A stretch of DNA of 32,000 nucleotides, taken from the NCBI GenBank assembly GCA_031316145.1, contig JALDQZ010000012.1, positions 1 to 32,000 of the forward strand. The letters are read 5' to 3'. This document shows, piece by piece, positions 1-32,000 of the stretch; the first letter of the stretch is position 1; each line of letters begins with the position of its first letter. Under the pieces are notes generated by a model that was not told where the DNA came from, did no database searches, and saw only the letters and a program-made list of their open reading frames with translations. The translations under genes were made by a program, and so were the position numbers. The stretch comes from Candidatus Brocadiaceae bacterium. Lineage in GTDB: Bacteria > Planctomycetota > Brocadiia > Brocadiales > Brocadiaceae.

Positions 1-1
1 T

Positions 2-1099
2 CCCTGTGGGATAATTTCTATAGATAGCAATAATACAGTGAATACCTTTAACAAAAGTTCTGCAAAAATGTTAAAAATTTCTCCCCAGGACATATTGGGA
101 AAGGATGTAAAATACATTGGTTCGGTTTTTGCCAATATTCTCCTGAGAACCTTAAAAGACAAAAAAATCTACGAGATGAGCCAGGTCGAAGACCGAAGTA
201 CACGTTCCACGTATTCGATTAGCACCTCTTTGCTGGTAAATAATGGCAAAGAACTCGGTTCGATCATGGTGTTTTCGGATTTAAGCGGGATGAAAAAATT
301 GGAATCACGGATAAAGGTTCTTGAAAAACAGGCATTTTATAAAATGCTTGGAAAAAATATGGCTCATTACATGGAGAATCATCTTGTTGCGGTTAAAACA
401 TTTATGGATTTATTTCCTCACAAATTGGAAACACTTTATGACGCAAAAGAATTTATCGGAAAATTTTTTCCGGTAGCGCAAGAAGAGTTGAGTAATCTTG
501 ATCTATTGATAAAAAAATTAATAACGTTGGGTGAAAACGAAAACCTCATGAAAAAGAGCTTGGATCTAAAAGTCCCATTGGATCGAGCGCTTGATGTTTG
601 CAAGGGGGAAATAAAGCGCCTTAAAATTCATATAAAGAAACACTACACGGAAGAGCCTGCAATTATCTTTGGAAATTATGAGAAATTAGAGGAGGTATTC
701 TCTACGATCATTATCAATGCGATAGAGGCTATGCAGGAGAGCGGAACGCTGACAGTCAAGCTTTCGCGTGTTCTTCTGGATGGCAAAAAAATGAAGGAGG
801 CGCTCCCGTTTCTCAATGATGAGGAGCGCTCGGTTGCATACTGCGGCCAAAAGGCGCAAAAGGAGTCGCCCAGGGATTTTTTAGAGGTTTTGATCCAGGA
901 TGATGGATGCGGGTTGCCTCCTGGAGAAGTAGAAAATATCTTTCTCCCTTTTTATACGACAAAGGAGCACAACATAGGATTAGGACTTTCTATCGCTCAG
1001 CGATTAGTCGAAGAATTTAATGGATTTATTTCGGTGTCAGCTATAGAGAAGAAGGGGAGTAGTTTTTATGTTTTGCTGCCCAGTTTGAATGTGTCATGA
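2..1099 (+). CDS. PAS-type sensor histidine kinase (5' end cut by window edge)
   Basis: The frame is open from the window edge, with no stop between nt 2 and the GTG at 38, so the 353-aa track ORF is the 3' part of a longer gene. PAS-like N-terminal part. H-box MAHYMENHL, N-box IIINAIEAM, G1 DDGCGL, G2 IGLGLSI. The stop overlaps the next start (ATGA at 1096-1099). Confidence 0.8.
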   Translation, partial: PCGIISIDSNNTVNTFNKSSAKMLKISPQDILGKDVKYIGSVFANILLRTLKDKKIYEMSQVEDRSTRSTYSISTSLLVNNGKELGSIMVFSDLSGMKKLESRIKVLEKQAFYKMLGKNMAHYMENHLVAVKTFMDLFPHKLETLYDAKEFIGKFFPVAQEELSNLDLLIKKLITLGENENLMKKSLDLKVPLDRALDVCKGEIKRLKIHIKKHYTEEPAIIFGNYEKLEEVFSTIIINAIEAMQESGTLTVKLSRVLLDGKKMKEALPFLNDEERSVAYCGQKAQKESPRDFLEVLIQDDGCGLPPGEVENIFLPFYTTKEHNIGLGLSIAQRLVEEFNGFISVSAIEKKGSSFYVLLPSLNVS

Positions 1100-2472
1100 A
1101 AACCATATTAATCGTAGATGATGATCCCGTCATAGTTGAATCCCTCCGTTGCATACTGCAGGATCATTATAACATTATAGGCTCAAATAGCGGAAGGGAC
1201 GCCCTGGGTGTGTTGGAAAAGGAATTGGTTGATCTCATTGTATTAGATTTGAAAATGCCTGGGATGGATGGAATGGAATTGTTAAGAAGGTTGCAACCGA
1301 ATAGAGACGCTCTGGGCATACTGGTTTTGACTGCGGTAAGCGATGTTAAATGTGTCGTTGAGGCTATGAAGTTGGGCGCGCTGGATTATATTGTCAAACC
1401 TTTTGATATTGAGGAGATTAAGGTAGCGGTGCATAGGGCGTTACAGTTAAGAAATTTAACGAGGGAAGTCCATTATCTTCGATCGGAATGCCGTAGCTAT
1501 TCCATCGACAGGATAATTCATGGTCACAGCAAAGCGATGACAGATGTTATTTATACAATTTCTCGAGTCTCCAGAGTTAACTCAACAGTCCTCATCAAGG
1601 GGGAAAGTGGCACAGGAAAGGAACTGGTTGCTCGTTCGATTCATTTTGACAGCGACCGGAGGGAATCGCCCTTTGTTGTGGTGAGTTGCTCAAACCTGGC
1701 AGATAATTTGTTGGAAACAGAGCTTTTTGGCCATGAGAAAGGCGCTTTTGCCGGAGCATATGAAAGAAAGTCGGGTAAATTTGAAGTAGCCGAAAGCGGC
1801 ACTATTTTTTTGGATGAGATTAGCGAGATGAGTCTTTCTTTGCAGGCAAAATTATTGCGAGTATTACGGGAGAGAGAGTTTGCCCGCATAGGGGGGCGCT
1901 CAGTCATAAAGACGGATGCTCGTGTCATTGCTGCCACAAATAAGGATCTTGAGGAAAAAATTAAGAGAGGTCATTTTCGTGAGGATCTCTACTATAGCAT
2001 GAACGTTGTTCCTGTTTATCTTCCGCCTGTCAGGGAAAGACCTGAAGATATTCCCCCGTTGATAGAACACTTCTACAATATTTTTCGAAGGGAGTGTCAC
2101 GCGAAAAGTGAATTCATTTCACGTGAAGCGATGGAGATATTATTGGAATATCGCTGGCCGGGAAATGTGAGAGAAATAAAGAACGTAATGGAAAGGGCGA
2201 TTGTGCTTTTTGGCTCTGAACCGATACTGCTTCCGGAGCACCTCCCTGTAGAACTTGCCGGGATTTCCGCTGGCATGCAAAAAGTAAAACCGGGTAATAC
2301 TATACGCATATCATTGGAAGATGAAGTCGGAAGGATAGAGAAGCAGCTTATTGAGCAGGCCATGCAAAAGTCTGGCGGCGTGAAATCAAAAGCGGCAAAA
2401 CTCCTCGGGACGACCCGAAGTGTTATTCATTATAAGATGCAAAAGTATGATATTCCTGATGTTGGCAGGTAA
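1096..2472 (+). CDS. NtrC-family sigma-54-dependent response regulator (REC + AAA+ + Fis-type HTH)
   Basis: REC domain (VDDDP, VLDLKMPGMDG). Walker A GESGTGKE and Walker B GTIFLDEI. The sigma-54 contact loop is present as GAFAGA (nt 1741-1758). C-terminal HTH AAKLLGTTRSVIHYKMQKY. Confidence 0.92.
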   Translation: MKTILIVDDDPVIVESLRCILQDHYNIIGSNSGRDALGVLEKELVDLIVLDLKMPGMDGMELLRRLQPNRDALGILVLTAVSDVKCVVEAMKLGALDYIVKPFDIEEIKVAVHRALQLRNLTREVHYLRSECRSYSIDRIIHGHSKAMTDVIYTISRVSRVNSTVLIKGESGTGKELVARSIHFDSDRRESPFVVVSCSNLADNLLETELFGHEKGAFAGAYERKSGKFEVAESGTIFLDEISEMSLSLQAKLLRVLREREFARIGGRSVIKTDARVIAATNKDLEEKIKRGHFREDLYYSMNVVPVYLPPVRERPEDIPPLIEHFYNIFRRECHAKSEFISREAMEILLEYRWPGNVREIKNVMERAIVLFGSEPILLPEHLPVELAGISAGMQKVKPGNTIRISLEDEVGRIEKQLIEQAMQKSGGVKSKAAKLLGTTRSVIHYKMQKYDIPDVGR

Positions 2473-2523
2473 GATAATTTTATGTCTGCAGTGTTCCTTC
2501 CACGTATATTTCTCAAAAAATCC

Positions 2524-3834
2524 TTAAAACTGGTAATTAAAGTTTATGGCCATTAGATAGTCAATAGAGTCGTATCTCCCATCGATAGATCCCTGTAACT
2601 CATCTCCTACAGAGTTAGTAATCCTTCTGTTTTCATACACGGCTATTCCGGAGGCAAAGTCTATCCATTTGTTCATTTTCCCCCCCCAGCGATATTCAAA
2701 CCCGGTAAACACTGCATGCCTGCTGCTCATGGGGATAGATGGCTCAAAGGTATCACTTGGTACAGGGGATTCATGAAATGCATAACCTCCTCGTAATTTT
2801 ATGGTTTCATTCAGCAGGTATTCTCCTCCAAGGGCAAATCCCAGAGTATTGTGCCAGTTTCGAACATCCTCATTGCCTCCATCGAGAATGGGGTTTGATG
2901 GTGCAAAATCGAATCTTAGCACATCAAACCTCGTCCAATTAGTCCACTGAACGTCTGCCTCTACACTCCATCGCTCCCGGTGTTTATATGCATAACCTAA
3001 AATAAGTATTTCAGGAAGCGTAAGGGTAGTTCTTGCTTTTGTAGAGAATGATTCTCCGCCAAATGCTTCTGCGGTTGCTCCGCTCAGATTGGAAAACTTT
3101 AGAGATCCTTTTGTGTCAATATCTGCTTTGCTTCGGAATGAAATACCAATAGTGTGTTGGGGTGTAATGTTGTAGAGTATCCCAATGTTGTACCCAACAC
3201 CATCGCCGTGAACATCATCAAGATCCTGAAATCCGTCCGGGGTTGTTGTGTCTTGAGGGGTGCCAGTTAAGGAAGCATTAAGAAGGCCTACGTTTACACG
3301 TTTTTCCACATCAGACTTGGCGTAGTAGTAATCAAGGCCTGCACCGATAGAAAGAAATGAGAATGGTTTAAAGGTAATGGTAGGGTTAACATTGAGAATA
3401 GCCAAATTAAAATCGGTCACTACGTATCTTGAAAACCCGTCTTCTTCCCAGTTGCCTCTCAAACCATAAGGTGCAGAAATACCAATTCCTGTGGCTAATT
3501 TATCCTCTATGAGCGGGCAGGCAAAAAAAAGATTTGGTATGGTGTTTATCCCCGTGCCCATATCCTCATGTATGCCGTTTCCATGGTACTCTACTTTGGG
3601 AATGACAAAGCTGGCGCCTGTGGAGATTTGCGGTCTTTTTAACTGAGTAAGTCCGGCAGGATTAAATATAATTGCAGATGCGTCATCTGCTCGGGCAACA
3701 AAGGCGTTTGCCTGTGCTAATCCTACGGCGCTGAAAGACGGACTATGGAATCCGGAGGCGATCTGTGCTGAGATATCCATTTCATGAACGAAGTACGATA
3801 CGAGGAAAACAAAAACTAGAAAGAGTTGTTTCAT
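2524..3834 (-). CDS. Outer-membrane hydrophobic-compound / long-chain fatty acid channel, OMPP1/FadL/TodX family
   Basis: N-terminal signal peptide. Family-typical N-terminal segment AVGLAQANAFVARADDASAIIFNPAGL. Alternating beta-strand pattern and a C-terminal aromatic end NFNYQF. Confidence 0.8.
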   Translation of the reverse strand: MKQLFLVFVFLVSYFVHEMDISAQIASGFHSPSFSAVGLAQANAFVARADDASAIIFNPAGLTQLKRPQISTGASFVIPKVEYHGNGIHEDMGTGINTIPNLFFACPLIEDKLATGIGISAPYGLRGNWEEDGFSRYVVTDFNLAILNVNPTITFKPFSFLSIGAGLDYYYAKSDVEKRVNVGLLNASLTGTPQDTTTPDGFQDLDDVHGDGVGYNIGILYNITPQHTIGISFRSKADIDTKGSLKFSNLSGATAEAFGGESFSTKARTTLTLPEILILGYAYKHRERWSVEADVQWTNWTRFDVLRFDFAPSNPILDGGNEDVRNWHNTLGFALGGEYLLNETIKLRGGYAFHESPVPSDTFEPSIPMSSRHAVFTGFEYRWGGKMNKWIDFASGIAVYENRRITNSVGDELQGSIDGRYDSIDYLMAINFNYQF

Positions 3835-4178
3835 TTTACTTAGATTTCCTTTCTGAAAAACTTTTTCGGCACATGAGGATTATTAAATAGGAAAAAGCAT
3901 TTACTCTGTGGTCCATGTATTTGAGAAATGGGTAAAATTGGTGAAATAATTAAAAAAAATGCTTTTACTTACGATAAGATACATAAAAAAGGTGTTTTTA
4001 TAAAAAAGTTATGAATGCGAAAATTGTATATACCTGTTGCAGGAAGTCCCAACGAATGAACTTAGCAAATTAAACACCAATAAATTTTGAGAATGTATGA
4101 TAATCTGTATGTGTTTTGCGTGAAAATGCTAACACCTCCATTCGGGGTACAGCATTATACGTTCTAAGAATAGTTTCA

Positions 4179-4216
4179 GTTTTATTTTTCACCATGATTG
4201 TTTTATTTTTCACCAT
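4179..4216. repeat. Two perfect 17-bp direct repeats (gttttatttttcaccat) with 21-bp period
   Basis: Copies at 4179-4195 and 4200-4216, followed by a partial third copy (atttttca). They lie in the divergent fadL-like / KS intergenic region. Confidence 0.6.
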
Positions 4217-4393
4217 TTTCATTTTTCATACTTTTGTTGGGTTGTAACAACAAAAAAATGTGCTATGGCACACCTGTGTATATGTCAGGCAAGTATGTCA
4301 TGAAATATTCTTCTATTTACATGAGAAATTGATAAAACTTCTATTGCGATGAAAATAAATAGCTTATGATTCTTTTTTAATAGTGTATGTTTT

Positions 4394-4408
4394 TGGCAGG
4401 GTTTTTTC
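4394..4408 (+). promoter_or_regulatory. Weak sigma-54 -24/-12-like element (TGGCAG-N5-TTTC)
   Basis: Spacing is correct relative to the TGGCAC-N5-TTGC consensus and the GG doublet is present, but the -12 GC doublet is degenerate. It sits about 200 bp upstream of the KS-like start. An NtrC-type activator is encoded nearby, and I found no good sigma-70 hexamers in this gap. Confidence 0.2.
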
Positions 4409-4456
4409 TTATATATCTATCAGGAATTTCAAAATCACGTAAGGTTTACGCCTGTT

Positions 4457-4469
4457 TGCATGCCATGCA
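4457..4469. promoter_or_regulatory. 13-bp perfect palindrome TGCATG-C-CATGCA (possible operator or RNA hairpin)
   Basis: Read directly from the sequence. Flanked by the partially complementary cctgt/acagg. It lies 143 bp upstream of the KS-like ATG. Confidence 0.25.
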
Positions 4470-4611
4470 CAGGTAGACAGGGTGGGTTTGATTCGGTGAT
4501 GGATTTTTGTTGTTGATGGAGAGGAAAGAGAGACATTACTTTTGAAAGCAGTGAAAAGGCAAATTTTAACTGTATCCCTTTCAGGTAAGTAATTACCGGA
4601 GCAATTTTTGA

Positions 4612-5841
4612 ATGAAAAAGAAAATCGTGATAACCGGCATGGGTATGGTGAGTTCCCTTGGCATCGGTCTTGATGAAAACTGGGAACGGTATCTATCCGG
4701 GGTATCGGAGATTAAGGAATATGAAATAGAAGGTATGGATTTAGTTACCCATGCGGGAAAGGTTTCGGATGACAAACTCGGCCCGTATATTCCTGAAAAG
4801 AAAAAGGGTAAGATTGATCGTTTTACCTGCTTTGCCATGGTTGCCTCGAAAATGGCGCTTGAGGACGCAAAAATTGATGAAGGATTTGAGAGAGAAAAGA
4901 TAGGCGTTTTTATCGGTAGCGCCTTTAGTGGGTTGAATATCATAGAAAAACAGCTCAAGGTGCTCTATCGTGAAGGCCCAAGAAGAGTTCATCCCCTTTT
5001 AATGCAAAATAATATCACCAATGCCTCATCAGGTGAGGTCGCTATTGAGTTTACCCTGAAAGGTCCCAATATTGGATTTGCAAGCGGAGGATGTTCTGCT
5101 GGCTACAGCTTGATTCAGGCATGTAATACCCTGCAGCTCCATGATATTGATGCCATAGTTGTTGGCGGGACTGAAGCTCCGTTGCTGCCCTATGTGTTTG
5201 CTGAATTAAAATCGAATGGTTTGTATCAAACAAACGGTTATGACCAAGACAAAGTGAGTCGTCCCTTTGATAGCGCGCGAAAAGGTTTTGTTCTCAGTGA
5301 GGGGTCCGGCGTGGTCATTTTGGAGACACTAAGAAGCGCGGAGAAAAGGGGCGCGGAAATATATGGAGAACTTGTAGGGTGTGGGGCTTCTTATGGGAAG
5401 AATAATTACACAAATCAACAAAACCACGGTTTTTTATCCAAGGTGGCCTGCATACAACAAGCGTTGGAGTCCGCGGCCATTCAGCCATCACAGGTAGAGT
5501 ATATAAACGCGAGCGGCATATCAGGGATAGAGGAAGACAGAGAAGAATCGGAGGTAATGCAAACGGTATTTGGAAGAGATGTCCAGAACATACCGGTAAG
5601 TTCGACGAAGGGCACTTTTGGTTACTCAATTGGCGCATCGGGTGCAATTGATGCGATCTTTTCATTATTGTCGTTAAAAAAACAAACATTGCCACAGACT
5701 CAGAATCTTGAGCATATTGATCCGTCATGTGGAACCATTCCTATTCTGAAAGAATCAATGGAAAAGCCGGTAAACATCATACTTTCAAATAACTTTGATT
5801 ATGCCGGCAATAATGTTTCGCTGGTATTTCGGCGTATTTAA
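4612..5841 (+). CDS. Beta-ketoacyl synthase-like protein (FabF fold) lacking both catalytic histidines (Cys/Ser/Tyr)
   Basis: Thiolase-fold KS motifs are present. Cys161 is kept in SGGCSAG (TGT 5092-5094). NASGISG replaces NAHGTST (Ser, AGC 5512-5514). SSTKGTFGYSIGASG replaces SSTKSMTGHLLGAAG (Tyr, TAC 5623-5625). The C-terminal FDYAGNN replaces FGFGGTN. Confidence 0.85.
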   Translation: MKKKIVITGMGMVSSLGIGLDENWERYLSGVSEIKEYEIEGMDLVTHAGKVSDDKLGPYIPEKKKGKIDRFTCFAMVASKMALEDAKIDEGFEREKIGVFIGSAFSGLNIIEKQLKVLYREGPRRVHPLLMQNNITNASSGEVAIEFTLKGPNIGFASGGCSAGYSLIQACNTLQLHDIDAIVVGGTEAPLLPYVFAELKSNGLYQTNGYDQDKVSRPFDSARKGFVLSEGSGVVILETLRSAEKRGAEIYGELVGCGASYGKNNYTNQQNHGFLSKVACIQQALESAAIQPSQVEYINASGISGIEEDREESEVMQTVFGRDVQNIPVSSTKGTFGYSIGASGAIDAIFSLLSLKKQTLPQTQNLEHIDPSCGTIPILKESMEKPVNIILSNNFDYAGNNVSLVFRRI

Positions 5842-5892
5842 TTGCTACATTTTTCGGCACAAAGGCAAAAAGGCGGAAGTCGCAAAGCACAA

Positions 5893-7137
5893 ATGAACAA
5901 ACTTACTAAAGAAAATAAGGTCGTTGTAACGGGGTTAGGGATCATTACTCCGATAGGGATTGGGGTTGATTCATTCTGGGATGCTGTCATTGCCGGAAAA
6001 TCCGGGATTTCATTGATCTCGCGGTTTGATATGGAAAATTATCCTACAAAGATTGCCGGAGAAATAAGGGATTTTTATCCTGAAAACTATATGTCTGAGG
6101 AACTGAAGAATTTTTTATGCAGAAGTTCTCAACTTGGAGTGGCAGCGGCTCAAATGGCATTGGATGATGCACGGTTAAATCTTTCCAATGTAAGGAATAG
6201 TAGTATTGGGATAACCATTGGATTGGGAGCTGAAACATTGTCCTACTACGATGAAAAAACGGCAATTGAGGAAAATAATTATACTTTGCGTTCAAATCCT
6301 CCCATAGAAAACAGGCATTTGACAAATATCATTTCCGATATTTTTCATCTTTCTGGTCAAAATGTTATTGTTGCAACGGCGTGTTCCAGTGGAAATCAGG
6401 CGATTGGTATTGCTCGAGACATGATTCAATCAGGTCAGGCAGACATCGTTCTGGCTGGCGGAGTTGAGGCGCCGATTTTTCCCCTGTATTTTGCGTCATT
6501 TTGCTCCTTGAGAATCATGTCGAAAAGAAACGATCAGCCTGAAAAGGCAAGCAGGCCGTTTGATAAGGAAAGGGATGGGTTTGTAATGGGTGAGGGCGCC
6601 GGGATATTGGTCATTGAGAGCGCTGAAAATGCGCACGAAAGGGGGGCGCCTATCTATGCTGAAATAGCGGGTTACGGCGCTACGAGTGACGCCTTTCACA
6701 TGACCATGCCTTCGAGGGATAGGAAAGAAATATGCAAGGCAATGCGTTCGGCAATACAGGATGCCGGTCTGGATATGAACGGCATTGACTATATCAATGC
6801 GCACGGGACATCAACACCGGCAAATGACAGTGGTGAAACGATGGCAATAAAAACCGTTTTTGGTGACAGGGCTTATGACATACCGGTAAGTTCAACGAAA
6901 TCAATGACAGGTCATTTAATTGGAGCTGCTGGCGCTGTAGAACTTATAACATGCATATTAGCAATGAAAAATTCTGTAATTCCGCCTACCATTAATTTAG
7001 AGCATCCAAGCCCTGATTGTGATCTGGACTATGTGGCTAATGAGGCGAGGGAAAAAGAAATTCGAACGGCTCTTTCGAATTCCTTTGGTTTTGGCGGAAA
7101 TAATTCGACCATTGTAGTAAAAAAAGTAATTCAATGA
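5893..7137 (+). CDS. fabF: Beta-ketoacyl-ACP synthase II (FabF-type), canonical Cys/His/His
   Basis: ATACSSG (Cys164, 6382-6384), NAHGTSTP (His304, 6802-6804), SSTKSMTGHLIGAAG (His341, 6913-6915) and NSFGFGGNN. I prefer the ATG at 5893 (MNKLTKENKVVVTGLG) to the TTG at 5842 used in the ORF track. Confidence 0.88.
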   Translation: MNKLTKENKVVVTGLGIITPIGIGVDSFWDAVIAGKSGISLISRFDMENYPTKIAGEIRDFYPENYMSEELKNFLCRSSQLGVAAAQMALDDARLNLSNVRNSSIGITIGLGAETLSYYDEKTAIEENNYTLRSNPPIENRHLTNIISDIFHLSGQNVIVATACSSGNQAIGIARDMIQSGQADIVLAGGVEAPIFPLYFASFCSLRIMSKRNDQPEKASRPFDKERDGFVMGEGAGILVIESAENAHERGAPIYAEIAGYGATSDAFHMTMPSRDRKEICKAMRSAIQDAGLDMNGIDYINAHGTSTPANDSGETMAIKTVFGDRAYDIPVSSTKSMTGHLIGAAGAVELITCILAMKNSVIPPTINLEHPSPDCDLDYVANEAREKEIRTALSNSFGFGGNNSTIVVKKVIQ

Positions 7138-7143
7138 TTAGGA

Positions 7144-7263
7144 ATTTTGAAACATGTTTAGTGTGCGCAAGCACATATTTCAAAATGGCGTGAAGCGACT
7201 ACATGAGTGTCGTTGTAGCCAATTTGTAAAAGTAGCTTCTGCCTGTGCTCGACGGACAGGCAG
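7144..7263 (+). other. Two stem-loops in the KS2-ACP spacer
   Basis: First structure: attttgaaa (7144-7152) pairs with tttcaaaat (7178-7186), enclosing an inner tgtgc-GCAA-gcaca hairpin (7162-7175). Second structure: ctgcctgt (7239-7246) pairs with acaggcag (7256-7263) around a 9-nt loop. Neither is followed by a U tract. Confidence 0.4.
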
Positions 7264-7310
7264 GATGCGCTTAACTAGAAAGGTAAAAATTTTTATAGGG
7301 AGAGAAAAAT

Positions 7311-7577
7311 ATGGATAATGTGACGGATAATGATATTAAGGAAAGGCTAAAAAAAATACTGGCAAAGGAACTGAAGATGGAGCCTGAGGATATTTCCGAT
7401 GATGCGCACATTACTGATGATATCGGAGTTGAATCTGCGGAAATGATTAATCTCTTATATGATATAGAAAGTGAGTTTAACATAGAAGTCTCTAATGAAG
7501 AGGCAAGTCAGAACTTAGTCATATGCAAAATGACAAATTTGATAAAAGAAAAAATGGAAATGAAGTCTGTAAAATAA
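7311..7577 (+). CDS. Acyl carrier protein, divergent (GVESAE instead of GxDSL)
   Basis: An 88-aa acidic protein. DDIGVESAEMINLLYDIESEF aligns to AcpP [20 protein letters not shown], with the putative phosphopantetheine Ser42 at 7434-7436. Good RBS (gggagag). Confidence 0.8.
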   Translation: MDNVTDNDIKERLKKILAKELKMEPEDISDDAHITDDIGVESAEMINLLYDIESEFNIEVSNEEASQNLVICKMTNLIKEKMEMKSVK

Positions 7578-7599
7578 ATTTAACGCATAGGAGGAATTT

Positions 7600-7713
7600 C
7601 AAAGCGAGAGATCGCTTTGCTGACCCCTTATTTCATTCAGGGCTATGGCTTATTCTCAATGACAAAAATCAGGGAAAATGCCATTGAGGGTAAGGGATGA
7701 TGAAGCGATCTCT
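7600..7713 (+). other. Structured ACP-radical SAM spacer: local hairpin plus an 11-nt long-range complement
   Basis: Hairpin caaagcga-gaga-tcgctttg (7600-7619). The segment agagatcgctt (7607-7617) is perfectly complementary to aagcgatctct (7703-7713), so the two pairings are mutually exclusive. Confidence 0.35.
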
Positions 7714-7782
7714 TTTCAATTTTCTTGGCGGTCTCTGTGGTTAATTTTTTGATAATGACTTTTGTTTTTTAAGGGGCACAAA

Positions 7783-9567
7783 ATGATTTGTTCACGGGGC
7801 ATGGACATACTGCTTTGGAATTCTTTTATGGGCAAGGCCTATTCTGTCAGTGACTGTTTTAAAGAAAATGGCATTGGGTTGCTGGTCAGGGCATGTAAAG
7901 ACGCAGGTTTTTCCATGACGGTTGAAGACCCTGCAAGGATTGATTTTTATTCGTCATTTACAAAAAATGAACTTGAACCGGAGCTTTCAAGGCTCTCAGC
8001 GCATGTGTTTGGCAAGAAAAATGGTGAAGATAGCGCGTCATTACGCAAGGAGTGGGATTCTCTTCAAGAGAATCTCTCTTGTGCCATCAAAGGAAAAATG
8101 GAGGAATATCTCAATAGTCTTGCAAAAAAAGTGCGTGATGAACAGGTAAAAGTGCTGGGGATTAAGACCTGGCTGGGAGATAGATTTACGTACTCCGAGG
8201 AGCTCACCCGAAAGGTAAACCAACTGAGCCCGAATACCATCGTCATTGCCGGCGGTCCACAGGTCAATCAATTCAAAATCCATGCGCTTGAAGAAAGCCC
8301 TTTTGACTTCTGCATAGATGTTGAGGGGGAAACAACATTGACCAAAATTGTGGCTATGGTAAAAGAAATGTATGGGAGGGGTTGTAAAAAGGTAGAAGTA
8401 ATCAACAGGATAACTGAGCTTGCAAAGACCGGTGAACTGCAAAACCTTATTTACCGGGACGCTGATAATACCATAAGAGAATCAACGATCAGACGATTGC
8501 CCTTAAACAAAAAAACTTTTCCCCTCTATGAAAAAGAAGATGGAAAGGCAGATATCGCGGTAATTAATGAATCTTCGGGCTGCTATTATGGAAAGTGTGG
8601 CTTTTGTTCCCATCCAAACATTACCGGGAAATATCAAACCAGGGATGTGGACATTACCCTTCAGGAGATAAAAGAGAACATTCAAAAATATAGTATCGGA
8701 CTCTTCCGGTTTGCGGGATCTGTTACCCCAGCTTCTCTGGGCAGGAAGATTGCCAATGCAATAGTAAAAGAAGGATTGCATATTGAGTATTCCATGTTTG
8801 TCAGGGCTGAAAATAGAGCAAAGGCCCGAATTACTGAACTGATCAATACGTACGAGGAAATGATTCGTTCCGGACTTCGGGCCGTTTTCATGGGTGTTGA
8901 GGCTGTGGACAAAAAGCTCCTTTCAGAGAGCATGCAGAAAGGAAGTTCCATTGCAGACATGTATTATACCATCAAGGCCCTGAAACAGGCATCCTATAAT
9001 CAGGGAATGCCTGTTGATGTAGGAGTAAGTTTTATTTATCCGTGCCCGATTCCTTCAAATACTGGAACAACTCATGAAAAGGTGTTAGAAAAAAATTTGT
9101 GTTTCCTGCGCTCATTAAAAATCGAGAATTTTATGCCGGATTCCGTGCTTATCACCCCGGGTGTGCCTCTTCCCCTGACAGCATGGCAATTAAAGCCAAA
9201 ACAGTTCGGTTTTGATCTGCCTGAAGATTATGTTCAAAAAATTATACGGTATGAGTATGAACTCACAAAGGACCCAAGTGTATGGCCAGATCTGGATATC
9301 ACTTCAAACGGAATCAGGTTTAAGGATATGTTGAAGATGTCAGGGCAGATGGAAAAGAAGGTCAGGAAAATGGGGTATACGGTAAATGTGTCTGACGAAC
9401 ATTGTCTGGCTGCAAGAAGTTCCGGTTTTGTCGGGCAGAAAGGATTAGAAGAATTTAAGTTAAAGAGTGACATGGCATTACTTACCACCGATTATCGCTT
9501 CCTGAGAGAGGTGTATAACAAAATAAATTCATACAGCAGGGCGCTGGCTGAGAAAAATAATTCATAG
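7783..9567 (+). CDS. Radical SAM enzyme with N-terminal cobalamin-binding-like domain (class B-like) and non-canonical CX4CX2C cluster motif
   Basis: The N-terminal Rossmann-like segment IVIAGGPQVNQF...DFCIDVEGETTLTKIV resembles B12-binding radical SAM domains. Cluster motif GCYYGKCGFCSH (Cys codons at 8581, 8596, 8605). I saw no SPASM-type C-terminal Cys pattern. The ATG at 7783 has an aagggg RBS, whereas the track ORF starts at TTG 7762. Confidence 0.8.
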   Translation: MICSRGMDILLWNSFMGKAYSVSDCFKENGIGLLVRACKDAGFSMTVEDPARIDFYSSFTKNELEPELSRLSAHVFGKKNGEDSASLRKEWDSLQENLSCAIKGKMEEYLNSLAKKVRDEQVKVLGIKTWLGDRFTYSEELTRKVNQLSPNTIVIAGGPQVNQFKIHALEESPFDFCIDVEGETTLTKIVAMVKEMYGRGCKKVEVINRITELAKTGELQNLIYRDADNTIRESTIRRLPLNKKTFPLYEKEDGKADIAVINESSGCYYGKCGFCSHPNITGKYQTRDVDITLQEIKENIQKYSIGLFRFAGSVTPASLGRKIANAIVKEGLHIEYSMFVRAENRAKARITELINTYEEMIRSGLRAVFMGVEAVDKKLLSESMQKGSSIADMYYTIKALKQASYNQGMPVDVGVSFIYPCPIPSNTGTTHEKVLEKNLCFLRSLKIENFMPDSVLITPGVPLPLTAWQLKPKQFGFDLPEDYVQKIIRYEYELTKDPSVWPDLDITSNGIRFKDMLKMSGQMEKKVRKMGYTVNVSDEHCLAARSSGFVGQKGLEEFKLKSDMALLTTDYRFLREVYNKINSYSRALAEKNNS

Positions 9568-9588
9568 TTTAAAAAATGCATATCTAAA

Positions 9589-9615
9589 AAGGCACAAAGA
9601 CAGCGGGAACAAAGG
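9589..9615. repeat. Left imperfect inverted repeat flanking the four-helix-bundle cassette
   Basis: aaggcaca (9589-9596) and ggaacaaagg (9606-9615) recur as reverse complements at 9966-9973/9989-9996 and 9977-9986. Confidence 0.55.
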
Positions 9616-9623
9616 AGCAAAGG

Positions 9624-9961
9624 ATGATAAGGAGTTATAGGGATCTAAAAATACGGTAGTATATTCGATAACAAAGTTATTGCCAAAAGAGGAGTTATAT
9701 GGATTGGTATCCCAAGTCAGGAAAAGTGCCGTTTCTATGCCAAGTAATATTGCAGAGGGTTACGGAAGAAACTCTACCAATGAGTATATTCGATTTCTCC
9801 AAATATCGAGTGGCTCTTTGTATGAATTACAAACTCAACTTTTGATTTGTTTAAAATTAAGATACTTATCAAAAGAAACATTTGAAAGCACGTATGAGAA
9901 GAGCAGAGAAATAGAAAGAATATTTAGCCGCTTAATAAAAAAATTGGATAAAAACAATTAA
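9624..9961 (+). pseudogene. Four-helix-bundle protein of the 23S rRNA intervening-sequence (S23-like, PF05635-type) family, disrupted near the 5' end
   Basis: The family core is AVSMPSNIAEGYGRNSTNEYIRFLQISSGSLYELQTQL. The ATG at 9624 gives the family-typical MIRSYRDLKI and then a stop at 9657. Helix 1 resumes in another frame (VVYSITKLLPKEELYGL), which implies a small deletion plus a frameshift. Only a TTG-initiated 93-aa remnant (9680-9961) is open. Confidence 0.65.
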
Positions 9962-9963
9962 AC

Positions 9964-9996
9964 TCTGTGCCTTCTGCCTTTGTTCCTCTGTGCCTT
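9964..9996. repeat. Right imperfect inverted repeat flanking the cassette (contains ctgtgcctt twice)
   Basis: tgtgcctt occurs at 9966-9973 and 9989-9996, and cctttgttcc at 9977-9986. These are reverse complements of the motifs at 9589-9615. Confidence 0.55.
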
Positions 9997-10074
9997 AATA
10001 GCTGCGATATTTCAAATTTTTCAACAAAGTTTATTGTTACTTTTTGAACTCCTTTCTTTATACAGATACATCTC

Positions 10075-11331
10075 ATGATGAAAAGACGAGTGGTGATTAC
10101 CGGTCTGGGGATATTGGCCCCGAATGGAATTGGAAAAGAGGCTTACTGGGACGCAATCATCAATGGTCGATCAGGAATAAACAGAATTTCCTCGTTTGAT
10201 CCTTCTTCTTTCACGACTCAGATTGCTGGTGAGGTGGAAAATTTTGATCCAAAAGACTATGTTGATTCAAGGATGGTGGCTCGATGTGGGAGATTTACCC
10301 ATTTTGGTATTGCAGCCTCAAGAATGGCAACTGCTGATGCCGGTATAGACTTCAGCAAGGAAAACAAGGAGAGATGTGGTGTCTGTTTTGGCACCACATT
10401 AGGCCCGAATAATGATGTGTATGAAACACAGCACAGGAAATTTATAAGTTCTGGTCCTCTGTCTGTGGGACGTCTTACACCAGTTGAGATTACACCGCAT
10501 GTGACGACGGGCTATATCTGTTCAGATCTTCATATTGCCGGGCCGAATTCTACGCTTACTTCAGGATGTTCAACCGGGCTCGATGTGATGGGTTGGGGGC
10601 ACAAAATGATACAACAGGGGAAGATCGATGTTGCGGTTATCGGGTGCGCAGATACGCCAATCTTTCCGTTTATTTTGTCTGCTTTATGTAACCTGGGAAT
10701 TCTTTCCAGGAGTAATAAGGAGCCAGAAAAGGCCTCAAGGCCATATGACAAAAGACGTGATGGCATGGTGCTCAGTGAAGGTGGTGTTTCAATTGTGCTG
10801 GAGGAATTACATCATGCCCTGGATAGGGGCGCGGATATCTATGCCGAGGTATTGTCCTTTGCCTCTACCTGCGATGCTCAGGATATCGTGAATGCTGATA
10901 CCGGCGGGCAGGCTCTGATTTCCGCAATGGAAGAGGTTTTGGTGAGCGGCAGAGTTGGAAAAGAGGAGATAGATTATATTTGTGCCCACGGAAATAGCAT
11001 GCCTTCCTATGATATTGCAGAAACAAATGCCTTTAAGGCCTTCTTTGGTGAGCGTTCGTACAGAATTCCTGTAAGTTCCATTAAATCCATGACTGGTCAA
11101 TCATTTGCTGCCGGAGGCGGGTTTCAGGTGGTGGCAACGAGCCTTAGTCTTAAAAATGGGTTTGTTCCTCCCACCATTAATCTGGACGAACCAGATCCTC
11201 TCTGTGACCTTGATTACGTACCCCATGAAGCCAGACGGTTTTCCATGGAAACCGCCCTGATAAATAGTCATAGTGTTGGAAATACCCATGCAGCTCTTGT
11301 GTTGCGAAGATTTTCTGGAGAAGGAAGGTAA
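10075..11331 (+). CDS. Beta-ketoacyl synthase paralogue with Cys/His/Gln triad
   Basis: TSGCSTG (Cys165, 10567-10569), CAHGNS (His305, 10987-10989), SSIKSMTGQSFAAGG (Gln342, CAA 11098-11100, at the second His position). The C-terminal NSHSVGNTH replaces NSFGFGGTN. Confidence 0.85.
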   Translation: MMKRRVVITGLGILAPNGIGKEAYWDAIINGRSGINRISSFDPSSFTTQIAGEVENFDPKDYVDSRMVARCGRFTHFGIAASRMATADAGIDFSKENKERCGVCFGTTLGPNNDVYETQHRKFISSGPLSVGRLTPVEITPHVTTGYICSDLHIAGPNSTLTSGCSTGLDVMGWGHKMIQQGKIDVAVIGCADTPIFPFILSALCNLGILSRSNKEPEKASRPYDKRRDGMVLSEGGVSIVLEELHHALDRGADIYAEVLSFASTCDAQDIVNADTGGQALISAMEEVLVSGRVGKEEIDYICAHGNSMPSYDIAETNAFKAFFGERSYRIPVSSIKSMTGQSFAAGGGFQVVATSLSLKNGFVPPTINLDEPDPLCDLDYVPHEARRFSMETALINSHSVGNTHAALVLRRFSGEGR

Positions 11332-13901
11332 TGACTATGTTCCAGGCAACCTACATTTTGATAAGTTTGTGTATTGGAGGCCTTGGGATATTTGTGTTCC
11401 TGAAAGATCCAAGAAACAGTATTAATAAAAGATTTTTTCTCTACACATTGGTGATAGCAGTATGGGTATTTTCTATTAATCTTACCCTTCTAGCAAAAGA
11501 TACAACGATAGCGACTTCTAGACTAAGAATTGTTTTTTCTGTAGCTTCTCTTATGGGACCAAGTTTTTTTTTCTTTTCATCGGTATTTCCGGACCGAAAA
11601 GAAAGAACTTTTCAAAGATATCTGTGTCTTTTGTTCTTTGCAGCAAGTATCATTTTCATATGTACTTCCCCCTCATTAGTGAAAAAATCGGCTTTTGAAG
11701 GCGATAAAATACGTGCTGAATATGGTTCCCTTTTCATCCTGTTTTGGATTCACCTTTTAAGCTGTATGGGATATTCTTTCTACATCCTTTACAAGAAAAT
11801 CCGTTGGGCTTACGGCGTTACGAGATTACAGATTCAATATGTATTTTTTGGAATAGTGTTATTTGTTTTATGTGCTTTTATTACAAATTTTCTCTTTCCA
11901 TTGTTTGGTTTGTGGCAGGCTGAACAGTATGTCCCACTGACAGCCATTCCCATTCCGATAATGATTGCGATTGCGATTGTAAAGTATCACCTCATGGATA
12001 TTACCGTGGTGCTGAGGAAGAGCACGATGTATGCTGTTCTGACGGTCGTCCTGAGTTTTATCTATATTTTTGTTTGGGTAATTGTGGGTAACCTGTTGAA
12101 GATACCAGAATATAAAGAAGCTGTTACTGCTGTTGTTTCCACATCGGTGATGGTCTTTACTTTTGTTTTAACCGGAGAATCAATCCAGTATTTTGTTGAA
12201 AAGACCTTGTTTCGGACCAAATACAGTAGCTCAAAGATCCTGAGTGATTCTACGGCAATACTTTCATCCATTCATGATTTGCCGGGACTTCTTCATTCTG
12301 CGATCCAATATTTATATGATTCTGTAGGTATGGAGAAGATAAGTGTATTTCTCCGGGATGAAACACACAGTCATTATACCCTGAGGGCTTCAATAAAATT
12401 TCCGATAGATGCAAAATCTATTATTCACTGCGATAACGCCATTGCTACCAGGCTTTCTCAAAATAAAACGGTTTTATCACTTGATCAGTTAAAACGTTTC
12501 CATCGAAGAAAATCCGATGTCTTGTTGATAGACGTTTTGGAGCAACTTGACGTTGATAGCTGTATACCATTGGTTCAGGGGAATGATCTCATCGGTTTCA
12601 TTTTTTTGGGGAAAAAGATAAATAAAAAGGTTTATACACTGGATGATATCCAGATGTTTATTGCATTTTCCGGTCAAATGGCCCTGGCTGTAAGGAATGC
12701 CCACCTGTACCTGGGATTGAAAGAATCCATGGTCTACAGGGACAACATCCTTGAGAGTTTAAGAAGTGGAGTTATTGTTATAGATTATAATGAAGAGGTT
12801 ACCCTGATAAACTATGAGGCAAAAAAAATAATCGGGAAGAAAAATATGCAATCAAGCAAAACGATACTTGCTGCTCTTGGGAAAGACACATACCGGTTGC
12901 TGAGATATACGCTGAAAAACGATACAGAATTCAAAAATGTTGAAACCACTATCAAGAAAGGTGATGAAATAAATCTCTACAGCGTGACGACAACACAATT
13001 GAAAACGGAAACCGGTGAAAAACTTGGGGCTTTAATGATTCTTACCGATTTGACAGAACTGAAAATGCTTCAGGCTGAAAAACAACATTCCGAAAGATTG
13101 GCGTATCTTGGCACCCTTGCCGCGAATATTGCCCATGAGATAAGGAATCCACTTGTTCCTATCAACACCTATTTCCAGCTTCTTCCCCAAAAGAAGGGAG
13201 ATGAAAAATTTCATACGGAATTTCGAACGTTAGCGCTCAATGAAATAGGCAGGATCAACAGAATCATTGAAGAGATGTTGGACCTGGCAAAACCTTCCAA
13301 TCCTATTTTACAACCGATAAATCCTCACCGTGTGATAATGGAAACCATAAAATTACTCAGAGATACTGTATCAGAGAAGGATATTGAAATAGTTACAGAA
13401 TTAAACGAAATAAACTGTCAGCTTTGTGCCGATGAAGATAAGGTGCGGCAGGTCATGGTCAACATTTTGCAAAACAGCATTGAAATCCTGCCAAAAAATG
13501 GGCATATTCAGGTAAGCACAATCTTGATAGATGGCCTTTCTTATTTTAAGAAAAAGGCGAAAAAACACCCTAGTAGCATTTTCTTTTCCTTTGTTCCCTC
13601 AGTGTTACATGACGAAAATAAACAGTTTTTTGTAATGAAGGTATCCGATAATGGCAAAGGTATTTCGGCAGAAAAGATGCAGTATATTTTTGAACCGTTT
13701 TTCACGGATAAAAATAAAGGAACAGGACTTGGATTGGCAGTGGTATACAGAATCGTAAAGGATCATGAAGGTTGTATTTATGTTGAAAGTCAGGAAGACA
13801 AGGGAACAGACTTTTATATTTGCTTTCCAATAAACCAGGTCAATGTGTACCTGTTTCCTGCCGATCAAGAAAAAACACTGGAAAGTTCTCACTCCTTATA
13901 A
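11331..13901 (+). CDS. Polytopic membrane sensor histidine kinase (about 8-9 TM N-domain, GAF, PAS, HisKA, HATPase)
   Basis: Hydrophobic N-terminal 290 aa. H-box ANIAHEIRNPL, N-box VNILQNSIE, G1 SDNGKGI, G2 GTGLGLAV. The start ATG overlaps the KS3 stop (TAATG at 11329-11333) and is preceded by ggagaaggaagg. Confidence 0.88.
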   Translation: MTMFQATYILISLCIGGLGIFVFLKDPRNSINKRFFLYTLVIAVWVFSINLTLLAKDTTIATSRLRIVFSVASLMGPSFFFFSSVFPDRKERTFQRYLCLLFFAASIIFICTSPSLVKKSAFEGDKIRAEYGSLFILFWIHLLSCMGYSFYILYKKIRWAYGVTRLQIQYVFFGIVLFVLCAFITNFLFPLFGLWQAEQYVPLTAIPIPIMIAIAIVKYHLMDITVVLRKSTMYAVLTVVLSFIYIFVWVIVGNLLKIPEYKEAVTAVVSTSVMVFTFVLTGESIQYFVEKTLFRTKYSSSKILSDSTAILSSIHDLPGLLHSAIQYLYDSVGMEKISVFLRDETHSHYTLRASIKFPIDAKSIIHCDNAIATRLSQNKTVLSLDQLKRFHRRKSDVLLIDVLEQLDVDSCIPLVQGNDLIGFIFLGKKINKKVYTLDDIQMFIAFSGQMALAVRNAHLYLGLKESMVYRDNILESLRSGVIVIDYNEEVTLINYEAKKIIGKKNMQSSKTILAALGKDTYRLLRYTLKNDTEFKNVETTIKKGDEINLYSVTTTQLKTETGEKLGALMILTDLTELKMLQAEKQHSERLAYLGTLAANIAHEIRNPLVPINTYFQLLPQKKGDEKFHTEFRTLALNEIGRINRIIEEMLDLAKPSNPILQPINPHRVIMETIKLLRDTVSEKDIEIVTELNEINCQLCADEDKVRQVMVNILQNSIEILPKNGHIQVSTILIDGLSYFKKKAKKHPSSIFFSFVPSVLHDENKQFFVMKVSDNGKGISAEKMQYIFEPFFTDKNKGTGLGLAVVYRIVKDHEGCIYVESQEDKGTDFYICFPINQVNVYLFPADQEKTLESSHSL

Positions 13902-13915
13902 GGCATGACAAATAC

Positions 13916-14734
13916 TTACAATCCAATAATAGCTATGCGGGCATTGTCCGCGGCTGTAATAATCTCCTCAGTATCCAGAATGAGTGTTTTCCCCGCTTCA
14001 AGGGCAAGGACCGAAGCAGAAGAATCCTTCAGTGTTTTGATGGTTTCAAGTCCGACAGTAGGAATATCGAATCGTGGGTCGAATTTCTGTTTGCTGACCT
14101 TGATGACGACGAGGTCGTTTCTTCCGAGACTTCCTCCTCTGCTGATGGTTTGATCAGTGCCTTCCAGGGCTTCTACCGCGACAATCACCTTTTCCTTAAG
14201 GACAATGCACTGTCCGATGCCAAGCCGTGCGATTTCTTTTGCAATGGGCCATCCGAAGTGGATGTCTTCCCATTCCCTTTCTGAAGGTTTTTTCCGGGTT
14301 AATATACCCGTTTGGGTAATCAGTTGCGGCACATAAAGGGTAGAGTTTTGCAGTATTATCCCATCTTTCAAAAGTTCATCAGCAACGGCTTCCAGTAAGG
14401 AATGGTCGTCTCTCCTCTTTACGTTTCTATACCAAAGATTGATGGTCCTTAAATCCGGTAGAAGACGGAGATTCCGCATGGATAAAAACATGTTGGTTTT
14501 TGTGAGTCCTCCCGCCATAACTGCCTTGGAGATGTGCTCCTGTTTAAAAATCTTGATGAGTTTCCCTATCTGGGCGACTCCCACCCAGTAAAGCCTTTCC
14601 ACATATTGTTCGATTTCCGGCGATGCTTCTCCTTCAATGCCGATGGCAATAATGGGAACCTTGTTATCAATTGCCCCTTTTGCAAACAGTATGGGAAATC
14701 TGCCGTTTCCTGCGATTAATCCGAGCTTTTCCAT
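13916..14734 (-). CDS. lpxI: LpxI-family UDP-2,3-diacylglucosamine hydrolase (DUF1009)
   Basis: N-terminal MEKLGLIAGNGRFPILFAKGA is typical of LpxI. Its size fits, and it lies immediately downstream of lpxD with a 19-nt overlap. Confidence 0.7.
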   Translation of the reverse strand: MEKLGLIAGNGRFPILFAKGAIDNKVPIIAIGIEGEASPEIEQYVERLYWVGVAQIGKLIKIFKQEHISKAVMAGGLTKTNMFLSMRNLRLLPDLRTINLWYRNVKRRDDHSLLEAVADELLKDGIILQNSTLYVPQLITQTGILTRKKPSEREWEDIHFGWPIAKEIARLGIGQCIVLKEKVIVAVEALEGTDQTISRGGSLGRNDLVVIKVSKQKFDPRFDIPTVGLETIKTLKDSSASVLALEAGKTLILDTEEIITAADNARIAIIGL

Positions 14735-15756
14735 TGATCTTCCAGTTGTTTTATGCGTTTTTCAAGCGATTTAATATGGTCTCTCATTTCGGGGAGTTTC
14801 TCTATGATTACATAACAACGCCGCATCCGCTGGATGGGGAGGGCCGGAGTTCCCAGATAGGTTGTATTGCTGGGGATGTCGTGGGCCACTCCAGAACGTC
14901 CGCCCACCACAACATTATCACCTATCGTGACATGTCCGATAATTCCGGCTCCGCCGGCAAGGGTAACATGCTTTCCTATCTTTGCGGTTCCTGCAATACC
15001 TACCTGTGAGACAATCAAAGAATTTTCACCTATTTCCACATTATGTGAAATAACAACCTGACTGTCAATCTTTGTGCCGCTCTTAATGATCGTTTTTCCC
15101 ATTGCGGCACGATTAATAGTTGTATTGGCGCCGATTTCCACATCGTCTTCTATTACGGCGATACCTACCTGTGGGATTTTGTAATAACGCTCTCCATCCG
15201 GGGCGTAGCCAAACCCACTGCTCCCAATGACCGTGTTGCTATGAATGTTTACTCGTTTACCAATTTTTGTATCGTCATAAATCACAACGTTTGGATAAAT
15301 AACCGTGTCATCGTCAATGGTACACTGGTTACCGACGAATGTGCCTGGACAAAGGACGACACGATTGCCAATTTGGGTATTTTCGCCGATGGTGACAAAC
15401 GCTTGGATAGAAATATCTTTGCCTAAGACGGCAGTCTTTGCGATGTGTGCAGAATCGTCAATGCCTGTCGCGTGTATGGGCTTTTCGTACATTAAAAGTT
15501 CCACGATCTGCGCAAAAGCAAGATAGGGATTGTTGCATACTAAAAGGTTTGCTTGCGCGTCTTTTAGTCTTGGGGAGACAATAATTGCGGAGGCCTTGGT
15601 ATCGTGAATTCTCTTTACATATTTTTCATTGGATATAAACGTTATAAATCCTGCCTGCGCTTCATTAATGCCCATGACACCGCGTATACGCGTGGCGGGA
15701 TCGCCCATAACTGAGCCGCCTACGTGGTCAGCGAGTTCCTGTAATGATTTTTCCAT
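14716..15756 (-). CDS. lpxD: UDP-3-O-acylglucosamine N-acyltransferase
   Basis: N-terminal LQELADHVGG...ITFISNEKY region followed by long hexapeptide (left-handed beta-helix) repeats and a C-terminal helical tail. Confidence 0.9.
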   Translation of the reverse strand: MEKSLQELADHVGGSVMGDPATRIRGVMGINEAQAGFITFISNEKYVKRIHDTKASAIIVSPRLKDAQANLLVCNNPYLAFAQIVELLMYEKPIHATGIDDSAHIAKTAVLGKDISIQAFVTIGENTQIGNRVVLCPGTFVGNQCTIDDDTVIYPNVVIYDDTKIGKRVNIHSNTVIGSSGFGYAPDGERYYKIPQVGIAVIEDDVEIGANTTINRAAMGKTIIKSGTKIDSQVVISHNVEIGENSLIVSQVGIAGTAKIGKHVTLAGGAGIIGHVTIGDNVVVGGRSGVAHDIPSNTTYLGTPALPIQRMRRCYVIIEKLPEMRDHIKSLEKRIKQLEDQWKSSD

Positions 15757-16684
15757 TATATGGAGCCTTTGTCACAAATCGTACGAGAATAAGGGTCGCG
15801 AGTAAAAGACACCAGCTGAGCATGCCGGTGACTATTTCGTTGTCGCCAAAAAACCAATGCGGTTTTTTATAAACATCGTCAAAAAAGAATTTATTTGACT
15901 TAAGGAGAAAAATCCAGCCGGCATGAAGCCCTATGGAACAATACAGGGATTGTGTTCTCAGAAAGGCATAGGATAGAACAATGCCAGCGCAGAATAGTCC
16001 GATAACGGAAGGTAAAATAGTGGTAAATTTCAGGATAATCGATGCAAATGAATGATACACAACCACAAAACCAACAAAAGGTTGTATGCCAGGAGCTACC
16101 GGTAATTTCGCACTGAAGAAGTGCAGGAAAGAATACATAAGGCTACTGATGCAAATTGCGGGCATTACTTTCATATCTCTCAACAGATTTTGAAAGATAA
16201 AGCCCCGAAAAAAAACTTCTTCAATGCATGCGACAAGGCCAGCGACCATCATTATTTCTAAAAGATGAAATAGTATGTTTCCAAAAGACTTAAGATCCGT
16301 TTCCAGTTTCTGTGTGCCACTAATGTATAAGGCGATTATACAGAAAATAAACATGCCCGTGCTCAAGAAAATGCCTGTTTTGAGCTGGTCTAGCCACCCT
16401 TTTATCGGTTTTATTCCAATAGCGGCAAGGGTGTCAACCACAAAGGACTTTCTTAAGAAAAAAATTAAAAAAAGAGCGGTAAGCAGCATAATCCGGCGCA
16501 TAACCCTCGCAAAATTATACTGTCCTTCTTCATAATGGAGTATATCAGCCAGAGAAGAGCTTGTGGATAGCAGTGAGTCAAGAACGGCCTTAATAAAAGG
16601 CGCAATAAGGCTGCTCAAAAACAAGACAAGAAAGAATAAAAGGAAGATTTTCTTGTAGTGTCTTGTCGTATTGAATGGGTTCAT
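15728..16684 (-). CDS. CPBP (CAAX/Abi) family intramembrane glutamic endopeptidase
   Basis: Polytopic membrane protein. Motifs IEEVFFRGFIF, YSFLHF and GLHAGW. I prefer the start at 16684 because a near-consensus promoter ends 7 nt upstream of it. The track ORF extends to 16837. Confidence 0.65.
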   Translation of the reverse strand: MNPFNTTRHYKKIFLLFFLVLFLSSLIAPFIKAVLDSLLSTSSSLADILHYEEGQYNFARVMRRIMLLTALFLIFFLRKSFVVDTLAAIGIKPIKGWLDQLKTGIFLSTGMFIFCIIALYISGTQKLETDLKSFGNILFHLLEIMMVAGLVACIEEVFFRGFIFQNLLRDMKVMPAICISSLMYSFLHFFSAKLPVAPGIQPFVGFVVVYHSFASIILKFTTILPSVIGLFCAGIVLSYAFLRTQSLYCSIGLHAGWIFLLKSNKFFFDDVYKKPHWFFGDNEIVTGMLSWCLLLATLILVRFVTKAPYNGKIITGTR

Positions 16685-16691
16685 GATGGAG

Positions 16692-16720
16692 ATAATAGTG
16701 CTGTTAAAAGAAGTTGTCAA
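16692..16720 (-). promoter_or_regulatory. Sigma-70-type promoter (TTGACA-17 bp-TATTAT) for the CPBP-lpxD-lpxI operon, possibly leaderless
   Basis: The minus strand reads TTGACA acttcttttaacagcac TATTAT ctccatc ATG. The -10 hexamer ends 7 nt before the ATG at 16684. Confidence 0.5.
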
Positions 16721-16863
16721 CTGAAAATCTGTTTTATAACAAGAACTAATGTTTACAAGAGATGCGTTACATAAGAGTAGAGAGAAAAGAAGGATTATTT
16801 TTGTTGGTTTCCTGTAAATAGGCCTGCTTTCTGCCATTGCGAACTACGGCATATTTATATTTG

Positions 16864-16892
16864 TTGACTGTATTTCGGTATTGAGCTATAGT
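16864..16892 (+). promoter_or_regulatory. Sigma-70-type promoter (TTGACT-17 bp-TATAGT) upstream of argH
   Basis: TTGACT at 16864-16869, a 17-bp spacer, and TATAGT at 16887-16892. It lies 66 bp upstream of the argH ATG. Confidence 0.5.
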
Positions 16893-16957
16893 ATTTCATC
16901 TTTTAAGACAATAAACAGGGTAAAAAACGGTTTGTAACAAGGAAAAGGACGAAGACT

Positions 16958-18367
16958 ATGAAACAAAAAAAATTGTGGGGCGGAAGGTTTACAAAACAGA
17001 CGAAACCTTCGGTGGAGTCCTTTACCGAATCAATTTCATTTGATTGGAAACTTTTTCAATATGATATTGAAGGGAGTATTTCTCATGCGACCATGCTTGC
17101 TAAATGCAATCTTATTACGGACAGGGAAAAAAATGCGATTGTTAAAGGTTTAAAAAAAATTCTTGCTGAAATTCATGAAGAATGTTTTGAGTTTAAAAAA
17201 TCACTGGAAGACATTCATATGAATATAGAATCCTCTTTGATTGAGCGGATTGGTGACGCTGGCAAAAAGCTGCATACTGCACGAAGCAGAAATGATCAAA
17301 TAGCCCTTGATTTGCGATTATGGATACGTGACAATATAGAAATAATAGTAGCCCTTTTAATAGCCTTACAAAGTGGATTGGTAAGAAAGGGAAAAGAGTG
17401 TATAGACGTAATTATGCCCGGTTTTACCCATCTTCAACATGCTCAGCCAGTTCTTCTGTCTCATTATTTACTTGCATACGTAGAGATGTTGGAACGGGAC
17501 AAGGCGAGACTGCACGATTGTTCTGTCCGGCTGAACAGTTCACCTCTTGGAGCTTGTGCGCTTGCAGGGACAACACTTCCGACTGATCCGTTGTTTACCG
17601 CAAAATTACTTGGTTTTCATGGGGTTTGTCAAAACAGCATAGATGCTGTGAGTGACAGGGACTTTTGCCTGGAGTTCGTGTTTTGTCTTTCCCTGATAGC
17701 CATGCACCTGTCTCGCCTTTGTGAGGAATGGATTATCTGGTGTAATGATGATGTGAAATTCGTTGAGATCAGTGACGCATATTGCACTGGATCAAGTATC
17801 ATGCCGCAAAAAAAGAATCCTGATATACTTGAATTAATTCGTGGAAAGTGTGGTCGGGTATATGGAAACTTGACGACTTTACTTAGCTTATTTAAAGGGT
17901 TACCGTTAAGCTATAACCGGGATATGCAGGAAGATAAGGTCGCGTTATTTGACGCAACGGATACAGTACTAACTTCCTTGACAATTCTAACGGAACTTGT
18001 GTTGCATACAACATTTCAGGAAGAGCGAATGAGGGAGGCTTGTGAAAAGGGGTTTGTTGACGCTACCTCATTAGCTGAGTATCTGGTTAAAAAAGGGGTT
18101 CCTTTCCGTGTGGCCCATGAGATAGTAGGAAATATTGTTCGGGAATGCATAAAAATCCAATGTAAACTGGAAGACCTGTCGCCGGAGGATTTCAAAAAAT
18201 TTTCTTCTCATATAGAAAAAGATGTGTACAGAGTGCTTGGAATAAAAAACTGTATTAATCAGTATAGAAGTTACGGTTCTACTGCACCAAAGTTTGTTAA
18301 AAAACGTATTGTCTATTGGGGGAAAAAGTTACAAAAAGAAAAAGGATTGAAAAATCCTTCTGGTTGA
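16958..18367 (+). CDS. argH: Argininosuccinate lyase
   Basis: N-terminal KLWGGRFTK, fumarate-lyase signature GSSIMPQKKNPD, and typical length. Confidence 0.95.
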   Translation: MKQKKLWGGRFTKQTKPSVESFTESISFDWKLFQYDIEGSISHATMLAKCNLITDREKNAIVKGLKKILAEIHEECFEFKKSLEDIHMNIESSLIERIGDAGKKLHTARSRNDQIALDLRLWIRDNIEIIVALLIALQSGLVRKGKECIDVIMPGFTHLQHAQPVLLSHYLLAYVEMLERDKARLHDCSVRLNSSPLGACALAGTTLPTDPLFTAKLLGFHGVCQNSIDAVSDRDFCLEFVFCLSLIAMHLSRLCEEWIIWCNDDVKFVEISDAYCTGSSIMPQKKNPDILELIRGKCGRVYGNLTTLLSLFKGLPLSYNRDMQEDKVALFDATDTVLTSLTILTELVLHTTFQEERMREACEKGFVDATSLAEYLVKKGVPFRVAHEIVGNIVRECIKIQCKLEDLSPEDFKKFSSHIEKDVYRVLGIKNCINQYRSYGSTAPKFVKKRIVYWGKKLQKEKGLKNPSG

Positions 18368-18481
18368 GAAAGTGCTGAATGGGAGTTCGGGTGAAGAAAG
18401 AGCTGGTAAACGATTTCTGTTTTTAGCATGGTGATGTGGAATCGTACATTTTAGACAAAAAACTTCGTGGACAAATAAAAA

Positions 18482-19771
18482 ATGGATACGTTTGAGTATA
18501 GAAATAAAATGCTTTTTTGCGAGAAGGCACGAATAGATAAAATAATTTCAGAGGTAGGCTCGCCAGCCTATGTTTACAGTAAAAAAGCAATTTTAGCAAA
18601 TTACAATGAGTTAAAGACAGCATTTCAGGATTTTAATACCTTAATATGTTTTTCCGTAAAATCCAATTCGAATCTTTCCATTTGCAGGATTTTGGCAGAG
18701 GAAGAATCGGGGTTTGATGTTGTTTCCGGAGGAGAATTGTTTCGGGTCATGAGCGCCGGGGGTGATCCTTCAAAGGTGGTATTTGCAGGAATAGGGAAAA
18801 CGGGGGCCGAAATACGATATGCCCTGGAAAACGATATCTTTATGTTTAATGTGGAGTCTCTGGCAGAGGTCGAACACATTAACACTCTAGCGGCAGAAAT
18901 GAACAAAAGGCCGAATCTATCTTTGCGAATTAATCCGGACGTTGATGCAAAAACCCACGCGAAGACTACGACAGGGAAAAAGGAGAATAAATTCGGTATT
19001 GATTTTGATACCGCTGACAAAATTTTGAAAAATTCTGCTAAGTTTTCCGATGTTGATATATGTGGTTTGCATGTACATTTGGGTTCTCCTATTTATACAA
19101 CTGCCCCATATGTGGGAGCGCTTAAAAAGGTCCTGAAATTTATTCAGAAGCACAGGGATGCCGGCATAGACATTGAGTATTTGAATATTGGTGGAGGATA
19201 TTGCGTTTCTTATACGGGGGAAAAAGTCATTCGTCCAAAAGAGTATGTGGCAGATATGTTCCCATTTTTACAAGAGGTGCATTGTAATCTGATCCTGGAA
19301 CCAGGCCGGTTCATTGTCGGTAATGCCGGGATTTTAGTTACAAGTGTGTTGTACAGAAAAGAGACTCTGCATGGGAAAAAGTTCGTTATTTGTGATGCGG
19401 CAATGAATGATTTATTGCGCCCCTGTTTGTATGATGCTTTTCACAGGATATGGCCGGTAAATTCTGGTATCAAAATGCCGGATGCGGAAAATCCTGAAGA
19501 AACTACGGTAAGAAAAGGTATGGATCTGGTTGATATTGTCGGTCCTGTCTGTGAAAGCAGCGATGTTTTTGCAAAAAAGAGAAACTTGCCTCGAGTAAGG
19601 CAAGGGGATCTCTTGGCGATCTTTAGTGCGGGTGCCTATGGGTTCACGATGAGTTCCAATTACAATTCTCGTCCACGTCCTTGCGAAGTCTTGGTGGATG
19701 GAGACCGGTTTCAAGTAATCAGAAAACGGGAAACATATAAGGATTTAATTAAGGGAGAGGTTCTTTCTTAG
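18482..19771 (+). CDS. lysA: Diaminopimelate decarboxylase
   Basis: PLP-dependent Orn/DAP/Arg decarboxylase fold. FSVKSNSNLSICRILAEEESGFDVVSGGEL, EPGRFIVGNAG and CESSDVF are typical of LysA. Confidence 0.88.
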   Translation: MDTFEYRNKMLFCEKARIDKIISEVGSPAYVYSKKAILANYNELKTAFQDFNTLICFSVKSNSNLSICRILAEEESGFDVVSGGELFRVMSAGGDPSKVVFAGIGKTGAEIRYALENDIFMFNVESLAEVEHINTLAAEMNKRPNLSLRINPDVDAKTHAKTTTGKKENKFGIDFDTADKILKNSAKFSDVDICGLHVHLGSPIYTTAPYVGALKKVLKFIQKHRDAGIDIEYLNIGGGYCVSYTGEKVIRPKEYVADMFPFLQEVHCNLILEPGRFIVGNAGILVTSVLYRKETLHGKKFVICDAAMNDLLRPCLYDAFHRIWPVNSGIKMPDAENPEETTVRKGMDLVDIVGPVCESSDVFAKKRNLPRVRQGDLLAIFSAGAYGFTMSSNYNSRPRPCEVLVDGDRFQVIRKRETYKDLIKGEVLS

Positions 19772-19783
19772 TCTGGGAATGAA

Positions 19784-20422
19784 ATGGCAAAATATTATCC
19801 AATATATCTACACATTAGAGACAAGAAATGCGTGGTGGTAGGGGGCGGAAAGGTTGCATGGCGCAAGGTATGCAGTTTAAGAGAGGCAGGAGCAAGGGTA
19901 ACGGTCGTGGCTCCTGATATATGTGCTGAGCTGAGTCGGGAGGAAGGGGTTGAAATCATAAAACAGAAGTATGATGAATCATTTCTTAAAGAGGCGATGA
20001 TTGTCATCGCTTCAACAGATGATGAACAGGTGAATACAACCGTTTATTCTGATGCAATGAAAAGAGGCTTATTGGTCAATGTTGTTGACAGACCGGAATT
20101 TTGTTCTTTTATCGTTCCTTCCTCAATAGAACGGGGTGACCTTAGAATTAGTATTTCAACGGGAGGGGCGAGCCCTGCCCTGGCGAGGAATATACGCAAA
20201 TCTTTGGAAGGGCAGTTTGGGAAAGAATATTGCGAGTTTACAAGGCTTTTATCAGAGATGCGAAAAAAGGTTCTTGTAGAAGTACGGAATGAATCAATAA
20301 GACGAGATATTCTGCAGCGAATAGCAGGGTTGGATTTTCTGGAGGTTATAAAAAAAGATGGTCCCGACGTAGCACAACGAAGGATGTTAGATGTTATTTC
20401 TGAGAAATGTCCCAAAGAATAA
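19784..20422 (+). CDS. sirC: Precorrin-2 dehydrogenase / sirohydrochlorin ferrochelatase (CysG N-terminal / SirC-like)
   Basis: NAD-binding VVVGGGKVAWRKVCSLREAGARVTVVAP. Also ISISTGGASPALARNIRKSLE. Confidence 0.8.
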   Translation: MAKYYPIYLHIRDKKCVVVGGGKVAWRKVCSLREAGARVTVVAPDICAELSREEGVEIIKQKYDESFLKEAMIVIASTDDEQVNTTVYSDAMKRGLLVNVVDRPEFCSFIVPSSIERGDLRISISTGGASPALARNIRKSLEGQFGKEYCEFTRLLSEMRKKVLVEVRNESIRRDILQRIAGLDFLEVIKKDGPDVAQRRMLDVISEKCPKE

Positions 20423-20457
20423 ACCAGGTATAGTGGTATCCTTGTTTTCATTTTTGC

Positions 20458-20486
20458 TTGCAAGAATTTTTGTGAAGTGATACTAT
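20458..20486 (+). promoter_or_regulatory. Candidate sigma-70-type promoter (TTGCAA-17 bp-TACTAT) for the sulfur cluster
   Basis: Hexamers at 20458-20463 and 20481-20486, with the -10 hexamer ending 108 bp upstream of the ATG at 20595. Confidence 0.35.
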
Positions 20487-20594
20487 TAAAATGGATAGAA
20501 TAATGGGTGTTCATTTTTATGTATGTGCCTATTTTTTTAGTGGTTACTCACGATACGTCGTTAAGGAATGGTTCTAAATTATATTGGAGTATAA

Positions 20595-21485
20595 ATGGCT
20601 GAAAAGAGTGTAAAACAAAGAATAGATTTTGGGGAATTAAAATCCGGCGGTTTTATAAAGCAGACACAAAAAGACCTGTTTACCGTCCGGTTAAAAGTGC
20701 CTGGTGGGCGTATTACGCCAGAGAGAATGACAAAGATTGCTGAAGTTGCAAAAAAATATAGTCGGCTTGGGTATTGTCACCTGAGTTTCAGGCAGTCTGT
20801 TGAAATTATTGGTGTCCATATTGATGATTTTGATGCTGTTGTGAAGGAGCTTGCTGAGGTAGGGCAGAAAGTCGCTTCTTGTGGTCCCAGGGTAAGAGTG
20901 CCTACGGCATGCGGGGGATGTGAATACAATCCCAATGGAATTATGGATACACAATCTAAGGCGTTGGAGGTTGATGAGAAATTTTTTGGCACACCATGTC
21001 CTCACAAATTTAAGATAGGATTTTCCGGATGTCCCATTGATTGTACAAGAAGCAGAGAATCTGATTTGGGGTTTCAAGGTGTGGTGTATCCGGTATGGAC
21101 TGAGGATTTATGCAATGGTTGTACCCTGTGTGCTAAGGCATGTGCAGAGGGTGCGATAGTATCCGATACAGAAGGAAAACCTGTGTTTGACGAGTCGAAG
21201 TGTGTGTATTGCGGCGACTGCATCAGGGCATGCCCTACAGATGCATGGAGGGACAAAGTAAAAGGATGGCTGGTACGGGTAGGGGGAAAACATGGAAGAC
21301 ATCCGCGTGAAGCTGACCAGGTACTCAACTTTTTACCCGATGATAAAGTAAATGATTTTGTCGATGCAACGGTAAAGTGGTACAAGGAAAACGGGAAGCC
21401 AAAAGAGAGAATCGGCACCTGTATAGATCGCGTTGGTCTGGACAAATTTAAAAAAGAAGTTGTTGCTACATTAACAGACAATTGA
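20595..21485 (+). CDS. Small sulfite/nitrite reductase-like siroheme-[4Fe-4S] protein with inserted 2x[4Fe-4S] ferredoxin domain (Dsr-like protein)
   Basis: NiR/SiR ferredoxin-like half domain (VRLKVPGGRITPERM). Siroheme-cluster Cys motifs TACGGCEYNPNG and GFSGCPIDC. Ferredoxin motifs CNGCTLCAKAC and CVYCGDCIRACP. Confidence 0.65.
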   Translation: MAEKSVKQRIDFGELKSGGFIKQTQKDLFTVRLKVPGGRITPERMTKIAEVAKKYSRLGYCHLSFRQSVEIIGVHIDDFDAVVKELAEVGQKVASCGPRVRVPTACGGCEYNPNGIMDTQSKALEVDEKFFGTPCPHKFKIGFSGCPIDCTRSRESDLGFQGVVYPVWTEDLCNGCTLCAKACAEGAIVSDTEGKPVFDESKCVYCGDCIRACPTDAWRDKVKGWLVRVGGKHGRHPREADQVLNFLPDDKVNDFVDATVKWYKENGKPKERIGTCIDRVGLDKFKKEVVATLTDN

Positions 21486-21497
21486 TTGGGGAATCAG

Positions 21498-21917
21498 GTG
21501 AGGGATAAAAAAAAATTTGTTATATTTGCCCATAGTGGGACCTATGATAAGCTCTATCAAATCATAACGCTGGCTATTACAGCTGCCTCATCCGGAAGAG
21601 AAACACATATTTTCCTTTTCTTTTGGGCCTTGAAAAAGTTTGTAAACGAAGAATTTGACGTTACAAGGCTTTCTTTTGAATTTGGTGAAGAAGGTGAATG
21701 CCTGGCCAAGCATATGCAGAAGCTCAATCCTGTATCTCTCAAAGAAATATTTCAAGAGGTGAGAGGTTTGGGGAATTTAAAAGTTTATGCCTGTACAGCT
21801 GCAGTAAAACTTATGGGTTTGGATGAAACCGTTGTAAAATCAAAAGTGGATGATATTCTTGGTTTGACAACCCTGTTGGAAATAGCAGAGGGGGCGGAAA
21901 CTCAGTTGTTTATATGA
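21498..21917 (+). CDS. DsrE/DsrF-like sulfur-relay family protein
   Basis: KKFVIFAHSGTYDKLYQ...VYACTAAVKLMGL with a conserved Cys. I prefer the GTG at 21498 (gggg 6 nt upstream). The track ORF starts at TTG 21486. Confidence 0.6.
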   Translation: MRDKKKFVIFAHSGTYDKLYQIITLAITAASSGRETHIFLFFWALKKFVNEEFDVTRLSFEFGEEGECLAKHMQKLNPVSLKEIFQEVRGLGNLKVYACTAAVKLMGLDETVVKSKVDDILGLTTLLEIAEGAETQLFI

Positions 21918-21935
21918 GAACTGAGGGTTGATACT

Positions 21936-22883
21936 TTGACAAACGTTGCAATGAAAAATAGAGCACGTCTAACGAAGGATGCCTTTAGGGGTTCAGTTTT
22001 GCATACGGTAGGGAATACCCCGCTCATCAGAATACGCAGGCTTACAAAGGGGGTGGGGAATAAGGGCGTAAACGTCTATGCAAAGGCAGAATGGTTTAAT
22101 CCGGGAGGGTCTATAAAGGACCGTGCGGCCTTACGCATTATTGAAGATGCTGAAAAGGCAGGTGGATTAACTCGCGGGAAAACTATTATTGACTCAACAT
22201 CGGGAAACACGGGCATTGCTTATGCCATGATTGGTGCGGTAAAAGGATATGACATTACTTTGGTGATGCCTTTGAATGTCAGTGAGGAACGCAAAAGGAT
22301 TGTACGTGCTTTTGGAGCGAAAGTCATCTTTTCAGATCCGATGCTGGGGTCAGACGGTGCAATGGCGGAAGCGAAGCGGATGGTAAAAGAAAATCCATCG
22401 AAGTATTTTTATGCCGATCAGTATAATAATCCTGCGAATTGGATGGCTCATTATACCACTACGGGTGTTGAAATATGGAAACAAACGGCAGGAAAAGTAA
22501 CACATTTTATTGCATGCCTTGGTACGAGTGGCACTTTTATGGGTACGGGGAGGCGTCTGAAGGATTATAATTCAGACATACAGCTAATATCTGTTGAGCC
22601 TTCTACTCCAATGCATGGATTGGAAGGGATGAAGCATATGGCTTCATCAGTGGTTCCTGGTATTTATGATGGAGAGTATGCGGATAGAAAGATGACCGTG
22701 CAGACGGAAGATGCATATGCGATTGTAAAAAGACTTGCGGTAGAGGAAGGTTTTTTTGTCGGTTATTCTTCGGGTGCCGCGCTTGCGGCTTCCTTGAAGC
22801 TTGCAAATGAAATTGAGCAGGGATTGATTGTTACGGTTTTCCCCGATAGAGGTGACCGGTATCTCAGTACCCGTTTTTGGTAA
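21936..22883 (+). CDS. cysM: PLP-dependent cysteine synthase (CysM/CysK family)
   Basis: GNTPLIRI, NPGGSIKDRAA (PLP Lys) and SSGNTGIAYA. A gaggg RBS lies 8 nt upstream of the TTG at 21936. Confidence 0.85.
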   Translation: MTNVAMKNRARLTKDAFRGSVLHTVGNTPLIRIRRLTKGVGNKGVNVYAKAEWFNPGGSIKDRAALRIIEDAEKAGGLTRGKTIIDSTSGNTGIAYAMIGAVKGYDITLVMPLNVSEERKRIVRAFGAKVIFSDPMLGSDGAMAEAKRMVKENPSKYFYADQYNNPANWMAHYTTTGVEIWKQTAGKVTHFIACLGTSGTFMGTGRRLKDYNSDIQLISVEPSTPMHGLEGMKHMASSVVPGIYDGEYADRKMTVQTEDAYAIVKRLAVEEGFFVGYSSGAALAASLKLANEIEQGLIVTVFPDRGDRYLSTRFW

Positions 22884-22919
22884 TGAACCGGATTGTAGAA
22901 CATTTGAGGTGTTTGTGCT

Positions 22920-23339
22920 GTGTTATCTATTGGAAAAGATGTGATTCGAGAGATAAAAAAAGAGGTAAAAAAAAATTATCCGTTCGAATGTTGTGGGTTG
23001 CTCATCGGAACAAACACCTCGGAAAAGCGTGTAGTTGAAGTGCGGCCGGTACAAAACAAGAATACAAAAAGAACGCATGATCGCTATGAAATAGACGGTA
23101 GAACATTTGATAAGGTAGATAAGGAAGCGAAAAAGAAGGGCCTTCAAATAATAGGCATTTATCACTCGCATCCAGATCATCCGGCTATCCCTTCTGAATT
23201 TGATACAGAGAACGCCTGGAGTGTATATTCTTATCTCATTGCTTCCAGAGAAAAAGGGAAGAAAATTGATATAAGGTCATGGGTATTCGATGAAGTAGAG
23301 AGAAAGTTTGAAGAAGAGGAAATACGTTATATAGAGTAA
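22920..23339 (+). CDS. JAMM/MPN+ zinc metalloprotease (Mec+-like)
   Basis: ECCGLLIG (catalytic Glu) and an exact JAMM motif HSHPDHPAIPSEFD (HxHx7SxxD). GTG start with a gaggtg RBS. Confidence 0.85.
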   Translation: MLSIGKDVIREIKKEVKKNYPFECCGLLIGTNTSEKRVVEVRPVQNKNTKRTHDRYEIDGRTFDKVDKEAKKKGLQIIGIYHSHPDHPAIPSEFDTENAWSVYSYLIASREKGKKIDIRSWVFDEVERKFEEEEIRYIE

Positions 23340-23442
23340 CGTTCGGTAATATCTCGGTATTGACAAAGAAGAAGATTGTTTGTGAATCTATGCGAAACAG
23401 GCTCTATGTATGATCATAAAAACTGAACAGAGGAGTTGTCAC

Positions 23443-23688
23443 GTGGCTGAGGAAGAAAAAATTTGTCCGGATGATAAAATTGATTTGCGGGGAGTACTTT
23501 GTCCTATTAATTTTGTAAAAACGAAATTAAAATTAGAGATGCTGGATTCAGGGCAGGTTTTAGAAGTGATTTTAGATGATGGTGAGCCGATGAGAAGTGT
23601 CCCGAAAAGTGTCAAAGAGGAAGGGCATAAAATCATAAAAGTCGAGAATATGGGAACTGCTTACCGCATACTGATAAAAAAAACATAA
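23443..23688 (+). CDS. TusA/SirA-like sulfurtransferase
   Basis: DLRGVLCPINFVKTKLKLEML (CPxP-type active-site Cys, here CPIN) and VILDDGEPMRSVPKSVKEEGH. The GTG at 23443 has a gaggag RBS 7 nt upstream. The alternative ATG at 23410 lacks one. Confidence 0.7.
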   Translation: MAEEEKICPDDKIDLRGVLCPINFVKTKLKLEMLDSGQVLEVILDDGEPMRSVPKSVKEEGHKIIKVENMGTAYRILIKKT

Positions 23689-23714
23689 AAACCTTGAAAT
23701 CAGACAAAATATAC

Positions 23715-23743
23715 TTGACTTTTTTCTTCGTAAATTATACTAT
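23715..23743 (+). promoter_or_regulatory. Candidate sigma-70-type promoter (TTGACT-17 bp-TACTAT) for the Rieske/cyt b operon
   Basis: TTGACT at 23715-23720 and TACTAT at 23738-23743 (alternatively TATACT with a 15-bp spacer). It would give a leader of about 230 nt that contains the tandem repeat. Confidence 0.3.
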
Positions 23744-23860
23744 TCGACCGTTTCGAGAAAACTATAGGTGTCTGATGATTGTTTTCTTTGAAAATTTTTT
23801 AAAGAAAAGAGCGTAATGCATTGTGCTCATTTGAGTTGGTGGGTTTTATAATTCAAGGAT

Positions 23861-23928
23861 GATGTATTGCTTTTATACCATTTTCACATACATTGATGTA
23901 TTGCTTTTATACCATTTTCACATACATT
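23861..23928. repeat. Perfect 34-bp tandem duplication (2 copies)
   Basis: gatgtattgcttttataccattttcacatacatt occurs at 23861-23894 and again at 23895-23928. Each unit has inverted ends (atgtat / atacat). It lies 54 bp upstream of the Rieske ATG. Confidence 0.95.
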
Positions 23929-23981
23929 ATAGAATTTAAGGAAATTGAAAATATAGAAGTTTTTTCAGGCAGGAGGTTATT

Positions 23982-24503
23982 ATGAAAACAAAAGGCAAGA
24001 AGCATACATATCATGCATCAGAAAAACAGGGGGGGATTTGGTTTACTATTTCCCGGAGAAATTTTTTCAGTTTAGCAGGTTGGGCGCTCTTTTTCGCGAC
24101 AATAGGGGCTTATCTGGGAGAGCTTGCAGGATATAAAGGGTTTTTTTATCCTAAGGTCCTTTTTGAGCCTTCACCACGATTTACGATAGGAGAGCCAGGC
24201 TCTTTTCCGGAAAATTCCGTGACCACGTTAAAGCCGAGAAAGATATTTGTTGTGCGAGATGGCAACAGTTTTAAGGCCATTTCAGTTGTATGTCAGCACT
24301 TAGGATGTGCGGTAGAGTTTTCTAAAGAGAAAAACATATTCGAGTGTCCTTGTCATGGCAGTAAATATTATCGAAATGGCGTAAACTTTGCCGGACCAGC
24401 GCCGAGGCCTCTTGACCACTTTGAAGTTCTTTTAAATGACAACGGTAAGCTGGTAGTAGATACAAGCGTAAAAGTGCCTTTAGAAACAGAGTTAGTAGTT
24501 TAG
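23982..24503 (+). CDS. Rieske [2Fe-2S] protein with Tat-type signal anchor
   Basis: Twin-arginine motif ISRRNFFSLAG followed by a TM helix. Rieske boxes CQHLGC and CPCHGS. Strong aggagg RBS. Confidence 0.92.
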   Translation: MKTKGKKHTYHASEKQGGIWFTISRRNFFSLAGWALFFATIGAYLGELAGYKGFFYPKVLFEPSPRFTIGEPGSFPENSVTTLKPRKIFVVRDGNSFKAISVVCQHLGCAVEFSKEKNIFECPCHGSKYYRNGVNFAGPAPRPLDHFEVLLNDNGKLVVDTSVKVPLETELVV

Positions 24504-24551
24504 TTTTGAATTTTACATCCTTATACTCTTTAATCATGAAGGTTTGAATTT

Positions 24552-26312
24552 ATGACCCAAGCAACAAAATCACAAAAAGGGACGAGGGTGCTTCTCGATT
24601 TAAATTGGTTGCAAGAGAATATCCGCTGTCAACATCGCTGTCCGGCCCATATGGATGTGCCGGGATATATACGTTTAATAAGCCAGGGCAAATACCAGGA
24701 ATCACACATATTGATGAGGGAAACAAATCCTTTTCCAGCGGTGTGTGGATATGTTTGTCCGCATCCGTGCGAATCTAAATGTAAAAGGGGTGATTTTGAC
24801 AGGCCCGTTGCTATTGATGCACTAAAACGTTTTGTAACTGATTATATATTTAAACATAAAATCAAAGCGCCGCTTCCTCAGATAAAACAAAGGAAGGAAA
24901 GGGTTGCCGTAATTGGCGCAGGCCCAGCGGGTTTGACAGCAGCTAATGATCTTGCGGGTATGGGTTACAACGTTACTGTATTTGAAAAAGACCCTCAGGT
25001 TGGTGGTATGATGATGTGGGCAATTCCGTCCTATAGGTTGCCGCGTGAGCAGATAATGTTTGATGTGAGTCAAATTGTTGCGCGAGGTGTTGAGATAAAG
25101 ACCAACTCCCCTATCGGAACTCCCGGAAAGACAATTTCCGGATTATTGAGAGATGGGTATAAAGCTGTATTTATAGCTGTGGGTGCTCAGAATGGGAAAC
25201 GGTTGGAGATTCCAGGGGAGGAGGATACAGAGGGTGTTATGGATTGCCTGGAATTTTTGAGAAATGTAAATGGCGGCGATCTGAGAAGTCCGGGTAAAAA
25301 GGTAGCGGTAATAGGCGGTGGAAATTCTGCTATTGATGCAGCGAGGACGGCGCAGCGGCTGTCGGATGAAGTTTATATTGTGTATCGAAGAACGAGAGAA
25401 GAAATGCCGGCGCTTCCGTGGGAGATTGAGGAGGCGGAGCATGAAGGAGTGAGATTTCATTATCTTGCTGCGCCAGTGAAAATTATAACTGAGAATGGGA
25501 AGGCGAAAGCCTTGGAGTGTATTAAAATGAGATTGGGCAAACCTGACAGCAGCGGAAGAAGACGCCCTGAACCAATCCCGAAATCAGAGTTTACGATTGA
25601 AGCCGACTGTATAATTTCTGCGATCAGTCAAGAGGCCGATCTGCGTTTTCTTGGAGAGGATCACGGATTAGAGGTGACGAAGTGGGGCACGCTTAAGGTC
25701 GATAAAACTCTCCATACGAACAAAAAGGGCATATTTGCCGGTGGTGATGTGAATTTGGGGCCAAGCACTATTATAGAGTGTATAGCAGAAGGGCATACTG
25801 CGGCAAAATCAATTGACCGGTATATACGGGGGGAAGAGCTTGAAGAACCGAAACAAAAGGTTTGGGTGACGCTTTTGGATGCAGACATTGATGAGCGTGA
25901 AGAAAATTATGATTCTGTGCCGCGGCAGCAGATGGCACATTTGCCGACACAGGATAGGCAAGGTACCTTTGATCTGGTAGAGCTTGGTCTTATAGAGGAA
26001 CAGGCAAGAGCTGAGGCTCTTCGTTGTCTGAAGTGTGATCTCAGTATAAATGTTGAAACCAATGAGTGTGTTCTGTGTGGTAGGTGTAGTATGGTCTGCC
26101 CCGTTGGCGCTTTGAAACAGGTGGATGTTTCTGATATGAGTAAGGAGCACCGGCCTTTCTTGAGTGAAGATGGTATTGTCATAAAATACACTGACAAATG
26201 TATTCGTTGTGGTAATTGTAAAGATTGTCCCGTAAGTGTTGTTTCAATGAAACGAGTGCTTTGGAAGCCAAATGAGGAAATCAATGAGCCTTTAGAAGAA
26301 AGGGGGGGGTAG
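24552..26312 (+). CDS. GltD/NfnB-like NAD(P)-dependent FAD/FeS oxidoreductase subunit with C-terminal 2x[4Fe-4S] ferredoxin domain
   Basis: N-terminal Cys clusters (CQHRCPAH, CGYVCPHPCESKC). Two Rossmann motifs (VAVIGAGPAGLTAA, VAVIGGGNSAIDAA). C-terminal CVLCGRCSMVCP and CIRCGNCKDCP. Confidence 0.85.
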   Translation: MTQATKSQKGTRVLLDLNWLQENIRCQHRCPAHMDVPGYIRLISQGKYQESHILMRETNPFPAVCGYVCPHPCESKCKRGDFDRPVAIDALKRFVTDYIFKHKIKAPLPQIKQRKERVAVIGAGPAGLTAANDLAGMGYNVTVFEKDPQVGGMMMWAIPSYRLPREQIMFDVSQIVARGVEIKTNSPIGTPGKTISGLLRDGYKAVFIAVGAQNGKRLEIPGEEDTEGVMDCLEFLRNVNGGDLRSPGKKVAVIGGGNSAIDAARTAQRLSDEVYIVYRRTREEMPALPWEIEEAEHEGVRFHYLAAPVKIITENGKAKALECIKMRLGKPDSSGRRRPEPIPKSEFTIEADCIISAISQEADLRFLGEDHGLEVTKWGTLKVDKTLHTNKKGIFAGGDVNLGPSTIIECIAEGHTAAKSIDRYIRGEELEEPKQKVWVTLLDADIDEREENYDSVPRQQMAHLPTQDRQGTFDLVELGLIEEQARAEALRCLKCDLSINVETNECVLCGRCSMVCPVGALKQVDVSDMSKEHRPFLSEDGIVIKYTDKCIRCGNCKDCPVSVVSMKRVLWKPNEEINEPLEERGG

Positions 26313-26376
26313 GAAGTATTCTGTTATGAAGGGGAAAAAATGGTAATAAACGTAATACGGAGGAAGGGGCGTTTAA

Positions 26377-27147
26377 ATGAAATTAATTGAGGAGTTAAAA
26401 AGGAAAATCACAGACAATGAAATTTGGAGGTCTGTATTTCGCCACGGTTACGCAGATACCCCGAGAAACCGAGTTCTTCAGATTATCAGCAATGTATGGT
26501 TGCACTTGCATCCTGCAAAGGTTCGAGAGCACGGTACGCAAATCAGATTTACTTGGTGCATGGGAGGTATTACTTTTTTCGTATTCCTATTCGAGACGAT
26601 AACAGGTGTGCTGTTAATGTTTTATTATACGCCTGATGTGAATAGGGCTTATGCGGATATTGTGGACCTGATGTATGTTGTGCCTTTTGGCAGGTTTTTA
26701 AGAAACTCTCACAGATGGGGTGCGCACGCTATGGTAATTACGGTGAGTATTCATATGCTTCGAGTGTTTCTGACGGGTTCTTATAAGCCTCCAAGGCAGT
26801 TTAATTGGGTAGTTGGGGTAGTACTGTTGGTTCTTACGTTGTTGTTGAGTTTTACGGGTTATTTGTTGCCATGGGATCAGCTTGGATATTGGGCTATTAC
26901 CGTTGGTACTAATATGGCTCGTGCAACACCGCTTCTCGGTCATGAGGGTCCGTTTGCATATATCTTAGGTATGGAAGCGAATAATGATGTGCGTTTTGCA
27001 TTGCTGGGAGGCACATTGATCGAGGCTCCAGCTTTGTTGAGGGCTTATGTGTGGCATTGCATTGGAATACCACTGGTAGCATCGGCGTTGATGATGGTTC
27101 ATTTCTGGAGGGTAAGAAAAGATGGAGGGATCTCAGGTCCTCTGTAG
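26377..27147 (+). CDS. Cytochrome b, b6-type N-terminal half
   Basis: Helix [16 protein letters not shown] (His pair i, i+14). Helix [17 protein letters not shown] (i, i+15, as in b6). [13 protein letters not shown]. The C-terminus [10 protein letters not shown] matches the b6 C-terminus. WCMGGIT aligns to b6 YCLGGIT. Confidence 0.92.
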
Positions 27148-27201
27148 TGTTCAATTAAATTTTTCGTTAGATTATTGGAGAAATTTCTGAGGAGTGGTTC
27201 C

Positions 27202-27924
27202 ATGGCGGTAAGTGAAGGGAAAAGAGAGTTAGTCGAATTTAAAGACGACAAGGTTTTTACATGGCCCACCCTGGTTGCTAAGGAGTTCCTGGCTGCTATT
27301 TTTGTGACGGTAGGGCTGCTTGTCTATTCATATTATGTAGATGCTCCTCTTAGGGAGTTATCAAACCCTGGGCAAGCTGAAAATCCAGCAAAGGCTCCTT
27401 GGTATTTCTTGGGATTACAAGAGGCTTTAGTATATTTTGATCCATGGTATGCAGGCGTAGTTCTTCCCAGTATCATCATACTGGGATTAATTGTCATTCC
27501 GTATATAGACAATAATCCGAAAGGGAATGGCTATTTTACTTTTAAAGAGAGAAAGTTTGCAGTATCAGTTTTTATGTTTGGTTACATACTTTGGTATGTT
27601 TTGATTTATATTGGTACTGCTCTAAGGGGGCCGTTTTGGGCGTTTTTCTGGCCTTGGGAAGAATGGACGCATGATTTCCCCACCCCTGCTCCTTTACATA
27701 ATCTACCATTGCCTTTGGGGATAGTGCTGGTGTTCGGATTTTATTTCTTCGGATTGATTATACCTGCGCTGGTAAAAAGAGACTTCTTTTTGAGGATTGG
27801 GGTAATTCGTTACCTCATTACGATGGGTCTTCTTTTAACCATGATTGGCACCATAATTAAAATGGTTTTTCGGTTGGCATTTAGTGTTAAGTATATTATT
27901 GCCACCCCTTGGATTAACATATAA
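27202..27924 (+). CDS. Cytochrome b C-terminal half / subunit IV-like protein (extended)
   Basis: The Qo-region KAPWYFLGLQEAL aligns to b6f subunit IV PEWYFFPVFQIL. Multiple TM helices. The ATG at 27202 has a gaggag RBS, whereas the track ORF starts at TTG 27175. Confidence 0.85.
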   Translation: MAVSEGKRELVEFKDDKVFTWPTLVAKEFLAAIFVTVGLLVYSYYVDAPLRELSNPGQAENPAKAPWYFLGLQEALVYFDPWYAGVVLPSIIILGLIVIPYIDNNPKGNGYFTFKERKFAVSVFMFGYILWYVLIYIGTALRGPFWAFFWPWEEWTHDFPTPAPLHNLPLPLGIVLVFGFYFFGLIIPALVKRDFFLRIGVIRYLITMGLLLTMIGTIIKMVFRLAFSVKYIIATPWINI

Positions 27925-27971
27925 TTATTTTCAAGATACCTTAAATCGAGTATTTCCGGGATAGGTGATTT

Positions 27972-29057
27972 ATGACCGTACAAAGACTGATTTTTTTGTT
28001 ATTAAGCGGCTTGTTTTTTATCTCCACATTGTTATGGTTTCATCAGGAGTTCAATCCTGAGTGGAGGGAATATCAAAAGGAATATTTCGAAGAACAGGCC
28101 GTAAAAGTAGAGAAAGAGCTAAGTTCTGCAGATACTATACTGGAACAGGAGGTGCTAACGAGGCGTCTGGCATCGCTGCGAAGACCTGTATATGAAATTA
28201 AACAGATTCTTTTACAAGGCGAATATAGTTGGAAGAAACAGCAGAATGGGGATAAGGTTGATCGCTGCATGACTTGCCATATGGATGAAGAAAAATTGAC
28301 CAAATCTCATAATACTAAGGTTTTTCCTTTTGACCTTTATGGATGTACTGTTTGCCATGGAGGTAATGGTAGGGCTCTTTCCGTAGAGCATGCTCATGAG
28401 GGTATGTATTCGGGGAGAAGAGAAATGCTGCAGAGAGTGGTGGCCGCGGAGCCAATGTTCGAATTTTGGGAAGAATTGGCGACGCTGACTCCGGAAGAAA
28501 GCGATCCAAACCAGCGCATTGAGATGGGTGATTTCAGGGGGTACTGTATTACCGGTGACAGGATGAATTATGTTGGTAGTAAAAAATGTCTCAAATGCCA
28601 CACAGGTTTGACGTCTCCACATGTAGAACGCTGGCAAAGGATCAAGTTCAAGACTTTCGAGCGCGTAAAAGAAGCACCTGATTACATTGCTGGTAACGAG
28701 AAGTATAAAAAGCTTTGTTGGGAGTGCCATACCACGGGATATAATGAGGAAACAGGAACATATTCCGAGGAAGGAGTAACGTGCGAGGCTTGCCACGGAC
28801 CGGGAGAGGTGTTTAGTTATTTTATGGATGTGGGAAAGGCTCCTGAGGGACAAAAAATTGCGAAAGTGGGAACCTTCGGCACCCCGTACAATATTTGCGG
28901 ACCGTGTCATCATACCCGAGGACATGAGATGCGACTCAGGTTTTTCCAGGAGCAAGGTGCTGATGAAGAATGGTTTTTCCCGCGGCACACAGAACCATAT
29001 AAGACGATATCGGGAGAAACTGATTCCGTGGATAGTTCACTGCCAAAGATTCAGTAG
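27972..29057 (+). CDS. Membrane-anchored hexaheme cytochrome c
   Basis: N-terminal TM helix. Six CxxCH motifs: CMTCH, CTVCH, CLKCH, CWECH, CEACH, CGPCH. Confidence 0.9.
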   Translation: MTVQRLIFLLLSGLFFISTLLWFHQEFNPEWREYQKEYFEEQAVKVEKELSSADTILEQEVLTRRLASLRRPVYEIKQILLQGEYSWKKQQNGDKVDRCMTCHMDEEKLTKSHNTKVFPFDLYGCTVCHGGNGRALSVEHAHEGMYSGRREMLQRVVAAEPMFEFWEELATLTPEESDPNQRIEMGDFRGYCITGDRMNYVGSKKCLKCHTGLTSPHVERWQRIKFKTFERVKEAPDYIAGNEKYKKLCWECHTTGYNEETGTYSEEGVTCEACHGPGEVFSYFMDVGKAPEGQKIAKVGTFGTPYNICGPCHHTRGHEMRLRFFQEQGADEEWFFPRHTEPYKTISGETDSVDSSLPKIQ

Positions 29058-29144
29058 ATTTGAAATTGCACGTTCGTTTGAAAAAAGGAAATAAAGTTGT
29101 GTTTATTAATACCATTTGCAGGCTTTAAGGTGAGGAGGCGTAAA

Positions 29145-30890
29145 ATGAAGTTTTTAAAATCGGGCGCGATTTTTTTCGCGGTCCTTATGATGCTGAGTGC
29201 GTATGTCGGAAGCACGCAGGCACAGTCAATGGACGAGCTGAAAGAAATGCAGAAGAAGGCCATGAATTATTATGACGAATTATATCCTAATACTCCGTTG
29301 CCACTTAATGACTGGTTTGTTAAAAATGTCGGTTTGGAGAAAGGCGCAGGTCCCTGGCAGGATCTATATAAACCGGTTCCATTACAAATGTATTGGTTTC
29401 CTATAAGACACTATGTGAAGCCAGAAGGCACATATTATGATCAGTTGCTCGAAAAATACAAACCCAGTGACTGTGTTGAGTGTCATAAAGAGGTTACCCC
29501 TGGATTTGTGCATGATTGGGAAGATTCTACCCATGCTCATCCGAGAAAGAATCCTCGGGTCGCAGAGAAGACCCAGAAAATTGAAAAATTGATTGGAAGG
29601 GATTTGAAAGAGGTAACCTGCAGCGACTGTCATGGGAAAGACCACAAAGAGCTTCGTATGCCGACTCCAGATGTGTGCGGCGAATGTCACCCTCAGCAGG
29701 TAACGGAATTTATGAGCGAGGCTGAACGTGGTAGACCGAATCACATCGACGGTTTAGCGGCGAATGTCATTCCCATGTGGTATCCGGAGATGTTCAGGAG
29801 GGGTTATCCTGCTGGTCAGTTCGGGTGTGATATGTGTCACGCGACAGATAGATGTAATATCTGTCATACAAGACACAAATTTGCCGCTGCGGAAGGAAGG
29901 AGACCGGAAGCCTGTATGAGTTGCCATATGGGTTTTGACCATCCGGATGCGGAAACATATGGTGAATCAAAAATGGGTATGATTTATCATATGGAAGGTG
30001 AACACTGGGATTGGGAAAAACCGTTGGCGGAGGTTGTACCCGGCAAGGATTACAGGACGCCTACCTGTCAATTCTGCCATATGGACCAAGGTGATGGCAC
30101 TTTTGCCCATAATCCTGTGATAAAAGGCGTATGGAGGATGGGCACCGTACCTCCTAAAGGAGTTGATTACAAGTCTTCTATAAAAGATTATCCTCATGGT
30201 ATCAATATACCTCCTATGAATTACAAGTTAGACATATACTCTCCTGAAAATAAGAAACGATCGGAACAGTGGGTAGCGGTGTGTAGCAAATGCCATAGCC
30301 CTAGATTTGCAAGGTTATATCGTGAGAATTTGGATGATTTCATGTTTGAGATGTGGAAGCATCAGGATAGGGCGCAGTTAATTTTAGATGATATCGTAGC
30401 AAACGATGAATTTGAAGTGCCTATTAAAGAAAGAGATATCTTTCCTCTCGGTGACATACTTGCCGATGCGCTTGGACCTGGGTTGTTAGGTGAAGCCGTT
30501 TATAACGCTTTTAAGGACTCACATGGAAAGGTGCCTGTTGTAGGACCGATTCTTGGATTGTACGGTCTGTTTATGACTGGAGATCATAATCCGTCAGAGA
30601 TAGAACTTACCTATGCGGACATGTGGTTTGGTGACAAGGCGCACGCCTATAAGGGCGTAGCTCACGGGCAACAGGATATTGCATGGTGGTATGGCGCTTC
30701 ACAGGTTTATCAGAAGATCAATATTCTGGAAAGCCAAGCCGTAGCGCTGAAAACGCAGAAGCAAGTAAGAGAGTTTCTGGATTCTAGGAAAAGGAAAAGT
30801 CATGCTGGCATAATTGGCGCTATTATAGGTGTTGTAGCAGTCGCGATGTTTGGTGCTGCCGTAATGAAAAAAAGACTGGATAAGAAGTAG
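29145..30890 (+). CDS. hao: Octaheme hydroxylamine oxidoreductase-like (HAO family) protein with signal peptide and C-terminal TM anchor
   Basis: Eight CxxCH motifs: CVECH, CSDCH, CGECH, CDMCH, CNICH, CMSCH, CQFCH, CSKCH. Sec signal MKFLKSGAIFFAVLMMLSAYVGSTQA. C-terminal helix AGIIGAIIGVVAVAMFGAAVM followed by KKRLDKK. The ATG at 29145 has a gaggagg RBS, whereas the track ORF starts at TTG 29097. Confidence 0.9.
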   Translation: MKFLKSGAIFFAVLMMLSAYVGSTQAQSMDELKEMQKKAMNYYDELYPNTPLPLNDWFVKNVGLEKGAGPWQDLYKPVPLQMYWFPIRHYVKPEGTYYDQLLEKYKPSDCVECHKEVTPGFVHDWEDSTHAHPRKNPRVAEKTQKIEKLIGRDLKEVTCSDCHGKDHKELRMPTPDVCGECHPQQVTEFMSEAERGRPNHIDGLAANVIPMWYPEMFRRGYPAGQFGCDMCHATDRCNICHTRHKFAAAEGRRPEACMSCHMGFDHPDAETYGESKMGMIYHMEGEHWDWEKPLAEVVPGKDYRTPTCQFCHMDQGDGTFAHNPVIKGVWRMGTVPPKGVDYKSSIKDYPHGINIPPMNYKLDIYSPENKKRSEQWVAVCSKCHSPRFARLYRENLDDFMFEMWKHQDRAQLILDDIVANDEFEVPIKERDIFPLGDILADALGPGLLGEAVYNAFKDSHGKVPVVGPILGLYGLFMTGDHNPSEIELTYADMWFGDKAHAYKGVAHGQQDIAWWYGASQVYQKINILESQAVALKTQKQVREFLDSRKRKSHAGIIGAIIGVVAVAMFGAAVMKKRLDKK

Positions 30891-30922
30891 GAACAAAAAT
30901 TTTCGGTAATGGTGAAAAAAAC

Positions 30923-30956
30923 AAAAAAAGGCATCTTGAAAAGGATGCCTTTTTTT
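30923..30956 (+). terminator. Rho-independent terminator, A/T-flanked (potentially bidirectional)
   Basis: A7 tract, stem ggcatctt / aaggatgcc with a GAAA loop (30930-30949), then T7 (30950-30956). It starts 33 nt after the HAO-like stop. Confidence 0.85.
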
Positions 30957-30999
30957 GTTTCTAAAGAATCCGGTTTATTGACAGGGGATGTATTGAGGC

Positions 31000-31920
31000 A
31001 TGTTAAATAACATAAAAAAGTACGTGCTTAGCTCTCAACAGTTCGGTGCGTTTTCCTATCCATTTAAGAATGAGAGTATGGCTTACAAAAACTCTAAAGT
31101 GATAATTATGGGCGTTCCTTTTGATGGCACTGCTACGTATCAAACAGGGGCGAAGATGGGTCCTGGTGCAATTTTAAACGCATCTATTAATATAGAGCCA
31201 CATGACGTAGATTTGGGAGATGTTTACAAGGTTGGAATATTCACTATCGGTACCCTCAATATTGAGGAAATACATGCTGATCCTGAAAAAGTTATTGATG
31301 CTGTATACCATTCCAGCAAAAGAATTGTAAATGATGACAAATTTTTAGTTATTTTAGGAGGTGAGCATTCTATTTCTCAGGGATCAATCAGGTCTTATAA
31401 AGAAAAATATAAACGTTTGTCTGTTCTTCAACTTGATGCACATTTGGATTTATTGAATGAGTTTGGAGGGAGCAGGTATAGTCATGCAAGCATAGCAAGG
31501 AGGGTTGTCGAAGATTTAAAATGCAAGGTTACTAGTTTTGGAATACGGGTAGTTTCTAAAGAGGAAAAGGGTTTTTTGAGAAAAAACAAAGGGAATCTTT
31601 CCGTATTTTTTGCGAGAGATATATATGATAACAATAATTGGCATAAAGACGCCATTAATACTTTAGAAGATTATGTGTATATTACCCTGGATGTTGATGG
31701 ATTAGATACTTCCATCATGCCGGCAACAGGAACACCTGTCCCTGGAGGGTTGGGATGGTATCGCACACTTGATTTTTTGCAAAAAGTATATAAGGAACGA
31801 AAAGTAGTCGGATTAGATATCGTAGAATTAAAACCCAATGCAGGAAACGAAGCCCCTAATTTTCTCGCAGCAAACCTTGTTTATAAAAACATAGGTTTTT
31901 ATAAAAAATATACCTTATGA
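31000..31920 (+). CDS. speB: Agmatinase / ureohydrolase family protein
   Basis: Arginase-fold Mn-binding motifs GGEHSIS, LQLDAHLDL and ITLDVDGLD. Confidence 0.8.
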   Translation: MLNNIKKYVLSSQQFGAFSYPFKNESMAYKNSKVIIMGVPFDGTATYQTGAKMGPGAILNASINIEPHDVDLGDVYKVGIFTIGTLNIEEIHADPEKVIDAVYHSSKRIVNDDKFLVILGGEHSISQGSIRSYKEKYKRLSVLQLDAHLDLLNEFGGSRYSHASIARRVVEDLKCKVTSFGIRVVSKEEKGFLRKNKGNLSVFFARDIYDNNNWHKDAINTLEDYVYITLDVDGLDTSIMPATGTPVPGGLGWYRTLDFLQKVYKERKVVGLDIVELKPNAGNEAPNFLAANLVYKNIGFYKKYTL

Positions 31921-32000
31921 AATCATGAAGAGGTGTTACTGGAGAACTGCGAGAAAAAAACAGGTGCCATTTATACGATACTTATTGTCGAAGTGTTTTG

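Follow-up and report, generated by a model that had tools for sequence, protein, structure and literature searches.

Gene Organization of the Locus

The window, by which we mean the whole 32,000-nt stretch of contig JALDQZ010000012.1 (Candidatus Brocadiaceae bacterium) analyzed here, contains five plus-strand genes for three ketosynthase homologs (KS1, KS2, and KS3), an acyl carrier protein (ACP), and a radical SAM enzyme (rSAM), all of which had been located and identified correctly by the original prediction. The flanks are also as it described, with a FadL channel, kinases, and a sigma-54 activator, and the Rieske/cytochrome b/multiheme operon that it had taken as an anammox marker was confirmed at the domain level. 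Pfam searches of the main non-overlapping ORFs of the window found no FabD, FabG, FabZ/A, FabI, or phosphopantetheinyl transferase; the cluster is without a reductive loop and, as had been stated, falls short of a self-sufficient FAS II operon. Pfam scans of the window likewise found no linked cyclase, aromatase, ketoreductase, thioesterase, or exporter gene. LpxD and LpxI are encoded next door to the cluster.

Because the gene order KS1-KS2-ACP-rSAM-KS3-kinase is repeated in at least eight further Brocadiales contigs, the five-gene arrangement is no chance neighborhood; pieces of the same order lie on three incomplete Brocadiales contigs. None of the intergenic gaps of the cluster contains an intrinsic-terminator-like site, and the region is therefore compatible with a single transcript. 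Between rSAM and KS3 lies a gene that the original prediction overlooked, a 5′-truncated member of the 23S rRNA IVP family of four-helix-bundle proteins (9680–9961, plus strand; PF05635, 102 bits, aligned from profile position 23) with an in-frame stop upstream. The rSAM-KS3 gap is approximately 40 bp in most other loci and 130–280 bp in a few, and the IVP-family gene is probably not a component of the system.

Ketosynthases and Acyl Carrier Protein

KS1 (4612–5841, plus strand) is a FabF-derived homolog with N- and C-terminal ketoacyl-synt domains, which scores 348 bits against the FabF equivalog TIGR03150, under the cut-off of 493.75. In E. coli FabF numbering, used here for the active-site residues of all three ketosynthases, KS1 retains the nucleophilic Cys, beside a one-residue insertion, and has lost both catalytic His residues: H303S is found in 54/54 family members (the protein of the window included), and the His at position 340 is replaced by Phe, Leu, or Tyr across the family, with Tyr340 in the window. 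KS1 is probably a non-decarboxylating partner subunit. Its closest relatives found share 59–71% identity over the full length, and those with names come from Brocadia, Brocadiaceae, and Planctomycetota MAGs, together with one fragment from Scalindua japonica; after this close family, the next matches are ordinary FabFs of at most 40% identity.

KS2 (5893–7137, plus strand, in an ORF that opens with TTG at 5842) starts immediately 3′ of KS1 and is a canonical FabF-type enzyme, the only one of the three ketosynthases to pass the TIGR03150 cut-off (514.3 bits versus 493.75). Its C-H-H triad is intact, its identity to E. coli FabF is 45%, and canonical FabFs match it better (401 bits) than PDB 9s5h_B does (342 bits). 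The dedicated ACP (7311–7577, plus strand; PP-binding, 34.8 bits) scores under the acpP equivalog cut-offs and keeps the Ser residue, its GVES aligning to GADS at the phosphopantetheine-attachment Ser of solved ACPs.

KS3 (10075–11331, plus strand) belongs to a FabF-like Cys-His-Gln subfamily, marked by N305, Q349, and a gating loop changed from FGF to HSV (beginning at H398). Residues C163, H303, N305, K335, and Q349 are kept in 73/73 Brocadiales-type sequences, in which position 340 is Gln (61/73) or His (12/73); Q340 also occurs in 45 of the 47 KS3-type sequences from outside Brocadiales. With Cys, His, and Lys all conserved and position 340 switching between Gln and His, KS3 is likely still catalytic.

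Radical SAM Enzyme

The rSAM gene (7783–9567, plus strand) encodes a protein with a cobalamin-type (class B) fold, whose sequence is matched at 100% identity by one from a "Candidatus Brocadiaceae bacterium" MAG. It scores 29.6 bits against Pfam Radical_SAM (cut-off 29.5) and 29.8 bits against B12-binding, under the cut-off of 32.1. The best structural matches of its AlphaFold model (pLDDT 91.6) are cobalamin-type TsrM (E = 1.6e-16) and OxsB, with AprD4 also among them; AprD4, a close fold match, is reported not to use cobalamin, so that cobalamin is only a possible cofactor of rSAM. As in the class B enzymes TsrM, OxsB, HpnR, and BchE, an N-terminal Rossmann-like domain precedes the radical SAM barrel, but sequence identity to this class is only 12–14%, and the cluster motif is CX4CX2C (C267, C272, and C275) instead of CX3CX2C. 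All 14 sequences compared, down to 31% identity, keep the three Cys residues. The protein falls below all NCBIfam family cut-offs, and some of its homologs carry fused class I methyltransferase domains.

Regulatory Genes, FadL Channel, and Intergenic Region

The next gene, HK7TM (11331–13901, plus strand), shares its first nucleotide with the KS3 stop and lies within the span covered by the original prediction. It encodes a PrsK-like HisKA_7TM-GAF-PAS-HisKA-HATPase histidine kinase with approximately nine hydrophobic segments in residues 1–282. At the other end, HK0 (38–1099, plus strand; Pfam HATPase_c) encodes a soluble AtoS-like histidine kinase, whose best NCBIfam match is AtoS, under the cut-off, and in which no transmembrane or hydrophobic segments are predicted. 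It is co-directional with and overlaps the gene for a sigma-54-dependent, AtoC/PrsR-like response regulator (1096–2472, plus strand) composed of receiver, AAA+ sigma-54 activator (Sigma54_activat, 223 bits), and HTH_8 domains, which scores 470 bits against AtoC (cut-off 714). HK0 orthologs are found upstream of rSAM or KS1 in Brocadiales loci, and the regulator gene lies directly 5′ of KS1 or rSAM in most of them.

A FadL/TodX-type outer-membrane channel for hydrophobic compounds is encoded on the opposite strand (2524–3834, minus strand; Pfam Toluene_X, 242 bits), an arrangement that is also present upstream in most Brocadiales loci and in the non-Brocadiales locus L082. The AT-rich region of 777 bp between the divergent FadL and KS1 genes (3835–4611) contains a tandem 21-nt repeat (4179–4220) and only weak −24-like candidate sites, for example TGGCAGGGTTTTTTCT approximately 220 nt upstream of KS1; neither a sigma-54 promoter with an intact GG-N10-GC core nor an Rfam element was found in it, and a search for a sigma-54 promoter or other site linking the regulator to this operon found none.

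Distribution and Conserved Core

What is conserved is the unit rSAM-KS3-HK7TM, with kinase or regulator genes ahead of it and a FadL channel nearby. Brocadiales loci long enough to include it have the KS3-HK7TM pair (with a gap of 10 bp in L003). The KS1-KS2-ACP cassette is carried by only some Brocadiaceae and is patchily distributed on the rSAM+KS3 tree; Kuenenia hertensis, Brocadia sapporoensis, B. pituitae, Jettenia ecosi, and Loosdrechtia do not have it at this locus, and the closed Jettenia, Loosdrechtia, and B188 genomes, in which rSAM is present, gave no KS1 match. Neither Scalindua nor K. stuttgartiensis is represented among 94 rSAM relatives from GTDB species representatives (down to 29% identity) or among the KS3 relatives recovered. 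Some ladderane producers appear to lack the conserved core.

The core also recurs in non-anammox bacteria, including Tectimicrobiota and Methylomirabilota, contrary to the anammox restriction implied by the original prediction; it is the core, and not the full five-gene set, that recurs there, which counts in part against that prediction. In eight independent non-Brocadiales KS3 loci, picked solely on the length of their contigs, a histidine-kinase gene directly follows the KS3-type gene in every case (−10 to +97 bp). The kinase has the HisKA_7TM-PAS-HisKA-HATPase architecture in seven of the eight, mostly with a GAF domain, and further kinases usually come after it. Full-length HK7TM homologs of 26–33% identity lie directly 3′ of KS3-type genes in other phyla. 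The layout recurs in L082 as FadL(−)/rSAM/KS/(rSAM2)/HK7TM/RR-HK, and in L078, L079, L080, and L083, from several phyla, the ketosynthase is the sole enzyme among kinases. The rSAM2 of related loci is a second B12 radical SAM enzyme, HpnR-like in L076 and L082 (255 bits in the latter) and with far lower scores in L038.

Kinases adjoin rSAM homologs in at least six lineages outside anammox bacteria, and those beside distant homologs have heterogeneous sensor domains with 0 to 4 transmembrane segments. An HK-FeeM-like/cNMP-rSAM operon is found in 17 Sporomusaceae loci, and in Desulfatibacillum and Woesearchaeota, too, the gene upstream of the rSAM homolog encodes a FeeM-like partner (hhalign probability 95.6%).

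Comparison with Known Systems

Cluster I of anammox bacteria (kuste3603–3608) encodes amxACP, amxFabZ, an amxFabF2/amxFabFmut heterodimer, a phytoene-dehydrogenase homolog, and a TIGR04072-type B12 radical SAM enzyme. It shares with the window a FAS-like gene set with a dedicated ACP and a B12-type radical SAM enzyme, and the KS1-KS2 order, a triad-defective ketosynthase directly 5′ of an intact FabF, mirrors that of amxFabFmut/amxFabF2. However, the cluster of the window is without the FabZ and the phytoene-dehydrogenase homolog, its rSAM is of another family (TIGR04072 "ladder" score 54 bits, cut-off 360), and KS1 keeps Cys and has Ser and an aromatic or aliphatic residue for the two His, whereas amxFabFmut has Val/Thr-Asn-Glu. 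None of the three ketosynthases of the window closely matches chain B or C of PDB 9s5h, with scores of 198–342 bits compared with up to 401 bits for ordinary FabFs. Unlike Cluster I, the module of the window is not universal among anammox bacteria and is joined to kinases.

The small K. stuttgartiensis cluster kuste2802–2805, which Rattray (2009) proposed and Javidpour (2016) expressed in E. coli, also encodes a FabF and a non-canonical ketosynthase ("FabB") together with a B12 radical SAM enzyme. Compared by published residues, Kuste2805 (Phe163/Asn298/Glu333) is unlike both KS1 and KS3. Nor do KS1 and KS3 share a residue pattern with any non-canonical ketosynthase tabulated for that species by Rattray (2009), whose table contains no C-H-Q or C-S-x ketosynthase. 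No K. stuttgartiensis protein is among the recovered homologs of rSAM, KS1, and KS3, and the closest Kuenenia locus recovered, that of K. hertensis, comprises rSAM-KS3-kinase only.

PrsK/PrsR, the regulatory system of PEP-CTERM/exosortase loci (Haft, 2006), likewise pairs a 7TM-type transmembrane kinase with a sigma-54-dependent response regulator, but the similarity is weak and under the equivalog cut-offs (HK7TM, 98 bits against TIGR02916, cut-off 300; the regulator, 377 bits against TIGR02915, cut-off 502.6), and no PrsT, exosortase, or PEP-CTERM gene is found in the window. The minimal cassette of type II PKSs (KS-alpha, CLF, and ACP) resembles the window in its adjacent ketosynthase paralogs, one catalytically incomplete, its ACP, and its want of reductive enzymes; it differs in that the CLF has Gln for Cys, whereas KS1 keeps Cys and has lost both His, that KS2 passes the NCBIfam cut-off for a true FabF, and that cyclases and ketoreductases are absent from the window.

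Gene pairs of an autoinducer synthase and a membrane sensor kinase include CqsA-CqsS, LuxM-LuxN, and RpfF-RpfC. As in the window, an enzyme acting on acyl thioesters is encoded beside a multi-transmembrane histidine kinase, and the two remain paired across taxa; the window differs in having a FabF-like ketosynthase with a B12 radical SAM enzyme and a HisKA_7TM (PrsK-like) sensor.

Possible Function of the Locus

The original prediction was right about the gene identities and their context, and its proposed link to ladderane synthesis is not supported. In such a module, the three ketosynthases would build ACP-bound chains, on which rSAM would form the cyclobutane rings. The genome is that of an anammox bacterium, KS1 is found in Brocadiales only, FAS-like genes beside B12 radical SAM enzymes are a candidate class discussed for ladderanes, and the literature reports no ladderane cyclase yet. 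Nevertheless, this function is highly improbable, given the differences from Cluster I in the pseudo-ketosynthase residues, the rSAM family, and the missing FabZ and phytoene-dehydrogenase genes, the absence of KS1-KS2-ACP in Kuenenia, Jettenia, Loosdrechtia, and several Brocadia species, and the failure to recover rSAM or KS3 relatives from Scalindua or K. stuttgartiensis. Because the core is present in non-anammox bacteria and apparently missing in certain ladderane producers, a lipid-signal system is likelier than ladderane machinery. A type II PKS/FAS-like secondary-metabolite cluster is less improbable and still distinctly unlikely. KS1, KS2, and ACP would then form a minimal KS-CLF-ACP cassette, whose product, either a polyketide or an unusual fatty acid, would have an ecological function (as antibiotic, pigment, or surfactant) and be tailored by rSAM and KS3, the regulators merely controlling its synthesis. 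The order of a His-less ketosynthase, a C-H-H ketosynthase, and an ACP, like that of minimal PKS cassettes and the amxFabF heterodimer, is consistent with this, as are the lack of a reductive loop, the lineage restriction of the KS1 family, and substantial scores against type II PKS ketosynthases; yet the cassette is dispensable, the conserved rSAM-KS3-kinase unit has no ACP, tailoring and export genes are not linked, and the joining of KS3 to a 7TM kinase in other phyla is left unexplained.

Remodeling of membrane lipids, in the manner of DesK/DesR-Des, is somewhat more credible, if on balance doubtful. The state of the membrane or some environmental cue would be detected by the kinases, which would then activate KS3 and rSAM, along with KS1/KS2/ACP in genomes that carry this cassette. 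Ordinary, non-ladderane acyl chains would be altered, for example by mid-chain C-methylation by the class B rSAM, the alternative that the original prediction had named, or by a change of chain length by the extra ketosynthases. The adjacency of the kinase fits a sensor controlling a lipid-modifying enzyme equally well as a sensor of a lipid product, and the multi-transmembrane HK7TM is well placed for reading membrane state. The lipid-type enzymes, the methyltransferase fusions of some rSAM homologs, the LpxD and LpxI neighbors, and the rSAM2 of L082 and L076, related to the family of the hopanoid C-3 methylase, also point to remodeling, and one KS3-kinase locus is from Methylomirabilota, 10-methyl-C16 lipids being typical of Methylomirabilis. 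However, K. stuttgartiensis makes 10-methylhexadecanoate and yielded no rSAM homolog, a structural-lipid pathway would not usually have a ketosynthase as the sole enzyme in a kinase operon, linked acyltransferase and reductive genes are lacking, and the partners of the rSAM family in other lineages, FeeM-type N-acyl amino acid synthases, produce small molecules and not membrane lipids.

Our tentative proposal, for which the chance is appreciable though short of even, is that KS3 and rSAM make a hydrophobic acyl-derived molecule that is sensed by the co-transcribed PrsK-like kinase. HK0, the sigma-54 regulator, KS1-KS2-ACP where present, rSAM, KS3, and the 7TM kinase would form one long signaling-plus-biosynthesis operon with a divergent FadL gene. 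KS3 would condense acyl thioesters into a hydrophobic product of the beta-keto type, which the cobalamin-type rSAM may modify by C-methylation or C–C bond formation; the product would partition into the membrane and serve as a cue for the multi-transmembrane sensor domain of the co-translated kinase, with HK0 and the sigma-54 regulator possibly relaying the signal to targets elsewhere in the genome. KS1, with Cys and no His, might pair with KS2 in a KS/CLF-like heterodimer, an analogy that is not a given since KS1 retains Cys unlike classical CLFs, and the two with the dedicated ACP would be an optional module supplying a special acyl-ACP precursor in lineages that carry them. Any reduction steps would be borrowed from the housekeeping FAS II. 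FadL may provide the outer-membrane passage for the hydrophobic molecule; channels of the FadL type are known routes for long-chain hydrophobic signals.

Gene Content of the Cluster

The original prediction placed five genes on one strand, and their identities and coordinates were borne out by the ORF listing and profile searches: three ketosynthase genes, KS1 (4612–5841), KS2 (5893–7137, in an ORF that opens at TTG 5842) and KS3 (10075–11331), an acyl carrier protein gene (ACP, 7311–7577) and a gene for a B12-type radical SAM enzyme (rSAM, 7783–9567), all on the plus strand. Upstream of the cluster lie the genes for HK0, a soluble AtoS-like kinase (38–1099), a sigma-54-dependent response regulator (1096–2472) and, divergently on the minus strand, a FadL/TodX channel (2524–3834). 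Downstream, the gene for HK7TM, a HisKA_7TM-GAF-PAS histidine kinase (11331–13901), starts with a one-base overlap of the KS3 stop. The genes that had been named are correct, and one was overlooked, a 5′-truncated four-helix-bundle gene of the '23S rRNA IVP' family between rSAM and KS3 (9680–9961), the upstream stop of which is at about 9638. This gene looks like an insertion remnant; the spacing of rSAM and KS3 is about 40 bp in most other Brocadiales loci and 130–280 bp in a few.

In the main ORFs of the 32-kb window, Pfam detected neither FabD, FabG, FabZ/A or FabI nor a phosphopantetheinyl transferase; the absence of these FAS II partners agrees with the earlier statement that the cluster is not a self-sufficient FAS II operon. 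The presence of the Rieske/cytochrome b/multihaem operon in the window was also confirmed. The rSAM, KS1 and KS3 proteins are 100% identical to proteins of a 'Candidatus Brocadiaceae bacterium' MAG and at most 73% identical to everything else, and the source genome is, judged by sequence, a divergent member of the Brocadiaceae.

Ketosynthases and Radical SAM Enzyme

Residues are numbered as in E. coli FabF, the reference sequence of which was checked against PDB alignments. KS2 scores 514.3 bits against TIGR03150 (cut-off 493.75), shares 45% identity with E. coli FabF and has an intact Cys-His-His triad; as the only one of the three with both the FabF equivalog score and the triad, it is a bona fide FabF. 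KS1 (348 bits) and KS3 (395.2 bits) fall below the same cut-off, and both of their triads are altered.

In the KS1 family, the nucleophilic Cys is kept beside a one-residue insertion in 53 of 54 members (the window protein counted), position 303 is Ser in all 54, and position 340 is Phe, Leu or Tyr (Tyr340 in the window); with these residues at 303 and 340, canonical malonyl decarboxylation is therefore not possible. The closest family members found are 59–71% identical over the full length, the named relatives being Brocadia, Brocadiaceae and Planctomycetota MAGs and one Scalindua japonica fragment, and beyond the family the best matches are ordinary FabFs of no more than 40% identity. That fragment (P0174, annotated 'Candidatus Scalindua japonica'; 279 aa, N-terminally truncated, 63% identity, on a 219-kb contig) may represent a pseudogene, a transferred gene or a contaminant.

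KS3 has a Cys-His-Gln triad, N305 and Q349, and the Phe-Gly-Phe of its gating loop is replaced by His-Ser-Val. Among Brocadiales-type sequences, position 340 is Gln in 61 and His in 12, while the Cys, His and Lys are invariant; because Gln and His alternate at 340 against this invariant background, the sequences argue for KS3 being an active enzyme. Among the 50%-identity representatives nearest to KS3, several (P0361, P0362, P0366 and others) are about 800–870 aa long with two KS-like stretches; they look like fused KS-KS didomains and are possibly covalent KS/CLF pairs.

The Pfam matches of rSAM are borderline (B12-binding, 29.8 against a cut-off of 32.1), and its profile gave only weak matches to OxsB and TokK among PDB sequences. 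The fold search was more informative: because the confident AlphaFold model (pLDDT 91.6) best matches TsrM and OxsB, and also AprD4, a predicted architecture of an N-terminal cobalamin-binding Rossmann-type domain and a radical SAM barrel is supported at the fold level. The cluster motif is CX4CX2C, not the canonical CX3CX2C, and is invariant in 14 homologues, down to 31% identity.

Distribution in Brocadiales

A scan of the rSAM alignment over one genome per species (185,579 species) yielded 94 relatives and 75 loci, onto which the window proteins were mapped for synteny. The unit conserved in Brocadiales consists of HK0 and/or the sigma-54 regulator followed by rSAM, KS3 and HK7TM, with FadL upstream on the opposite strand, and reaches the deep-branching Anammoxibacter (51–56% identity). 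Only some Brocadiales loci have KS1-KS2-ACP between the regulator and rSAM; at this locus it is absent from Kuenenia hertensis, B. sapporoensis, B. pituitae, Jettenia ecosi, Loosdrechtia and Wunengus-like groundwater lineages, and the closed Jettenia, Loosdrechtia and B188 genomes have rSAM, yet are not among the KS1 matches. Because the loci with KS1-KS2-ACP are scattered across the rSAM and KS3 tree, their distribution points to an accessory module with a history of repeated losses. No rSAM locus of any Scalindua species or of K. stuttgartiensis was among the relatives recovered, down to 29% identity, in the species-representative scan, and the protein homologue searches concur in giving rSAM and KS3 relatives from neither; these absences are indirect, being drawn from homologue recovery, but the two independent routes agree.

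Linkage to Sensor Kinases Outside Anammox Bacteria

Homologues of KS3 continue beyond Brocadiales at 46–53% identity with the same signature (Q340 in 45 of 47). Nine of them, picked solely by the size of the contig and representing eight independent loci, were examined for context; by their NCBI names, two are from Tectimicrobiota and Methylomirabilota. At all eight non-Brocadiales loci, a histidine-kinase gene lies −10 to +97 bp after the KS gene. Its product is a HisKA_7TM-PAS-HisKA-HATPase protein (with GAF matches in most; PF16927 recorded in seven of the eight) that aligns to residues 21–834 of HK7TM at 26–33% identity; a second GAF/PAS kinase and then a hybrid kinase usually come next. 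The operons of several phyla consist of kinases, with the KS as the sole other enzyme. The order at locus L082, namely FadL (minus strand), B12 rSAM, KS, an HpnR-like second rSAM, HK7TM and RR-HK, is essentially that of the Brocadiales core.

Another B12 radical SAM enzyme, about 460 aa long (rSAM2), often stands alongside the rSAM/KS module (L038, 13246–14649; L082, 7288–8679; L076, 2623–3996; cluster 14 of L027 and L028). The copies in L082 and L076 are HpnR-like (255–258 bits), and the L038 copy scores far lower. Assignment of the rSAM2 proteins of Anammoxibacter, L082 and L076 to TIGR04072, the 'ladder' enzyme family, was rejected at 66–92 bits against 360. In Anammoxibacter, a second B12 radical SAM gene is found downstream of KS3; the Brocadiaceae appear to have lost rSAM2.

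More distant rSAM homologues have another partner. At 17 Sporomusaceae loci, the operon runs from a kinase through a domain like FeeM, an N-acyl-amino-acid synthase, fused to a cNMP-binding domain, to the rSAM homologue. In this operon (L057–L075, for example L064, 7080–11734), the kinase is a PAS histidine kinase with about four TM segments, and the FeeM-like protein is a weak match to the PEP-CTERM-associated acyltransferase family TIGR03694. The partner upstream of the rSAM homologue is likewise FeeM-like in Desulfatibacillum and in a Woesearchaeota MAG (hhalign probability 95.6%), with a kinase adjacent. Some homologues (L030, 9977–12568, of a Woesearchaeota MAG; P0082, P0084 and P0088) carry a C-terminal class I SAM methyltransferase fusion at 42–44% identity. 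Kinases adjoin rSAM homologues in at least six unrelated lineages. Linkage is the robust result: an enzyme that uses acyl thioesters (KS3 or a FeeM-like protein) occurs together with the rSAM family and histidine kinases, and for KS3 in particular the partner is a PrsK-like 7TM kinase.

Possible Functions of the Module

It had been proposed that the cluster is a module for ladderane synthesis. The published anammox candidate, Cluster I (kuste3603–3608), comprises amxACP, amxFabZ, an amxFabF2/amxFabFmut heterodimer, a phytoene-dehydrogenase homologue and a B12 radical SAM enzyme; amxFabFmut is a pseudo-KS in which the Cys is replaced by Val or Thr and the two His by Asn, Glu or Cys, and its gene lies directly upstream of that of its partner, an order to which KS1-KS2 is analogous. 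The window lacks the hallmarks of Cluster I. Its rSAM scores 54.3 bits against TIGR04072 (rSAM_ladder_B12; cut-off 360), no domains of amxFabZ or of the phytoene-dehydrogenase homologue occur in its main ORFs, and neither KS1 (Cys/Ser303/Tyr340) nor KS3 (Cys/His/Gln) is a pseudo-KS of the amxFabFmut type. Neither KS1 nor KS3 matches the residue patterns of the three non-canonical K. stuttgartiensis ketosynthases in Table 2 of Rattray; according to that paper, the active sites of the other FabFs are conserved. Identity with kuste2802–2805, expression of which in E. coli gave no new products (Javidpour et al.), was rejected on published active-site residues and the layout of the K. hertensis locus; judged by residue pattern, the cluster is not one of the four described clusters, kuste2802–2805 included. 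Across anammox genera, KS1-KS2-ACP is patchy, and rSAM relatives from Scalindua and K. stuttgartiensis were not recovered. On the phyletic side, the KS1 family is confined to Brocadiales among the relatives found; the KS3-kinase core occurs also in Tectimicrobiota and Methylomirabilota. Ladderane synthesis is therefore not supported and is a highly improbable function of the module. An attractive but misleading candidate for ladderane research is thereby removed: not every ladderane producer has the module, and it occurs in other bacteria as well, which makes Cluster I the better target. A 2026 review and a 2026 preprint confirm that no ladderane-forming enzyme is known and that Cluster I is where attention lies.

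The most economical reading of the linkage, a tentative one, is that KS3, with or without rSAM, makes a molecule that is sensed by the kinase. As in signal-synthase/sensor-kinase pairs, a KS3-type gene and a histidine kinase are linked and co-inherited across taxa (Brocadiales and the eight other loci). KS3, together with rSAM where present, would form a hydrophobic acyl-derived molecule, the co-translated 7TM kinase would sense it, FadL may carry it through the outer membrane, and the output would come from HK0 and the sigma-54 regulator; by analogy with amxFabFmut/amxFabF2, KS1/KS2/ACP could be an optional KS/CLF-like precursor module. Two results weigh against such a signal. In the window and about 30 orthologous loci, only weak −24-like matches were found, and no sigma-54 promoter with an intact GG-N10-GC core lies upstream of KS1, rSAM or KS3, so that no conserved promoter was recognized; in addition, the sensor domains are heterogeneous in the kinases beside distant rSAM homologues, which share no common multi-TM sensor and have 0 to 4 TM segments. 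Sensor-controlled remodelling of ordinary membrane lipids, methyl branching included, is conceivable but rather unlikely; for a link to mid-chain methyl-branched lipids, the literature offered data from Methylomirabilis only. That the genes form a small PKS-like cluster for a secondary metabolite is distinctly doubtful. The minimal cassette of type II PKS likewise has two neighbouring KS-type genes, but its CLF partner has Gln in place of the active-site Cys, whereas the Cys is retained in KS1 (53 of 54).

Another known system for comparison is that of PrsK and PrsR, the kinase and regulator of PEP-CTERM loci. HK7TM scores below the PrsK equivalog cut-off (98 against 300 bits, TIGR02916) and shares the HisKA_7TM domain (40.7 against 28.6); the sigma-54 regulator scores below that of PrsR (377 against 502.6, TIGR02915), and no exosortase, PEP-CTERM or TPR partner (PrsT) is found in the window. 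The cue for PrsK is stated to be unknown (Haft, 2006). If the product of KS3 is a signal, it would reveal what a large family of orphan sensor kinases responds to. A wider proposal, which is speculative and more probably wrong than right, is that FabF-like ketosynthases with Cys-His-Gln, often with a B12-type rSAM, make a new class of lipid-derived signals to which PrsK-type 7TM kinases respond, which would be the first ligand clue for this kinase family, that in Brocadiaceae a cell-density or aggregation response is coupled to the signal through the sigma-54 regulator, and that the FeeM-like/rSAM/kinase operons of Sporomusaceae and Desulfatibacillum are variants. The linkage might also bear on the control of anammox aggregation or granulation, which is relevant to wastewater reactors. 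The conserved coupling in the window would be a variant of the synthase/sensor-kinase theme. No description of the KS-kinase pairing was found in the literature on HisKA_7TM, on ketosynthase/kinase/autoinducer combinations or in antiSMASH ladderane reports in Brocadia, and it is apparently undescribed there that a distinct ketosynthase subfamily is coupled to a PrsK-like 7TM kinase across phyla and that a radical SAM family invariably accompanies acyl-transfer enzymes and kinases.

Flanking Sequences and Genes

An Rfam scan detected no cobalamin or SAM riboswitch, and no convincing intrinsic terminators lie between the cluster genes. Within the 777-bp intergenic region of FadL and KS1, a 21-nt unit (GTTTTATTTTTCACCAT...) occurs twice in tandem (4179–4220) and could be a putative regulator binding site; weak −24-like TGGCA motifs lie near it, at about 4250 and 4391. 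At locus L084 (1–3698), genes for an ABC exporter, an HlyD/AprE-type adaptor and a 443-aa protein without a Pfam match stand directly upstream of the KS3-kinase pair in the same orientation, and would fit export of a product.

Farther downstream in the window, a run of sulfur and cofactor genes (19784–23688) comprises a sirohaem-synthase-like NAD-binding protein, a small sulfite/nitrite-reductase-like 4Fe-4S protein, a DsrE-like protein, a PALP (CysM/CysK-type) enzyme, a JAB/Mec-type protease and TusA, and resembles a set for sulfur-carrier-dependent cysteine biosynthesis. Directly after HK7TM, on the minus strand (13916–16837), are the lipid A genes LpxI and LpxD and a gene for an Rce1-like CAAX/CPBP protease. 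At the Tectimicrobiota locus L079, too, the kinase cascade is followed by an Rce1-like gene (16143–16781), which may be a coincidence.

Follow-up and report, generated by a model that had tools for sequence, protein, structure and literature searches.

The locus described here raises the question of what a ketosynthase (KS) homologue can contribute when it has kept its active-site Cys, has lost both catalytic His, and is encoded directly beside an intact KS. It lies in a 32,000-nucleotide stretch of DNA (the window) from a Brocadiaceae (anammox) MAG. The biosynthesis of the unusual anammox lipids is unsolved and current work is centred on one cluster (Cluster I), the FabF pair of which was shown only recently to be a KS/CLF-like heterodimer. 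On sequence comparison, the pair in the window (KS1 and KS2) is a second FabF-derived anammox pair, non-orthologous to that of Cluster I, and it comes, in a lipid-type gene cluster, with its own acyl carrier protein (ACP), a B12-type radical SAM enzyme (rSAM) and a third aberrant ketosynthase (KS3).

The ketosynthase pair and its gene neighbourhood

The genes of the window that bear on this question are as follows:

38-1099: histidine kinase gene, preceding the sigma-54-dependent response regulator
1096..2472, plus strand: sigma-54-dependent response regulator; its place upstream of KS1 is syntenic in related loci
2524..3834, minus strand: FadL/TodX-type outer-membrane channel for hydrophobic compounds; several related loci have one close to the cluster
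4612..5841, plus strand: KS1, putative FabF-derived partner subunit (Cys161/Ser301/Lys333/Tyr338, DYAG replacing GFGG)
5893..7137, plus strand: KS2, KAS II-type ketosynthase with a complete set of catalytic residues (Cys/His/His/Lys) and GFGG; mechanical ORF from 5842
7311..7577, plus strand: dedicated ACP, phosphopantetheine (PPant) Ser conserved
7762..9567, plus strand: B12-binding-domain rSAM, class B-like
9680..9961, plus strand: four-helix-bundle gene (23S rRNA IVS protein family), 5'-truncated
10075..11331, plus strand: KS3, third FabF-like ketosynthase (Cys/His/Gln, HSVGN replacing FGFGG)
11331..13901, plus strand: 7TM-GAF-PAS sensor histidine kinase, syntenic in all Brocadia-type loci

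KS1 and KS2 are adjacent on the plus strand, as the sequence-only reading had it, and the adjacency was also kept in related loci. The mechanical ORF of KS2 begins at a TTG (5842) and the alignments with its orthologues begin at residue 14-17, therefore the ATG at 5893 is the likely start, which gives a gap of 51 nt between the two genes. The motifs ATACSSG, NAHGTSTP, SSTKSMTGH and NSFGFGG provide KS2 with the full Cys/His/His/Lys set and the gating loop that had been read by eye, and both the translation and the alignment agreed with this. KS2 has the Cys-His-His triad of KAS II/FabF and was the only one of the three ketosynthases to pass the equivalog cut-off of TIGR03150 (514 bits against 493.75); KS1 (348 bits; Cys/Ser/Tyr) and KS3 (395 bits) fell below it and do not have the triad. 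Both PF00109 and PF02801 were present in KS1, KS2 and KS3. The third triad residue of KS3, which is Gln here, is His in some orthologues. KS3 is confined to the Brocadia-type version of the cluster, and its stop codon is overlapped by the start of the sensor histidine kinase gene.

The ACP motif G(V/I/A)(D/E)SA(D/E)M was common to every clade that carries the cassette. Assignment of the rSAM to the 'ladderane' family TIGR04072 was rejected (54 bits against a cut-off of 360), and a PDB sequence search with it as the query returned no match. The 23S rRNA IVS protein family gene is an insertion that was found in this genome only among the loci compared, and it is probably outside the pathway. No sigma-54 promoter consensus was found upstream of KS1 in the window or in related loci with either strict or loose patterns, and a search of the whole window against Rfam, which would include cobalamin riboswitches, gave no match.

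Substitutions and conservation in KS1

KS1, a discrete protein of 409 aa, was aligned to B. subtilis FabF (4ls5/4ls6) with HMMER. Cys161 and Lys333 aligned with the Cys and Lys of FabF, the first catalytic His position was occupied by Ser301 (codon 5512-5514) and the second by Tyr338 (codon 5623-5625), and NNFDYAGNN stood where the FabF type has NSFGFGG. These residues had previously been assigned from an alignment made by eye, and the HMMER alignment gave the same assignments, with no His at either catalytic position. The spacing from GP to the Cys is 8 residues in KS1 compared to 7, with the extra residue directly before the Cys, which is why the Cys falls one column off in gap-free alignments. 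The C-x-x-G motif is retained despite this insertion, and a model of KS1 matched FabF structures with a TM of 0.76, as a thiolase-type FabF fold.

The Cys, the Ser at the position of His303, the Gly at that of Thr307 and the Lys were invariant across 54 distinct sequences of the KS1 clade. KS1 orthologues are full-length ORFs with 59-71% identity over many genomes and 67 invariant columns. The residue pattern of KS1, as read from these sequences, is not due to chance.

Further changes surround the triad. Both Thr that bind the PPant arm are gone (replaced by Ile/Val and Gly), the D265 gate-2 loop is missing, and the Ile108 pocket position is Phe or Tyr; therefore the KS1 site, its Cys aside, resembles an ordinary dead site of the CLF type. 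The Arg206 position, which matters for turnover in FabF, is substituted in most KS1 sequences. An aromatic residue at the position of Phe400 and the basic ACP-docking residues KKxK and PRR are retained. With both His positions substituted, KS1 is predicted not to be a normal decarboxylating condensing enzyme, as had been proposed from the sequence.

A putative KS1-KS2 heterodimer

With moderate confidence, we infer that KS1 and KS2 assemble into a heterodimer that derives from FabF and resembles KS/CLF pairs, with condensation carried out by KS2 and KS1 serving as the non-condensing partner. The two proteins would make up a two-subunit enzyme acting on the ACP encoded directly downstream. KS2, with an intact site and gating loops, would carry out the acyl transfer, decarboxylate malonyl-ACP and catalyse the Claisen condensation. 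KS1, which would be unable to decarboxylate, could provide the other wall of the KS2 acyl tunnel with its helix-loop-helix (RVHPLLMQNN; family motif RVHPLLMQNNITN), and its basic surface patches, which are lost in KS2, may form part of the ACP-docking surface. The ACP-bound acyl chain could then be modified by the rSAM and, in Brocadia-type genomes, be handled further by KS3. Cys161 would be a retained ancestral residue.

The gene order and inheritance of the pair were observed directly. A KS2-type gene directly follows KS1 in the window and in 11/11 related loci, while the remaining content of the cluster varies; a dedicated ACP and an rSAM gene usually accompany the pair in the related loci. 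The order partner-KS-ACP was also found in three distant loci (L088, L089 and L090), with gaps of 4-28 nt, and the same cassette was present in two more distant clades. In a neighbour-joining tree, monophyly of the partner clade was recovered in 100/100 bootstraps, as was that of the KS2 clade, therefore the partner and the KS have been inherited as a unit. In KS/CLF-type pairs, an intact KS and a KS-like protein that does not condense are encoded side by side and inherited together; this arrangement, with a partner predicted to be non-condensing, is seen in the window, the 11 related loci and the three distant ones.

Family-specific residues were enriched in the helix-loop-helix and helix 195-210 of both proteins (partner 7/11, p = 3e-4; KS2 11/29, p = 2e-3). 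In KS2, the helix-loop-helix has been rebuilt, with 4 residues deleted, and the basic ACP-docking region 1 is lost; deletion of region 1 crippled E. coli FabF. In the AF2 monomer model of KS1, the core was confident and exactly the interface elements fell below pLDDT 50. A crude analysis of the net charges of the interface elements (helix-loop-helix and helix 193-210) gave strongly different values for KS1 and KS2, although the sign pattern was ambiguous and did not match the complementarity that has been reported for the Cluster I heterodimer, amxFabFhet.

Another anammox FabF pair provides a precedent. The amxFabF2/amxFabFmut pair (amxFabFhet; KustE3605/3606) of Cluster I was seen by crystallography to be a FabF-type KS/CLF-like heterodimer in which each subunit is inactive alone, and its cluster also contains amxACP, amxFabZ, phytoene dehydrogenase (PDH) and a TIGR04072-type rSAM (bioRxiv 10.64898/2026.05.19.726425). 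Both anammox pairs are FabF-derived, have the degenerate partner encoded directly upstream of the intact KS, and are accompanied by a B12 radical SAM gene and an ACP of their own. In amxFabFhet, the helix-loop-helix of the partner lines the KS tunnel, and the same is proposed for KS1. Strict adjacency, co-inheritance, the interface-centred family-specific residues and this crystallographic precedent make a heterodimer-partner role, which had already been suggested for KS1, the best reading of the pair.

The KS-alpha/CLF pairs of type II PKS (actinorhodin ActI, ishigamide Iga11/Iga12) likewise consist of adjacent genes for an intact KS and a non-condensing partner that helps shape the tunnel, as KS1 may do. 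However, KS1 and KS2 score nearer to FabF than to PKS KS/CLF proteins, and their cluster, unlike type II PKS loci, has no cyclase or aromatase context. Type II PKS CLFs also have no Cys, often having Gln instead, whereas KS1 has one. The pair had therefore been described as the inverse of KS/CLF, but this was overstated, as the partner triad is degenerate and drifting. It is Cys/Ser/(Phe, Leu or Tyr) in the anammox clade and Cys/Tyr/Tyr in a second clade, and in a third (sister) clade the Cys is replaced by Tyr, Phe, Ser or His, followed by Ser/Tyr. The helix-loop-helix motif RVHPxLMQNN is kept across the partner clades while the triad drifts. In a different family, proteins of about 800 aa with two fused KS (for example P0393 and PigJ-like KS-CLF fusions), an intact and a degenerate KS half are combined in one chain, and the degenerate half of P0393 has, like KS1, kept its Cys and lost both His. 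These fusions share only 27-33% identity with KS1/KS2 and have the reverse order, with the KS first.

The retained cysteine and other readings of KS1

A purely structural partner role does not account for everything in KS1. The Cys site is invariant in the 54 anammox sequences, whereas the sister clade has four different residues there; only 10/147 of the sister-clade columns that are as variable as this site are invariant in the anammox clade. The Cys therefore appears to be under selection, and this argues that a structural role would leave something unexplained. The retained ACP-docking basic residues of KS1 likewise count against the reading of it as the non-condensing partner.

One explanation, which we regard as possible but unlikely, is that KS1 is a Cys-dependent, non-decarboxylating subunit similar to KS0 domains, with Cys161 loaded from ACP or CoA with a primer or an intermediate, which it would hold or pass on, either alone or within a heterodimer with KS2. 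The non-elongating KS0 domains known from trans-AT PKS and algal type I PKS resemble KS1 in keeping the Cys and losing the His of HGTGT, which is replaced by Ser in algal examples; they cannot decarboxylate but accept acyl chains, and a purified KS0 was acylated from acyl-ACP. The invariance of the Cys at a site that drifts in the sister clade, its presence in the second partner clade, and the retention of the C-x-x-G elbow, Lys333, the Phe400 aromatic and the basic docking residues could all be explained in this way. However, KS0 domains belong to modular megasynthases, where they pass the chain between ACPs, and have usually lost one His, whereas KS1 is a free-standing protein of the FabF type and lacks both His as well as the two Thr that form hydrogen bonds to the PPant arm. 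The insertion directly before the Cys and the substitution of Arg206 also count against acylation, as does the aromatic residue at Ile108, which should presumably narrow the acyl pocket as in I108F mutants. In addition, the sister clade runs the same cassette without any Cys.

If the KS1 Cys is catalytic, for which we would give only a low probability, there would be two different thiol sites in the complex: an acyl-holding or priming site in KS1 beside the elongating site of KS2, feeding a chain tailored by the rSAM. The product could then be a lipid signal, given that the Brocadia-type cassette is linked to a sigma-54 regulator and a 7TM sensor kinase. Nothing specific to the KS1/KS2 cluster, or to CLFs that retain a Cys, came out of the literature searches. 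Because its nucleophilic Cys is kept, KS1 offers a natural way to ask if an acyl group can still be carried by a 'dead' KS partner.

It is improbable that KS1 and KS2 form no complex and act as separate homodimers at different steps, with KS1 catalysing a non-Claisen reaction. Self-complementary interfaces would fit the crude charge analysis, and amxFabFmut of S. brodae, expressed by itself, formed a homodimer in the crystal, but the pair has stayed strictly adjacent and co-inherited over deep divergence, the interface elements are remodelled in both proteins, KS2 has no ACP-docking region 1, and the partner triad drifts. More improbable still is a functionless, decaying duplicate, which would explain the lost catalytic residues but not the full-length, conserved orthologues or the partner homologues in two further clades.

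That KS1/KS2 are the Cluster I pair itself (amxFabFmut/amxFabF2, KustE3606/3605) is the least credible reading and was ruled out by residues, scores and cluster content: the organism type is similar and the partner gene is likewise upstream of the KS, but in amxFabFmut the Cys position is taken by Val or Thr and the His positions by Asn/Glu/Cys, the scores to chains C and B of 9s5h, which we take to be B. fulgida amxFabFhet, were below those to B. subtilis FabF (KS1 189 against 279 bits; KS2 342 against 401 bits), and the KS1/KS2 cluster has no FabZ or PDH gene, an rSAM below the TIGR04072 cut-off, a third KS and flanking two-component regulators. The deviant Kuenenia FabFs of Rattray (V/N/E, F/N/E and S/S/N) were also rejected as counterparts of KS1, since none has Cys/Ser/Tyr.

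The KS1/KS2 cluster appears to be missing from Kuenenia, therefore it is probably not part of the core ladderane machinery, which limits its importance. In several lineages, the three-gene cassette also adjoins other radical enzymes, including a nitrogenase-like reductase, and this suggests a wider, uncharacterised route to modified acyl chains.

The KS1 and KS2 genes and their surroundings

HMMER alignment to B. subtilis FabF placed Cys161 of KS1, a FabF-like protein of 409 aa, on the nucleophilic Cys and Lys333 on the catalytic Lys, with Ser301 and Tyr338 at the first and second catalytic His and NNFDYAGNN in place of NSFGFGG. This agrees with the sequence-only reading, which had reported a kept Cys and Lys, Ser and Tyr at the two His positions and DYAG for GFGG, and its KS1 codon coordinates were also correct. 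KS1 has one additional residue immediately ahead of the Cys while the C-x-x-G elbow is retained, so gap-free alignments shift this Cys by one column. The ketosynthase KS2, directly downstream, had been described as a catalytically complete synthase, and this held: all catalytic residues are present and it scored 514 bits against the curated FabF model, over the cut-off of 493.75, with KS1 (348 bits) under it. As orthologues align to the mechanical KS2 ORF only from residue 14-17 onwards, the true start is likely to be ATG 5893, which would give a KS1-KS2 spacing of 51 nt. The two genes open a block on the + strand, in the order below.

Features of the window around KS1 and KS2
38-1099, histidine kinase, upstream of KS1
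1096-2472, sigma-54 response regulator, upstream of KS1, as is a divergent FadL-type gene
4612-5841, +, KS1, two ketoacyl-synthase Pfam domains
5842-7137, +, KS2 (ORF), two ketoacyl-synthase Pfam domains
7311-7577, +, acyl carrier protein (ACP)
7762-9567, +, B12-domain radical SAM enzyme (rSAM)
9680-9961, +, truncated four-helix-bundle gene
10075-11331, +, KS3, third FabF-like gene, Cys/His/Gln, HSVGN replaces FGFGG
11331-13901, +, 7TM-GAF-PAS histidine kinase, start overlaps the KS3 stop

Proteins 100% identical to KS1 and KS2 were found in a Candidatus Brocadiaceae MAG. The Rieske/cytochrome b complex and HAO-like multihaem protein encoded at 24-31 kb fit an anammox bacterium. The cluster there (24000-30900: Rieske protein, FeS/FAD NAD(P) oxidoreductase, cytochrome b, multihaem cytochromes and HAO-like protein) resembles an anammox-type locus for a Rieske/cyt b complex.

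Distribution and conservation of KS1

With identities of 59-100%, the KS1 family makes up about 54 sequence clusters, and the next matches fall to 40%. All named members belong to Brocadiales or unclassified Planctomycetota, including Brocadia sp. and Scalindua japonica, with Wunengus californicus for KS2. A KS2-type gene directly follows KS1 in the window and in 11/11 related loci, and the remaining cluster content differs between them. The Brocadia-type block of the window recurs in L001-L004, L083 and L084; KS1-KS2-ACP occurs with a LuxI/FeeM-like N-acyltransferase and another rSAM in L082, L086 and L087 (the last also with an HAE3/MMPL transporter); the order is ACP-KS1-KS2 in L081, and L085 has the pair alone. 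Neither UniRef-sourced nor named matches from Kuenenia, Jettenia or B. fulgida were among the KS1/KS2 homologues found, and the KS1 protein is absent from Rattray's inventory, which suggests a patchy distribution of the cluster across anammox genera; it is therefore probably not part of the core ladderane machinery.

Across 54 distinct KS1 sequences the Cys, the Lys, Ser at His303 and Gly at Thr307 are invariant; Ile or Val occupies Thr305, Phe or Tyr occupies Ile108, Tyr replaces Phe400, and His340 varies among Phe, Leu, Tyr, Cys and Val. Cys280 and Cys373 are also invariant. Residue 217 is Cys in most orthologues (SCPFD), and Arg in the window KS1 (SRPFD), as in canonical FabF.

The probable heterodimer and the KS1 cysteine

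Partner-specific residues, defined as at least 90% conserved in both clades of KS1-type partners and rare in canonical FabF, were concentrated in the helix-loop-helix (122, 130, 134, 135, 141, 145) or helix 195-210 (201), at 7/11 (binomial p = 3e-4), and KS2-specific residues were biased to the same elements (11/29, p = 2e-3). In the published anammox heterodimer amxFabF2/amxFabFmut (amxFabFhet), these elements pack onto the opposite subunit and form the lining of the KS tunnel, and ACP contacts both subunits (bioRxiv 10.64898/2026.05.19.726425). The charges of these elements are strongly asymmetric between KS1 and KS2, with an ambiguous sign pattern that does not match the complementarity reported for amxFabFhet. 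Basic ACP-docking region 1, which corresponds to Lys65/Arg68/Lys69 of E. coli FabF and whose deletion cripples FabF, has been lost from KS2, and KS1 retains KKxK and PRR. In an AF2 monomer model (pTM 0.78), KS1 adopts the FabF fold (TM 0.76 to FabF structures), with pLDDT <50 in exactly the interface segments. Together, the interface bias, the loss of docking region 1 from KS2, the amxFabFhet contacts and the low-pLDDT segments favour an obligate heterodimer in which KS2 would perform the condensation and KS1 would shape the tunnel and docking surface. We consider it somewhat probable that KS1 is such a chain-length-factor (CLF)-like partner.

The partner-KS-ACP order, with gaps of 4-28 nt, recurs in two more distant clades, one with L088 and L089 and the other with L090 (L090:2531-12821). 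The helix-loop-helix motif (R/K)VHPxLMQNN is common to all partners, a rebuilt helix-loop-helix with a deletion to all KS2-type proteins, and DSA(D/E)M to all ACPs of the cassette. Because the partner and KS2 clades are each monophyletic in 100/100 bootstraps of the NJ tree, the gene pair is older than these lineages and has been passed on as one unit. In anammox the partner triad reads Cys/Ser/(Phe, Leu, Tyr); L090 has Cys/Tyr/Tyr, and the L088 type has Tyr, Phe, Ser or His/Ser (His, Asn)/Tyr. Such drift is expected of a site no longer serving condensation; Tyr at the second His position is common across partner clades, the anammox KS1 clade also having Phe, Leu, Cys and Val.

Alternatively, the KS1 Cys could be an acyl-holding site like that of the non-elongating KS0 domains, which have Cys present and His replaced by Ser and are acylated by acyl-ACP. 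The Cys does not vary in the anammox clade while four residues occupy the site in the sister clade, only 10 of the 147 columns with equal variability in that sister clade are invariant among the anammox sequences, and the L090 clade partner likewise has Cys. However, KS1 lacks both Thr that hydrogen-bond the phosphopantetheine (PPant) arm, has a different gate-2 loop besides the insertion before the Cys, and carries Phe or Tyr for Ile108, consistent with its closest PDB sequence match, the B. subtilis I108F mutant; the sister clade partner also does without any Cys. We regard acyl holding as unlikely.

Anammox 'Cluster I' (KustE3603-3608) codes for amxFabF2 (Cys/His/His) and amxFabFmut, which form a KS/CLF-like heterodimer with crystal structures, active solely as a complex; in amxFabFmut, Val or Thr replaces the Cys, and the His positions are occupied by Asn/Glu/Cys (bioRxiv 10.64898/2026.05.19.726425). 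The deviant Kuenenia FabFs in Rattray's table are V/N/E, F/N/E and S/S/N, none with the Cys/Ser/Tyr of KS1. Unlike Cluster I, the window cluster lacks genes for FabZ and phytoene dehydrogenase, and the rSAM that it encodes fails the 'ladderane' TIGR04072 model (54 bits, cut-off 360). Chains C and B of PDB 9s5h, which we take to be the B. fulgida pair, score below B. subtilis FabF for KS1 and KS2 respectively. Because residues, scores and gene content differ, identity with Cluster I was rejected; our literature search found no paper describing the window cluster.

Neighbouring genes and related arrangements

KS3 has Asn/Met at the PPant-binding Thr positions. Its second catalytic His site appears to accept His and Gln interchangeably, as orthologues have Gln (L002, L083) or His (L001, L004, L084). 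Between the rSAM gene and KS3 (9568-10074), ORF 9680-9961 belongs to the four-helix-bundle/23S rRNA IVS-protein family, lacks about 25 N-terminal residues and has an in-frame stop upstream. None of the orthologous loci has it; there, rSAM and KS3 nearly abut. The ORF looks like the remnant of a recent insertion.

For the N-terminal 7TM+GAF portion of the 11331-13901 kinase, the sole match was the PrsK (PEP-CTERM system) model, and the acyltransferase L087:11687-12331 matched the 'PEP-CTERM/exosortase-associated acyltransferase'/LuxI/OlsB group, both under cut-off. With the overlap of the kinase start and KS3 stop, these matches hint that the cluster might make a lipid or N-acyl signal that is sensed.

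The kinase ORF 38-1099 matches just the C-terminal half of a 712-aa kinase at the equivalent place in L083, with an in-frame stop in the first 37 bases of the window, and may be truncated or split. FadL lies between the regulator and KS1 here but not in other Brocadia loci. A sulfur-related block (19784-23688) encodes sirohaem synthase-like, small sulfite/nitrite reductase-like (with ferredoxin domains), DsrE-like, PLP-dependent CysM/CysK-like, JAB/Mov34 peptidase and TusA proteins, and resembles a carrier-protein-based cysteine synthesis set.

Immediately ahead of the L090 cassette are genes for a hydrolase, a 4HBT thioesterase and a radical SAM enzyme, together with two NifD/K-like genes and one NifH-like gene. 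It is unusual to find a nitrogenase-like reductase paired in this way with a mini fatty-acid synthase. Among proteins P0393-P0402, many of about 800 aa are fusions with an intact and a degenerate KS half; the degenerate half of P0393 has the Cys and neither His, and the other fusions have Ser, Ala, Gln or Tyr for Cys.

What the first reader, a model, noticed from the sequence alone, without database searches (positions are those of the whole stretch)
7783..9567. Cobalamin-domain radical SAM with CX4CX2C spacing embedded between the ACP and KS3
Seen: the cluster-binding motif reads C-YYGK-C-GF-C (8581-8607), one residue longer than the canonical CX3CX2C. The N-terminal 250 aa carry a Rossmann-like segment (IVIAGGPQVNQF...DVEGETTLTKIV) of the kind found in B12-binding (class B) radical SAM enzymes. 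The C-terminal 280 aa carry no SPASM/twitch-like Cys pattern that I can see. Established: class B radical SAM enzymes methylate or otherwise functionalise unactivated carbons, and a minority of radical SAM families use non-canonical Cys spacing. Inference: its placement directly after a dedicated ACP suggests that it acts on an ACP-tethered acyl chain, by C-C bond formation/cyclisation or by C-methylation.
Basis: partly seen in the sequence, partly recalled or inferred. Interest (0 to 1): 0.7.

Follow-up and report, generated by a model that had tools for sequence, protein, structure and literature searches.

The report
Uncharacterised B12 radical SAM in signalling island
This gene from an anammox bacterium encodes a real cobalamin-type radical SAM enzyme with an unusual but already known iron-sulfur motif. 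It belongs to an unstudied family that is consistently linked to fatty-acyl-handling enzymes and sensor kinases, so it probably modifies a lipid-like regulated or signalling molecule and is not a proven ladderane enzyme.

Summary
ORF 7783-9567 encodes a 594-aa class B (cobalamin-domain) radical SAM protein. Its only conserved cysteines form C267-X4-C272-X2-C275 (nt 8581-8607), and there is no auxiliary-cluster motif.

- **Motif.** The extra residue marks this subfamily (CX4 or CX5). A sister clade has canonical CX3. The spacing has a precedent in OxsB.
- **Origin.** The window comes from a Brocadiaceae (anammox) MAG.
- **Not a known candidate.** The protein is not Kuste2803 or Kuste3608, the published ladderane-candidate radical SAM enzymes, and no curated family claims it.
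- **The ACP/KS1/KS2 neighbours are lineage-specific.** They occur in about 11 of 33 anammox loci.
- **The conserved anammox core** is sensor kinase/sigma54 regulator, then rSAM, then an atypical ketosynthase (Cys-His-Gln), then a 7TM kinase. A REC-HD-GYP regulator and FadL lie nearby.
- **Outside anammox,** homologues sit beside, or are fused to, FeeM-type N-acyltransferases, acyl ligases and UbiE-like methyltransferases, again with kinases.

Best reading: it modifies a fatty-acyl-derived molecule, by C-methylation or C-C chemistry, in a regulated and possibly signal-producing pathway. A ladderane role is unlikely but not excluded. This is a new variant of a known kind, of moderate interest.

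The parts
7783..9567 (+). B12-domain radical SAM protein, 594 aa. This is the finding.
   Evidence: Translation. Pfam B12-binding and Radical_SAM. 100% identical to NCBI MAG protein MRJ65_17425, Ca. Brocadiaceae. AF2 pLDDT 93.7. Foldseek best matches TsrM and OxsB. Start codon and RBS conserved.
7807..8427 (+). Cobalamin-type Rossmann domain, residues ~9-215, with a long helical insertion (res ~53-119)
   Evidence: Secondary structure of the AF2 model. Pfam B12-binding hit on res 112-189. HMMER alignment to the OxsB Cbl domain.
8158..8172 (+). [quoted passage not shown] W130 aligns with OxsB Asn186, the residue under the cobalt.
   Evidence: G126, K128 and W130 are invariant in 59 sequences. 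Alignment to OxsB GLSVN. Motif definition from PMC9204698.
8251..8256 (+). Gly157-Gly158, the base-off cobalamin 'GG' motif on strand 4
   Evidence: Invariant. Motif definition.
8326..8331 (+). Gly182-Glu183, the 'GE' motif at the start of helix 5
   Evidence: G182 invariant and E183 at least 90% conserved. Motif definition.
8581..8607 (+). [4Fe-4S]-binding Cys loop C267-YYGK-C272-GF-C275 (CX4CX2C). It is followed by near-invariant H277.
8548..9162 (+). Radical SAM partial-barrel core, residues ~256-460
   Evidence: Pfam Radical_SAM on res 265-406. AF2 strand/helix pattern. Foldseek matches.
9163..9564 (+). C-terminal mostly helical domain, residues ~461-594. It has no conserved Cys. Invariant W468, W501, D538, E539 and G548 make it the probable substrate cap.
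   Evidence: [quoted passage not shown]
4612..5841 (+). KS1: FabF-like protein that keeps the Cys but has Ser and Tyr in place of the two catalytic His. It resembles a chain-length-factor or 'FabF-mut' type. Part of a lineage-specific block.
   Evidence: Orthologues at 59-71% identity occur only in anammox MAGs, then identity drops to 40%.
5842..7137 (+). KS2: canonical Cys-His-His FabF-like ketosynthase that abuts KS1. Part of a lineage-specific block.
   Evidence: (TIGR03150 514 bits).
7311..7577 (+). Acyl carrier protein, 88 aa. Part of a lineage-specific block.
   Evidence: Pfam PP-binding 34.8 bits. NCBIfam ACP models. Present next to the rSAM in only ~11 of 33 anammox loci.
9584..10001 (+). 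Insertion specific to this genome: a degraded 23S-rRNA-IVP/four-helix-bundle gene (ORF 9680-9961; N-terminal remnant ATG at 9624 in another frame) flanked by imperfect inverted repeats
   Evidence: Absent from the other anammox loci, where rSAM and KS3 abut or overlap.
10075..11331 (+). KS3: atypical ketosynthase with Cys-His-Gln in place of Cys-His-His, and NSHSVGG in place of NSFGFGG. It is the universal anammox partner of the rSAM.
   Evidence: Alignment with E. coli FabF (sequence recalled from memory) and three KS3 orthologues. Present in 23 of 23 well-flanked anammox loci.
11331..13901 (+). Sensor histidine kinase (HisKA_7TM-GAF-PAS-HisKA-HATPase, PrsK-like). Its ATG overlaps the KS3 stop codon (TAATG).
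   Evidence: The gap between KS3 and the kinase is 3-14 nt in nearly all anammox loci.
1096..2472 (+). Sigma-54-dependent response regulator (REC-AAA-HTH), conserved upstream of the rSAM in many anammox loci
38..1099 (+). Histidine kinase. The ORF as listed starts at nt 38, but orthologues are 484-720 aa and the NCBIfam matches begin about 290 positions into kinase models, so its 5' end may lie beyond the window. Conserved upstream partner.
2524..3834 (-). FadL/TodX-type outer-membrane channel for hydrophobic molecules. It is conserved in the anammox islands but sits at a different place in this genome.

Best explanation
The gene encodes a member of an uncharacterised subfamily of class B (cobalamin-domain) radical SAM enzymes.

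**Shown here.**
- One [4Fe-4S] site made by C267/C272/C275 in an OxsB-like CX4CX2C loop, and no auxiliary cluster.
- Intact GG, GE and downstream cobalamin motifs, with an invariant Trp (W130) at the position under the cobalt.
- A family-specific C-terminal helical domain.

**Inferred mechanism.** The reduced cluster cleaves SAM to a 5'-deoxyadenosyl radical, which abstracts a hydrogen from an unactivated carbon of a fatty-acyl-derived substrate. Then one of two things happens. Either methylcobalamin delivers a methyl group (C-methylation, the default class B chemistry, favoured by the bulky TokK-like Trp under the cobalt). Or the substrate radical forms or rearranges a C-C bond, as in the non-methylating OxsB and BchE.

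**Inferred substrate.** It is the product or substrate of the enzyme that always accompanies the rSAM. In anammox bacteria that partner is the atypical Cys-His-Gln ketosynthase KS3. In this lineage KS3 is fed by a KS/CLF-like pair (KS1/KS2) and an ACP. In other phyla the partner is a FeeM-type acyl-ACP/CoA-dependent N-acyltransferase, an acyl ligase or a UbiE-type methyltransferase.

**Inferred role.** The biosynthetic pair is packed in one operon with sensor kinases and response regulators (sigma-54 activator, 7TM kinase, REC-HD-GYP). In other lineages the acyltransferase is itself fused to REC or cNMP-binding domains. The product is therefore most likely a tightly regulated hydrophobic metabolite. 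A lipid-derived signal is plausible, in a circuit that works like the Rpf/DSF fatty-acid signalling system. It is probably not a bulk housekeeping lipid.
For: **Enzyme class.** Searches give the motifs, the model (pLDDT 93.7) and the best structural matches TsrM, OxsB and AprD4.

**Subfamily.** 227 clusters at 50% identity score E<=1e-30. The core has CX4/CX5CX2C and the sister clade has CX3. No NCBIfam model reaches even a fifth of its cut-off.

**Acyl link.**
- KS3 is adjacent in 23 of 23 well-flanked anammox loci.
- FeeM-like (20) or AMP-ligase (4) genes lie within 5 kb in 21 of 25 well-flanked non-anammox loci.
- Fusion proteins exist: P0292 is FeeM-rSAM and P0299 is FeeM-cNMP-rSAM. P0329, P0082, P0084 and P0088 are rSAM-methyltransferase fusions.

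**Signalling link.**
- A kinase or receiver lies within 5 kb in 23 of 23 anammox loci and 19 of 25 other loci.
- The KS3 stop overlaps the 7TM-kinase start in the window, and the gap is 3-14 nt elsewhere.
- In loci without the KS1-KS2-ACP block, the sigma54 regulator ends tens of nucleotides before the rSAM start.
- A REC-HD-GYP regulator with intact HD and GYP motifs is in 22 anammox loci. It overlaps the rSAM start in Latescibacterota-type loci.
- The FeeM partner is fused to cNMP-binding in Sporomusaceae and to a weak REC in L079.
- PilZ, a MacB/LolA-like exporter, and FadL or a TonB receptor are nearby.
Against: - No biochemical data exist for any family member, and guilt by association cannot name a substrate.
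- Kinases next to a gene may only mean transcriptional control of a membrane-lipid modification.
- Anammox loci lack FeeM, so the anammox and non-anammox enzymes (at most 44% identical) may act on different substrates.
- The family gives weak hits of similar size to RiPP, phosphinate, tetrapyrrole and lipid class B enzymes alike (54-63 bits).
- The FeeM assignment of the Desulfatibacillum neighbour is weak (Pfam E 2.4e-4).
- No sigma-54 promoter consensus was found upstream of KS1, ACP, rSAM or KS3, in the window or in 20 orthologous loci.
- Cobalamin binding is inferred. AprD4 has the same fold, and from my own knowledge it does not use cobalamin.
Confidence: 0.5

Rival explanations
1. The enzyme acts on an acyl chain tethered to the adjacent ACP (7311-7577) and built by KS1/KS2, making a specialised anammox membrane lipid. 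In its strongest form it forms the cyclobutane rings of ladderanes.
For: - KS1 (CLF-like), KS2, ACP, rSAM and KS3 are co-directional with short gaps.
- KS/CLF-like heterodimers and B12 radical SAM enzymes are the current ladderane suspects (bioRxiv 10.64898/2026.05.19.726425; PMC13459092).
- The rSAM-KS3 pairing is confined to anammox bacteria among the loci recovered.
- The closest solved relative by sequence, OxsB, also has CX4CX2C. From my own knowledge, OxsB makes a four-membered ring.
Against: - The KS1-KS2-ACP block is missing from most anammox loci that keep rSAM-KS3, including Kuenenia hertensis, Jettenia, B. sinica and B. sapporoensis, and KS1 orthologues are not seen in those genera.
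- No Scalindua homologue appeared in two searches of 5.8 billion proteins, one of them seeded with the Scalinduaceae-related Anammoxibacter protein. From my own knowledge, Scalindua makes ladderanes.
- Homologues occur in Sporomusaceae, Desulfatibacillum, Latescibacterota, Omnitrophota and others.
- It is not Kuste2803/3608: TIGR04072 scores 54 bits against a 360 cut-off, and BLASTP against the Kuste2803 N-terminus gives E 0.93.
Confidence: 0.15
2. It is a regulated bulk membrane-lipid modifier, for example a mid-chain C-methylase of phospholipid or aminolipid acyl chains. The flanking two-component systems would merely control its expression, in the manner of DesK/DesR.
For: - Most class B enzymes are methylases, and lipid examples exist (HpnP/HpnR; PMC13459092).
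- An invariant bulky Trp lies under the cobalt position, as in TokK.
- FeeM-related GNATs include aminolipid N-acyltransferases such as OlsB (own knowledge).
- FadL and LolA/MacB-like lipid-trafficking genes are nearby.
- From my own knowledge, anammox bacteria and Desulfobacteraceae contain 10-methyl-branched fatty acids whose anaerobic origin is unclear.
Against: - The acyltransferase partner is itself fused to REC or cNMP-binding domains.
- The regulators include HD-GYP and PilZ second-messenger proteins rather than only DNA-binding regulators.
- The enzymes are translationally coupled to a kinase.

This pattern fits a signalling output better than housekeeping lipid remodelling.
Confidence: 0.22
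3. It is a peptide or protein (RiPP-type) modifying class B radical SAM enzyme, and the acyl-enzyme neighbours are incidental.
For: - A weak hit to TIGR03975, RiPP C-methyltransferase (61 bits), and sister-clade hits to ApyD.
- In Desulfatibacillum, a cluster of two B12-rSAMs, a SPASM rSAM and a 50-aa ORF lies a few kb away on the other strand.
Against: - 61 bits against a cut-off of 282.
- No precursor-like ORF, protease or RiPP recognition gene is conserved next to the rSAM across 77 loci.
- The FeeM-rSAM fusions tie it to acyl transfer.
- There is no SPASM/twitch cluster.
Confidence: 0.06
4. The B12-like domain does not bind cobalamin. The protein would then be an AprD4-type class B look-alike that does simple 5'-dA radical chemistry such as dehydration, epimerisation or desaturation on its substrate.
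For: - AprD4 is among the best structural matches (E 1e-11).
- The Pfam B12-binding score is below the gathering threshold.
- There is no cobalamin riboswitch in the window.
Against: The GG, GE and GxKxW motifs that contact cobalamin in OxsB, TsrM and TokK are invariant or nearly so across the family. TsrM and OxsB match better than AprD4.
Confidence: 0.07

Closest known systems
OxsB (oxetanocin A biosynthesis; PDB 5UL2-4)
   Same: - Best sequence match among solved structures (E 4e-9 over res 96-387) and a top structural match.
- Same CX4CX2C Cys loop (GCDYSRCTFC against GCYYGKCGFC).
- Same GG and GE cobalamin motifs, and a helical C-terminal domain.
   Different: - About 14% identity.
- OxsB has a separate N-terminal domain. 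Here the Rossmann fold starts at residue 9 and carries a helical insertion.
- Trp130 replaces OxsB Asn186 under the cobalt.
- OxsB acts on a nucleotide together with the HD phosphohydrolase OxsA (own knowledge). Here the partners are acyl-handling enzymes.
TsrM and TokK (structurally characterised cobalamin radical SAM methylases)
   Same: - TsrM is the best Foldseek match (E 6e-17, TM 0.57).
- Like Arg69 of TsrM and Trp76 of TokK, a bulky invariant residue (W130) sits in the downstream cobalamin motif.
   Different: - 13% identity.
- Canonical CX3CX2C in TokK.
- Different C-terminal domains.
- Their substrates are tryptophan and a carbapenem, not lipids.
Kuste2803 / Kuste3608 / TIGR04072 'lipid biosynthesis B12-binding/radical SAM protein' (published ladderane candidates)
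   Same: An anammox B12-domain radical SAM enzyme encoded next to FabF-like ketosynthases and an ACP.
   Different: - A different protein family: 54 bits against the 360 cut-off.
- The Kuste2803 N-terminal 128 aa show no significant similarity (E 0.93).
- The kuste2802-2805 cluster (AcpS, rSAM, FabF, non-canonical FabB) is a different locus.
- Kuste2803-like genes occur as separate neighbours in L043, L045 and L060.
Rpf/DSF fatty-acid signalling (RpfF synthase, RpfB acyl-CoA ligase, RpfC membrane kinase, RpfG REC-HD-GYP); composition from my own knowledge
   Same: - Same logic of parts across the family's loci: an acyl-chain enzyme, a membrane sensor kinase, a REC-HD-GYP regulator, and in some lineages an AMP-dependent acyl ligase and PilZ proteins.
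   Different: - No crotonase (RpfF) is present. The putative synthase would be rSAM plus KS3 or FeeM.
- The window itself holds no HD-GYP gene.
- No signal molecule is known.
FeeM-type N-acyl amino acid synthases and the PEP-CTERM-associated acyltransferase TIGR03694 with PrsK/PrsR
   Same: - The non-anammox partners match Pfam FeeM (up to 140 bits in fusion P0292) and weakly match TIGR03694.
- The window's 7TM kinase and sigma54 regulator weakly resemble PrsK/PrsR (98 and 377 bits).
   Different: All scores are below the curated cut-offs. No exosortase or PEP-CTERM genes were seen. The anammox loci have KS3 in place of FeeM.

Membership tests
Radical SAM superfamily | Three-Cys [4Fe-4S] motif at the start of a partial TIM barrel | tested here: met
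   C267/C272/C275 invariant. Pfam Radical_SAM 29.7 bits against 29.5. Barrel fold matches rSAM structures. The spacing is CX4CX2C rather than CX3CX2C.
Class B (cobalamin-dependent) radical SAM | N-terminal Rossmann cobalamin-binding domain with GG, GE and downstream motifs | tested here: met
   G157-G158, G182-E183 and G126-x-K128-x-W130 are conserved and align to the OxsB motifs. TsrM and OxsB are the best structural matches. Pfam B12-binding is marginal (29.8 against 32.1).
Class B (cobalamin-dependent) radical SAM | Actual cobalamin binding and use | not testable with these tools
   Needs purified protein. AprD4 shows that the fold alone is not proof.
TIGR04072 / Kuste2803-Kuste3608 ladderane-cluster B12 rSAM | Score at or above the curated cut-off (360 bits), and orthology to Kuste2803 | tested here: not met
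   54.3 bits. BLASTP of the Kuste2803 N-terminal 128 aa (from S2 Table of PMC4790861) against the window protein gives E 0.93.
Ladderane biosynthesis enzyme (functional class) | Present in all ladderane-producing genera and absent elsewhere | tested here: not met
   Homologues occur in many non-anammox phyla. No Scalindua homologue was found in two protein searches. The absence rests on database coverage, so it is not absolute.
SPASM/twitch radical SAM | C-terminal Cys-rich auxiliary-cluster motif | tested here: not met
   No conserved Cys outside the CX4CX2C loop. No SPASM Pfam hit.
OxsB-like enzymes | CX4CX2C loop; separate N-terminal domain; Asn/water lower cobalt ligand environment | tested here: inconclusive
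   Loop spacing is shared. The N-terminal domain is absent and Trp replaces Asn. Only E 4e-9 and 14% identity.
RiPP C-methyltransferase TIGR03975 | Score at or above 281.85 bits, and a precursor peptide nearby | tested here: not met
   61.2 bits. No conserved small-ORF neighbour across the loci.
Rpf/DSF-type signalling system | RpfF crotonase synthase together with RpfC-type kinase and RpfG REC-HD-GYP | tested here: not met
   No crotonase in the window. A kinase is present (11331-13901). REC-HD-GYP is present in 22 orthologous anammox loci but not inside this window. This is a resemblance of logic only.

The most novel reading that the evidence does not exclude
This radical SAM family may be the signature enzyme of an unrecognised module for making and sensing a lipid-derived signal. 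The module is spread across anaerobic phyla: anammox Brocadiaceae, Sporomusaceae, Desulfatibacillum, Latescibacterota, Omnitrophota, Gemmatimonadota and others.

In this reading, a B12 radical SAM enzyme plus an acyl-transfer enzyme (FeeM-type GNAT, or the Cys-His-Gln ketosynthase in anammox) builds a modified fatty-acyl signal. Co-transcribed membrane kinases read the signal out, and it is relayed to sigma-54 and HD-GYP/c-di-GMP outputs. That would be an Rpf/DSF-like circuit with a completely different synthase.

A still bolder sub-reading is that the anammox rSAM-KS3 pair takes part in ladderane ring formation. I give that about 0.05.
Probability: 0.3. Interest if true: 0.8.

Novelty: new variant of a known kind. 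Interest (0 to 1): 0.52.

Why it matters
**For anammox biology.** This B12 radical SAM/ketosynthase locus lies outside the 34 genes tested so far as ladderane candidates. A careless reader would equate it with Kuste2803, and it is not that gene. The evidence here argues against a core ladderane role, which saves effort. It points instead to a regulated hydrophobic metabolite that may bear on aggregation or community behaviour in anammox reactors.

**For radical SAM enzymology.** The work defines a compact subfamily of about 227 clusters at 50% identity. The subfamily has an OxsB-type CX4/5CX2C loop, an invariant Trp under the cobalt position, and fusions to FeeM acyltransferases and class I methyltransferases. 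That gives concrete substrate hypotheses (acyl-ACP/CoA, N-acyl amino acids) and culturable source organisms (Sporomusa, Desulfatibacillum, Anaerospora) in which to test them.

**More broadly.** A recent review states that radical SAM modification of fatty-acyl (non-isoprenoid) lipids is almost unknown (PMC13459092).

Tried and rejected
1. **Equating the gene with Kuste2803, the 'ladderane' B12 rSAM.** Rejected after recovering the Kuste2803 5' sequence from the supplement of PMC4790861.
2. **Assigning a curated family.** The best NCBIfam and Pfam hits are generic class B hits far below their cut-offs, for the core family and the sister clade alike.
3. **Sigma-54 promoter search** (TGGCAC-N5-TTGCA, up to 2 mismatches, GG/GC fixed) upstream of KS1, ACP, rSAM and KS3, in the window and in 20 orthologous loci. 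Nothing was found, and the window-wide count is no higher than in shuffles. The sigma-70 and terminator scans were uninformative.
4. **Riboswitch or other RNA elements,** including cobalamin and SAM riboswitches. No Rfam hit was found at gathering thresholds or at E<=1 over 3800-10100.
5. **Literature search** for a FeeM plus radical SAM plus kinase system, or an anammox quorum-sensing link. Nothing relevant turned up.
7. **Looking up the Scalindua japonica KS1-like fragment's contig** failed.
8. **KS3 as orthologue of Kuste2804/2805.** Only 33-37% identity to the available N-terminal fragments, so it is not orthologous.
9. **TTG 7762 as the start codon.** Rejected in favour of the conserved ATG at 7783.


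Full report
**What is in the window.**

The 32-kb window (about 41% GC) comes from an anammox bacterium.
- The protein encoded at 7783-9567 is 100% identical to NCBI entry MRJ65_17425 of a Candidatus Brocadiaceae MAG.
- The downstream genes include a Rieske/cytochrome b/multihaem/HAO-like set, which from my own knowledge resembles those of anammox genomes.

On the + strand the relevant genes are:

| Coordinates | Gene |
|---|---|
| 38-1099 | histidine kinase |
| 1096-2472 | sigma-54 response regulator |
| 2524-3834 (- strand) | FadL |
| 4612-5841 | KS1 |
| 5842-7137 | KS2 |
| 7311-7577 | ACP |
| 7783-9567 | radical SAM gene |
| 9680-9961 | 23S-rRNA-IVP/four-helix-bundle remnant |
| 10075-11331 | KS3 |
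| 11331-13901 | HisKA_7TM-GAF-PAS histidine kinase |

**Checking the observation.**

- The translation contains GCYYGKCGFC. C267, C272 and C275 fall exactly at nt 8581-8607, so the motif is CX4CX2C.
- In alignments of 21 and 59 family members these are the only invariant cysteines.
- The quoted 'Rossmann-like segment' carries the invariant Gly157-Gly158 and Gly182-Glu183.
- A family profile aligns residues 96-387 to OxsB (E 4e-9). That places G126-x-K128-x-W130 on OxsB's G182-x-S184-x-N186. The review PMC9204698 defines these as the GG, GE and downstream cobalamin-binding motifs.
- The Pfam scores are marginal: B12-binding 29.8 against 32.1, and Radical_SAM 29.7 against 29.5.
- An AlphaFold model built on the 59-sequence alignment is very confident (pLDDT 93.7, pTM 0.92). 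Its best PDB matches are the cobalamin radical SAM enzymes TsrM (E 6e-17) and OxsB (E 3e-15), followed by AprD4.
- The Rossmann fold starts at residue 9 and has a helical insertion at about residues 53-119. The C-terminal ~135 residues are mostly helical.
- The ATG at 7783 is the true start. It aligns with the starts of 20 orthologues behind a conserved TTTAGG(A/G) motif.

**Is CX4CX2C special?**

It is a real clade marker.
- An exhaustive profile search of 1.84 billion representatives found 227 clusters at E<=1e-30.
- Among sequences of at least 480 aa, the core family has CX4CX2C (131) or CX5CX2C (5; the Desulfatibacillum and methyltransferase-fused clade). A more distant sister clade of about 545 aa has the canonical CX3CX2C (88).

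It is not unprecedented. OxsB reads GCDYSRCTFC and queuine lyase reads CIWGKCSFC, and the review writes the loop of cobalamin radical SAM enzymes as Cys-X3-4-Cys-X2-Cys.

**It is not the published ladderane candidate.**

[quoted passage not shown] 2009 (PMC2649909) and expressed by Javidpour et al. 2016 (PMC4790861).

- The codon-optimised 5' sequence of kuste2803 in their S2 Table translates to MKKLVLINPHPMGNVGEEN.... It has no significant similarity to the window protein (BLASTP E 0.93).
- The true Kuenenia hertensis orthologue of the window protein is 66% identical.
- The TIGR04072 model ('lipid biosynthesis B12-binding/radical SAM protein') scores 54 bits against a cut-off of 360.
- The kuste2802-2805 cluster (AcpS, rSAM, FabF, non-canonical FabB) is a different locus. 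KS3 is only 33-37% identical to the available Kuste2804 and Kuste2805 fragments.

The window's locus therefore lies outside the 34 genes examined so far. No NCBIfam model comes near its cut-off for the core family or the sister clade.

**Context in anammox bacteria.**

A scan of one genome per species returned 77 loci. In every anammox locus with enough flank, the rSAM is followed by KS3 and then the 7TM kinase. It is preceded by a REC-PAS kinase and usually the sigma-54 regulator (23 of 23 well-flanked loci).

The packing is tight.
- In the window the KS3 stop and the kinase start overlap (TAATG). Elsewhere the gap is 3-14 nt.
- In loci without the KS1-KS2-ACP block, the sigma-54 regulator's stop lies tens of nucleotides upstream of the rSAM start.
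- A REC-HD-GYP response regulator with intact HD and GYP motifs and a FadL channel sit just upstream on the other strand in 22 and 18 anammox loci respectively.

- It occurs in only 11 of the 33 anammox loci, plus the window.
- It is patchily distributed on an rSAM tree.
- It is absent from the Kuenenia hertensis, Jettenia, B. sinica, B. sapporoensis, B. pituitae, Loosdrechtia, Wunengus and Anammoxibacter loci.
- KS1 orthologues (59-71% identity) were found only in a subset of anammox MAGs. The next hits are generic FabF at 40%.

The IVP gene between rSAM and KS3 is a degraded insertion peculiar to this genome. It is flanked by imperfect inverted repeats.

**The ketosynthases.**

These were aligned to E. 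coli FabF, whose sequence I recalled from memory.
- KS2 has the canonical Cys-His-His triad.
- KS1 keeps the Cys but has Ser and Tyr in place of the histidines. The abutting KS1/KS2 pair therefore resembles a KS/chain-length-factor pair. It recalls the amxFabF2/amxFabF-mut heterodimer of the other anammox cluster but is distinct from it, because Kuste3606 lacks the Cys.
- KS3 has Cys-His-Gln and NSHSVGG in place of NSFGFGG. Both changes are conserved in the three KS3 orthologues aligned. A condensing enzyme that lacks the second decarboxylation histidine may act as an acyltransferase, but that is an inference.

**Context outside anammox.**

The nearest non-anammox homologues (42-44% identity) are in Desulfatibacillum and related Desulfobacterota. 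Versions at 30-37% identity occur in Sporomusaceae, Latescibacterota, Gemmatimonadales, Glassbacteria, Omnitrophota, Kiritimatiellae and others. None has a KS or ACP neighbour.

Clustering of the neighbouring genes and Pfam scans show recurrent operons instead.
- Sporomusaceae: PAS kinase, then FeeM-type N-acyltransferase fused to a cNMP-binding domain, then rSAM.
- Latescibacterota-type: TonB receptor, binding protein, HAMP kinase, REC, REC-HD-GYP (overlapping the rSAM start), rSAM, FeeM-like protein, UbiE-like methyltransferase.
- Omnitrophota and Planctomycetales: FeeM, AMP-dependent acyl ligase, rSAM, MacB/LolA-like exporter, PilZ.
- Desulfatibacillum: FeeM-like protein, rSAM, hybrid kinase.

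Of 25 well-flanked non-anammox loci, 20 have a FeeM-like gene, 21 have some acyl-handling enzyme and 19 have a kinase or receiver within 5 kb.

Gene fusions give the strongest evidence that the enzyme works in one pathway with an acyl-transferring enzyme and often a second methyltransferase.
- P0292 is FeeM-rSAM.
- P0299 is FeeM-cNMP-rSAM.
- P0329, P0082, P0084 and P0088 are rSAM-methyltransferase.
- In L079 a weak-REC/FeeM-like gene overlaps the start of an rSAM-methyltransferase gene, downstream of two kinases.

**Interpretation.**

The common denominator of all partners (KS3, KS/CLF+ACP, FeeM, acyl ligase) is an activated fatty-acyl chain.

The chemistry cannot be read from sequence. The invariant Trp130 at the position that tunes the cobalt environment resembles the bulky residues of the methylases TokK and TsrM rather than the Asn/water of OxsB. 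This tilts the balance slightly towards C-methylation.

The second constant is signalling. Kinases are co-transcribed with the enzymes. The regulators include a sigma-54 activator, REC-HD-GYP and PilZ. The acyltransferases are gated by REC or cNMP domains. This is the logic of a signal-synthase/sensor cassette. Its closest functional analogue is the Rpf/DSF system, which from my own knowledge consists of an acyl-derived signal, the RpfB ligase, the RpfC membrane kinase and the RpfG REC-HD-GYP regulator. No RpfF crotonase is present, so this is a resemblance and not membership.

The sober alternative is a membrane-lipid modification under two-component control.

**Ladderanes.**

A role in ladderane synthesis is unlikely.
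- The family is widespread in bacteria not known to make ladderanes.
- No Scalindua homologue was found, even with the Anammoxibacter protein as query.
- The ACP/KS-CLF block is dispensable in most anammox genera.

It is not excluded, for two reasons. The rSAM-KS3 pairing is confined to anammox bacteria among the loci recovered. The anammox clade is at most 44% identical to the rest and could have acquired a new function.

**Verdict.**

The gene is an uncharacterised, well-delimited variant of class B radical SAM enzymes whose genomic associations appear unreported in the searchable literature. Interest is moderate. The in-silico case is coherent and yields testable substrates and tractable organisms, but the function remains inferred.

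Noticed in passing
window 9584-10001: A degraded 23S-rRNA-intervening-sequence-protein (four-helix-bundle) gene is inserted between the rSAM and KS3. An N-terminal remnant (ATG at 9624, MIRSYRDLKIR*) lies in a different frame from the main ORF 9680-9961. The element is flanked by imperfect inverted repeats (9584-9623 and 9965-10001). It is absent at this position in all other anammox loci examined.
   Followed up: partly
window 4612-7137: KS1 (Cys-Ser-Tyr, both catalytic His lost) directly abuts KS2 (canonical Cys-His-His). This looks like a second anammox KS/chain-length-factor-like pair, distinct from the published amxFabF2/amxFabF-mut pair, in which the mutant subunit lacks the Cys. KS1 orthologues are restricted to a subset of anammox genomes.
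   Followed up: partly
window 10075-11333: KS3 has Gln in place of the second catalytic His, and NSHSVGG in place of the NSFGFGG gatekeeper motif. Both changes are conserved in the three aligned anammox KS3 orthologues. Its stop codon overlaps the start of the 7TM sensor kinase (TAATG).
   Followed up: partly
window 7600-7619: A perfect 8-bp hairpin (CAAAGCGA-GAGA-TCGCTTTG) sits in the 205-nt ACP-rSAM spacer. It is not followed by a T-run and its function is unknown.
   Followed up: no
window 20595-23688: Cluster of a small sulfite/nitrite-reductase-like protein with a ferredoxin insert, a DsrE-like protein, a PLP-dependent CysK/CysM-like enzyme, a JAB/MPN peptidase and TusA. This resembles a sulfur-carrier-protein (CysO/Mec-type) cysteine biosynthesis set.
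   Followed up: no
window 23982-30890: Rieske protein, NAD(P)/FAD oxidoreductase with Fe-S domains, cytochrome b, multihaem cytochromes and an HAO-like multihaem protein in a row. From my own knowledge this matches the anammox-type Rieske/cytochrome b complex gene sets. It supports the anammox origin of the window.
   Followed up: no
L078 14548-20441 (Desulfatibacillum aliphaticivorans) and L028: A few kb from the homologous rSAM, on the opposite strand, lie two BchE/ApyD-like B12 radical SAM genes, a SPASM radical SAM gene, a 551-aa beta-propeller-like protein and a 50-aa ORF. This is a RiPP-like cluster, possibly unrelated to the finding.
   Followed up: no
L060 13246-14649 (Ca. Anammoxibacter), also L043 and L045: A Kuste2803-like B12 radical SAM gene (39% identity to the Kuste2803 N-terminus) lies directly downstream of KS3 in Anammoxibacter and near the family rSAM in two non-anammox loci. 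The two B12-rSAM families therefore sometimes co-occur.
   Followed up: no
window 1096-4611 compared with L080/L081: This genome is rearranged relative to other anammox loci. FadL lies between the sigma-54 regulator and KS1 instead of upstream of the first kinase. The REC-HD-GYP regulator found next to FadL elsewhere is not inside the window. A 777-nt non-coding stretch (3835-4611) precedes KS1.
   Followed up: partly

Follow-up and report, generated by a model that had tools for sequence, protein, structure and literature searches.

A FabF-fold ketosynthase with a Cys-His-Gln active site encoded beside a 7TM histidine kinase in an anammox bacterium: a candidate component of a lipid-linked signalling unit

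The stretch of DNA analysed here (32,000 nucleotides from an anammox bacterium, hereafter the window) encodes three ketosynthases. The triad of KAS I/II enzymes is Cys-His-His, and the third ketosynthase, KS3, raises the question of what a FabF-like enzyme does when the second His of this triad has been replaced by Gln. An initial annotation proposed that KS3 primes, or carries out some other specialised condensation, as the third enzyme of a cluster with its own acyl carrier protein (ACP). The genes that bear on this question are as follows.

1096..2472, plus strand, sigma54-dependent response regulator (Pfam)
2524..3834, minus strand, FadL/TodX-type outer-membrane channel (PF03349)
4612..7577, plus strand, KS1 (Cys/Ser/Tyr), KS2 (Cys/His/His) and ACP, an optional add-on that adjoins the module only in genomes G000, G007, G015 and G242
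7762..9567, plus strand, radical SAM enzyme with B12-binding domain (Pfam), encoded upstream of KS3 as its partner in Brocadiales
9588..9997, plus strand, four-helix-bundle (23S rRNA IVS protein) cassette between the radical SAM gene and KS3 (PF05635 on the ORF 9680-9961)
10075..11331, plus strand, KS3, FabF-fold ketosynthase of a kinase-coupled clade, 418 aa (ORF and translation, Pfam, AF2/Foldseek)
11331..13901, plus strand, HisKA_7TM-GAF-PAS-HisKA-HATPase sensor kinase (Pfam), with a TAATG overlap with KS3 at 11329-11333

The ketoacyl-synt (PF00109) and Ketoacyl-synt_C (PF02801) domains were the sole Pfam domains on KS3. Its AF2 model (pLDDT 91.8) matched the FabF structures 4ls5 and 4ls6 in Foldseek with TM scores of 0.96-0.98, which places the protein in the thiolase-type KAS I/II fold, and the rmsd to B. 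subtilis FabF was 1.2 A at 39% identity. The least confident part of the model was the region of residues 110-150 (pLDDT 74-84). The score against the fabF family TIGR03150, 395.2 bits, was under the cut-off of 493.75, so that KS3 falls outside the FabF equivalog; KS2 in the same window scored 514 bits. The housekeeping FabF of the genome lies on another contig (C9), and KS3 is not near fab genes. This genomic context argues against a housekeeping role of KS3 in bulk acyl-ACP elongation, in agreement with the initial annotation, which had not expected routine elongation.

We mapped the active-site residues by using a phmmer alignment of KS3 to B. subtilis FabF (4ls5), and compared them among 117 close homologues of the KS3 clade, 87 homologues of a Cys-His-Asn sister clade and 64 Cys-His-His representatives. 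The mapped positions are listed below with their counts in the KS3 clade.

10498..10500, plus strand, codon of His142, which is specific to the clade and lies in the divergent 110-150 region (His in 114 of 117)
10567..10569, plus strand, codon of Cys165, the acyl-accepting nucleophile, aligned to the active-site Cys of FabF (Cys in 117 of 117)
10987..10989, plus strand, codon of His305, the first catalytic His, in HGNS instead of HGTST (His in 117 of 117)
11083..11085, plus strand, codon of Lys337, the conserved active-site Lys (Lys in 117 of 117)
11098..11100, plus strand, codon CAA of Gln342, which replaces the second catalytic His (Gln in 103 of 117, His in 14 of 117)
11125..11127, plus strand, codon of Gln351, which replaces the second-shell Glu of FabF/FabB (Glu342 of FabB; Gln in 117 of 117)
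11263..11289, plus strand, remodelled gate loop N397-S-H-S-V-G-N-T-H405 instead of N-S-F-G-F-G-G-x-N (phmmer alignment and clade counts)

The alignment paired tsgCstg of KS3 with vtaCatg of FabF, caHgns with naHgts, ksmtgQsf with ksmtgHll, and nsHSVGNTha with nsLGFGGHna. Because of these pairings, Cys165 and His305 can be regarded as kept, the second His as replaced by Gln342 and the gate loop as replaced, as the initial annotation had read them; KS3 thus has the Cys, the first His and the Lys of the classical active site, but not its second His. At least eight further active-site positions were altered together with the second His, the change of the second-shell Glu to Gln among them. This second-shell residue was also Gln in all 87 members of the sister set, and Glu in 48 of the 64 Cys-His-His representatives. 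Two residues after His305, Asn307 was Asn in 99 of the 117 clade members (Thr in 46 of the 64 representatives), and at position 309 the Thr of FabF has become Ile, Met or Leu. The residue at position 142, a His in the clade, was Asn in 40 of the 64 representatives. Within the gate loop, His399 (Phe in FabF) was found in 111 of 117 clade members and His405 (Asn in FabF) in 99 of 117, and the position of the gate Phe (401) is Val in KS3 and Val, Leu or Met across the clade, so that a GFGG gate with its Phe is missing. The replacement of FGFGG by HSVGNT reported in the initial annotation is real, but the Asn403 in it is a peculiarity of this genome, the clade having Gly in 106 of 117. The reported divergence of the 110-150 region was borne out, only GP..V....P....P...TG being common to KS3 and FabF there. 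The changes represented by Gln351, Asn307, Ile/Met/Leu309, His142, His399 and His405 had escaped the earlier reading.

The 14 His residues at position 342 occurred at scattered tips, with an interchange of Gln and His at no fewer than four tips inside the KS3 clade, and His305, Lys337 and a hydrogen-bond donor at position 342 were kept over a range of 46-100% identity. Judged from these alignments, Gln342 is a family trait and not the outcome of chance or decay, because Cys165, His305 and Lys337 are each found in 117 of 117 homologues and position 342 holds 103 Gln and 14 His. The interchange of Gln and His in the clade fits a shared role as hydrogen-bond donor. Gln at the second-His position was found in none of the 64 Cys-His-His representatives and in none of the 46 rows of the housekeeping FabF clade; the variant is therefore not common in housekeeping FabF, the possibility that had been weighed against its significance. 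In the sister clade, which shares the FabF scaffold, this position is Asn (87 homologues). The earlier idea that a carboxamide in place of the His on a FabF scaffold may imitate KAS III is consistent with these data.

In the phylogenetic tree, the superclade of the Cys-His-Gln and Cys-His-Asn sequences was split from the housekeeping FabFs (support 99/91), and the kinase-adjacent Cys-His-Gln members formed a clade (support 94/98) with KS3 inside it. KS3 also has the active-site features by which we define a family of kinase-coupled Cys-His-(Gln/Asn) ketosynthases, namely, a carboxamide at the second His and Gln at the second-shell Glu, with the Cys, His and Lys kept. Among close relatives, fusions to PilZ, PocR, GGDEF or receiver domains occur. 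Omnitrophota matches (G511 and G543) were rejected as clade members, being ordinary Cys-His-His ketosynthases beside ACP and FabF. A scan of genome contigs from the clade alignment (generic FabF peptides) returned 80 ordinary FabF loci of about 40% identity.

What are the constant partners of KS3? A homologous HisKA_7TM kinase was found directly downstream of the ketosynthase in all 30 evaluable loci, from at least five phyla (14 anammox loci, G025, three Methylomirabilota, two Desulfobacterota, eight metagenome/MAG and two Cys-His-Asn loci); the other constant partner, in Brocadiales, is the upstream B12 radical SAM gene. A reverse search starting from the kinase again returned ketosynthase-kinase pairs, and the identities of ketosynthase and kinase to those of the window co-varied (Spearman 0.79, 21 loci). 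In the minimal cassettes, three or four kinases and regulators follow a single ketosynthase, and an ACP, a reductase and a dehydratase are all absent. At one locus (L135), the gene before the kinase homologue encodes a ketosynthase that is fused to PilZ and has Cys/Tyr/Tyr; this protein is not able to decarboxylate, and kinase coupling therefore need not always involve condensation. The partner kinase scored 98 bits against TIGR02916 (PrsK), far under the 300-bit cut-off. A literature search on Cys-His-Gln ketosynthases, PilZ-ketoacyl synthases and FabF-kinase coupling returned nothing relevant, and we found no curated family and no paper that describes the pairing of a ketosynthase with a 7TM kinase.

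The other neighbours were less constant. The radical SAM protein reached no family cut-off in NCBIfam, its match to the 'ladder' family TIGR04072 being weak (54 bits, cut-off 360). In relatives, which do not have the IVS-protein insert, the radical SAM gene lies about 40 bp upstream of KS3; several ketosynthase-kinase cassettes have no radical SAM gene within 8 kb. KS1, KS2 and ACP accompany KS3 in only 4 of the 14 loci examined from anammox bacteria and in no locus from other organisms, which does not support the proposal that KS3 serves primarily as the third enzyme or the primer for the ACP pathway of this cluster. An orthologue of the sigma54 regulator lies directly upstream of the module in six genomes (G005, G015, G139, G194, G242 and G287); we did not retain this regulator as an obligate member and place it outside the core, because the orthologue is restricted to some anammox genera. 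A search for sigma54 promoters (TGGCAC-N5-TTGCW, up to 2 mismatches) gave 19 matches versus 14.4 expected, with no convincing intergenic match. Most anammox loci have FadL close to the module; in L122, L133 and L134, FadL adjoins the module in divergent orientation. No thioesterase or release enzyme was conserved in the cassette.

Since the window is from an anammox bacterium, the relation of KS3 to ladderane synthesis was also considered. KS3, the kinase and the radical SAM gene are gained and lost as a set in Brocadiales. They occur in an identical set of 12 among the 31 Brocadiales genomes, and amxFabFmut, the marker of ladderane Cluster I, in 30 or 31 of the same genomes; the module is therefore accessory. 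Some of the 19 genomes that do not have it are 99% complete. Only 3 of 151 Methylomirabilota genomes have the module. The amxFabF2/amxFabFmut pair of the present genome (a Val/Asn/Glu partner and its Cys-His-His mate) is on contig C12, and KS3, which belongs to a different clade of the tree, is neither an orthologue of KustE3605/3606 nor paired with amxACP and amxFabZ. A preprint on anammox FabF (bioRxiv 10.64898/2026.05.19.726425) does not mention KS3, nor does the FabZ paper, and the list of deviant paralogues in Rattray et al. 2009 is confined to three others. Mid-chain methyl fatty acids (10-methylhexadecanoic acid, from anammox bacteria and Methylomirabilis) were considered as a product and rejected in view of the distribution in Methylomirabilota and Brocadiales given above; we found no supporting paper.

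Our main reading, to which we give a probability of roughly 0.4, is that KS3 is active, catalyses a specialised condensation and thereby provides the partner kinase with a lipid-like ligand, as a member of a family of FabF-fold ketosynthases, not described before, that act as a unit with a polytopic (7TM) histidine kinase. In KAS III, an Asn gives a hydrogen bond to the malonyl/enolate carbonyl. By analogy with this, and in the light of mutant work on FabB, Gln342 may supply the hydrogen bond of the second His. With a donor in place, Cys165 of KS3 would still accept an acyl group, and a decarboxylative Claisen condensation would follow, in a pocket that is more open and less charged. The beta-ketoacyl product, after modification by the neighbouring B12 radical SAM enzyme in cassettes that encode one, would be or lead to a hydrophobic ligand, which the 7TM domain of the co-translated kinase may sense within the membrane; FadL could be the outer-membrane conduit for the ligand, and the output would be a phosphorelay to sigma54-type or other regulators. 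In this genome, the KS/CLF-like pair KS1-KS2 with a dedicated ACP has been added upstream and probably supplies a special acyl primer.

Gene order alone does not distinguish a signal synthase from a regulated target. In the latter case, the 7TM kinase would sense a cue from the membrane or the environment, and KS3 with the B12 radical SAM enzyme would be the output that remodels acyl chains (for example, by special elongation or branching) as an adaptive response, all within an operon that regulates itself and includes the sensor. The intact catalytic Cys, His and Lys, the linkage to a lipid-type B12 radical SAM gene and, in some anammox genomes, to KS1-KS2-ACP, the FadL and lipid A genes close by, and the accessory, patchy occurrence of the module, as often seen for adaptive lipid traits, are all consistent with such an effector. 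We nevertheless consider it unlikely in view of the minimal cassettes, in which one ketosynthase stands with three or four kinases or regulators and no other lipid enzyme, the ketosynthase-kinase translational overlap across phyla, the relatives fused to signalling domains and the non-condensing Cys/Tyr/Tyr ketosynthase before a homologous kinase. Some of this evidence would suit an accessory subunit that itself senses acyl thioesters, that is, one that binds acyl-ACP or acyl-CoA, or is acylated by it on Cys165, and relays the lipid status to the cytoplasmic GAF/PAS domains of the kinase while turning over slowly or not at all. In its favour, the ketosynthase gene strictly adjoins the kinase gene and overlaps it, the PilZ-fused Cys/Tyr/Tyr protein retains only the Cys, two clade members (P0087 and P0103) do not have even the Cys, and catalysis could be slower now that the Phe gate and the charge of the second shell are gone. 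However, a pure binder has no need of His305, Lys337 and a hydrogen-bond donor at position 342, all of which are kept, and the alternation of Gln, Asn and His at this position suggests selection on chemistry, which makes the sensor quite improbable.

The reading of the initial annotation, in which KS3 is the priming or special condensing enzyme of a KS1-KS2-ACP-radical SAM lipid pathway, possibly ladderane-related, and the kinase a mere neighbour, draws on the collinearity of these genes in the window and in G007, G015 and G242, the anammox source and the weak match of the radical SAM protein to the 'ladder' family. It is very unlikely, as the trio is absent from 10 of the 14 anammox loci and from all non-anammox loci, the module is missing from most Brocadiales genomes that have the Cluster I marker, the true amxFabF2/amxFabFmut pair lies elsewhere in the genome, and this pairing of ketosynthase and kinase is also present in phyla from which no ladderanes are known.

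Comparison with known systems helps to delimit the family. KS3 shares the fold, length, Cys, first His and Lys of FabF/KAS II, but differs in the second His and the second-shell Glu (both Gln), in the replacement of both Thr residues of HGTST, the lost Phe gate, the gain of three His residues, the divergent 110-150 pocket region and its separate clade. KAS III (FabH) and chalcone synthase likewise have a carboxamide at the third triad position, and their Cys-His-Asn triad recurs in the sister clade of KS3, but they belong to another branch of the thiolase superfamily and use Asn, not Gln, and KS3 has no FabH-type (ACP_syn_III) Pfam domains; the chemistry has converged, in the case of KS3 on the scaffold of KAS II. 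The amxFabF2/amxFabFmut pair of Cluster I also consists of divergent anammox FabF paralogues linked to B12 radical SAM genes. However, it combines an intact Cys-His-His subunit with one that has lost all three residues and is near-universal in the Brocadiales searched, whereas KS3 has a triad of its own, a patchy distribution and a coupled kinase. The KS-alpha and chain length factor of type II PKS are FabF-like with altered active sites, and the actinorhodin KS was a good match in sequence and fold; yet the chain length factor has no Cys (usually Gln) and is obligatorily paired with KS-alpha, whereas KS3 retains the Cys with the second His changed, has no cyclase, ketoreductase or other PKS genes around it and is the single ketosynthase in most cassettes.

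On the kinase side, PhcB/PhcS, CqsA/CqsS, LqsA/LqsS and RpfF/RpfC are operons of a signal synthase and a membrane histidine kinase. As in the KS3-kinase pair, a gene for an enzyme acting on fatty-acyl thioesters adjoins that for a polytopic sensor kinase whose outer loops are very short; none of these synthases is a ketosynthase, however, and the kinases are of other families, so that the relation is analogy, not homology. PrsK/PrsR of the XrtA/PEP-CTERM system resembles the module in the 7TM and GAF N-terminal architecture of the kinase and in a sigma54 regulator often nearby, but no exosortase or PEP-CTERM genes were seen with KS3.

KS3, whose gene directly precedes that of a sensor kinase wherever it occurs, is most likely part of an undescribed lipid-linked signalling unit, and not of routine or ladderane lipid synthesis. 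A fuller circuit can be drawn more tentatively, and we regard it as possible but somewhat doubtful: a FabF-fold synthase with Cys-His-(Gln/Asn), in many cases joined by a B12 radical SAM tailoring enzyme, would make a hydrophobic signal that crosses the outer membrane through FadL and is sensed inside the membrane by the dedicated 7TM kinase, which feeds a multi-kinase, sigma54 and c-di-GMP-linked relay. Gene transfer would have spread such a circuit among at least five phyla, with enrichment in anammox bacteria, where it could govern density- or aggregate-dependent behaviour. The Cys-His-Gln clade and its Cys-His-Asn sister, with their neutralised second shell, are a natural experiment on the role of the second His, and the pairing with a 7TM kinase ties an enzyme of the fatty-acid type to two-component signalling. 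Taking KS3 and its radical SAM partner off the short list of core ladderane genes aids the long-standing search for the ladderane pathway. If KS3 does make the ligand of the kinase, the pair would add a new class to the lipid signals and receptors of bacteria, in environmental anaerobes that are hard to culture, including the anammox bacteria of wastewater treatment.

The third ketosynthase of the window (KS3) was aligned end to end with B. subtilis FabF (PDB 4ls5) by using phmmer, and the alignment bore out the active site proposed in the initial annotation.

10075-11331, forward strand: KS3, an ORF of 418 amino acids with two ketoacyl-synthase Pfam domains
11098-11100, forward strand: CAA codon of Gln342

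Cys165 (tsgCstg, paired with vtaCatg in FabF) and His305 (caHgns, paired with naHgts) are kept, as is Lys337, and the second catalytic His is replaced by Gln342 (ksmtgQsf, paired with ksmtgHll), in agreement with the codon. The GFGG gate loop, including its Phe, is replaced (nsHSVGNTha for nsLGFGGHna), as had been noticed, and residues 110 to 150, described as far from the FabF pattern, aligned with the corresponding FabF region with few anchor residues in common. An AlphaFold2 model built from 22 clade sequences was confident (mean pLDDT 91.8, pTM 0.93), and its top PDB matches were FabF structures (TM 0.96-0.98, rmsd ~1.2 Å, 39% identity); therefore, the scaffold of KS3 is that of FabF.

The best homologues of KS3 were proteins named Brocadia, Jettenia and Kuenenia, which marks the source as an anammox bacterium. 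When the closest homologues in the database were taken down to 46% identity (119 proteins), almost every one had the triad motif KSMxGQ. Among the 117 homologues of normal length, Cys165, His305 and Lys337 are invariant (117/117), and at position 342, Gln occurs 103 times and His 14 times. Gln342 is thus a family trait of the KS3 clade. Other positions have changed jointly, including the second-shell Glu, which corresponds to FabB Glu342 in Rattray's table.

Positions changed in the KS3 clade (117 homologues), compared with 64 Cys-His-His representatives
Position 351 (second-shell Glu): Gln 117/117; Glu 48/64
Position 307 (first Thr of HGTST): Asn 99/117; Thr 46/64
Position 309 (second Thr of HGTST): Ile/Met/Leu; Thr 57/64
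Position 401 (gate Phe): Val/Leu/Met; Phe 54/64
Position 142: His 114/117; Asn 40/64
Position 399: His 111/117; Phe 47/64
Position 405: His 99/117; Asn 56/64

These joint changes bear the signature of re-tuning of the enzyme as opposed to its decay. The near-invariant, clade-specific His142 (10498-10500), His399 (11269-11271) and His405 (11287-11289) lie around the active site in place of Asn, Phe and Asn of FabF, and may provide a new base, a metal site or a catalytic His that has moved. Two clade members, P0087 (595 aa) and P0103, are without the active-site Cys, and P0087 has a TIR_2 domain match between its two ketosynthase domains.

For the phylogenetic analysis, 1.84 billion cluster representatives were searched exhaustively with phmmer. 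Among the triads of the nearest 150 proteins, 100 are Cys-His-His, 16 are Cys-His-Gln and 10 are Cys-His-Asn. In maximum likelihood trees, all Cys-His-Gln members that are next to a kinase fall in the KS3 clade (SH-aLRT 98 in the quick tree, UFBoot/SH-aLRT 94/98 in the careful tree of 34 rows), and its sister is a Cys-His-Asn clade, the joint superclade having support of 97 (quick) and 99/91 (careful). The idea that a carboxamide can stand in for the second His gains support from this sister lineage, which has Asn on the same FabF scaffold. His at position 342 occurs at four separate tips within the KS3 clade; therefore, Gln and His were interchanged repeatedly. Gln was also looked for among housekeeping FabF proteins, where its common occurrence would speak against a specialised role, and was absent: that clade (46 rows, including the ketosynthases C9, KS2, C10b and C12a of this genome) is entirely Cys-His-His. 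The top-scoring representatives P0121, P0122, P0126, P0127 and P0130 (~810-870 aa) are tandem double-ketosynthase proteins with a degenerate triad in the second domain, such as Thr/Asp/His or Arg/Ser/Asp; they look like a ketosynthase joined to its CLF-like partner in a single chain.

Many of the nearest ketosynthases in the representative library have N-terminal PilZ, PocR, PocR-GGDEF or receiver domains (P0133, P0138, P0145, P0148, P0156, P0159, P0165 and others). They fall in FabF-like clades other than that of KS3, most keep Cys-His-His, and the receiver-fused and one PilZ-fused ketosynthase cluster near relatives of KS2. These domain architectures show that the FabF-type fold has recurrently been fused or coupled to signal transduction.

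The stop codon of KS3 and the start codon of the next gene have one base in common (TAATG, 11329-11333), and this gene encodes an 856-aa HisKA_7TM-GAF-PAS-HisKA-HATPase kinase. A ketosynthase followed by a kinase was found at 30/30 evaluable loci, related genomes being non-independent observations. When 20-kb regions were compared by tblastn, the order radical SAM, KS3, kinase was present in 13/13 other anammox-family genomes examined, and, among the anammox loci compared, only the window, G007, G015 and G242 have KS1, KS2 and the ACP gene beside the module. In the window, a cassette flanked by inverted repeats (9588-9997), of the four-helix-bundle 23S rRNA IVS protein family, lies between the radical SAM gene and KS3, widening their gap to 507 bp compared with ~40 bp in the relatives, and may disturb their co-transcription. 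The more distant Brocadiales genome G025 has a second B12 radical SAM gene and an inserted transposase between ketosynthase and kinase; this PD-(D/E)XK family transposase and some small ORFs (L025:6405-7295), which separate the kinase from the second radical SAM gene, split the otherwise compact cassette.

Non-anammox homologues of KS3 (45-51% identity; a Tectimicrobiota MAG, Methylomirabilota, Desulfobacterota and metagenome contigs) each have a full-length homologous 7TM kinase directly 3', usually followed by further kinases and hybrid regulators. Both in the window (15728-16837, reverse strand) and at the Tectimicrobiota locus (L030:16143-16781), the cassette is followed within a few kb by a gene for a CPBP/Rce1-like intramembrane protease, which may be a coincidence. 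The fullest version of the cassette belongs to the Cys-His-Asn sister clade (Ratteibacteria and Omnitrophota MAGs), with rpoN, a regulator-kinase and FadL placed divergently on one side and B12 radical SAM, ketosynthase, HisKA_7TM kinase, regulator-kinase, sigma54 regulator and HD-domain regulator on the other. A search from the kinase side agreed with this, finding a 30%-identical kinase behind a radical SAM and a Cys-His-Gln ketosynthase (L136), as well as the kinase of locus L135 (see below).

The genome (3.9 Mb, 100% complete by marker genes, with the window on contig C4) has eight ketosynthases.

Ketosynthases of the genome
C9: housekeeping FabF, Cys-His-His, FGFGG
C12:43003-45548: KS/CLF-like pair of the amxFabF2/amxFabFmut type (bioRxiv 10.64898/2026.05.19.726425), degenerate member Val/Asn/Glu
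C10:244153-246730: KS/CLF-like pair, Cys-His-His with a Phe/Gly/Glu partner that is similar to Kuste2805 (Rattray's table)
C4 (window): KS1, Cys/Ser/Tyr; KS2, canonical Cys-His-His; KS3, Cys/His/Gln

By its score, triad and gate, KS3 does not qualify as a FabF equivalog, and its assignment as a KAS III, a chain length factor or an amxFabF2/amxFabFmut protein was rejected.

KAS III and CHS enzymes carry out decarboxylative condensation with Cys-His-Asn. The second His is reportedly an obligate hydrogen-bond donor held by Lys, as concluded from FabB mutants and structures by von Wettstein-Knowles and colleagues (2006). In KS3, Gln342, held by Lys337, would take over this donor role, and since it could replace the second His in this way, KS3 probably remains a condensing enzyme, one whose pocket is altered. 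KS3 is always co-encoded with an intramembrane-type sensor kinase, in many cases together with a FadL channel and a radical SAM tailoring enzyme, and minimal cassettes contain, apart from the ketosynthase, signalling proteins only. On this gene content we tentatively favor the reading that KS3 makes, or starts, a lipid-like ligand for the partner kinase (probability about 0.42). No ACP or reductive enzyme was found in the non-anammox KS3 cassettes examined, and control in the other direction, with KS3 as a lipid-remodelling output enzyme under the kinase, seems unlikely. Still less probable is an acyl-thioester sensing subunit with little turnover, a reading favored by locus L135 of a metagenome contig, where a PilZ-fused Cys/Tyr/Tyr ketosynthase (4255-5982) lies directly upstream of a homologous, 24%-identical HisKA_7TM kinase, a sigma54 regulator and an HD-domain regulator. 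This FabF-like protein represents another kind of kinase-coupled ketosynthase, which does not condense and has a link to c-di-GMP.

The initial annotation had suggested a priming or otherwise specialised condensation step for KS3; a role as primer of a pathway or as a ladderane enzyme now seems very improbable. KS3, the 7TM-GAF part of the kinase and the radical SAM protein are present in the identical 12/31 genomes searched of the order Brocadiales, and all three are missing from the other 19, among them several that are 99% complete; therefore, they were gained and lost as one unit and are accessory. An orthologue (at least 58% identity) of amxFabFmut, the marker of ladderane Cluster I, is present in 30/31 genomes, the remaining one having a 36%-identical match only. 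The unit cannot be a core ladderane function. The KS3 clade was found in 0 of ~290 Planctomycetota genomes searched outside the order, 3/151 Methylomirabilota and 2/201 Desulfobacterota, and this sparse occurrence fits lateral spread.

No NCBIfam family claims KS3, and it is not described in the 2009 comparative study, the amxFabZ paper, the 2026 amxFabF preprint (bioRxiv 10.64898/2026.05.19.726425) or the 2026 radical SAM lipid review; our literature search found no Cys-His-Gln ketosynthase and no HisKA_7TM partners. KS3 sits in a module that may represent a new kind of signalling unit.

Follow-up and report, generated by a model that had tools for sequence, protein, structure and literature searches.

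A cluster of six plus-strand genes from a Brocadiaceae anammox bacterium (positions 19784–23688 of the window, the whole 32-kb stretch of DNA analyzed) encodes SirC, a small sulfite reductase (SiR), a DsrE2-type protein, CysM, a JAMM protease, and TusA. On balance, we favor the reading that the cluster is the Brocadiia form of a protein-thiocarboxylate route from sulfite to cysteine, with an unlinked carrier and E1 enzyme. At 47–64% identity, its four core proteins are orthologs of a described gene-neighborhood class that combines ThiS/MoaD, JAB, a rhodanese-less E1, SirA/TusA, sulfite reductase, and sulfate-activation genes (Iyer, Burroughs and Aravind 2006, Table 1 row 4e; PMC1779556).

Cluster layout and protein families

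Pfam and TIGR profile scans of the window ORFs assigned families to all six products (Table 1). The assignments matched the names given in a preliminary description of this DNA, and all ORFs were present at the coordinates it gave, on the plus strand. Its perfect JAMM HxHx7SxxD motif was likewise confirmed, the sequence reading E23, H82-S-H84-x7-S92-x2-D95. Purifying selection was seen on each of the six genes. In the window, argH and lysA lie upstream, with 12 nt between lysA and sirC, and a Rieske/cytochrome b complex (anammox respiratory) lies downstream. No genes for sulfate transport or activation (Sat, CysC, CysH) adjoin the cluster in the 32 kb, and our own rhodanese profile detected no rhodanese in the Brocadiia loci. 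The sulfite reductase is the sole candidate sulfur source within the cluster. Translation of DsrE2 probably starts at 21498 (139 aa), and that of TusA probably at GTG 23443 (RBS GAGGAG, 81 aa), as called on an identical public contig.

The gap between sirC and the SiR gene spans 172 nt and holds a promoter-like element conserved from Scalindua to Brocadia. The block CTTGCAAGA-T5-...-TGaTAAnAT was conserved across 21 Brocadiaceae and Scalindua loci and occurred a single time in the 32-kb window. The element is a putative promoter by consensus and conservation only. Its conservation suggests that SiR-DsrE2-CysM-JAMM-TusA is probably the functional unit.

Table 1. Features of the cluster, in window coordinates.
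Feature	Position	Strand	Basis
sirC / cysG N-terminal-domain type (predicted precorrin-2 dehydrogenase + sirohydrochlorin ferrochelatase, siroheme supply)	19784..20422	+	PF13241 + PF14824, TIGR01470
Putative promoter, TTGCAA, 17 nt, TG-a-TACTAT (extended -10)	20458..20486	+	Consensus + conservation, sirC-SiR gap
Small siroheme/[4Fe-4S] sulfite reductase, inserted 2x[4Fe-4S] ferredoxin (Fsr-C / Dsr-LP type)	20595..21485	+	PF03460 + PF01077 + Fer4
DsrE2-type sulfur-relay protein, anammox-specific subfamily	21486..21917	+	PF13686 DsrE_2
CysM, carrier-linked (CysO-type) clade	21936..22883	+	TIGR01136, TIGR01138, clade signatures
JAMM/MPN+ zinc metalloprotease (Mec / HcyD type)	22920..23339	+	PF14464 Prok-JAB
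TusA/SirA-type sulfurtransferase	23410..23688	+	PF01206

The sirC product scored 158.7 bits against TIGR01470 (siroheme synthase N-terminal domain; cutoff 62.3), and the position of the gene was identical in all Brocadiaceae and Scalindua loci. The best solved relative of SiR was the C-terminal half of the F420-dependent sulfite reductase Fsr (7np8, E = 1.4e-43). SiR has the domain order of this half and of the Dsr-like small sulfite reductases, with the inserted two-cluster ferredoxin, but it lacks the F420H2-dehydrogenase half of Fsr. Its first siroheme-cluster motif is C-x9-C-x2-C, as opposed to C-x5-C in Fsr, and 12 Cys residues were invariant among 42 orthologs.

CysM reached 355 bits with the subfamily model TIGR01136 (cysKM; cutoff 344) and fell slightly below the cutoff of TIGR01138 (385.5 versus 394.2 bits). 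It is 50–62% identical to the CysM proteins that have ThiS in cis, as against 41% for CysM and 39% for CysK of E. coli. The protein keeps 93/97 positions conserved in the cis-ThiS CysMs. These include 18/18 carrier-clade signature residues that are found in neither CysK nor CysM of E. coli. Of the solved structures, M. tuberculosis CysM in complex with CysO (3dwg) matched the C-terminal half best. The JAMM protein retains each residue that is invariant in its family, has 26 invariant columns in common with orthologs having ThiS in cis, and its dN/dS among Brocadiaceae was 0.125. The CysM and JAMM genes were adjacent in all Brocadiaceae and in one deep Brocadiia lineage. The cluster of three Scalindua genomes lacks CysM but retains TusA and a JAMM protein with a C-terminal membrane segment.

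The nearest solved structure for DsrE2 was a Sulfolobus DsrE-like protein (PDB 2qs7, 1e-17). The DsrE2 Cys (YAC-T) was present without exception in the 115 anammox homologs and the 60 distant representatives compared (175/175), and the dN/dS of DsrE2 was 0.066. The DsrE2 branch is small and Brocadiales-specific: the best 120 homologs listed were all from Brocadiales, and only 48 representatives among 1.84e9 were found at E ≤ 1e-10. TusA (PF01206, 76.8 bits) carries its Cys within a CPINF motif. In sulfur oxidizers (Allochromatium, Metallosphaera), TusA/DsrE2 (rhd-tusA-dsrE2) and DsrE3A/TusA form cytoplasmic relay modules. The Brocadiaceae cluster similarly pairs a conserved-Cys TusA with a PF13686 DsrE2-type protein bearing an invariant Cys. 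Unlike those modules, it is without a rhodanese or Hdr/Dsr oxidative genes and stands in an assimilatory context, and its DsrE2 belongs to the small Brocadiales branch.

Relation to known sulfur-carrier neighborhoods

The reference loci have the order SiR-TusA-ThiS-NIL-CysM-JAMM-ThiF-...-sulfate permease-APS kinase-PAPS reductase-ATP sulfurylase. Identities to these loci (L011 and L014) were 57–60% for SiR (the reductase of ThiS/JAMM/sulfate-activation operons), 61–64% for TusA (ThiS-adjacent in L011 and L014), 57–63% for CysM, and 47–51% for JAMM. The row 4e class shares with our cluster the orthologous small SiR, TusA/SirA, JAB, and a PLP sulfhydrylase, and in both, sulfite reduction would be coupled to a protected sulfur donor. 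In other phyla, members of this class have ThiS and ThiF in cis. The Brocadiia cluster, by contrast, contains neither of these two genes, nor the NIL protein or any sulfate-activation gene; TusA has moved to after JAMM, and sirC and the anammox-specific DsrE2 have been added. The insertion site of DsrE2 is exactly where ThiS-NIL stands in the ancestral order. The biochemically studied example of the class is reportedly the HcyS/HcyD/HcyF/MetY methionine system of Wolinella succinogenes, with Krishnamoorthy and Begley 2011 cited in PMC5764234.

The preliminary description had compared the cluster with the Mec-CysO-CysM system of M. tuberculosis. The likeness holds for CysM and JAMM, where a CysM-type PLP enzyme stands beside an intact JAMM in both organisms; taken alone, the comparison understated how well the neighborhood class had already been described. 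The mycobacterial E1, MoeZR, which serves both CysO and MoaD, is also unlinked. The Brocadiaceae cluster differs in having no cysO between or beside the cysM and JAMM genes, in its additional SiR, SirC, DsrE2, and TusA, and in the lack of ClpS or helical-protein neighbors. In the alignment, the position of Arg220 in M. tuberculosis CysM is occupied by Lys233 in the Brocadiaceae protein.

The carrier and its E1 enzyme

Pfam scans and our own ThiS/ThiF profile search of the ORFs detected no ThiS/MoaD-type carrier or ThiF/MoeB-type E1 in the 32-kb window. The preliminary description had seen no carrier in or near the cluster among ORFs of at least 60 aa, and it had named a missed small CysO-like ORF as a refutation. 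We looked for such an ORF in the window and found none, and the absence now extends to shorter frames: among stop-to-stop frames of at least 40 aa in all six frames, none was GG-terminal and carrier-like. Frames with a GG tail were limited to the ends of two respiratory proteins (586 and 256 aa) and three frames of 45–48 aa distant from the cluster. A scan of Brocadiia genome loci for GG-tailed ORFs likewise revealed no carrier. Profiles were run on 29 Brocadiia loci, with flanks read up to ~10 kb per side, and ThiS or ThiF occurred in none of them, as compared with 46/50 other CysM-JAMM loci. These counts indicate that the loss of carrier and E1 from the Brocadiia cluster is complete and old.

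Unlinked carriers and E1s are common. ThiS is absent in cis from Dadabacteria-type TusA-CysM-JAMM-ThiF loci and cyanobacterial JAMM-ThiF-Rhd loci, which serve as precedents together with mycobacterial MoeZR. For anammox MAGs from five enrichment cultures, thiamine-synthesis potential has been reported with a gene set that includes thiFGHI (PMC9530715), which is indirect evidence for an E1 and, by implication, a ThiS in trans. A ThiS/ThiF pair for thiamine does not necessarily serve CysM. According to a claim passed on in one paper, anammox bacteria lack molybdopterin synthesis; thus, MoaD cannot be assumed. Our ThiS family search returned more than 8000 candidates, of which the best 120 were all deltaproteobacterial, and did not locate the trans carrier.

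The preliminary description had left the choice between a carrier encoded elsewhere and a persulfide variant. A carrier encoded elsewhere is better supported, by the orthology, the CysM signatures, a JAMM under purifying selection and unaltered at its family-invariant positions, the unlinked precedents, and the thiF/G/H genes reported from anammox MAGs. Replacement of the carrier by persulfides was not supported. Related operons contain DsrE-family proteins and TusA together with ThiS and ThiF (L028: CysM-JAMM-ThiS~NIL-ThiF-DsrE-DsrF-DsrH-...-DsrE2-TusA-Sat). This coexistence indicates that the relay complements the carrier and is not an alternative to it.

In the proposed route, SirC would provide siroheme for the small ferredoxin-containing sulfite reductase. 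The DsrE2-type protein and/or TusA would take up the reduced sulfur (sulfide or sulfane sulfur) on Cys and pass it to a ThiS/MoaD-type carrier that a ThiF/MoeB-type E1 has adenylated; the genes for this carrier and E1 would lie elsewhere in the genome. CysM would condense the carrier thiocarboxylate with activated serine. JAMM would cleave the carrier-Cys adduct to yield free cysteine, and it may also process the carrier so that it ends in GG. We infer each of these biochemical steps, that a trans carrier exists and what it is, and the direction in which DsrE2 and TusA hand sulfur on.

Competing explanations

CysM could follow an ordinary sulfide route, using free sulfide or a small-molecule persulfide from SiR with O-acetyl- or O-phosphoserine. 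DsrE2 and TusA would then buffer or traffic sulfur, and the JAMM role would be unrelated or residual, e.g., deconjugating or maturing a ThiS-like protein of other use. We consider this unlikely. The absence of carrier and E1 in cis from all 29 Brocadiia loci is consistent with it, and the full-length CysM scores higher against E. coli CysM (249 bits) than against M. tuberculosis CysM (208 bits). Cysteine synthases have been reported to take both sulfide and persulfide donors (PMC13188885), and the Scalindua cluster, with JAMM but without CysM, fits a strict CysM-JAMM partnership poorly unless CysM moved elsewhere. However, JAMM adjoins CysM under purifying selection in all Brocadiaceae and the deep lineage, and the complete set of carrier-clade signatures, together with the low identity to E. 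coli CysM, argues against a sulfide-only enzyme. It is very improbable that reduction or detoxification of nitrite is the main task of the small siroheme enzyme in these nitrite-exposed cells and that the sulfur genes are chance neighbors. The SiR family is that of nitrite/sulfite reductases, two formate/nitrite-family transporters lie directly upstream of the Scalindua cluster, and the cluster adjoins the anammox respiratory complex. Nevertheless, the SiR orthologs are located in sulfate-assimilation operons, the closest relative of solved structure is a sulfite reductase, and SiR is tied to DsrE2, CysM, JAMM, and TusA by the conserved promoter and tight spacing.

A route without any carrier, in which SiR sulfane sulfur travels as protein persulfide from DsrE2 through TusA to CysM while JAMM acts on a new substrate, e.g., a TusA- or DsrE2-linked adduct, seems improbable to us. 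ThiS and ThiF are missing in cis clade-wide, DsrE2 occupies the ancestral ThiS-NIL slot, and zero-valent sulfur release has been reported for assimilatory sulfite reductases. JAMM-TusA adjacency, moreover, was kept in every Brocadiia locus with sequence extending past JAMM, even without CysM. On the other side, neither TusA nor DsrE2 has a GG tail or shows any other feature of a JAMM substrate, JAMM and CysM are undiverged from their carrier-dependent orthologs, and DsrE2, TusA, and DsrEFH are found alongside ThiS and ThiF elsewhere. The deep Brocadiia lineage lacks DsrE2 and yet also lacks ThiS and ThiF; DsrE2 therefore did not replace the carrier and E1. We are similarly doubtful that the whole class Brocadiia dropped the ubiquitin-like carrier and E1, with SiR sulfane sulfur reaching CysM via DsrE2/TusA persulfides and JAMM (membrane-anchored and CysM-independent in Scalindua) having taken a non-ThiS-type substrate.

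We thus prefer the thiocarboxylate route with its carrier in trans. The Brocadiia cluster is most likely an interesting rearrangement of the known sulfite-to-cysteine cluster, not a new pathway, with the DsrE2 insertion as an additional anammox-specific feature.

The six-gene cluster in Brocadiia

The six-gene cluster of the preliminary description was confirmed as six forward-strand ORFs with family-model matches, with small corrections to the probable start codons of TusA and DsrE2. The small siroheme sulfite reductase (SiR) has 12 cysteines invariant across 42 orthologs, and the eight in its ferredoxin insert are all among them. Its first siroheme-cluster cysteine motif, SCGPRVRVPTACGGC (C96, C106, C109), is near-invariant in the 42 orthologs and replaces the C-x5-C of the F420-dependent sulfite reductase (Fsr), so that the cluster ligation may differ from that in Fsr. 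The DsrE2-type protein matched the Sulfolobus DsrE-like structure 2qs7 (1e-17), and the cysteine of its YAC-T motif (Cys99 in the 139-aa protein) was invariant in 115 of 115 close and 60 of 60 distant homologs. This branch is small. The best 120 of 218 word-sharing homologs were all from Brocadiales, and a HMMER pass over 1.84 billion representatives returned 48 at E<=1e-10 and 2 at 1e-30.

Features of the window and of related loci, with median dN/dS among 20 Brocadiaceae loci for the cluster genes
Feature	Locus	Position	Strand	Details	Median dN/dS
Three ketoacyl-synthase genes	window	4612-5841, 5842-7137, 10075-11331			
B12-binding radical-SAM gene	window	7762-9567		flanked by ketoacyl-synthase genes	
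argH and lysA	window	16958-19771		directly precede sirC; lysA-sirC gap 12 nt	
SirC/CysG-N-type siroheme enzyme	window	first gene, from 19784	+	TIGR01470, 158.7 bits (cutoff 62.3)	0.094
Region of the two conserved blocks	window	20430-20486		sirC-SiR gap	
Promoter-like block	window	20458-20486		sirC-SiR gap	
SiR	window	20595-21485	+	nitrite/sulfite-reductase family, 296 aa, inserted two-cluster ferredoxin	0.034
DsrE2-type protein	window	third gene	+	PF13686	0.066
CysM	window	fourth gene	+	TIGR01138, 385.5 bits (slightly below cutoff 394.2); subfamily model TIGR01136 above cutoff	0.070
JAMM protein	window	fifth gene	+	PF14464; E23 and H82-x-H84-x7-S92-x2-D95 present	0.125
TusA	window	sixth gene, to 23688	+	PF01206	0.052
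34-bp tandem duplication	window	23860-23928		inside the 293-nt tusA-Rieske gap	
Respiratory complex	window	23982-30890		Rieske protein, 586-aa FAD/NAD(P) iron-sulfur subunit, split cytochrome b, multihaem cytochromes (one a 597-aa Multi-haem_cyto protein)	
Arginase-family gene	window	31000-31920		beyond the respiratory complex	
MobA-like NTP-transferase gene	L006 (deep Brocadiia lineage)	7082-7756	-	divergently upstream of the sulfite reductase	
Two formate/nitrite-transporter-family genes	L022 (Scalindua)	5589-7499	-	PF01226; directly upstream of the sirC-SiR cluster	
Long JAMM	L022 (Scalindua)	10001-10675		also in P0059, P0061, P0065	
Long JAMM	L023 (Scalindua)	from 9173			
Long JAMM	L024 (Scalindua)	from 10001			
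ThiS-NIL fusion	L028	3326-3856		Pfam	
ThiS-NIL fusion	L090	from 3020		profile annotation	
ThiS-NIL fusion	L092	from 7477		profile annotation	

The JAMM and DsrE2 proteins were 73-83% identical to proteins from Brocadiaceae, among them Candidatus Jettenia, Kuenenia, and Brocadia. Together with the ketoacyl-synthase and radical-SAM genes upstream and the Rieske/cytochrome b complex downstream, these identities assign the window to an anammox bacterium. The order sirC-SiR-DsrE2-CysM-JAMM-TusA-Rieske was the same in one complete Jettenia genome, and was also found in seven more Brocadiaceae genome representatives and 23 metagenome contigs. A deep Brocadiia lineage outside Brocadiaceae contains SiR-CysM-JAMM-TusA, with DsrE2 absent. 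Alignment of the sirC-SiR gap of 21 loci revealed a conserved promoter-like block, TTGCAA-17-TGnTAnnAT (CTTGCAAGA...TGaTAAnAT), preceded in most Brocadiaceae by a second conserved block, TCGACAAnnTCTATAGACTTCT, which could be an operator. The position of the promoter-like block suggests that SiR through TusA form a single transcription unit. Generic promoter and terminator scans stayed at background level, and the block was seen solely by the 21-locus alignment.

The argH, lysA, and arginase-family neighbors recur in Jettenia. Jettenia and Scalindua, too, have the Rieske/cytochrome b complex downstream of the sulfur genes; this adjacency is therefore conserved across anammox genera. In the window, a perfect tandem duplication (TGATGTATTGCTTTTATACCATTTTCACATACAT, two copies) separates tusA from the Rieske gene. 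At the other end of the window, the ketoacyl-synthase/radical-SAM arrangement presumably recalls the gene clusters proposed for the ladderane lipids of anammox bacteria.

The three Scalindua genomes carry sirC-SiR-DsrE2-JAMM-TusA-Rieske, and CysM was found nowhere in their 14.5-20 kb loci. Their JAMM, directly after DsrE2, has 210-227 residues, of which about 85 are extra hydrophobic residues at the C-terminus. We rejected these long homologs as JAMM-carrier fusions, since the extension is a hydrophobic segment that looks membrane-spanning, and not a beta-grasp domain. A metagenome scan with the window CysM yielded the 23 Brocadiaceae contigs counted above and then other phyla at no more than 59% identity; it returned no relocated Scalindua CysM, although its exact-peptide patterns may have missed one. 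Formate/nitrite-transporter-family genes lie next to one Scalindua cluster (L022); hydrosulfide channels are among the members of this family.

Carrier and E1 in related loci

The preliminary description had also reported that a ThiS/MoaD/CysO-type carrier ending in GG was missing in or beside the cluster, and this held throughout the 32-kb window. The six reading frames contained no candidate frame for a GG-terminal carrier, and neither Pfam scans nor our own profile search detected ThiS or ThiF domains in the large ORFs. A comparison of the window with Rfam was negative, for riboswitches as for every other RNA family. Profiles derived from the reference operons served to annotate 160 related loci, and the carrier count took in those that extend 2.5 kb or more upstream and 2 kb or more downstream of JAMM. 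ThiS or ThiF occurred anywhere in the locus in 0 of 29 Brocadiia loci, a count that represents one clade and effectively one evolutionary event. For the CysM-JAMM pair of other lineages, ThiS or ThiF lay within 4 kb in 46 of 50 loci, the partner often being a ThiS-ThiF-rhodanese fusion directly downstream. Because it spans Scalindua to Brocadia, the separation of the carrier and its ThiF/MoeB-type activating enzyme (E1) from the cluster is an old event.

Partners encoded apart are not rare outside Brocadiia. Dadabacteria-type loci read TusA-CysM-JAMM-ThiF, with ThiS absent in cis, cyanobacterial loci contain JAMM-ThiF-Rhd alone, and the mycobacterial E1, MoeZR, is unlinked and common to the cysteine route and molybdopterin synthesis. 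A search of a 5.8-billion-protein set with ThiS of the related locus L014, the closest operon that is complete, gave at least 8000 candidates, the best 120 of which were all deltaproteobacterial and at least 75% identical. In the literature, we found no account of a sulfur carrier, MoaD, or MoeB in anammox bacteria. Indirect support for a carrier and E1 encoded apart from the cluster comes from a survey of MAGs from five anammox enrichments, which reports a potential for thiamine synthesis and counts thiFGHI within the gene set (PMC9530715). A second study describes a complete thiamine pathway and an incomplete methionine pathway, and relays the claim that molybdopterin synthesis is absent from anammox bacteria. 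The MobA-like gene of the deep Brocadiia lineage (L006) hints that molybdenum-cofactor metabolism, and hence a MoaD-type carrier, is present in the class.

The closest JAMM relatives outside Brocadiia were 47-51% identical. Their loci are ordered SiR-TusA-ThiS-NIL-CysM-JAMM-ThiF, followed by sulfate permease, APS kinase, PAPS reductase, and ATP sulfurylase, and the window SiR, TusA, and CysM were 57-64% identical to their counterparts there. Iyer, Burroughs and Aravind (2006) described such a class (Table 1, row 4e: ThiS/MoaD, JAB, E1, SirA (TusA), sulfite reductase, and sulfate activation), in which E1 is always without rhodanese and SirA (TusA) is the predicted stand-in; forms with a cysteine synthase, among them that of mycobacteria, are in their rows 4c and 4d (PMC1779556). 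In three of the related loci, ThiS is fused to the 78-aa NIL protein (about 175 aa in all); the two are adjacent genes in the remaining relatives. NIL/ferredoxin proteins have been implicated in homocysteine synthesis elsewhere, and a Wolinella member of the row 4e class reportedly makes homocysteine via a protein thiocarboxylate, as demonstrated biochemically. A ThrC-like PALP gene often stands first in the ThiS/NIL operons. The operon-linked carriers have the motif ...RFVN-Y-NDEDIR...IP-IAGG. The L014 carrier ends in GGAGI, which means that trimming is needed in the relatives. The best interpretation of the cluster is a rearrangement, specific to its lineage, of a neighborhood class known since 2006, and not a new pathway.

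Proposed route and alternatives

CysM and JAMM still look carrier-dependent from their conserved residues. The window CysM was 41% identical to E. coli CysM, 39% to CysK, and 50-62% to 31 CysMs with ThiS in cis. It kept 93 of the 97 positions conserved at 85% or more among these 31. Eighteen of the conserved positions, including the H227-x2-E230-x2-K233-H234 loop, differ in both E. coli enzymes, and all nine Brocadiia CysMs kept 18 of 18. The best solved match for the C-terminal half was M. tuberculosis CysM, whose Arg220 aligns with Lys233. This position, Lys in the window and Arg in E. coli CysM, does not discriminate between O-phosphoserine and O-acetylserine as substrates. Orthologs encoded beside ThiS have 26 invariant columns in common with the window JAMM. 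The dN/dS values of the six genes gave no sign of relaxation or functional change among the 20 Brocadiaceae loci.

We consider a carrier-dependent route, with carrier and E1 unlinked from the cluster, moderately probable. SirC would supply siroheme, and the small reductase would convert sulfite to sulfide, or possibly to sulfane sulfur, a product recently claimed for other assimilatory reductases (PMC13188885). The reduced sulfur would be held on the conserved cysteines of DsrE2 and/or TusA, with TusA in the rhodanese role toward a carrier adenylate made by the E1 encoded elsewhere. CysM would condense the carrier thiocarboxylate with activated serine, and JAMM would free the cysteine and might also trim the carrier. 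This chemistry is modeled on the mycobacterial and Wolinella systems, our own observations being at the level of genes. The Scalindua arrangement, with TusA and a JAMM of membrane-tethered appearance kept and CysM gone, does not fit the carrier-dependent route unless CysM has moved.

An ordinary sulfide route with another function for JAMM is unlikely in our view; the retained signature positions of CysM and its mere 41% identity to E. coli CysM speak against it. The preliminary description had left two branches, a carrier encoded elsewhere or a carrier-free persulfide variant, and the former is the one we retain, the latter appearing quite doubtful. DsrE2 and TusA would serve such a variant, yet the related locus L028 reads CysM-JAMM-ThiS~NIL-ThiF, followed by DsrE-DsrF-DsrH homologs, sulfate permease, DsrE2, TusA, and ATP sulfurylase. 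DsrE-family and TusA proteins thus occur alongside the carrier system and are no substitute for it. DsrE2 as a replacement for ThiS-NIL was rejected, since the deep Brocadiia lineage without DsrE2 is also without ThiS and ThiF; DsrE2 was therefore added after the carrier had left the cluster. It is very improbable that the reductase is primarily nitrite-directed; SiR belongs to a nitrite/sulfite-reductase family, and its closest solved structure is the C-terminal sulfite-reductase half of Fsr (7np8, E 1.4e-43).

Anammox sulfur assimilation is essentially unstudied. Pathway tools show gaps in anammox sulfur amino-acid synthesis, which feed cross-feeding hypotheses, and the protein-thiocarboxylate route to cysteine is not represented in standard pathway databases. 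Our analysis suggests that anammox bacteria make cysteine via this route; if true, some apparent sulfur amino-acid auxotrophies would need fresh examination. Two small puzzles stand out, the Scalindua JAMM and the separation of carrier and E1 from the cluster throughout the clade. Together with the lineage-specific DsrE2, they provide a natural test case for the mutual dependence of persulfide relays and ubiquitin-like carriers.

Follow-up and report, generated by a model that had tools for sequence, protein, structure and literature searches.

A Brocadiaceae counterpart of the Rieske/cytochrome b operon kuste4569-4574 from Kuenenia stuttgartiensis

The window analyzed here (32,000 nucleotides of contig JALDQZ010000012.1 from a Candidatus Brocadiaceae bacterium) contains a six-gene operon that is almost certainly the Brocadiaceae ortholog of the Rieske/cytochrome b complex kuste4569-4574 of Kuenenia stuttgartiensis. 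The operon is real, encodes a membrane respiratory complex, and has an architecture already known in the literature, reportedly since the Kuenenia genome and the review by Kartal. In the reading that we favor (probability about 0.6), an APWY b6f-like core with two attached modules would perform forward quinol bifurcation, the branch from nitrite to NO paying for NAD(P)+ reduction. For this reading we infer the direction of electron flow, the substrate, and the nucleotide.

Operon layout and orthology

Six open reading frames, all on the + strand, were listed between 23982 and 30890 and form a single operon with intergenic gaps of 27-64 nt. A preliminary description had interpreted this region as a tightly spaced, one-strand set of Rieske, cytochrome b, NAD(P), hexaheme, and octaheme genes; the reading frames, the domain matches, and the presence of exactly 6 and 8 CxxCH motifs bear this out. 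Identical gene content and order were found in 7/7 related anammox loci, including Kuenenia and Scalinduaceae, which argues that the arrangement did not arise by chance.

All six genes are present in a Kuenenia sp. genome locus (L005) at 70-93% identity, and gene 2 is 78% identical to a K. stuttgartiensis "putative NAD(P) oxidoreductase, FAD-containing subunit." Among solved structures, the Rieske protein comes closest to 9rk4 (E = 1.7e-60, 84% identity), whose sequence fits the crystal structure of the Kuste4569 soluble domain from Hauser et al.; 9rk3, the sequence of which fits Kustd1480, scored far lower (2.7e-21). The match to kuste4569-4574, proposed in the preliminary description, was confirmed by these comparisons. 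The Kuenenia complex (named R/b-2 in some papers and R/b-3 in others) and the present operon share the six genes, their order, near-identical protein lengths, a five-helix subunit IV, and the numbering of S127, Y129, H43, R247, and R511. None of the cofactor residues singled out in the Kuenenia complex varies among the ortholog operons. No differences in architecture were seen; the two differ in genus-level lineage, the present genome being a Brocadiaceae MAG, and in the 5' leader, where a 34-nt stretch is tandemly duplicated in this genome only.

The other Rieske/cytochrome b complex with an NAD(P) module, Kustd1480-1485, also has an APWY/WCMGG b6-like core and a GltD-like subunit with YRR. 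However, its gene order is Rieske, cytochrome b, GltD-like subunit, subunit IV, the HAO-like subunit is absent, and Phe replaces Tyr129 of the Rieske protein. Identities between this type of operon (L011) and the present proteins are only 35-68% (Rieske, 35%; GltD-like, 43%; cytochrome b, 68%; subunit IV, 51%).

A pattern scan predicted a probable operon promoter (TTGACT, 17 nt, TACTAT) at 23715-23743 on the + strand, roughly 240 nt ahead of gene 1. TTGACT and the downstream TA-rich box are (nearly) invariant upstream of the operon in five related loci, Kuenenia among them, and this box pair may function as a promoter. The intrinsic terminator described earlier at 30923-30956 is real but slightly longer (30919-30959, + strand). 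It consists of a 19-bp hairpin with a GC core, preceded by an A-tract and followed by a T-tract; its folding energy is -24.7 kcal/mol (z = -6.38), and none of 200 shuffled sequences was equally stable. A simple scan did not pick up this hairpin. The ribosome-binding sites reported previously are clear at genes 1, 3, 4, and 6 and weak at genes 2 and 5. Two of the listed starts are probably better placed downstream. For gene 4, ATG 27202 is a more likely start than TTG 27175, since it is preceded by AGGAG at a distance of 7 nt and every ortholog has the Met; for gene 6, ATG 29145 is more likely than TTG 29097, because AGGAGG lies 6 nt upstream and the resulting signal peptide is normal.

Cytochrome b core and NAD(P) subunit

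Gene 1 (23982-24503) encodes a Rieske [2Fe-2S] subunit of 173 aa (Pfam Rieske) with an uncleaved Tat-type signal anchor (SRRNFF), in agreement with the Tat signal noted before. The cluster ligands (C104, H106, C122, H125), the disulfide C109/C124, and the high-potential pair S127/Y129, eight residues in all, are invariant in 8/8 operons. Gene 3 (26377-27147; 256 aa) encodes a cytochrome b (Cytochrome_B match) that is closest to b6: E-values against solved structures were about 1e-41 for cytochromes b6 vs. about 1e-25 for bc1 cytochrome b. The heme ligands H112/H126 and H227/H242 have b6 spacing, C61 within WCMGG aligns with Cys35 of b6 and marks the heme c_n/c_i site, and H43 is located on an N-terminal extension of 26 residues. 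All of these residues, together with R247, are invariant in 8/8 operons.

Gene 4 (27202-27924; 240 aa) encodes an extended subunit IV-like protein with weak matches to PetD, TIGR01156, and ExtQ. Five hydrophobic segments were found by hydropathy, and a low-confidence AF2 model has five long helices. When the ortholog profile was compared with solved structures, only b6f subunit IV was matched, over three helices; Pfam PF00032 is assigned to homologs that are about 50% identical. APWY forms the Qo motif and aligns with PEWY of b6f subunit IV.

The core shares with cytochrome b6f and the Firmicute/heliobacterial b6c-type complexes a split cytochrome b, b6 histidine spacing, the cysteine for covalent heme c_n, and a Tat-anchored Rieske protein. 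Unlike these complexes, it has neither cytochrome f nor the small Pet subunits, its Qo motif is APWY instead of PEWY or PDWY, subunit IV is longer by two helices, cytochrome b has the N-terminal extension with H43, and NAD(P) and multiheme modules have been added. Non-anammox APWY clusters (e.g., Geobacter, Binatia, Thermodesulfovibrionales; Kao and Hunte 2014, PMC4122944) have the same core family, with subunit IV-like proteins at about 50% identity and an invariant APWY. The two examined (L010 and L012) encode Rieske, cytochrome b, subunit IV, and a large multiheme c, without an NAD(P) subunit or HAO.

Gene 2 (24552-26312; 586 aa) encodes a GltD/NfnB-like FAD/NAD(P)/Fe-S subunit (Pfam Fer4_20, Pyr_redox_2, and a C-terminal Fer4), which scored 521 bits against NCBIfam NF009410 (cut-off 516). 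Its N-terminal domain is of the two-cluster type, two Rossmann motifs are present, and the ferredoxin domain at the C-terminus, of the 2x[4Fe-4S] type, includes R511; hydropathy revealed neither a signal peptide nor a TM segment. The sixteen Fe-S cysteines and R511 are invariant across 120 homolog clusters. The NADP-type YRR (278-280) comes after the second Rossmann beta-strand, a position shared with the aligned NADPH-using GltD/NfnB relatives, and on this motif the nucleotide in this lineage is probably NADP+. The best solved relatives are 9bov, 9n5u "NfnA," 8oh5_C, and the NfnB-type chains 4ylf_B and 5jca_L. Members of the NfnB/StnC/GltD family, the FAD subunits of bifurcating transhydrogenases and glutamate synthase, share the N-terminal two-cluster domain, the FAD and NADPH sites, and YRR; in contrast to them, gene 2 has no NfnA or GltB partner and possesses the additional ferredoxin-like domain, a proposed dock for cytochrome b.

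These features bear on whether the complex runs a near-conventional b6f-like Q cycle, with quinol oxidized at Qo, the low-potential electron passed to quinone at heme c_n, the multihemes merely replacing cytochrome f, and the NAD(P) subunit acting as an auxiliary input or in redox balancing. In this view the NAD(P) subunit would be comparable to ferredoxin-NADP reductase, which feeds b6f during cyclic flow. A Qn reaction of the conventional kind is possible, as heme c_n has been retained along with a nearby His and the site looks accessible to quinone in Kuenenia models, in which heme c_n is Glu-ligated and accessibility is slightly below that of b6f (bioRxiv 10.1101/2025.06.25.661457). Conservation extends to every cofactor ligand of the b6f core, the cysteine for heme c_n among them, and the non-anammox APWY clusters function without an NAD(P) module. 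We nevertheless regard such a cycle as unlikely: in all genomes examined the operon includes the NAD(P) subunit gene, the Fe-S cysteines of this subunit and its contact residue R511 do not vary, a subunit of this kind has been kept independently by the second anammox paralog, and the Rieske potential is above that expected for a canonical menaquinol Q cycle.

Multiheme cytochrome c subunits

Gene 5 (27972-29057) encodes a hexaheme cytochrome c of 361 aa with weak c554/multiheme similarity; its six CxxCH motifs are kept in 8/8 orthologs. Gene 6 (29145-30890) encodes an HAO-like octaheme cytochrome c of 581 aa (PF13447, Multi-haem_cyto, HAO family, 6.4e-50) with a signal peptide, 8 CxxCH motifs, a number conserved among orthologs, and WWYG at 514-517. 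Hydropathy segments agree with the membrane anchors proposed earlier for both proteins, an N-terminal one in the hexaheme subunit (TM segment, residues 6-24) and a C-terminal TM helix (556-574) in the octaheme subunit.

The octaheme subunit has its best solved match in 6h5l, the reductive HAO Kustc0458 (E = 6.6e-175, 51% identity over about 495 residues). The position of the canonical HAO Tyr cross-link is most likely occupied by Trp when numbered by the AlphaFold3 superposition of a preprint, although alignments disagree on this position; a conserved Tyr is located two residues past it. Since the cross-link appears to be missing and Kustc0458, a nitrite reducer that lacks the cross-link, is the closest solved relative, the octaheme subunit is probably a reductive enzyme. 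The HAOr Kustc0458/Kustc0457 likewise has eight hemes and a Trp-rich cross-link segment; however, it is soluble with a diheme partner and carries WWWG, whereas the present protein is membrane-anchored, operon-linked to a Rieske/cytochrome b core, and carries WWYG.

A substrate other than nitrite is conceivable, as HAOr accepts NO and hydroxylamine in vitro. The bifurcating architecture could thus be kept while the octaheme subunit reduces NO to hydroxylamine or hydroxylamine to ammonium, or serves mainly as a 24-heme hub that distributes electrons to soluble proteins, hydrazine synthase for example. HAOr turns over NO, hydroxylamine, and nitrite in vitro, but only slowly; the R/b-linked clade has WWY in place of WWW at the triad near the cross-link site and lacks a diheme partner gene, and the membrane anchor has been lost in some lineages. 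Against these points stand the 51% identity to Kustc0458, which reduces nitrite, together with the retention of the heme motifs and of the conserved Asp-His pair, and the published energetic scheme, in which nitrite to NO is the most favorable high-potential sink (bioRxiv 10.1101/2025.06.25.661457). A role of this kind is possible but not likely.

Direction of electron flow

It has been shown that all subunits of Kuste4569-4574 comigrate in Kuenenia membranes, and a potential of +303 mV was measured for the Kuste4569 Rieske protein; AlphaFold3 models traced the heme/Fe-S path to the FAD (bioRxiv 10.1101/2025.06.25.661457). Comigration in effect settles, for the Kuenenia ortholog, the preliminary description's concern that failure to co-purify would refute the complex. 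More biochemistry is thus available than it allowed for, namely the comigration and the potential; catalysis by the octaheme subunit is still a proposal. Kuste4574 is highly expressed and has been proposed to be a membrane-bound nitrite reductase (bioRxiv 10.1101/2025.03.25.645162). Splitting of quinol oxidation between a nitrite-reducing octaheme and NAD(P)+ is the hypothesis of Kartal, as summarized by Hauser et al. (bioRxiv 10.1101/2025.06.25.661457), and is supported for the complex by subunit comigration and a Rieske potential above +300 mV. The same split had been suggested, with appropriate caution, from the sequence of this operon.

In the favored bifurcating scheme, the NAD(P) oxidoreductase module would be placed on the cytoplasmic side of the core and the hexaheme/octaheme module on the anammoxosome side, a topology that fits the lack of a signal or TM segment in the NAD(P) subunit and the signal or anchor of the heme c subunits. 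Menaquinol would be oxidized at Qo, with protons released on the positive side, and the two electrons would diverge. One would follow the high-potential path from the Rieske cluster via the hexaheme c to the octaheme subunit, which may act as a reductase, most likely of nitrite to NO, given that the canonical Tyr-heme cross-link seems to be absent. The other would pass from heme bP to heme bN and heme c_n, possibly with an extra His43-ligated heme b, and onward through four Fe-S clusters and FAD to NAD(P)+, probably NADP+ in this lineage. The downhill nitrite branch would drive the uphill NAD(P)+ branch.

The Qo motif provides a counterpoint to bifurcation. APWY assigns the core to a clade that, it has been proposed, can run in reverse, and Kao and Hunte associated this clade with reverse operation (PMC4122944). 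Electrons supplied by NAD(P)H and by the high-potential heme c side would then converge at Qo and reduce menaquinone, and the complex would be the entry of cytochrome c-borne electrons (e.g., hydrazine-derived) into the quinone pool, not the exit. Membership in the APWY/WCMGG clade and the conserved Tyr (WWYG) close to the cross-link position in this octaheme clade are consistent with such confurcation, yet we consider it quite unlikely. The potential of the ortholog Rieske cluster (+303 mV) suits forward bifurcation, and Hauser et al. (bioRxiv 10.1101/2025.06.25.661457) reason that NAD(P)H-driven quinone reduction would be wasteful here, since dedicated NADH dehydrogenases are expressed in Kuenenia. 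Reverse operation of the APWY clade is itself a hypothesis (PMC4122944), and the octaheme subunit is most similar to a reductive HAO incapable of oxidizing hydroxylamine or hydrazine.

Operon organization and orthology

Six open reading frames on the plus strand lie within 23982-30956. Pfam/NCBIfam domain searches and motif counts identified them, in order, as a Rieske protein with SRRNFF at its N-terminus, a GltD-like protein (Fer4_20, 4.8e-22; Pyr_redox_2, 9.5e-37; a C-terminal Fer4; NF009410 at 521.4 bits, cut-off 516), a b6-type cytochrome b, a protein with weak PetD/subunit IV/ExtQ similarity, a multiheme cytochrome c with a c554-like stretch and exactly six CxxCH motifs, and an octaheme protein of the HAO family (PF13447, 6.4e-50) with exactly eight CxxCH motifs. 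According to hydropathy, the hexaheme protein is anchored N-terminally, the octaheme protein has a signal peptide and a C-terminal helix, and the NAD(P) subunit has no hydrophobic segment. The more likely start of gene 4 is ATG 27202, which has a strong Shine-Dalgarno site and a conserved Met; that of gene 6 is ATG 29145, which has a strong Shine-Dalgarno site and gives a proper signal peptide.

The operon had been described as ending at a strong terminator, and this was borne out by a 19-bp hairpin at 30919-30959 (-24.7 kcal/mol, z = -6.4). A simple pattern scan missed the hairpin, and pattern-scan counts of promoters and terminators in the window were not higher than in shuffles; our promoter and terminator calls are therefore based on cross-genome conservation and folding energy. 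A sigma-70-like promoter at 23715-23743 is kept from the window's genome to Kuenenia. Neither Rfam nor tRNA scans of the window returned a match. Downstream of the conserved promoter and ahead of the Rieske start codon, the 5' leader holds a perfect 34-nt tandem duplication (23860-23928; 2.0 copies, 100% match); a further promoter-like site (TTTATA, 18 nt, TAGAAT; 23906-23935) overlaps it. The duplication was not found in five related loci and is thus genome-specific; it may have arisen recently, reflect a change in regulation or be an artefact of assembly.

Ortholog loci were collected with the hexaheme subunit as query, scanning one genome per species. Seven loci were obtained: four from Planctomycetota/Brocadiaceae MAGs and one each from Kuenenia sp., a Scalinduaceae MAG and another MAG. 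The six genes are present in every locus, co-oriented and in unchanged order (Rieske, NAD(P) oxidoreductase, cytochrome b6, subunit IV-like, hexaheme c, HAO-like octaheme c), at 63-93% identity to the window. The six-gene Rieske/cytochrome b operon proposed in the preliminary description thus stands in its domains, its heme-motif counts and its gene order. The exact operon proteins (MDR4510003-07 / MEZ6232477-81) come from a Candidatus Brocadiaceae MAG and not from Kuenenia.

The Rieske protein's soluble domain matched PDB 9rk4 at 84% identity (E = 1.7e-60), and PDB 9rk3 much more weakly (E = 2.7e-21). From the PDB molecule names and the two Rieske crystal structures of Hauser et al. (bioRxiv 10.1101/2025.06.25.661457), 9rk4 was assigned to Kuste4569 and 9rk3 to Kustd1480. 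Gene 2 is 78% identical to the K. stuttgartiensis "putative NAD(P) oxidoreductase, FAD-containing subunit". A Kustd1480-type operon met by chance (L011; Rieske 81% identical to 9rk3) was used to calibrate the paralog distance, and its identities to the window were 35% for the Rieske protein, 43% for the GltD-like protein, 68% for cytochrome b and 51% for the subunit IV-like protein. Because the Rieske and gene 2 identities are high, synteny is kept and this paralog is far more distant, the window's operon is the ortholog of Kuste4569-4574, in agreement with the preliminary description. The system has been described and modelled before, and characterised in part; the window's copy shows no departure from the Kuenenia arrangement and adds no new architecture.

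Proposed electron flow and the Rieske/cytochrome b core

The published mechanism is the best-supported account of the complex. Menaquinol would be oxidised at Qo and its two electrons would part, one moving up-potential and the other down-potential. The former would pass from the Rieske protein through the hexaheme to the octaheme reductase, which is proposed to convert nitrite to NO. The latter would pass through the b hemes, heme c_n, possibly a His43 heme, four Fe-S clusters and FAD to NAD(P)+. The hypothesis is thus one of quinol-dependent nitrite/N-oxide reduction coupled to NAD(P)+ reduction, and the complex is the leading candidate in anammox bacteria for supplying NAD(P)H for CO2 fixation and NO to hydrazine synthase. 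Gene content and conservation are supported directly, together with the Rieske potential of Kuste4569 (+303 mV; Hauser et al., bioRxiv 10.1101/2025.06.25.661457) and the reported comigration of the six subunits, as one membrane complex, in Kuenenia complexome work cited in the same preprint; electron direction, substrate and nucleotide are what we infer.

The residues of the core are strictly conserved. In Kuenenia numbering, the Rieske ligands C104/H106/C122/H125, the C109/C124 disulfide and S127/Y129, the pair that raises the Rieske potential (Hauser et al.), are invariant in all eight operons, as are the cytochrome b histidines H112/H126 and H227/H242 with their b6 spacing. Also invariant (8/8), at numbering identical to Kuenenia, are H43 and R247 of cytochrome b and R511 of the NAD(P) subunit. 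In model predictions, H43 and R247 would bind an additional heme b where the dimer halves meet, and R511 would help to dock the NAD(P) subunit (Hauser et al.). Cytochrome b C61, within WCMGG, aligns with b6 Cys35, the site of covalent heme c_n, and was found in every one of the eight operons. A conventional Q cycle operating at this retained heme c_n site is a rival to the transfer of low-potential electrons onward to NAD(P)+; the strict conservation of the complex and of the proposed cofactor-binding residues across anammox families supports the published structural model.

The cytochrome b is split, keeps four heme b histidines, and has its CxGG motif as WCMGG and its Qo motif as APWY, which places it in the APWY clade. 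The APWY motif corresponds to residues 74-77 of the subunit IV-like protein (counted from TTG 27175), is invariant and aligns on PEWY. Kao and Hunte (2014; PMC4122944), who defined this clade and gave WCMGG as its heme c_i motif, noted that none of its members had been characterised and suggested reverse operation. Membership in the clade suggests reverse or confurcating operation as a rival explanation: the complex could be a confurcating menaquinone reductase fed with electrons from cytochrome c and from NAD(P)H. The +303 mV Rieske protein with its potential-raising pair is part of the published account, and menaquinol oxidation at Qo is the reading preferred here.

Direct evidence on gene 4 is weak. 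The Pfam match has E = 0.005, and an ortholog profile searched against PDB matched only b6f subunit IV, at E ~0.01, in an alignment spanning all three core helices. The homolog family is very large, and its assignment as subunit IV-like is firmed up because members of ~50% identity carry PF00032. The product has five hydrophobic segments by hydropathy, compared with the usual three, and five long helices in a low-confidence AF2 model (pLDDT 62); fold searches were uninformative. Compared with a strict cytochrome b6f, the window lacks a cytochrome f-like gene and its Qo motif is APWY rather than PEWY. Small PetG/L/M/N genes were not found either, the intergenic gaps of 27-87 nt being too short for small ORFs. 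The core works like b6f and is not a b6f complex.

NAD(P) and octaheme subunits

Gene 2 encodes an N-terminal domain for two [4Fe-4S] clusters and the Rossmann motifs for FAD and NAD(P) (GAGPAG and GGGNSA), and scores above the curated cut-off of NF009410, all of which identify a GltD/NfnB-type protein. Its closest solved relatives are NfnB/StnC-type subunits of bifurcating transhydrogenases, followed by GltD. No NfnA or GltB partner gene was detected in the operon or its flanks; the GltD/NfnB-like module is borrowed, and the enzyme is neither Nfn nor GOGAT. Neither R511 nor any of sixteen Fe-S cysteines varies, whether among the eight operons or among 120 homolog clusters.

The second Rossmann strand of the NAD(P) subunit ends in YRR (residues 278-280; window 25383-25391). 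In dinucleotide-binding folds and in the GltD/NfnB family, YRR at this site points to NADP(H), and judging from this motif NADP+ is the probable preferred nucleotide of the window's subunit. YRR follows the second Rossmann strand in 95 of the 120 closest homolog clusters and is kept in Scalindua sediminis and japonica. CLE with a 21-26-residue insertion directly before it occurs in 25/120, including Scalindua rubra, arabica and the loci L006 and L007. A preference for NADH would be expected from such a combination. In L006 (region 11571-13076) and L007 (regions 6813-9020 and 9668-11191), the CLE-type operons encode an HAO-like protein without the C-terminal membrane helix; the hexaheme gene is present in two tandem copies in L007, and L006 has ~490 nt extra between the hexaheme and HAO genes. 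This remodelling of a Scalindua sublineage (NADH-type motif and insertion, anchorless HAO, one duplicated hexaheme) may mark a functional split among anammox lineages.

The best solved relative of the octaheme subunit is 6h5l (E = 6.6e-175, 51% identity), the structure of Kustc0458 (HAOr), which converts nitrite to NO and is without a Tyr-heme cross-link. Eight CxxCH motifs, the HAO fold family (PF13447) and the similarity to this characterised reductive member place the subunit in the HAO family, close to its reductive subgroup. Whether a Tyr occupies the cross-link position bears on the direction of catalysis, and the alignments disagree on it. In a profile alignment with three chains of Nitrosomonas HAO (NeHAO), Y467 fell on the first Trp of WWYG (W514 of the 581-aa protein) and G470 on its Gly; MAFFT likewise placed the TYTxG of a homolog (P0065) on the first Trp. 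For the multicopper-HAO of Brocadia pituitae (BpMHAO), a 2026 preprint assigned W782 to the Tyr467 position and His499 as the heme 4 ligand; in five homologs of BpMHAO, the His499-W782 spacing (283 residues) leads to the first Trp. The cross-link Tyr was put on Tyr516 (Tyr532 in the 597-aa ORF) by a weak phmmer domain and by a Kustc1061 profile alignment that needed gaps. An oxidative reading, taken from the phmmer pairing of Tyr532 with NeHAO Tyr467, was not adopted, the balance of alignments and spacing favouring Trp, with Tyr at +2. On this balance, the cross-link position is probably a Trp (W514), and for this reason the octaheme subunit is probably reductive.

WWYG at 514-517 (window 30684-30695) is common to all membrane-anchored, Rieske/cytochrome b-linked orthologs, whereas HAOr/Kustc0458-type and multicopper-HAO-type proteins have WWWG there. 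Its Tyr lies two residues past the position matched by most of the evidence to the Nitrosomonas Tyr467 cross-link, and some alignments put the Tyr at that position. As a rival explanation, the octaheme subunit would have a different role. It could also form a non-canonical Tyr-heme link, with chemistry distinct from HAOr. The APWY motif and this clade-specific Tyr could be taken to mean that the complex departs from the textbook scheme through confurcation or such a Tyr-heme link; we regard this reading, together with the related one of a functional split in Scalindua, as quite unlikely. The preferred account is still quinol oxidation with a probably reductive octaheme subunit. Three points are testable: the probable NADP+ preference, the NADH-type site of one lineage and the Tyr close to the catalytic heme. 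The side observations (Scalindua NADH-type variant, HAO anchor loss, +2 Tyr and leader duplication) leave the classification unchanged and may be useful to specialists.

Distribution and genomic neighborhood

The context of the NAD(P) module outside anammox was sampled at three loci. Two non-anammox APWY clusters, in Binatia and Thermodesulfovibrionales MAGs, contain genes for Rieske, cytochrome b, subunit IV-like and large multiheme c proteins; neither the NAD(P) subunit nor HAO was found in them. L011 was rejected as an NAD(P) module outside anammox, its Rieske protein being 81% identical to Kustd1480 and so that of a known anammox paralog. Two anchored non-anammox HAO homologs (P0047 and P0041) were likewise rejected as Rieske/cytochrome b-linked and adjoin heme-copper oxidase genes instead. 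Because the non-anammox contexts lack this joining, the combination of NAD(P) and HAO modules on a Rieske/cytochrome b core is anammox-specific within this small sample, in agreement with the literature.

Anchored non-anammox HAO homologs, 47-49% identical to the window's, lie in the loci L008 (5009-11713) and L009 (3200-9736). They adjoin genes for a diheme cytochrome c, COX1/COX2-like heme-copper oxidase, SCO1 and UbiA, and a cytochrome b-ferredoxin-FlpD fusion is found nearby; the set includes a Candidatus Magnetominusculus MAG. These loci may represent another kind of membrane-bound N-oxide module.

Directly upstream of the operon, the window contains a run of sulfur-assimilation-type genes (19784-23688), in the order siroheme synthase-like, NIR_SIR/4Fe-4S sulfite or nitrite reductase-like (296 aa), DsrE-like, PLP cysteine synthase-like, JAB/MPN peptidase and TusA. 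The last three (CysK-like, JAB and TusA) are upstream of the operon in 5/5 Brocadiaceae loci. This suggests a thiocarboxylate-carrier cysteine pathway. Argininosuccinate lyase and Orn/DAP/Arg decarboxylase genes also lie upstream (16958-19771). An arginase-family (agmatinase-like) gene follows right after the terminator (31000-31920), a position kept in Brocadiaceae loci: agmatinase is downstream in three of five, those whose contig extends that far.

Elsewhere in the window (4612-11331), three beta-ketoacyl synthase genes (4612-5841, 5842-7137 and 10075-11331) surround a B12-binding radical SAM gene (7762-9567). A role in making the ladderane lipids of anammox bacteria has been proposed for such ketoacyl synthase/radical SAM clusters. 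The cluster is followed by a 7TM-receptor histidine kinase gene (11331-13901), and a histidine kinase fragment and a sigma-54-dependent response regulator are encoded at the start of the window (38-2472).
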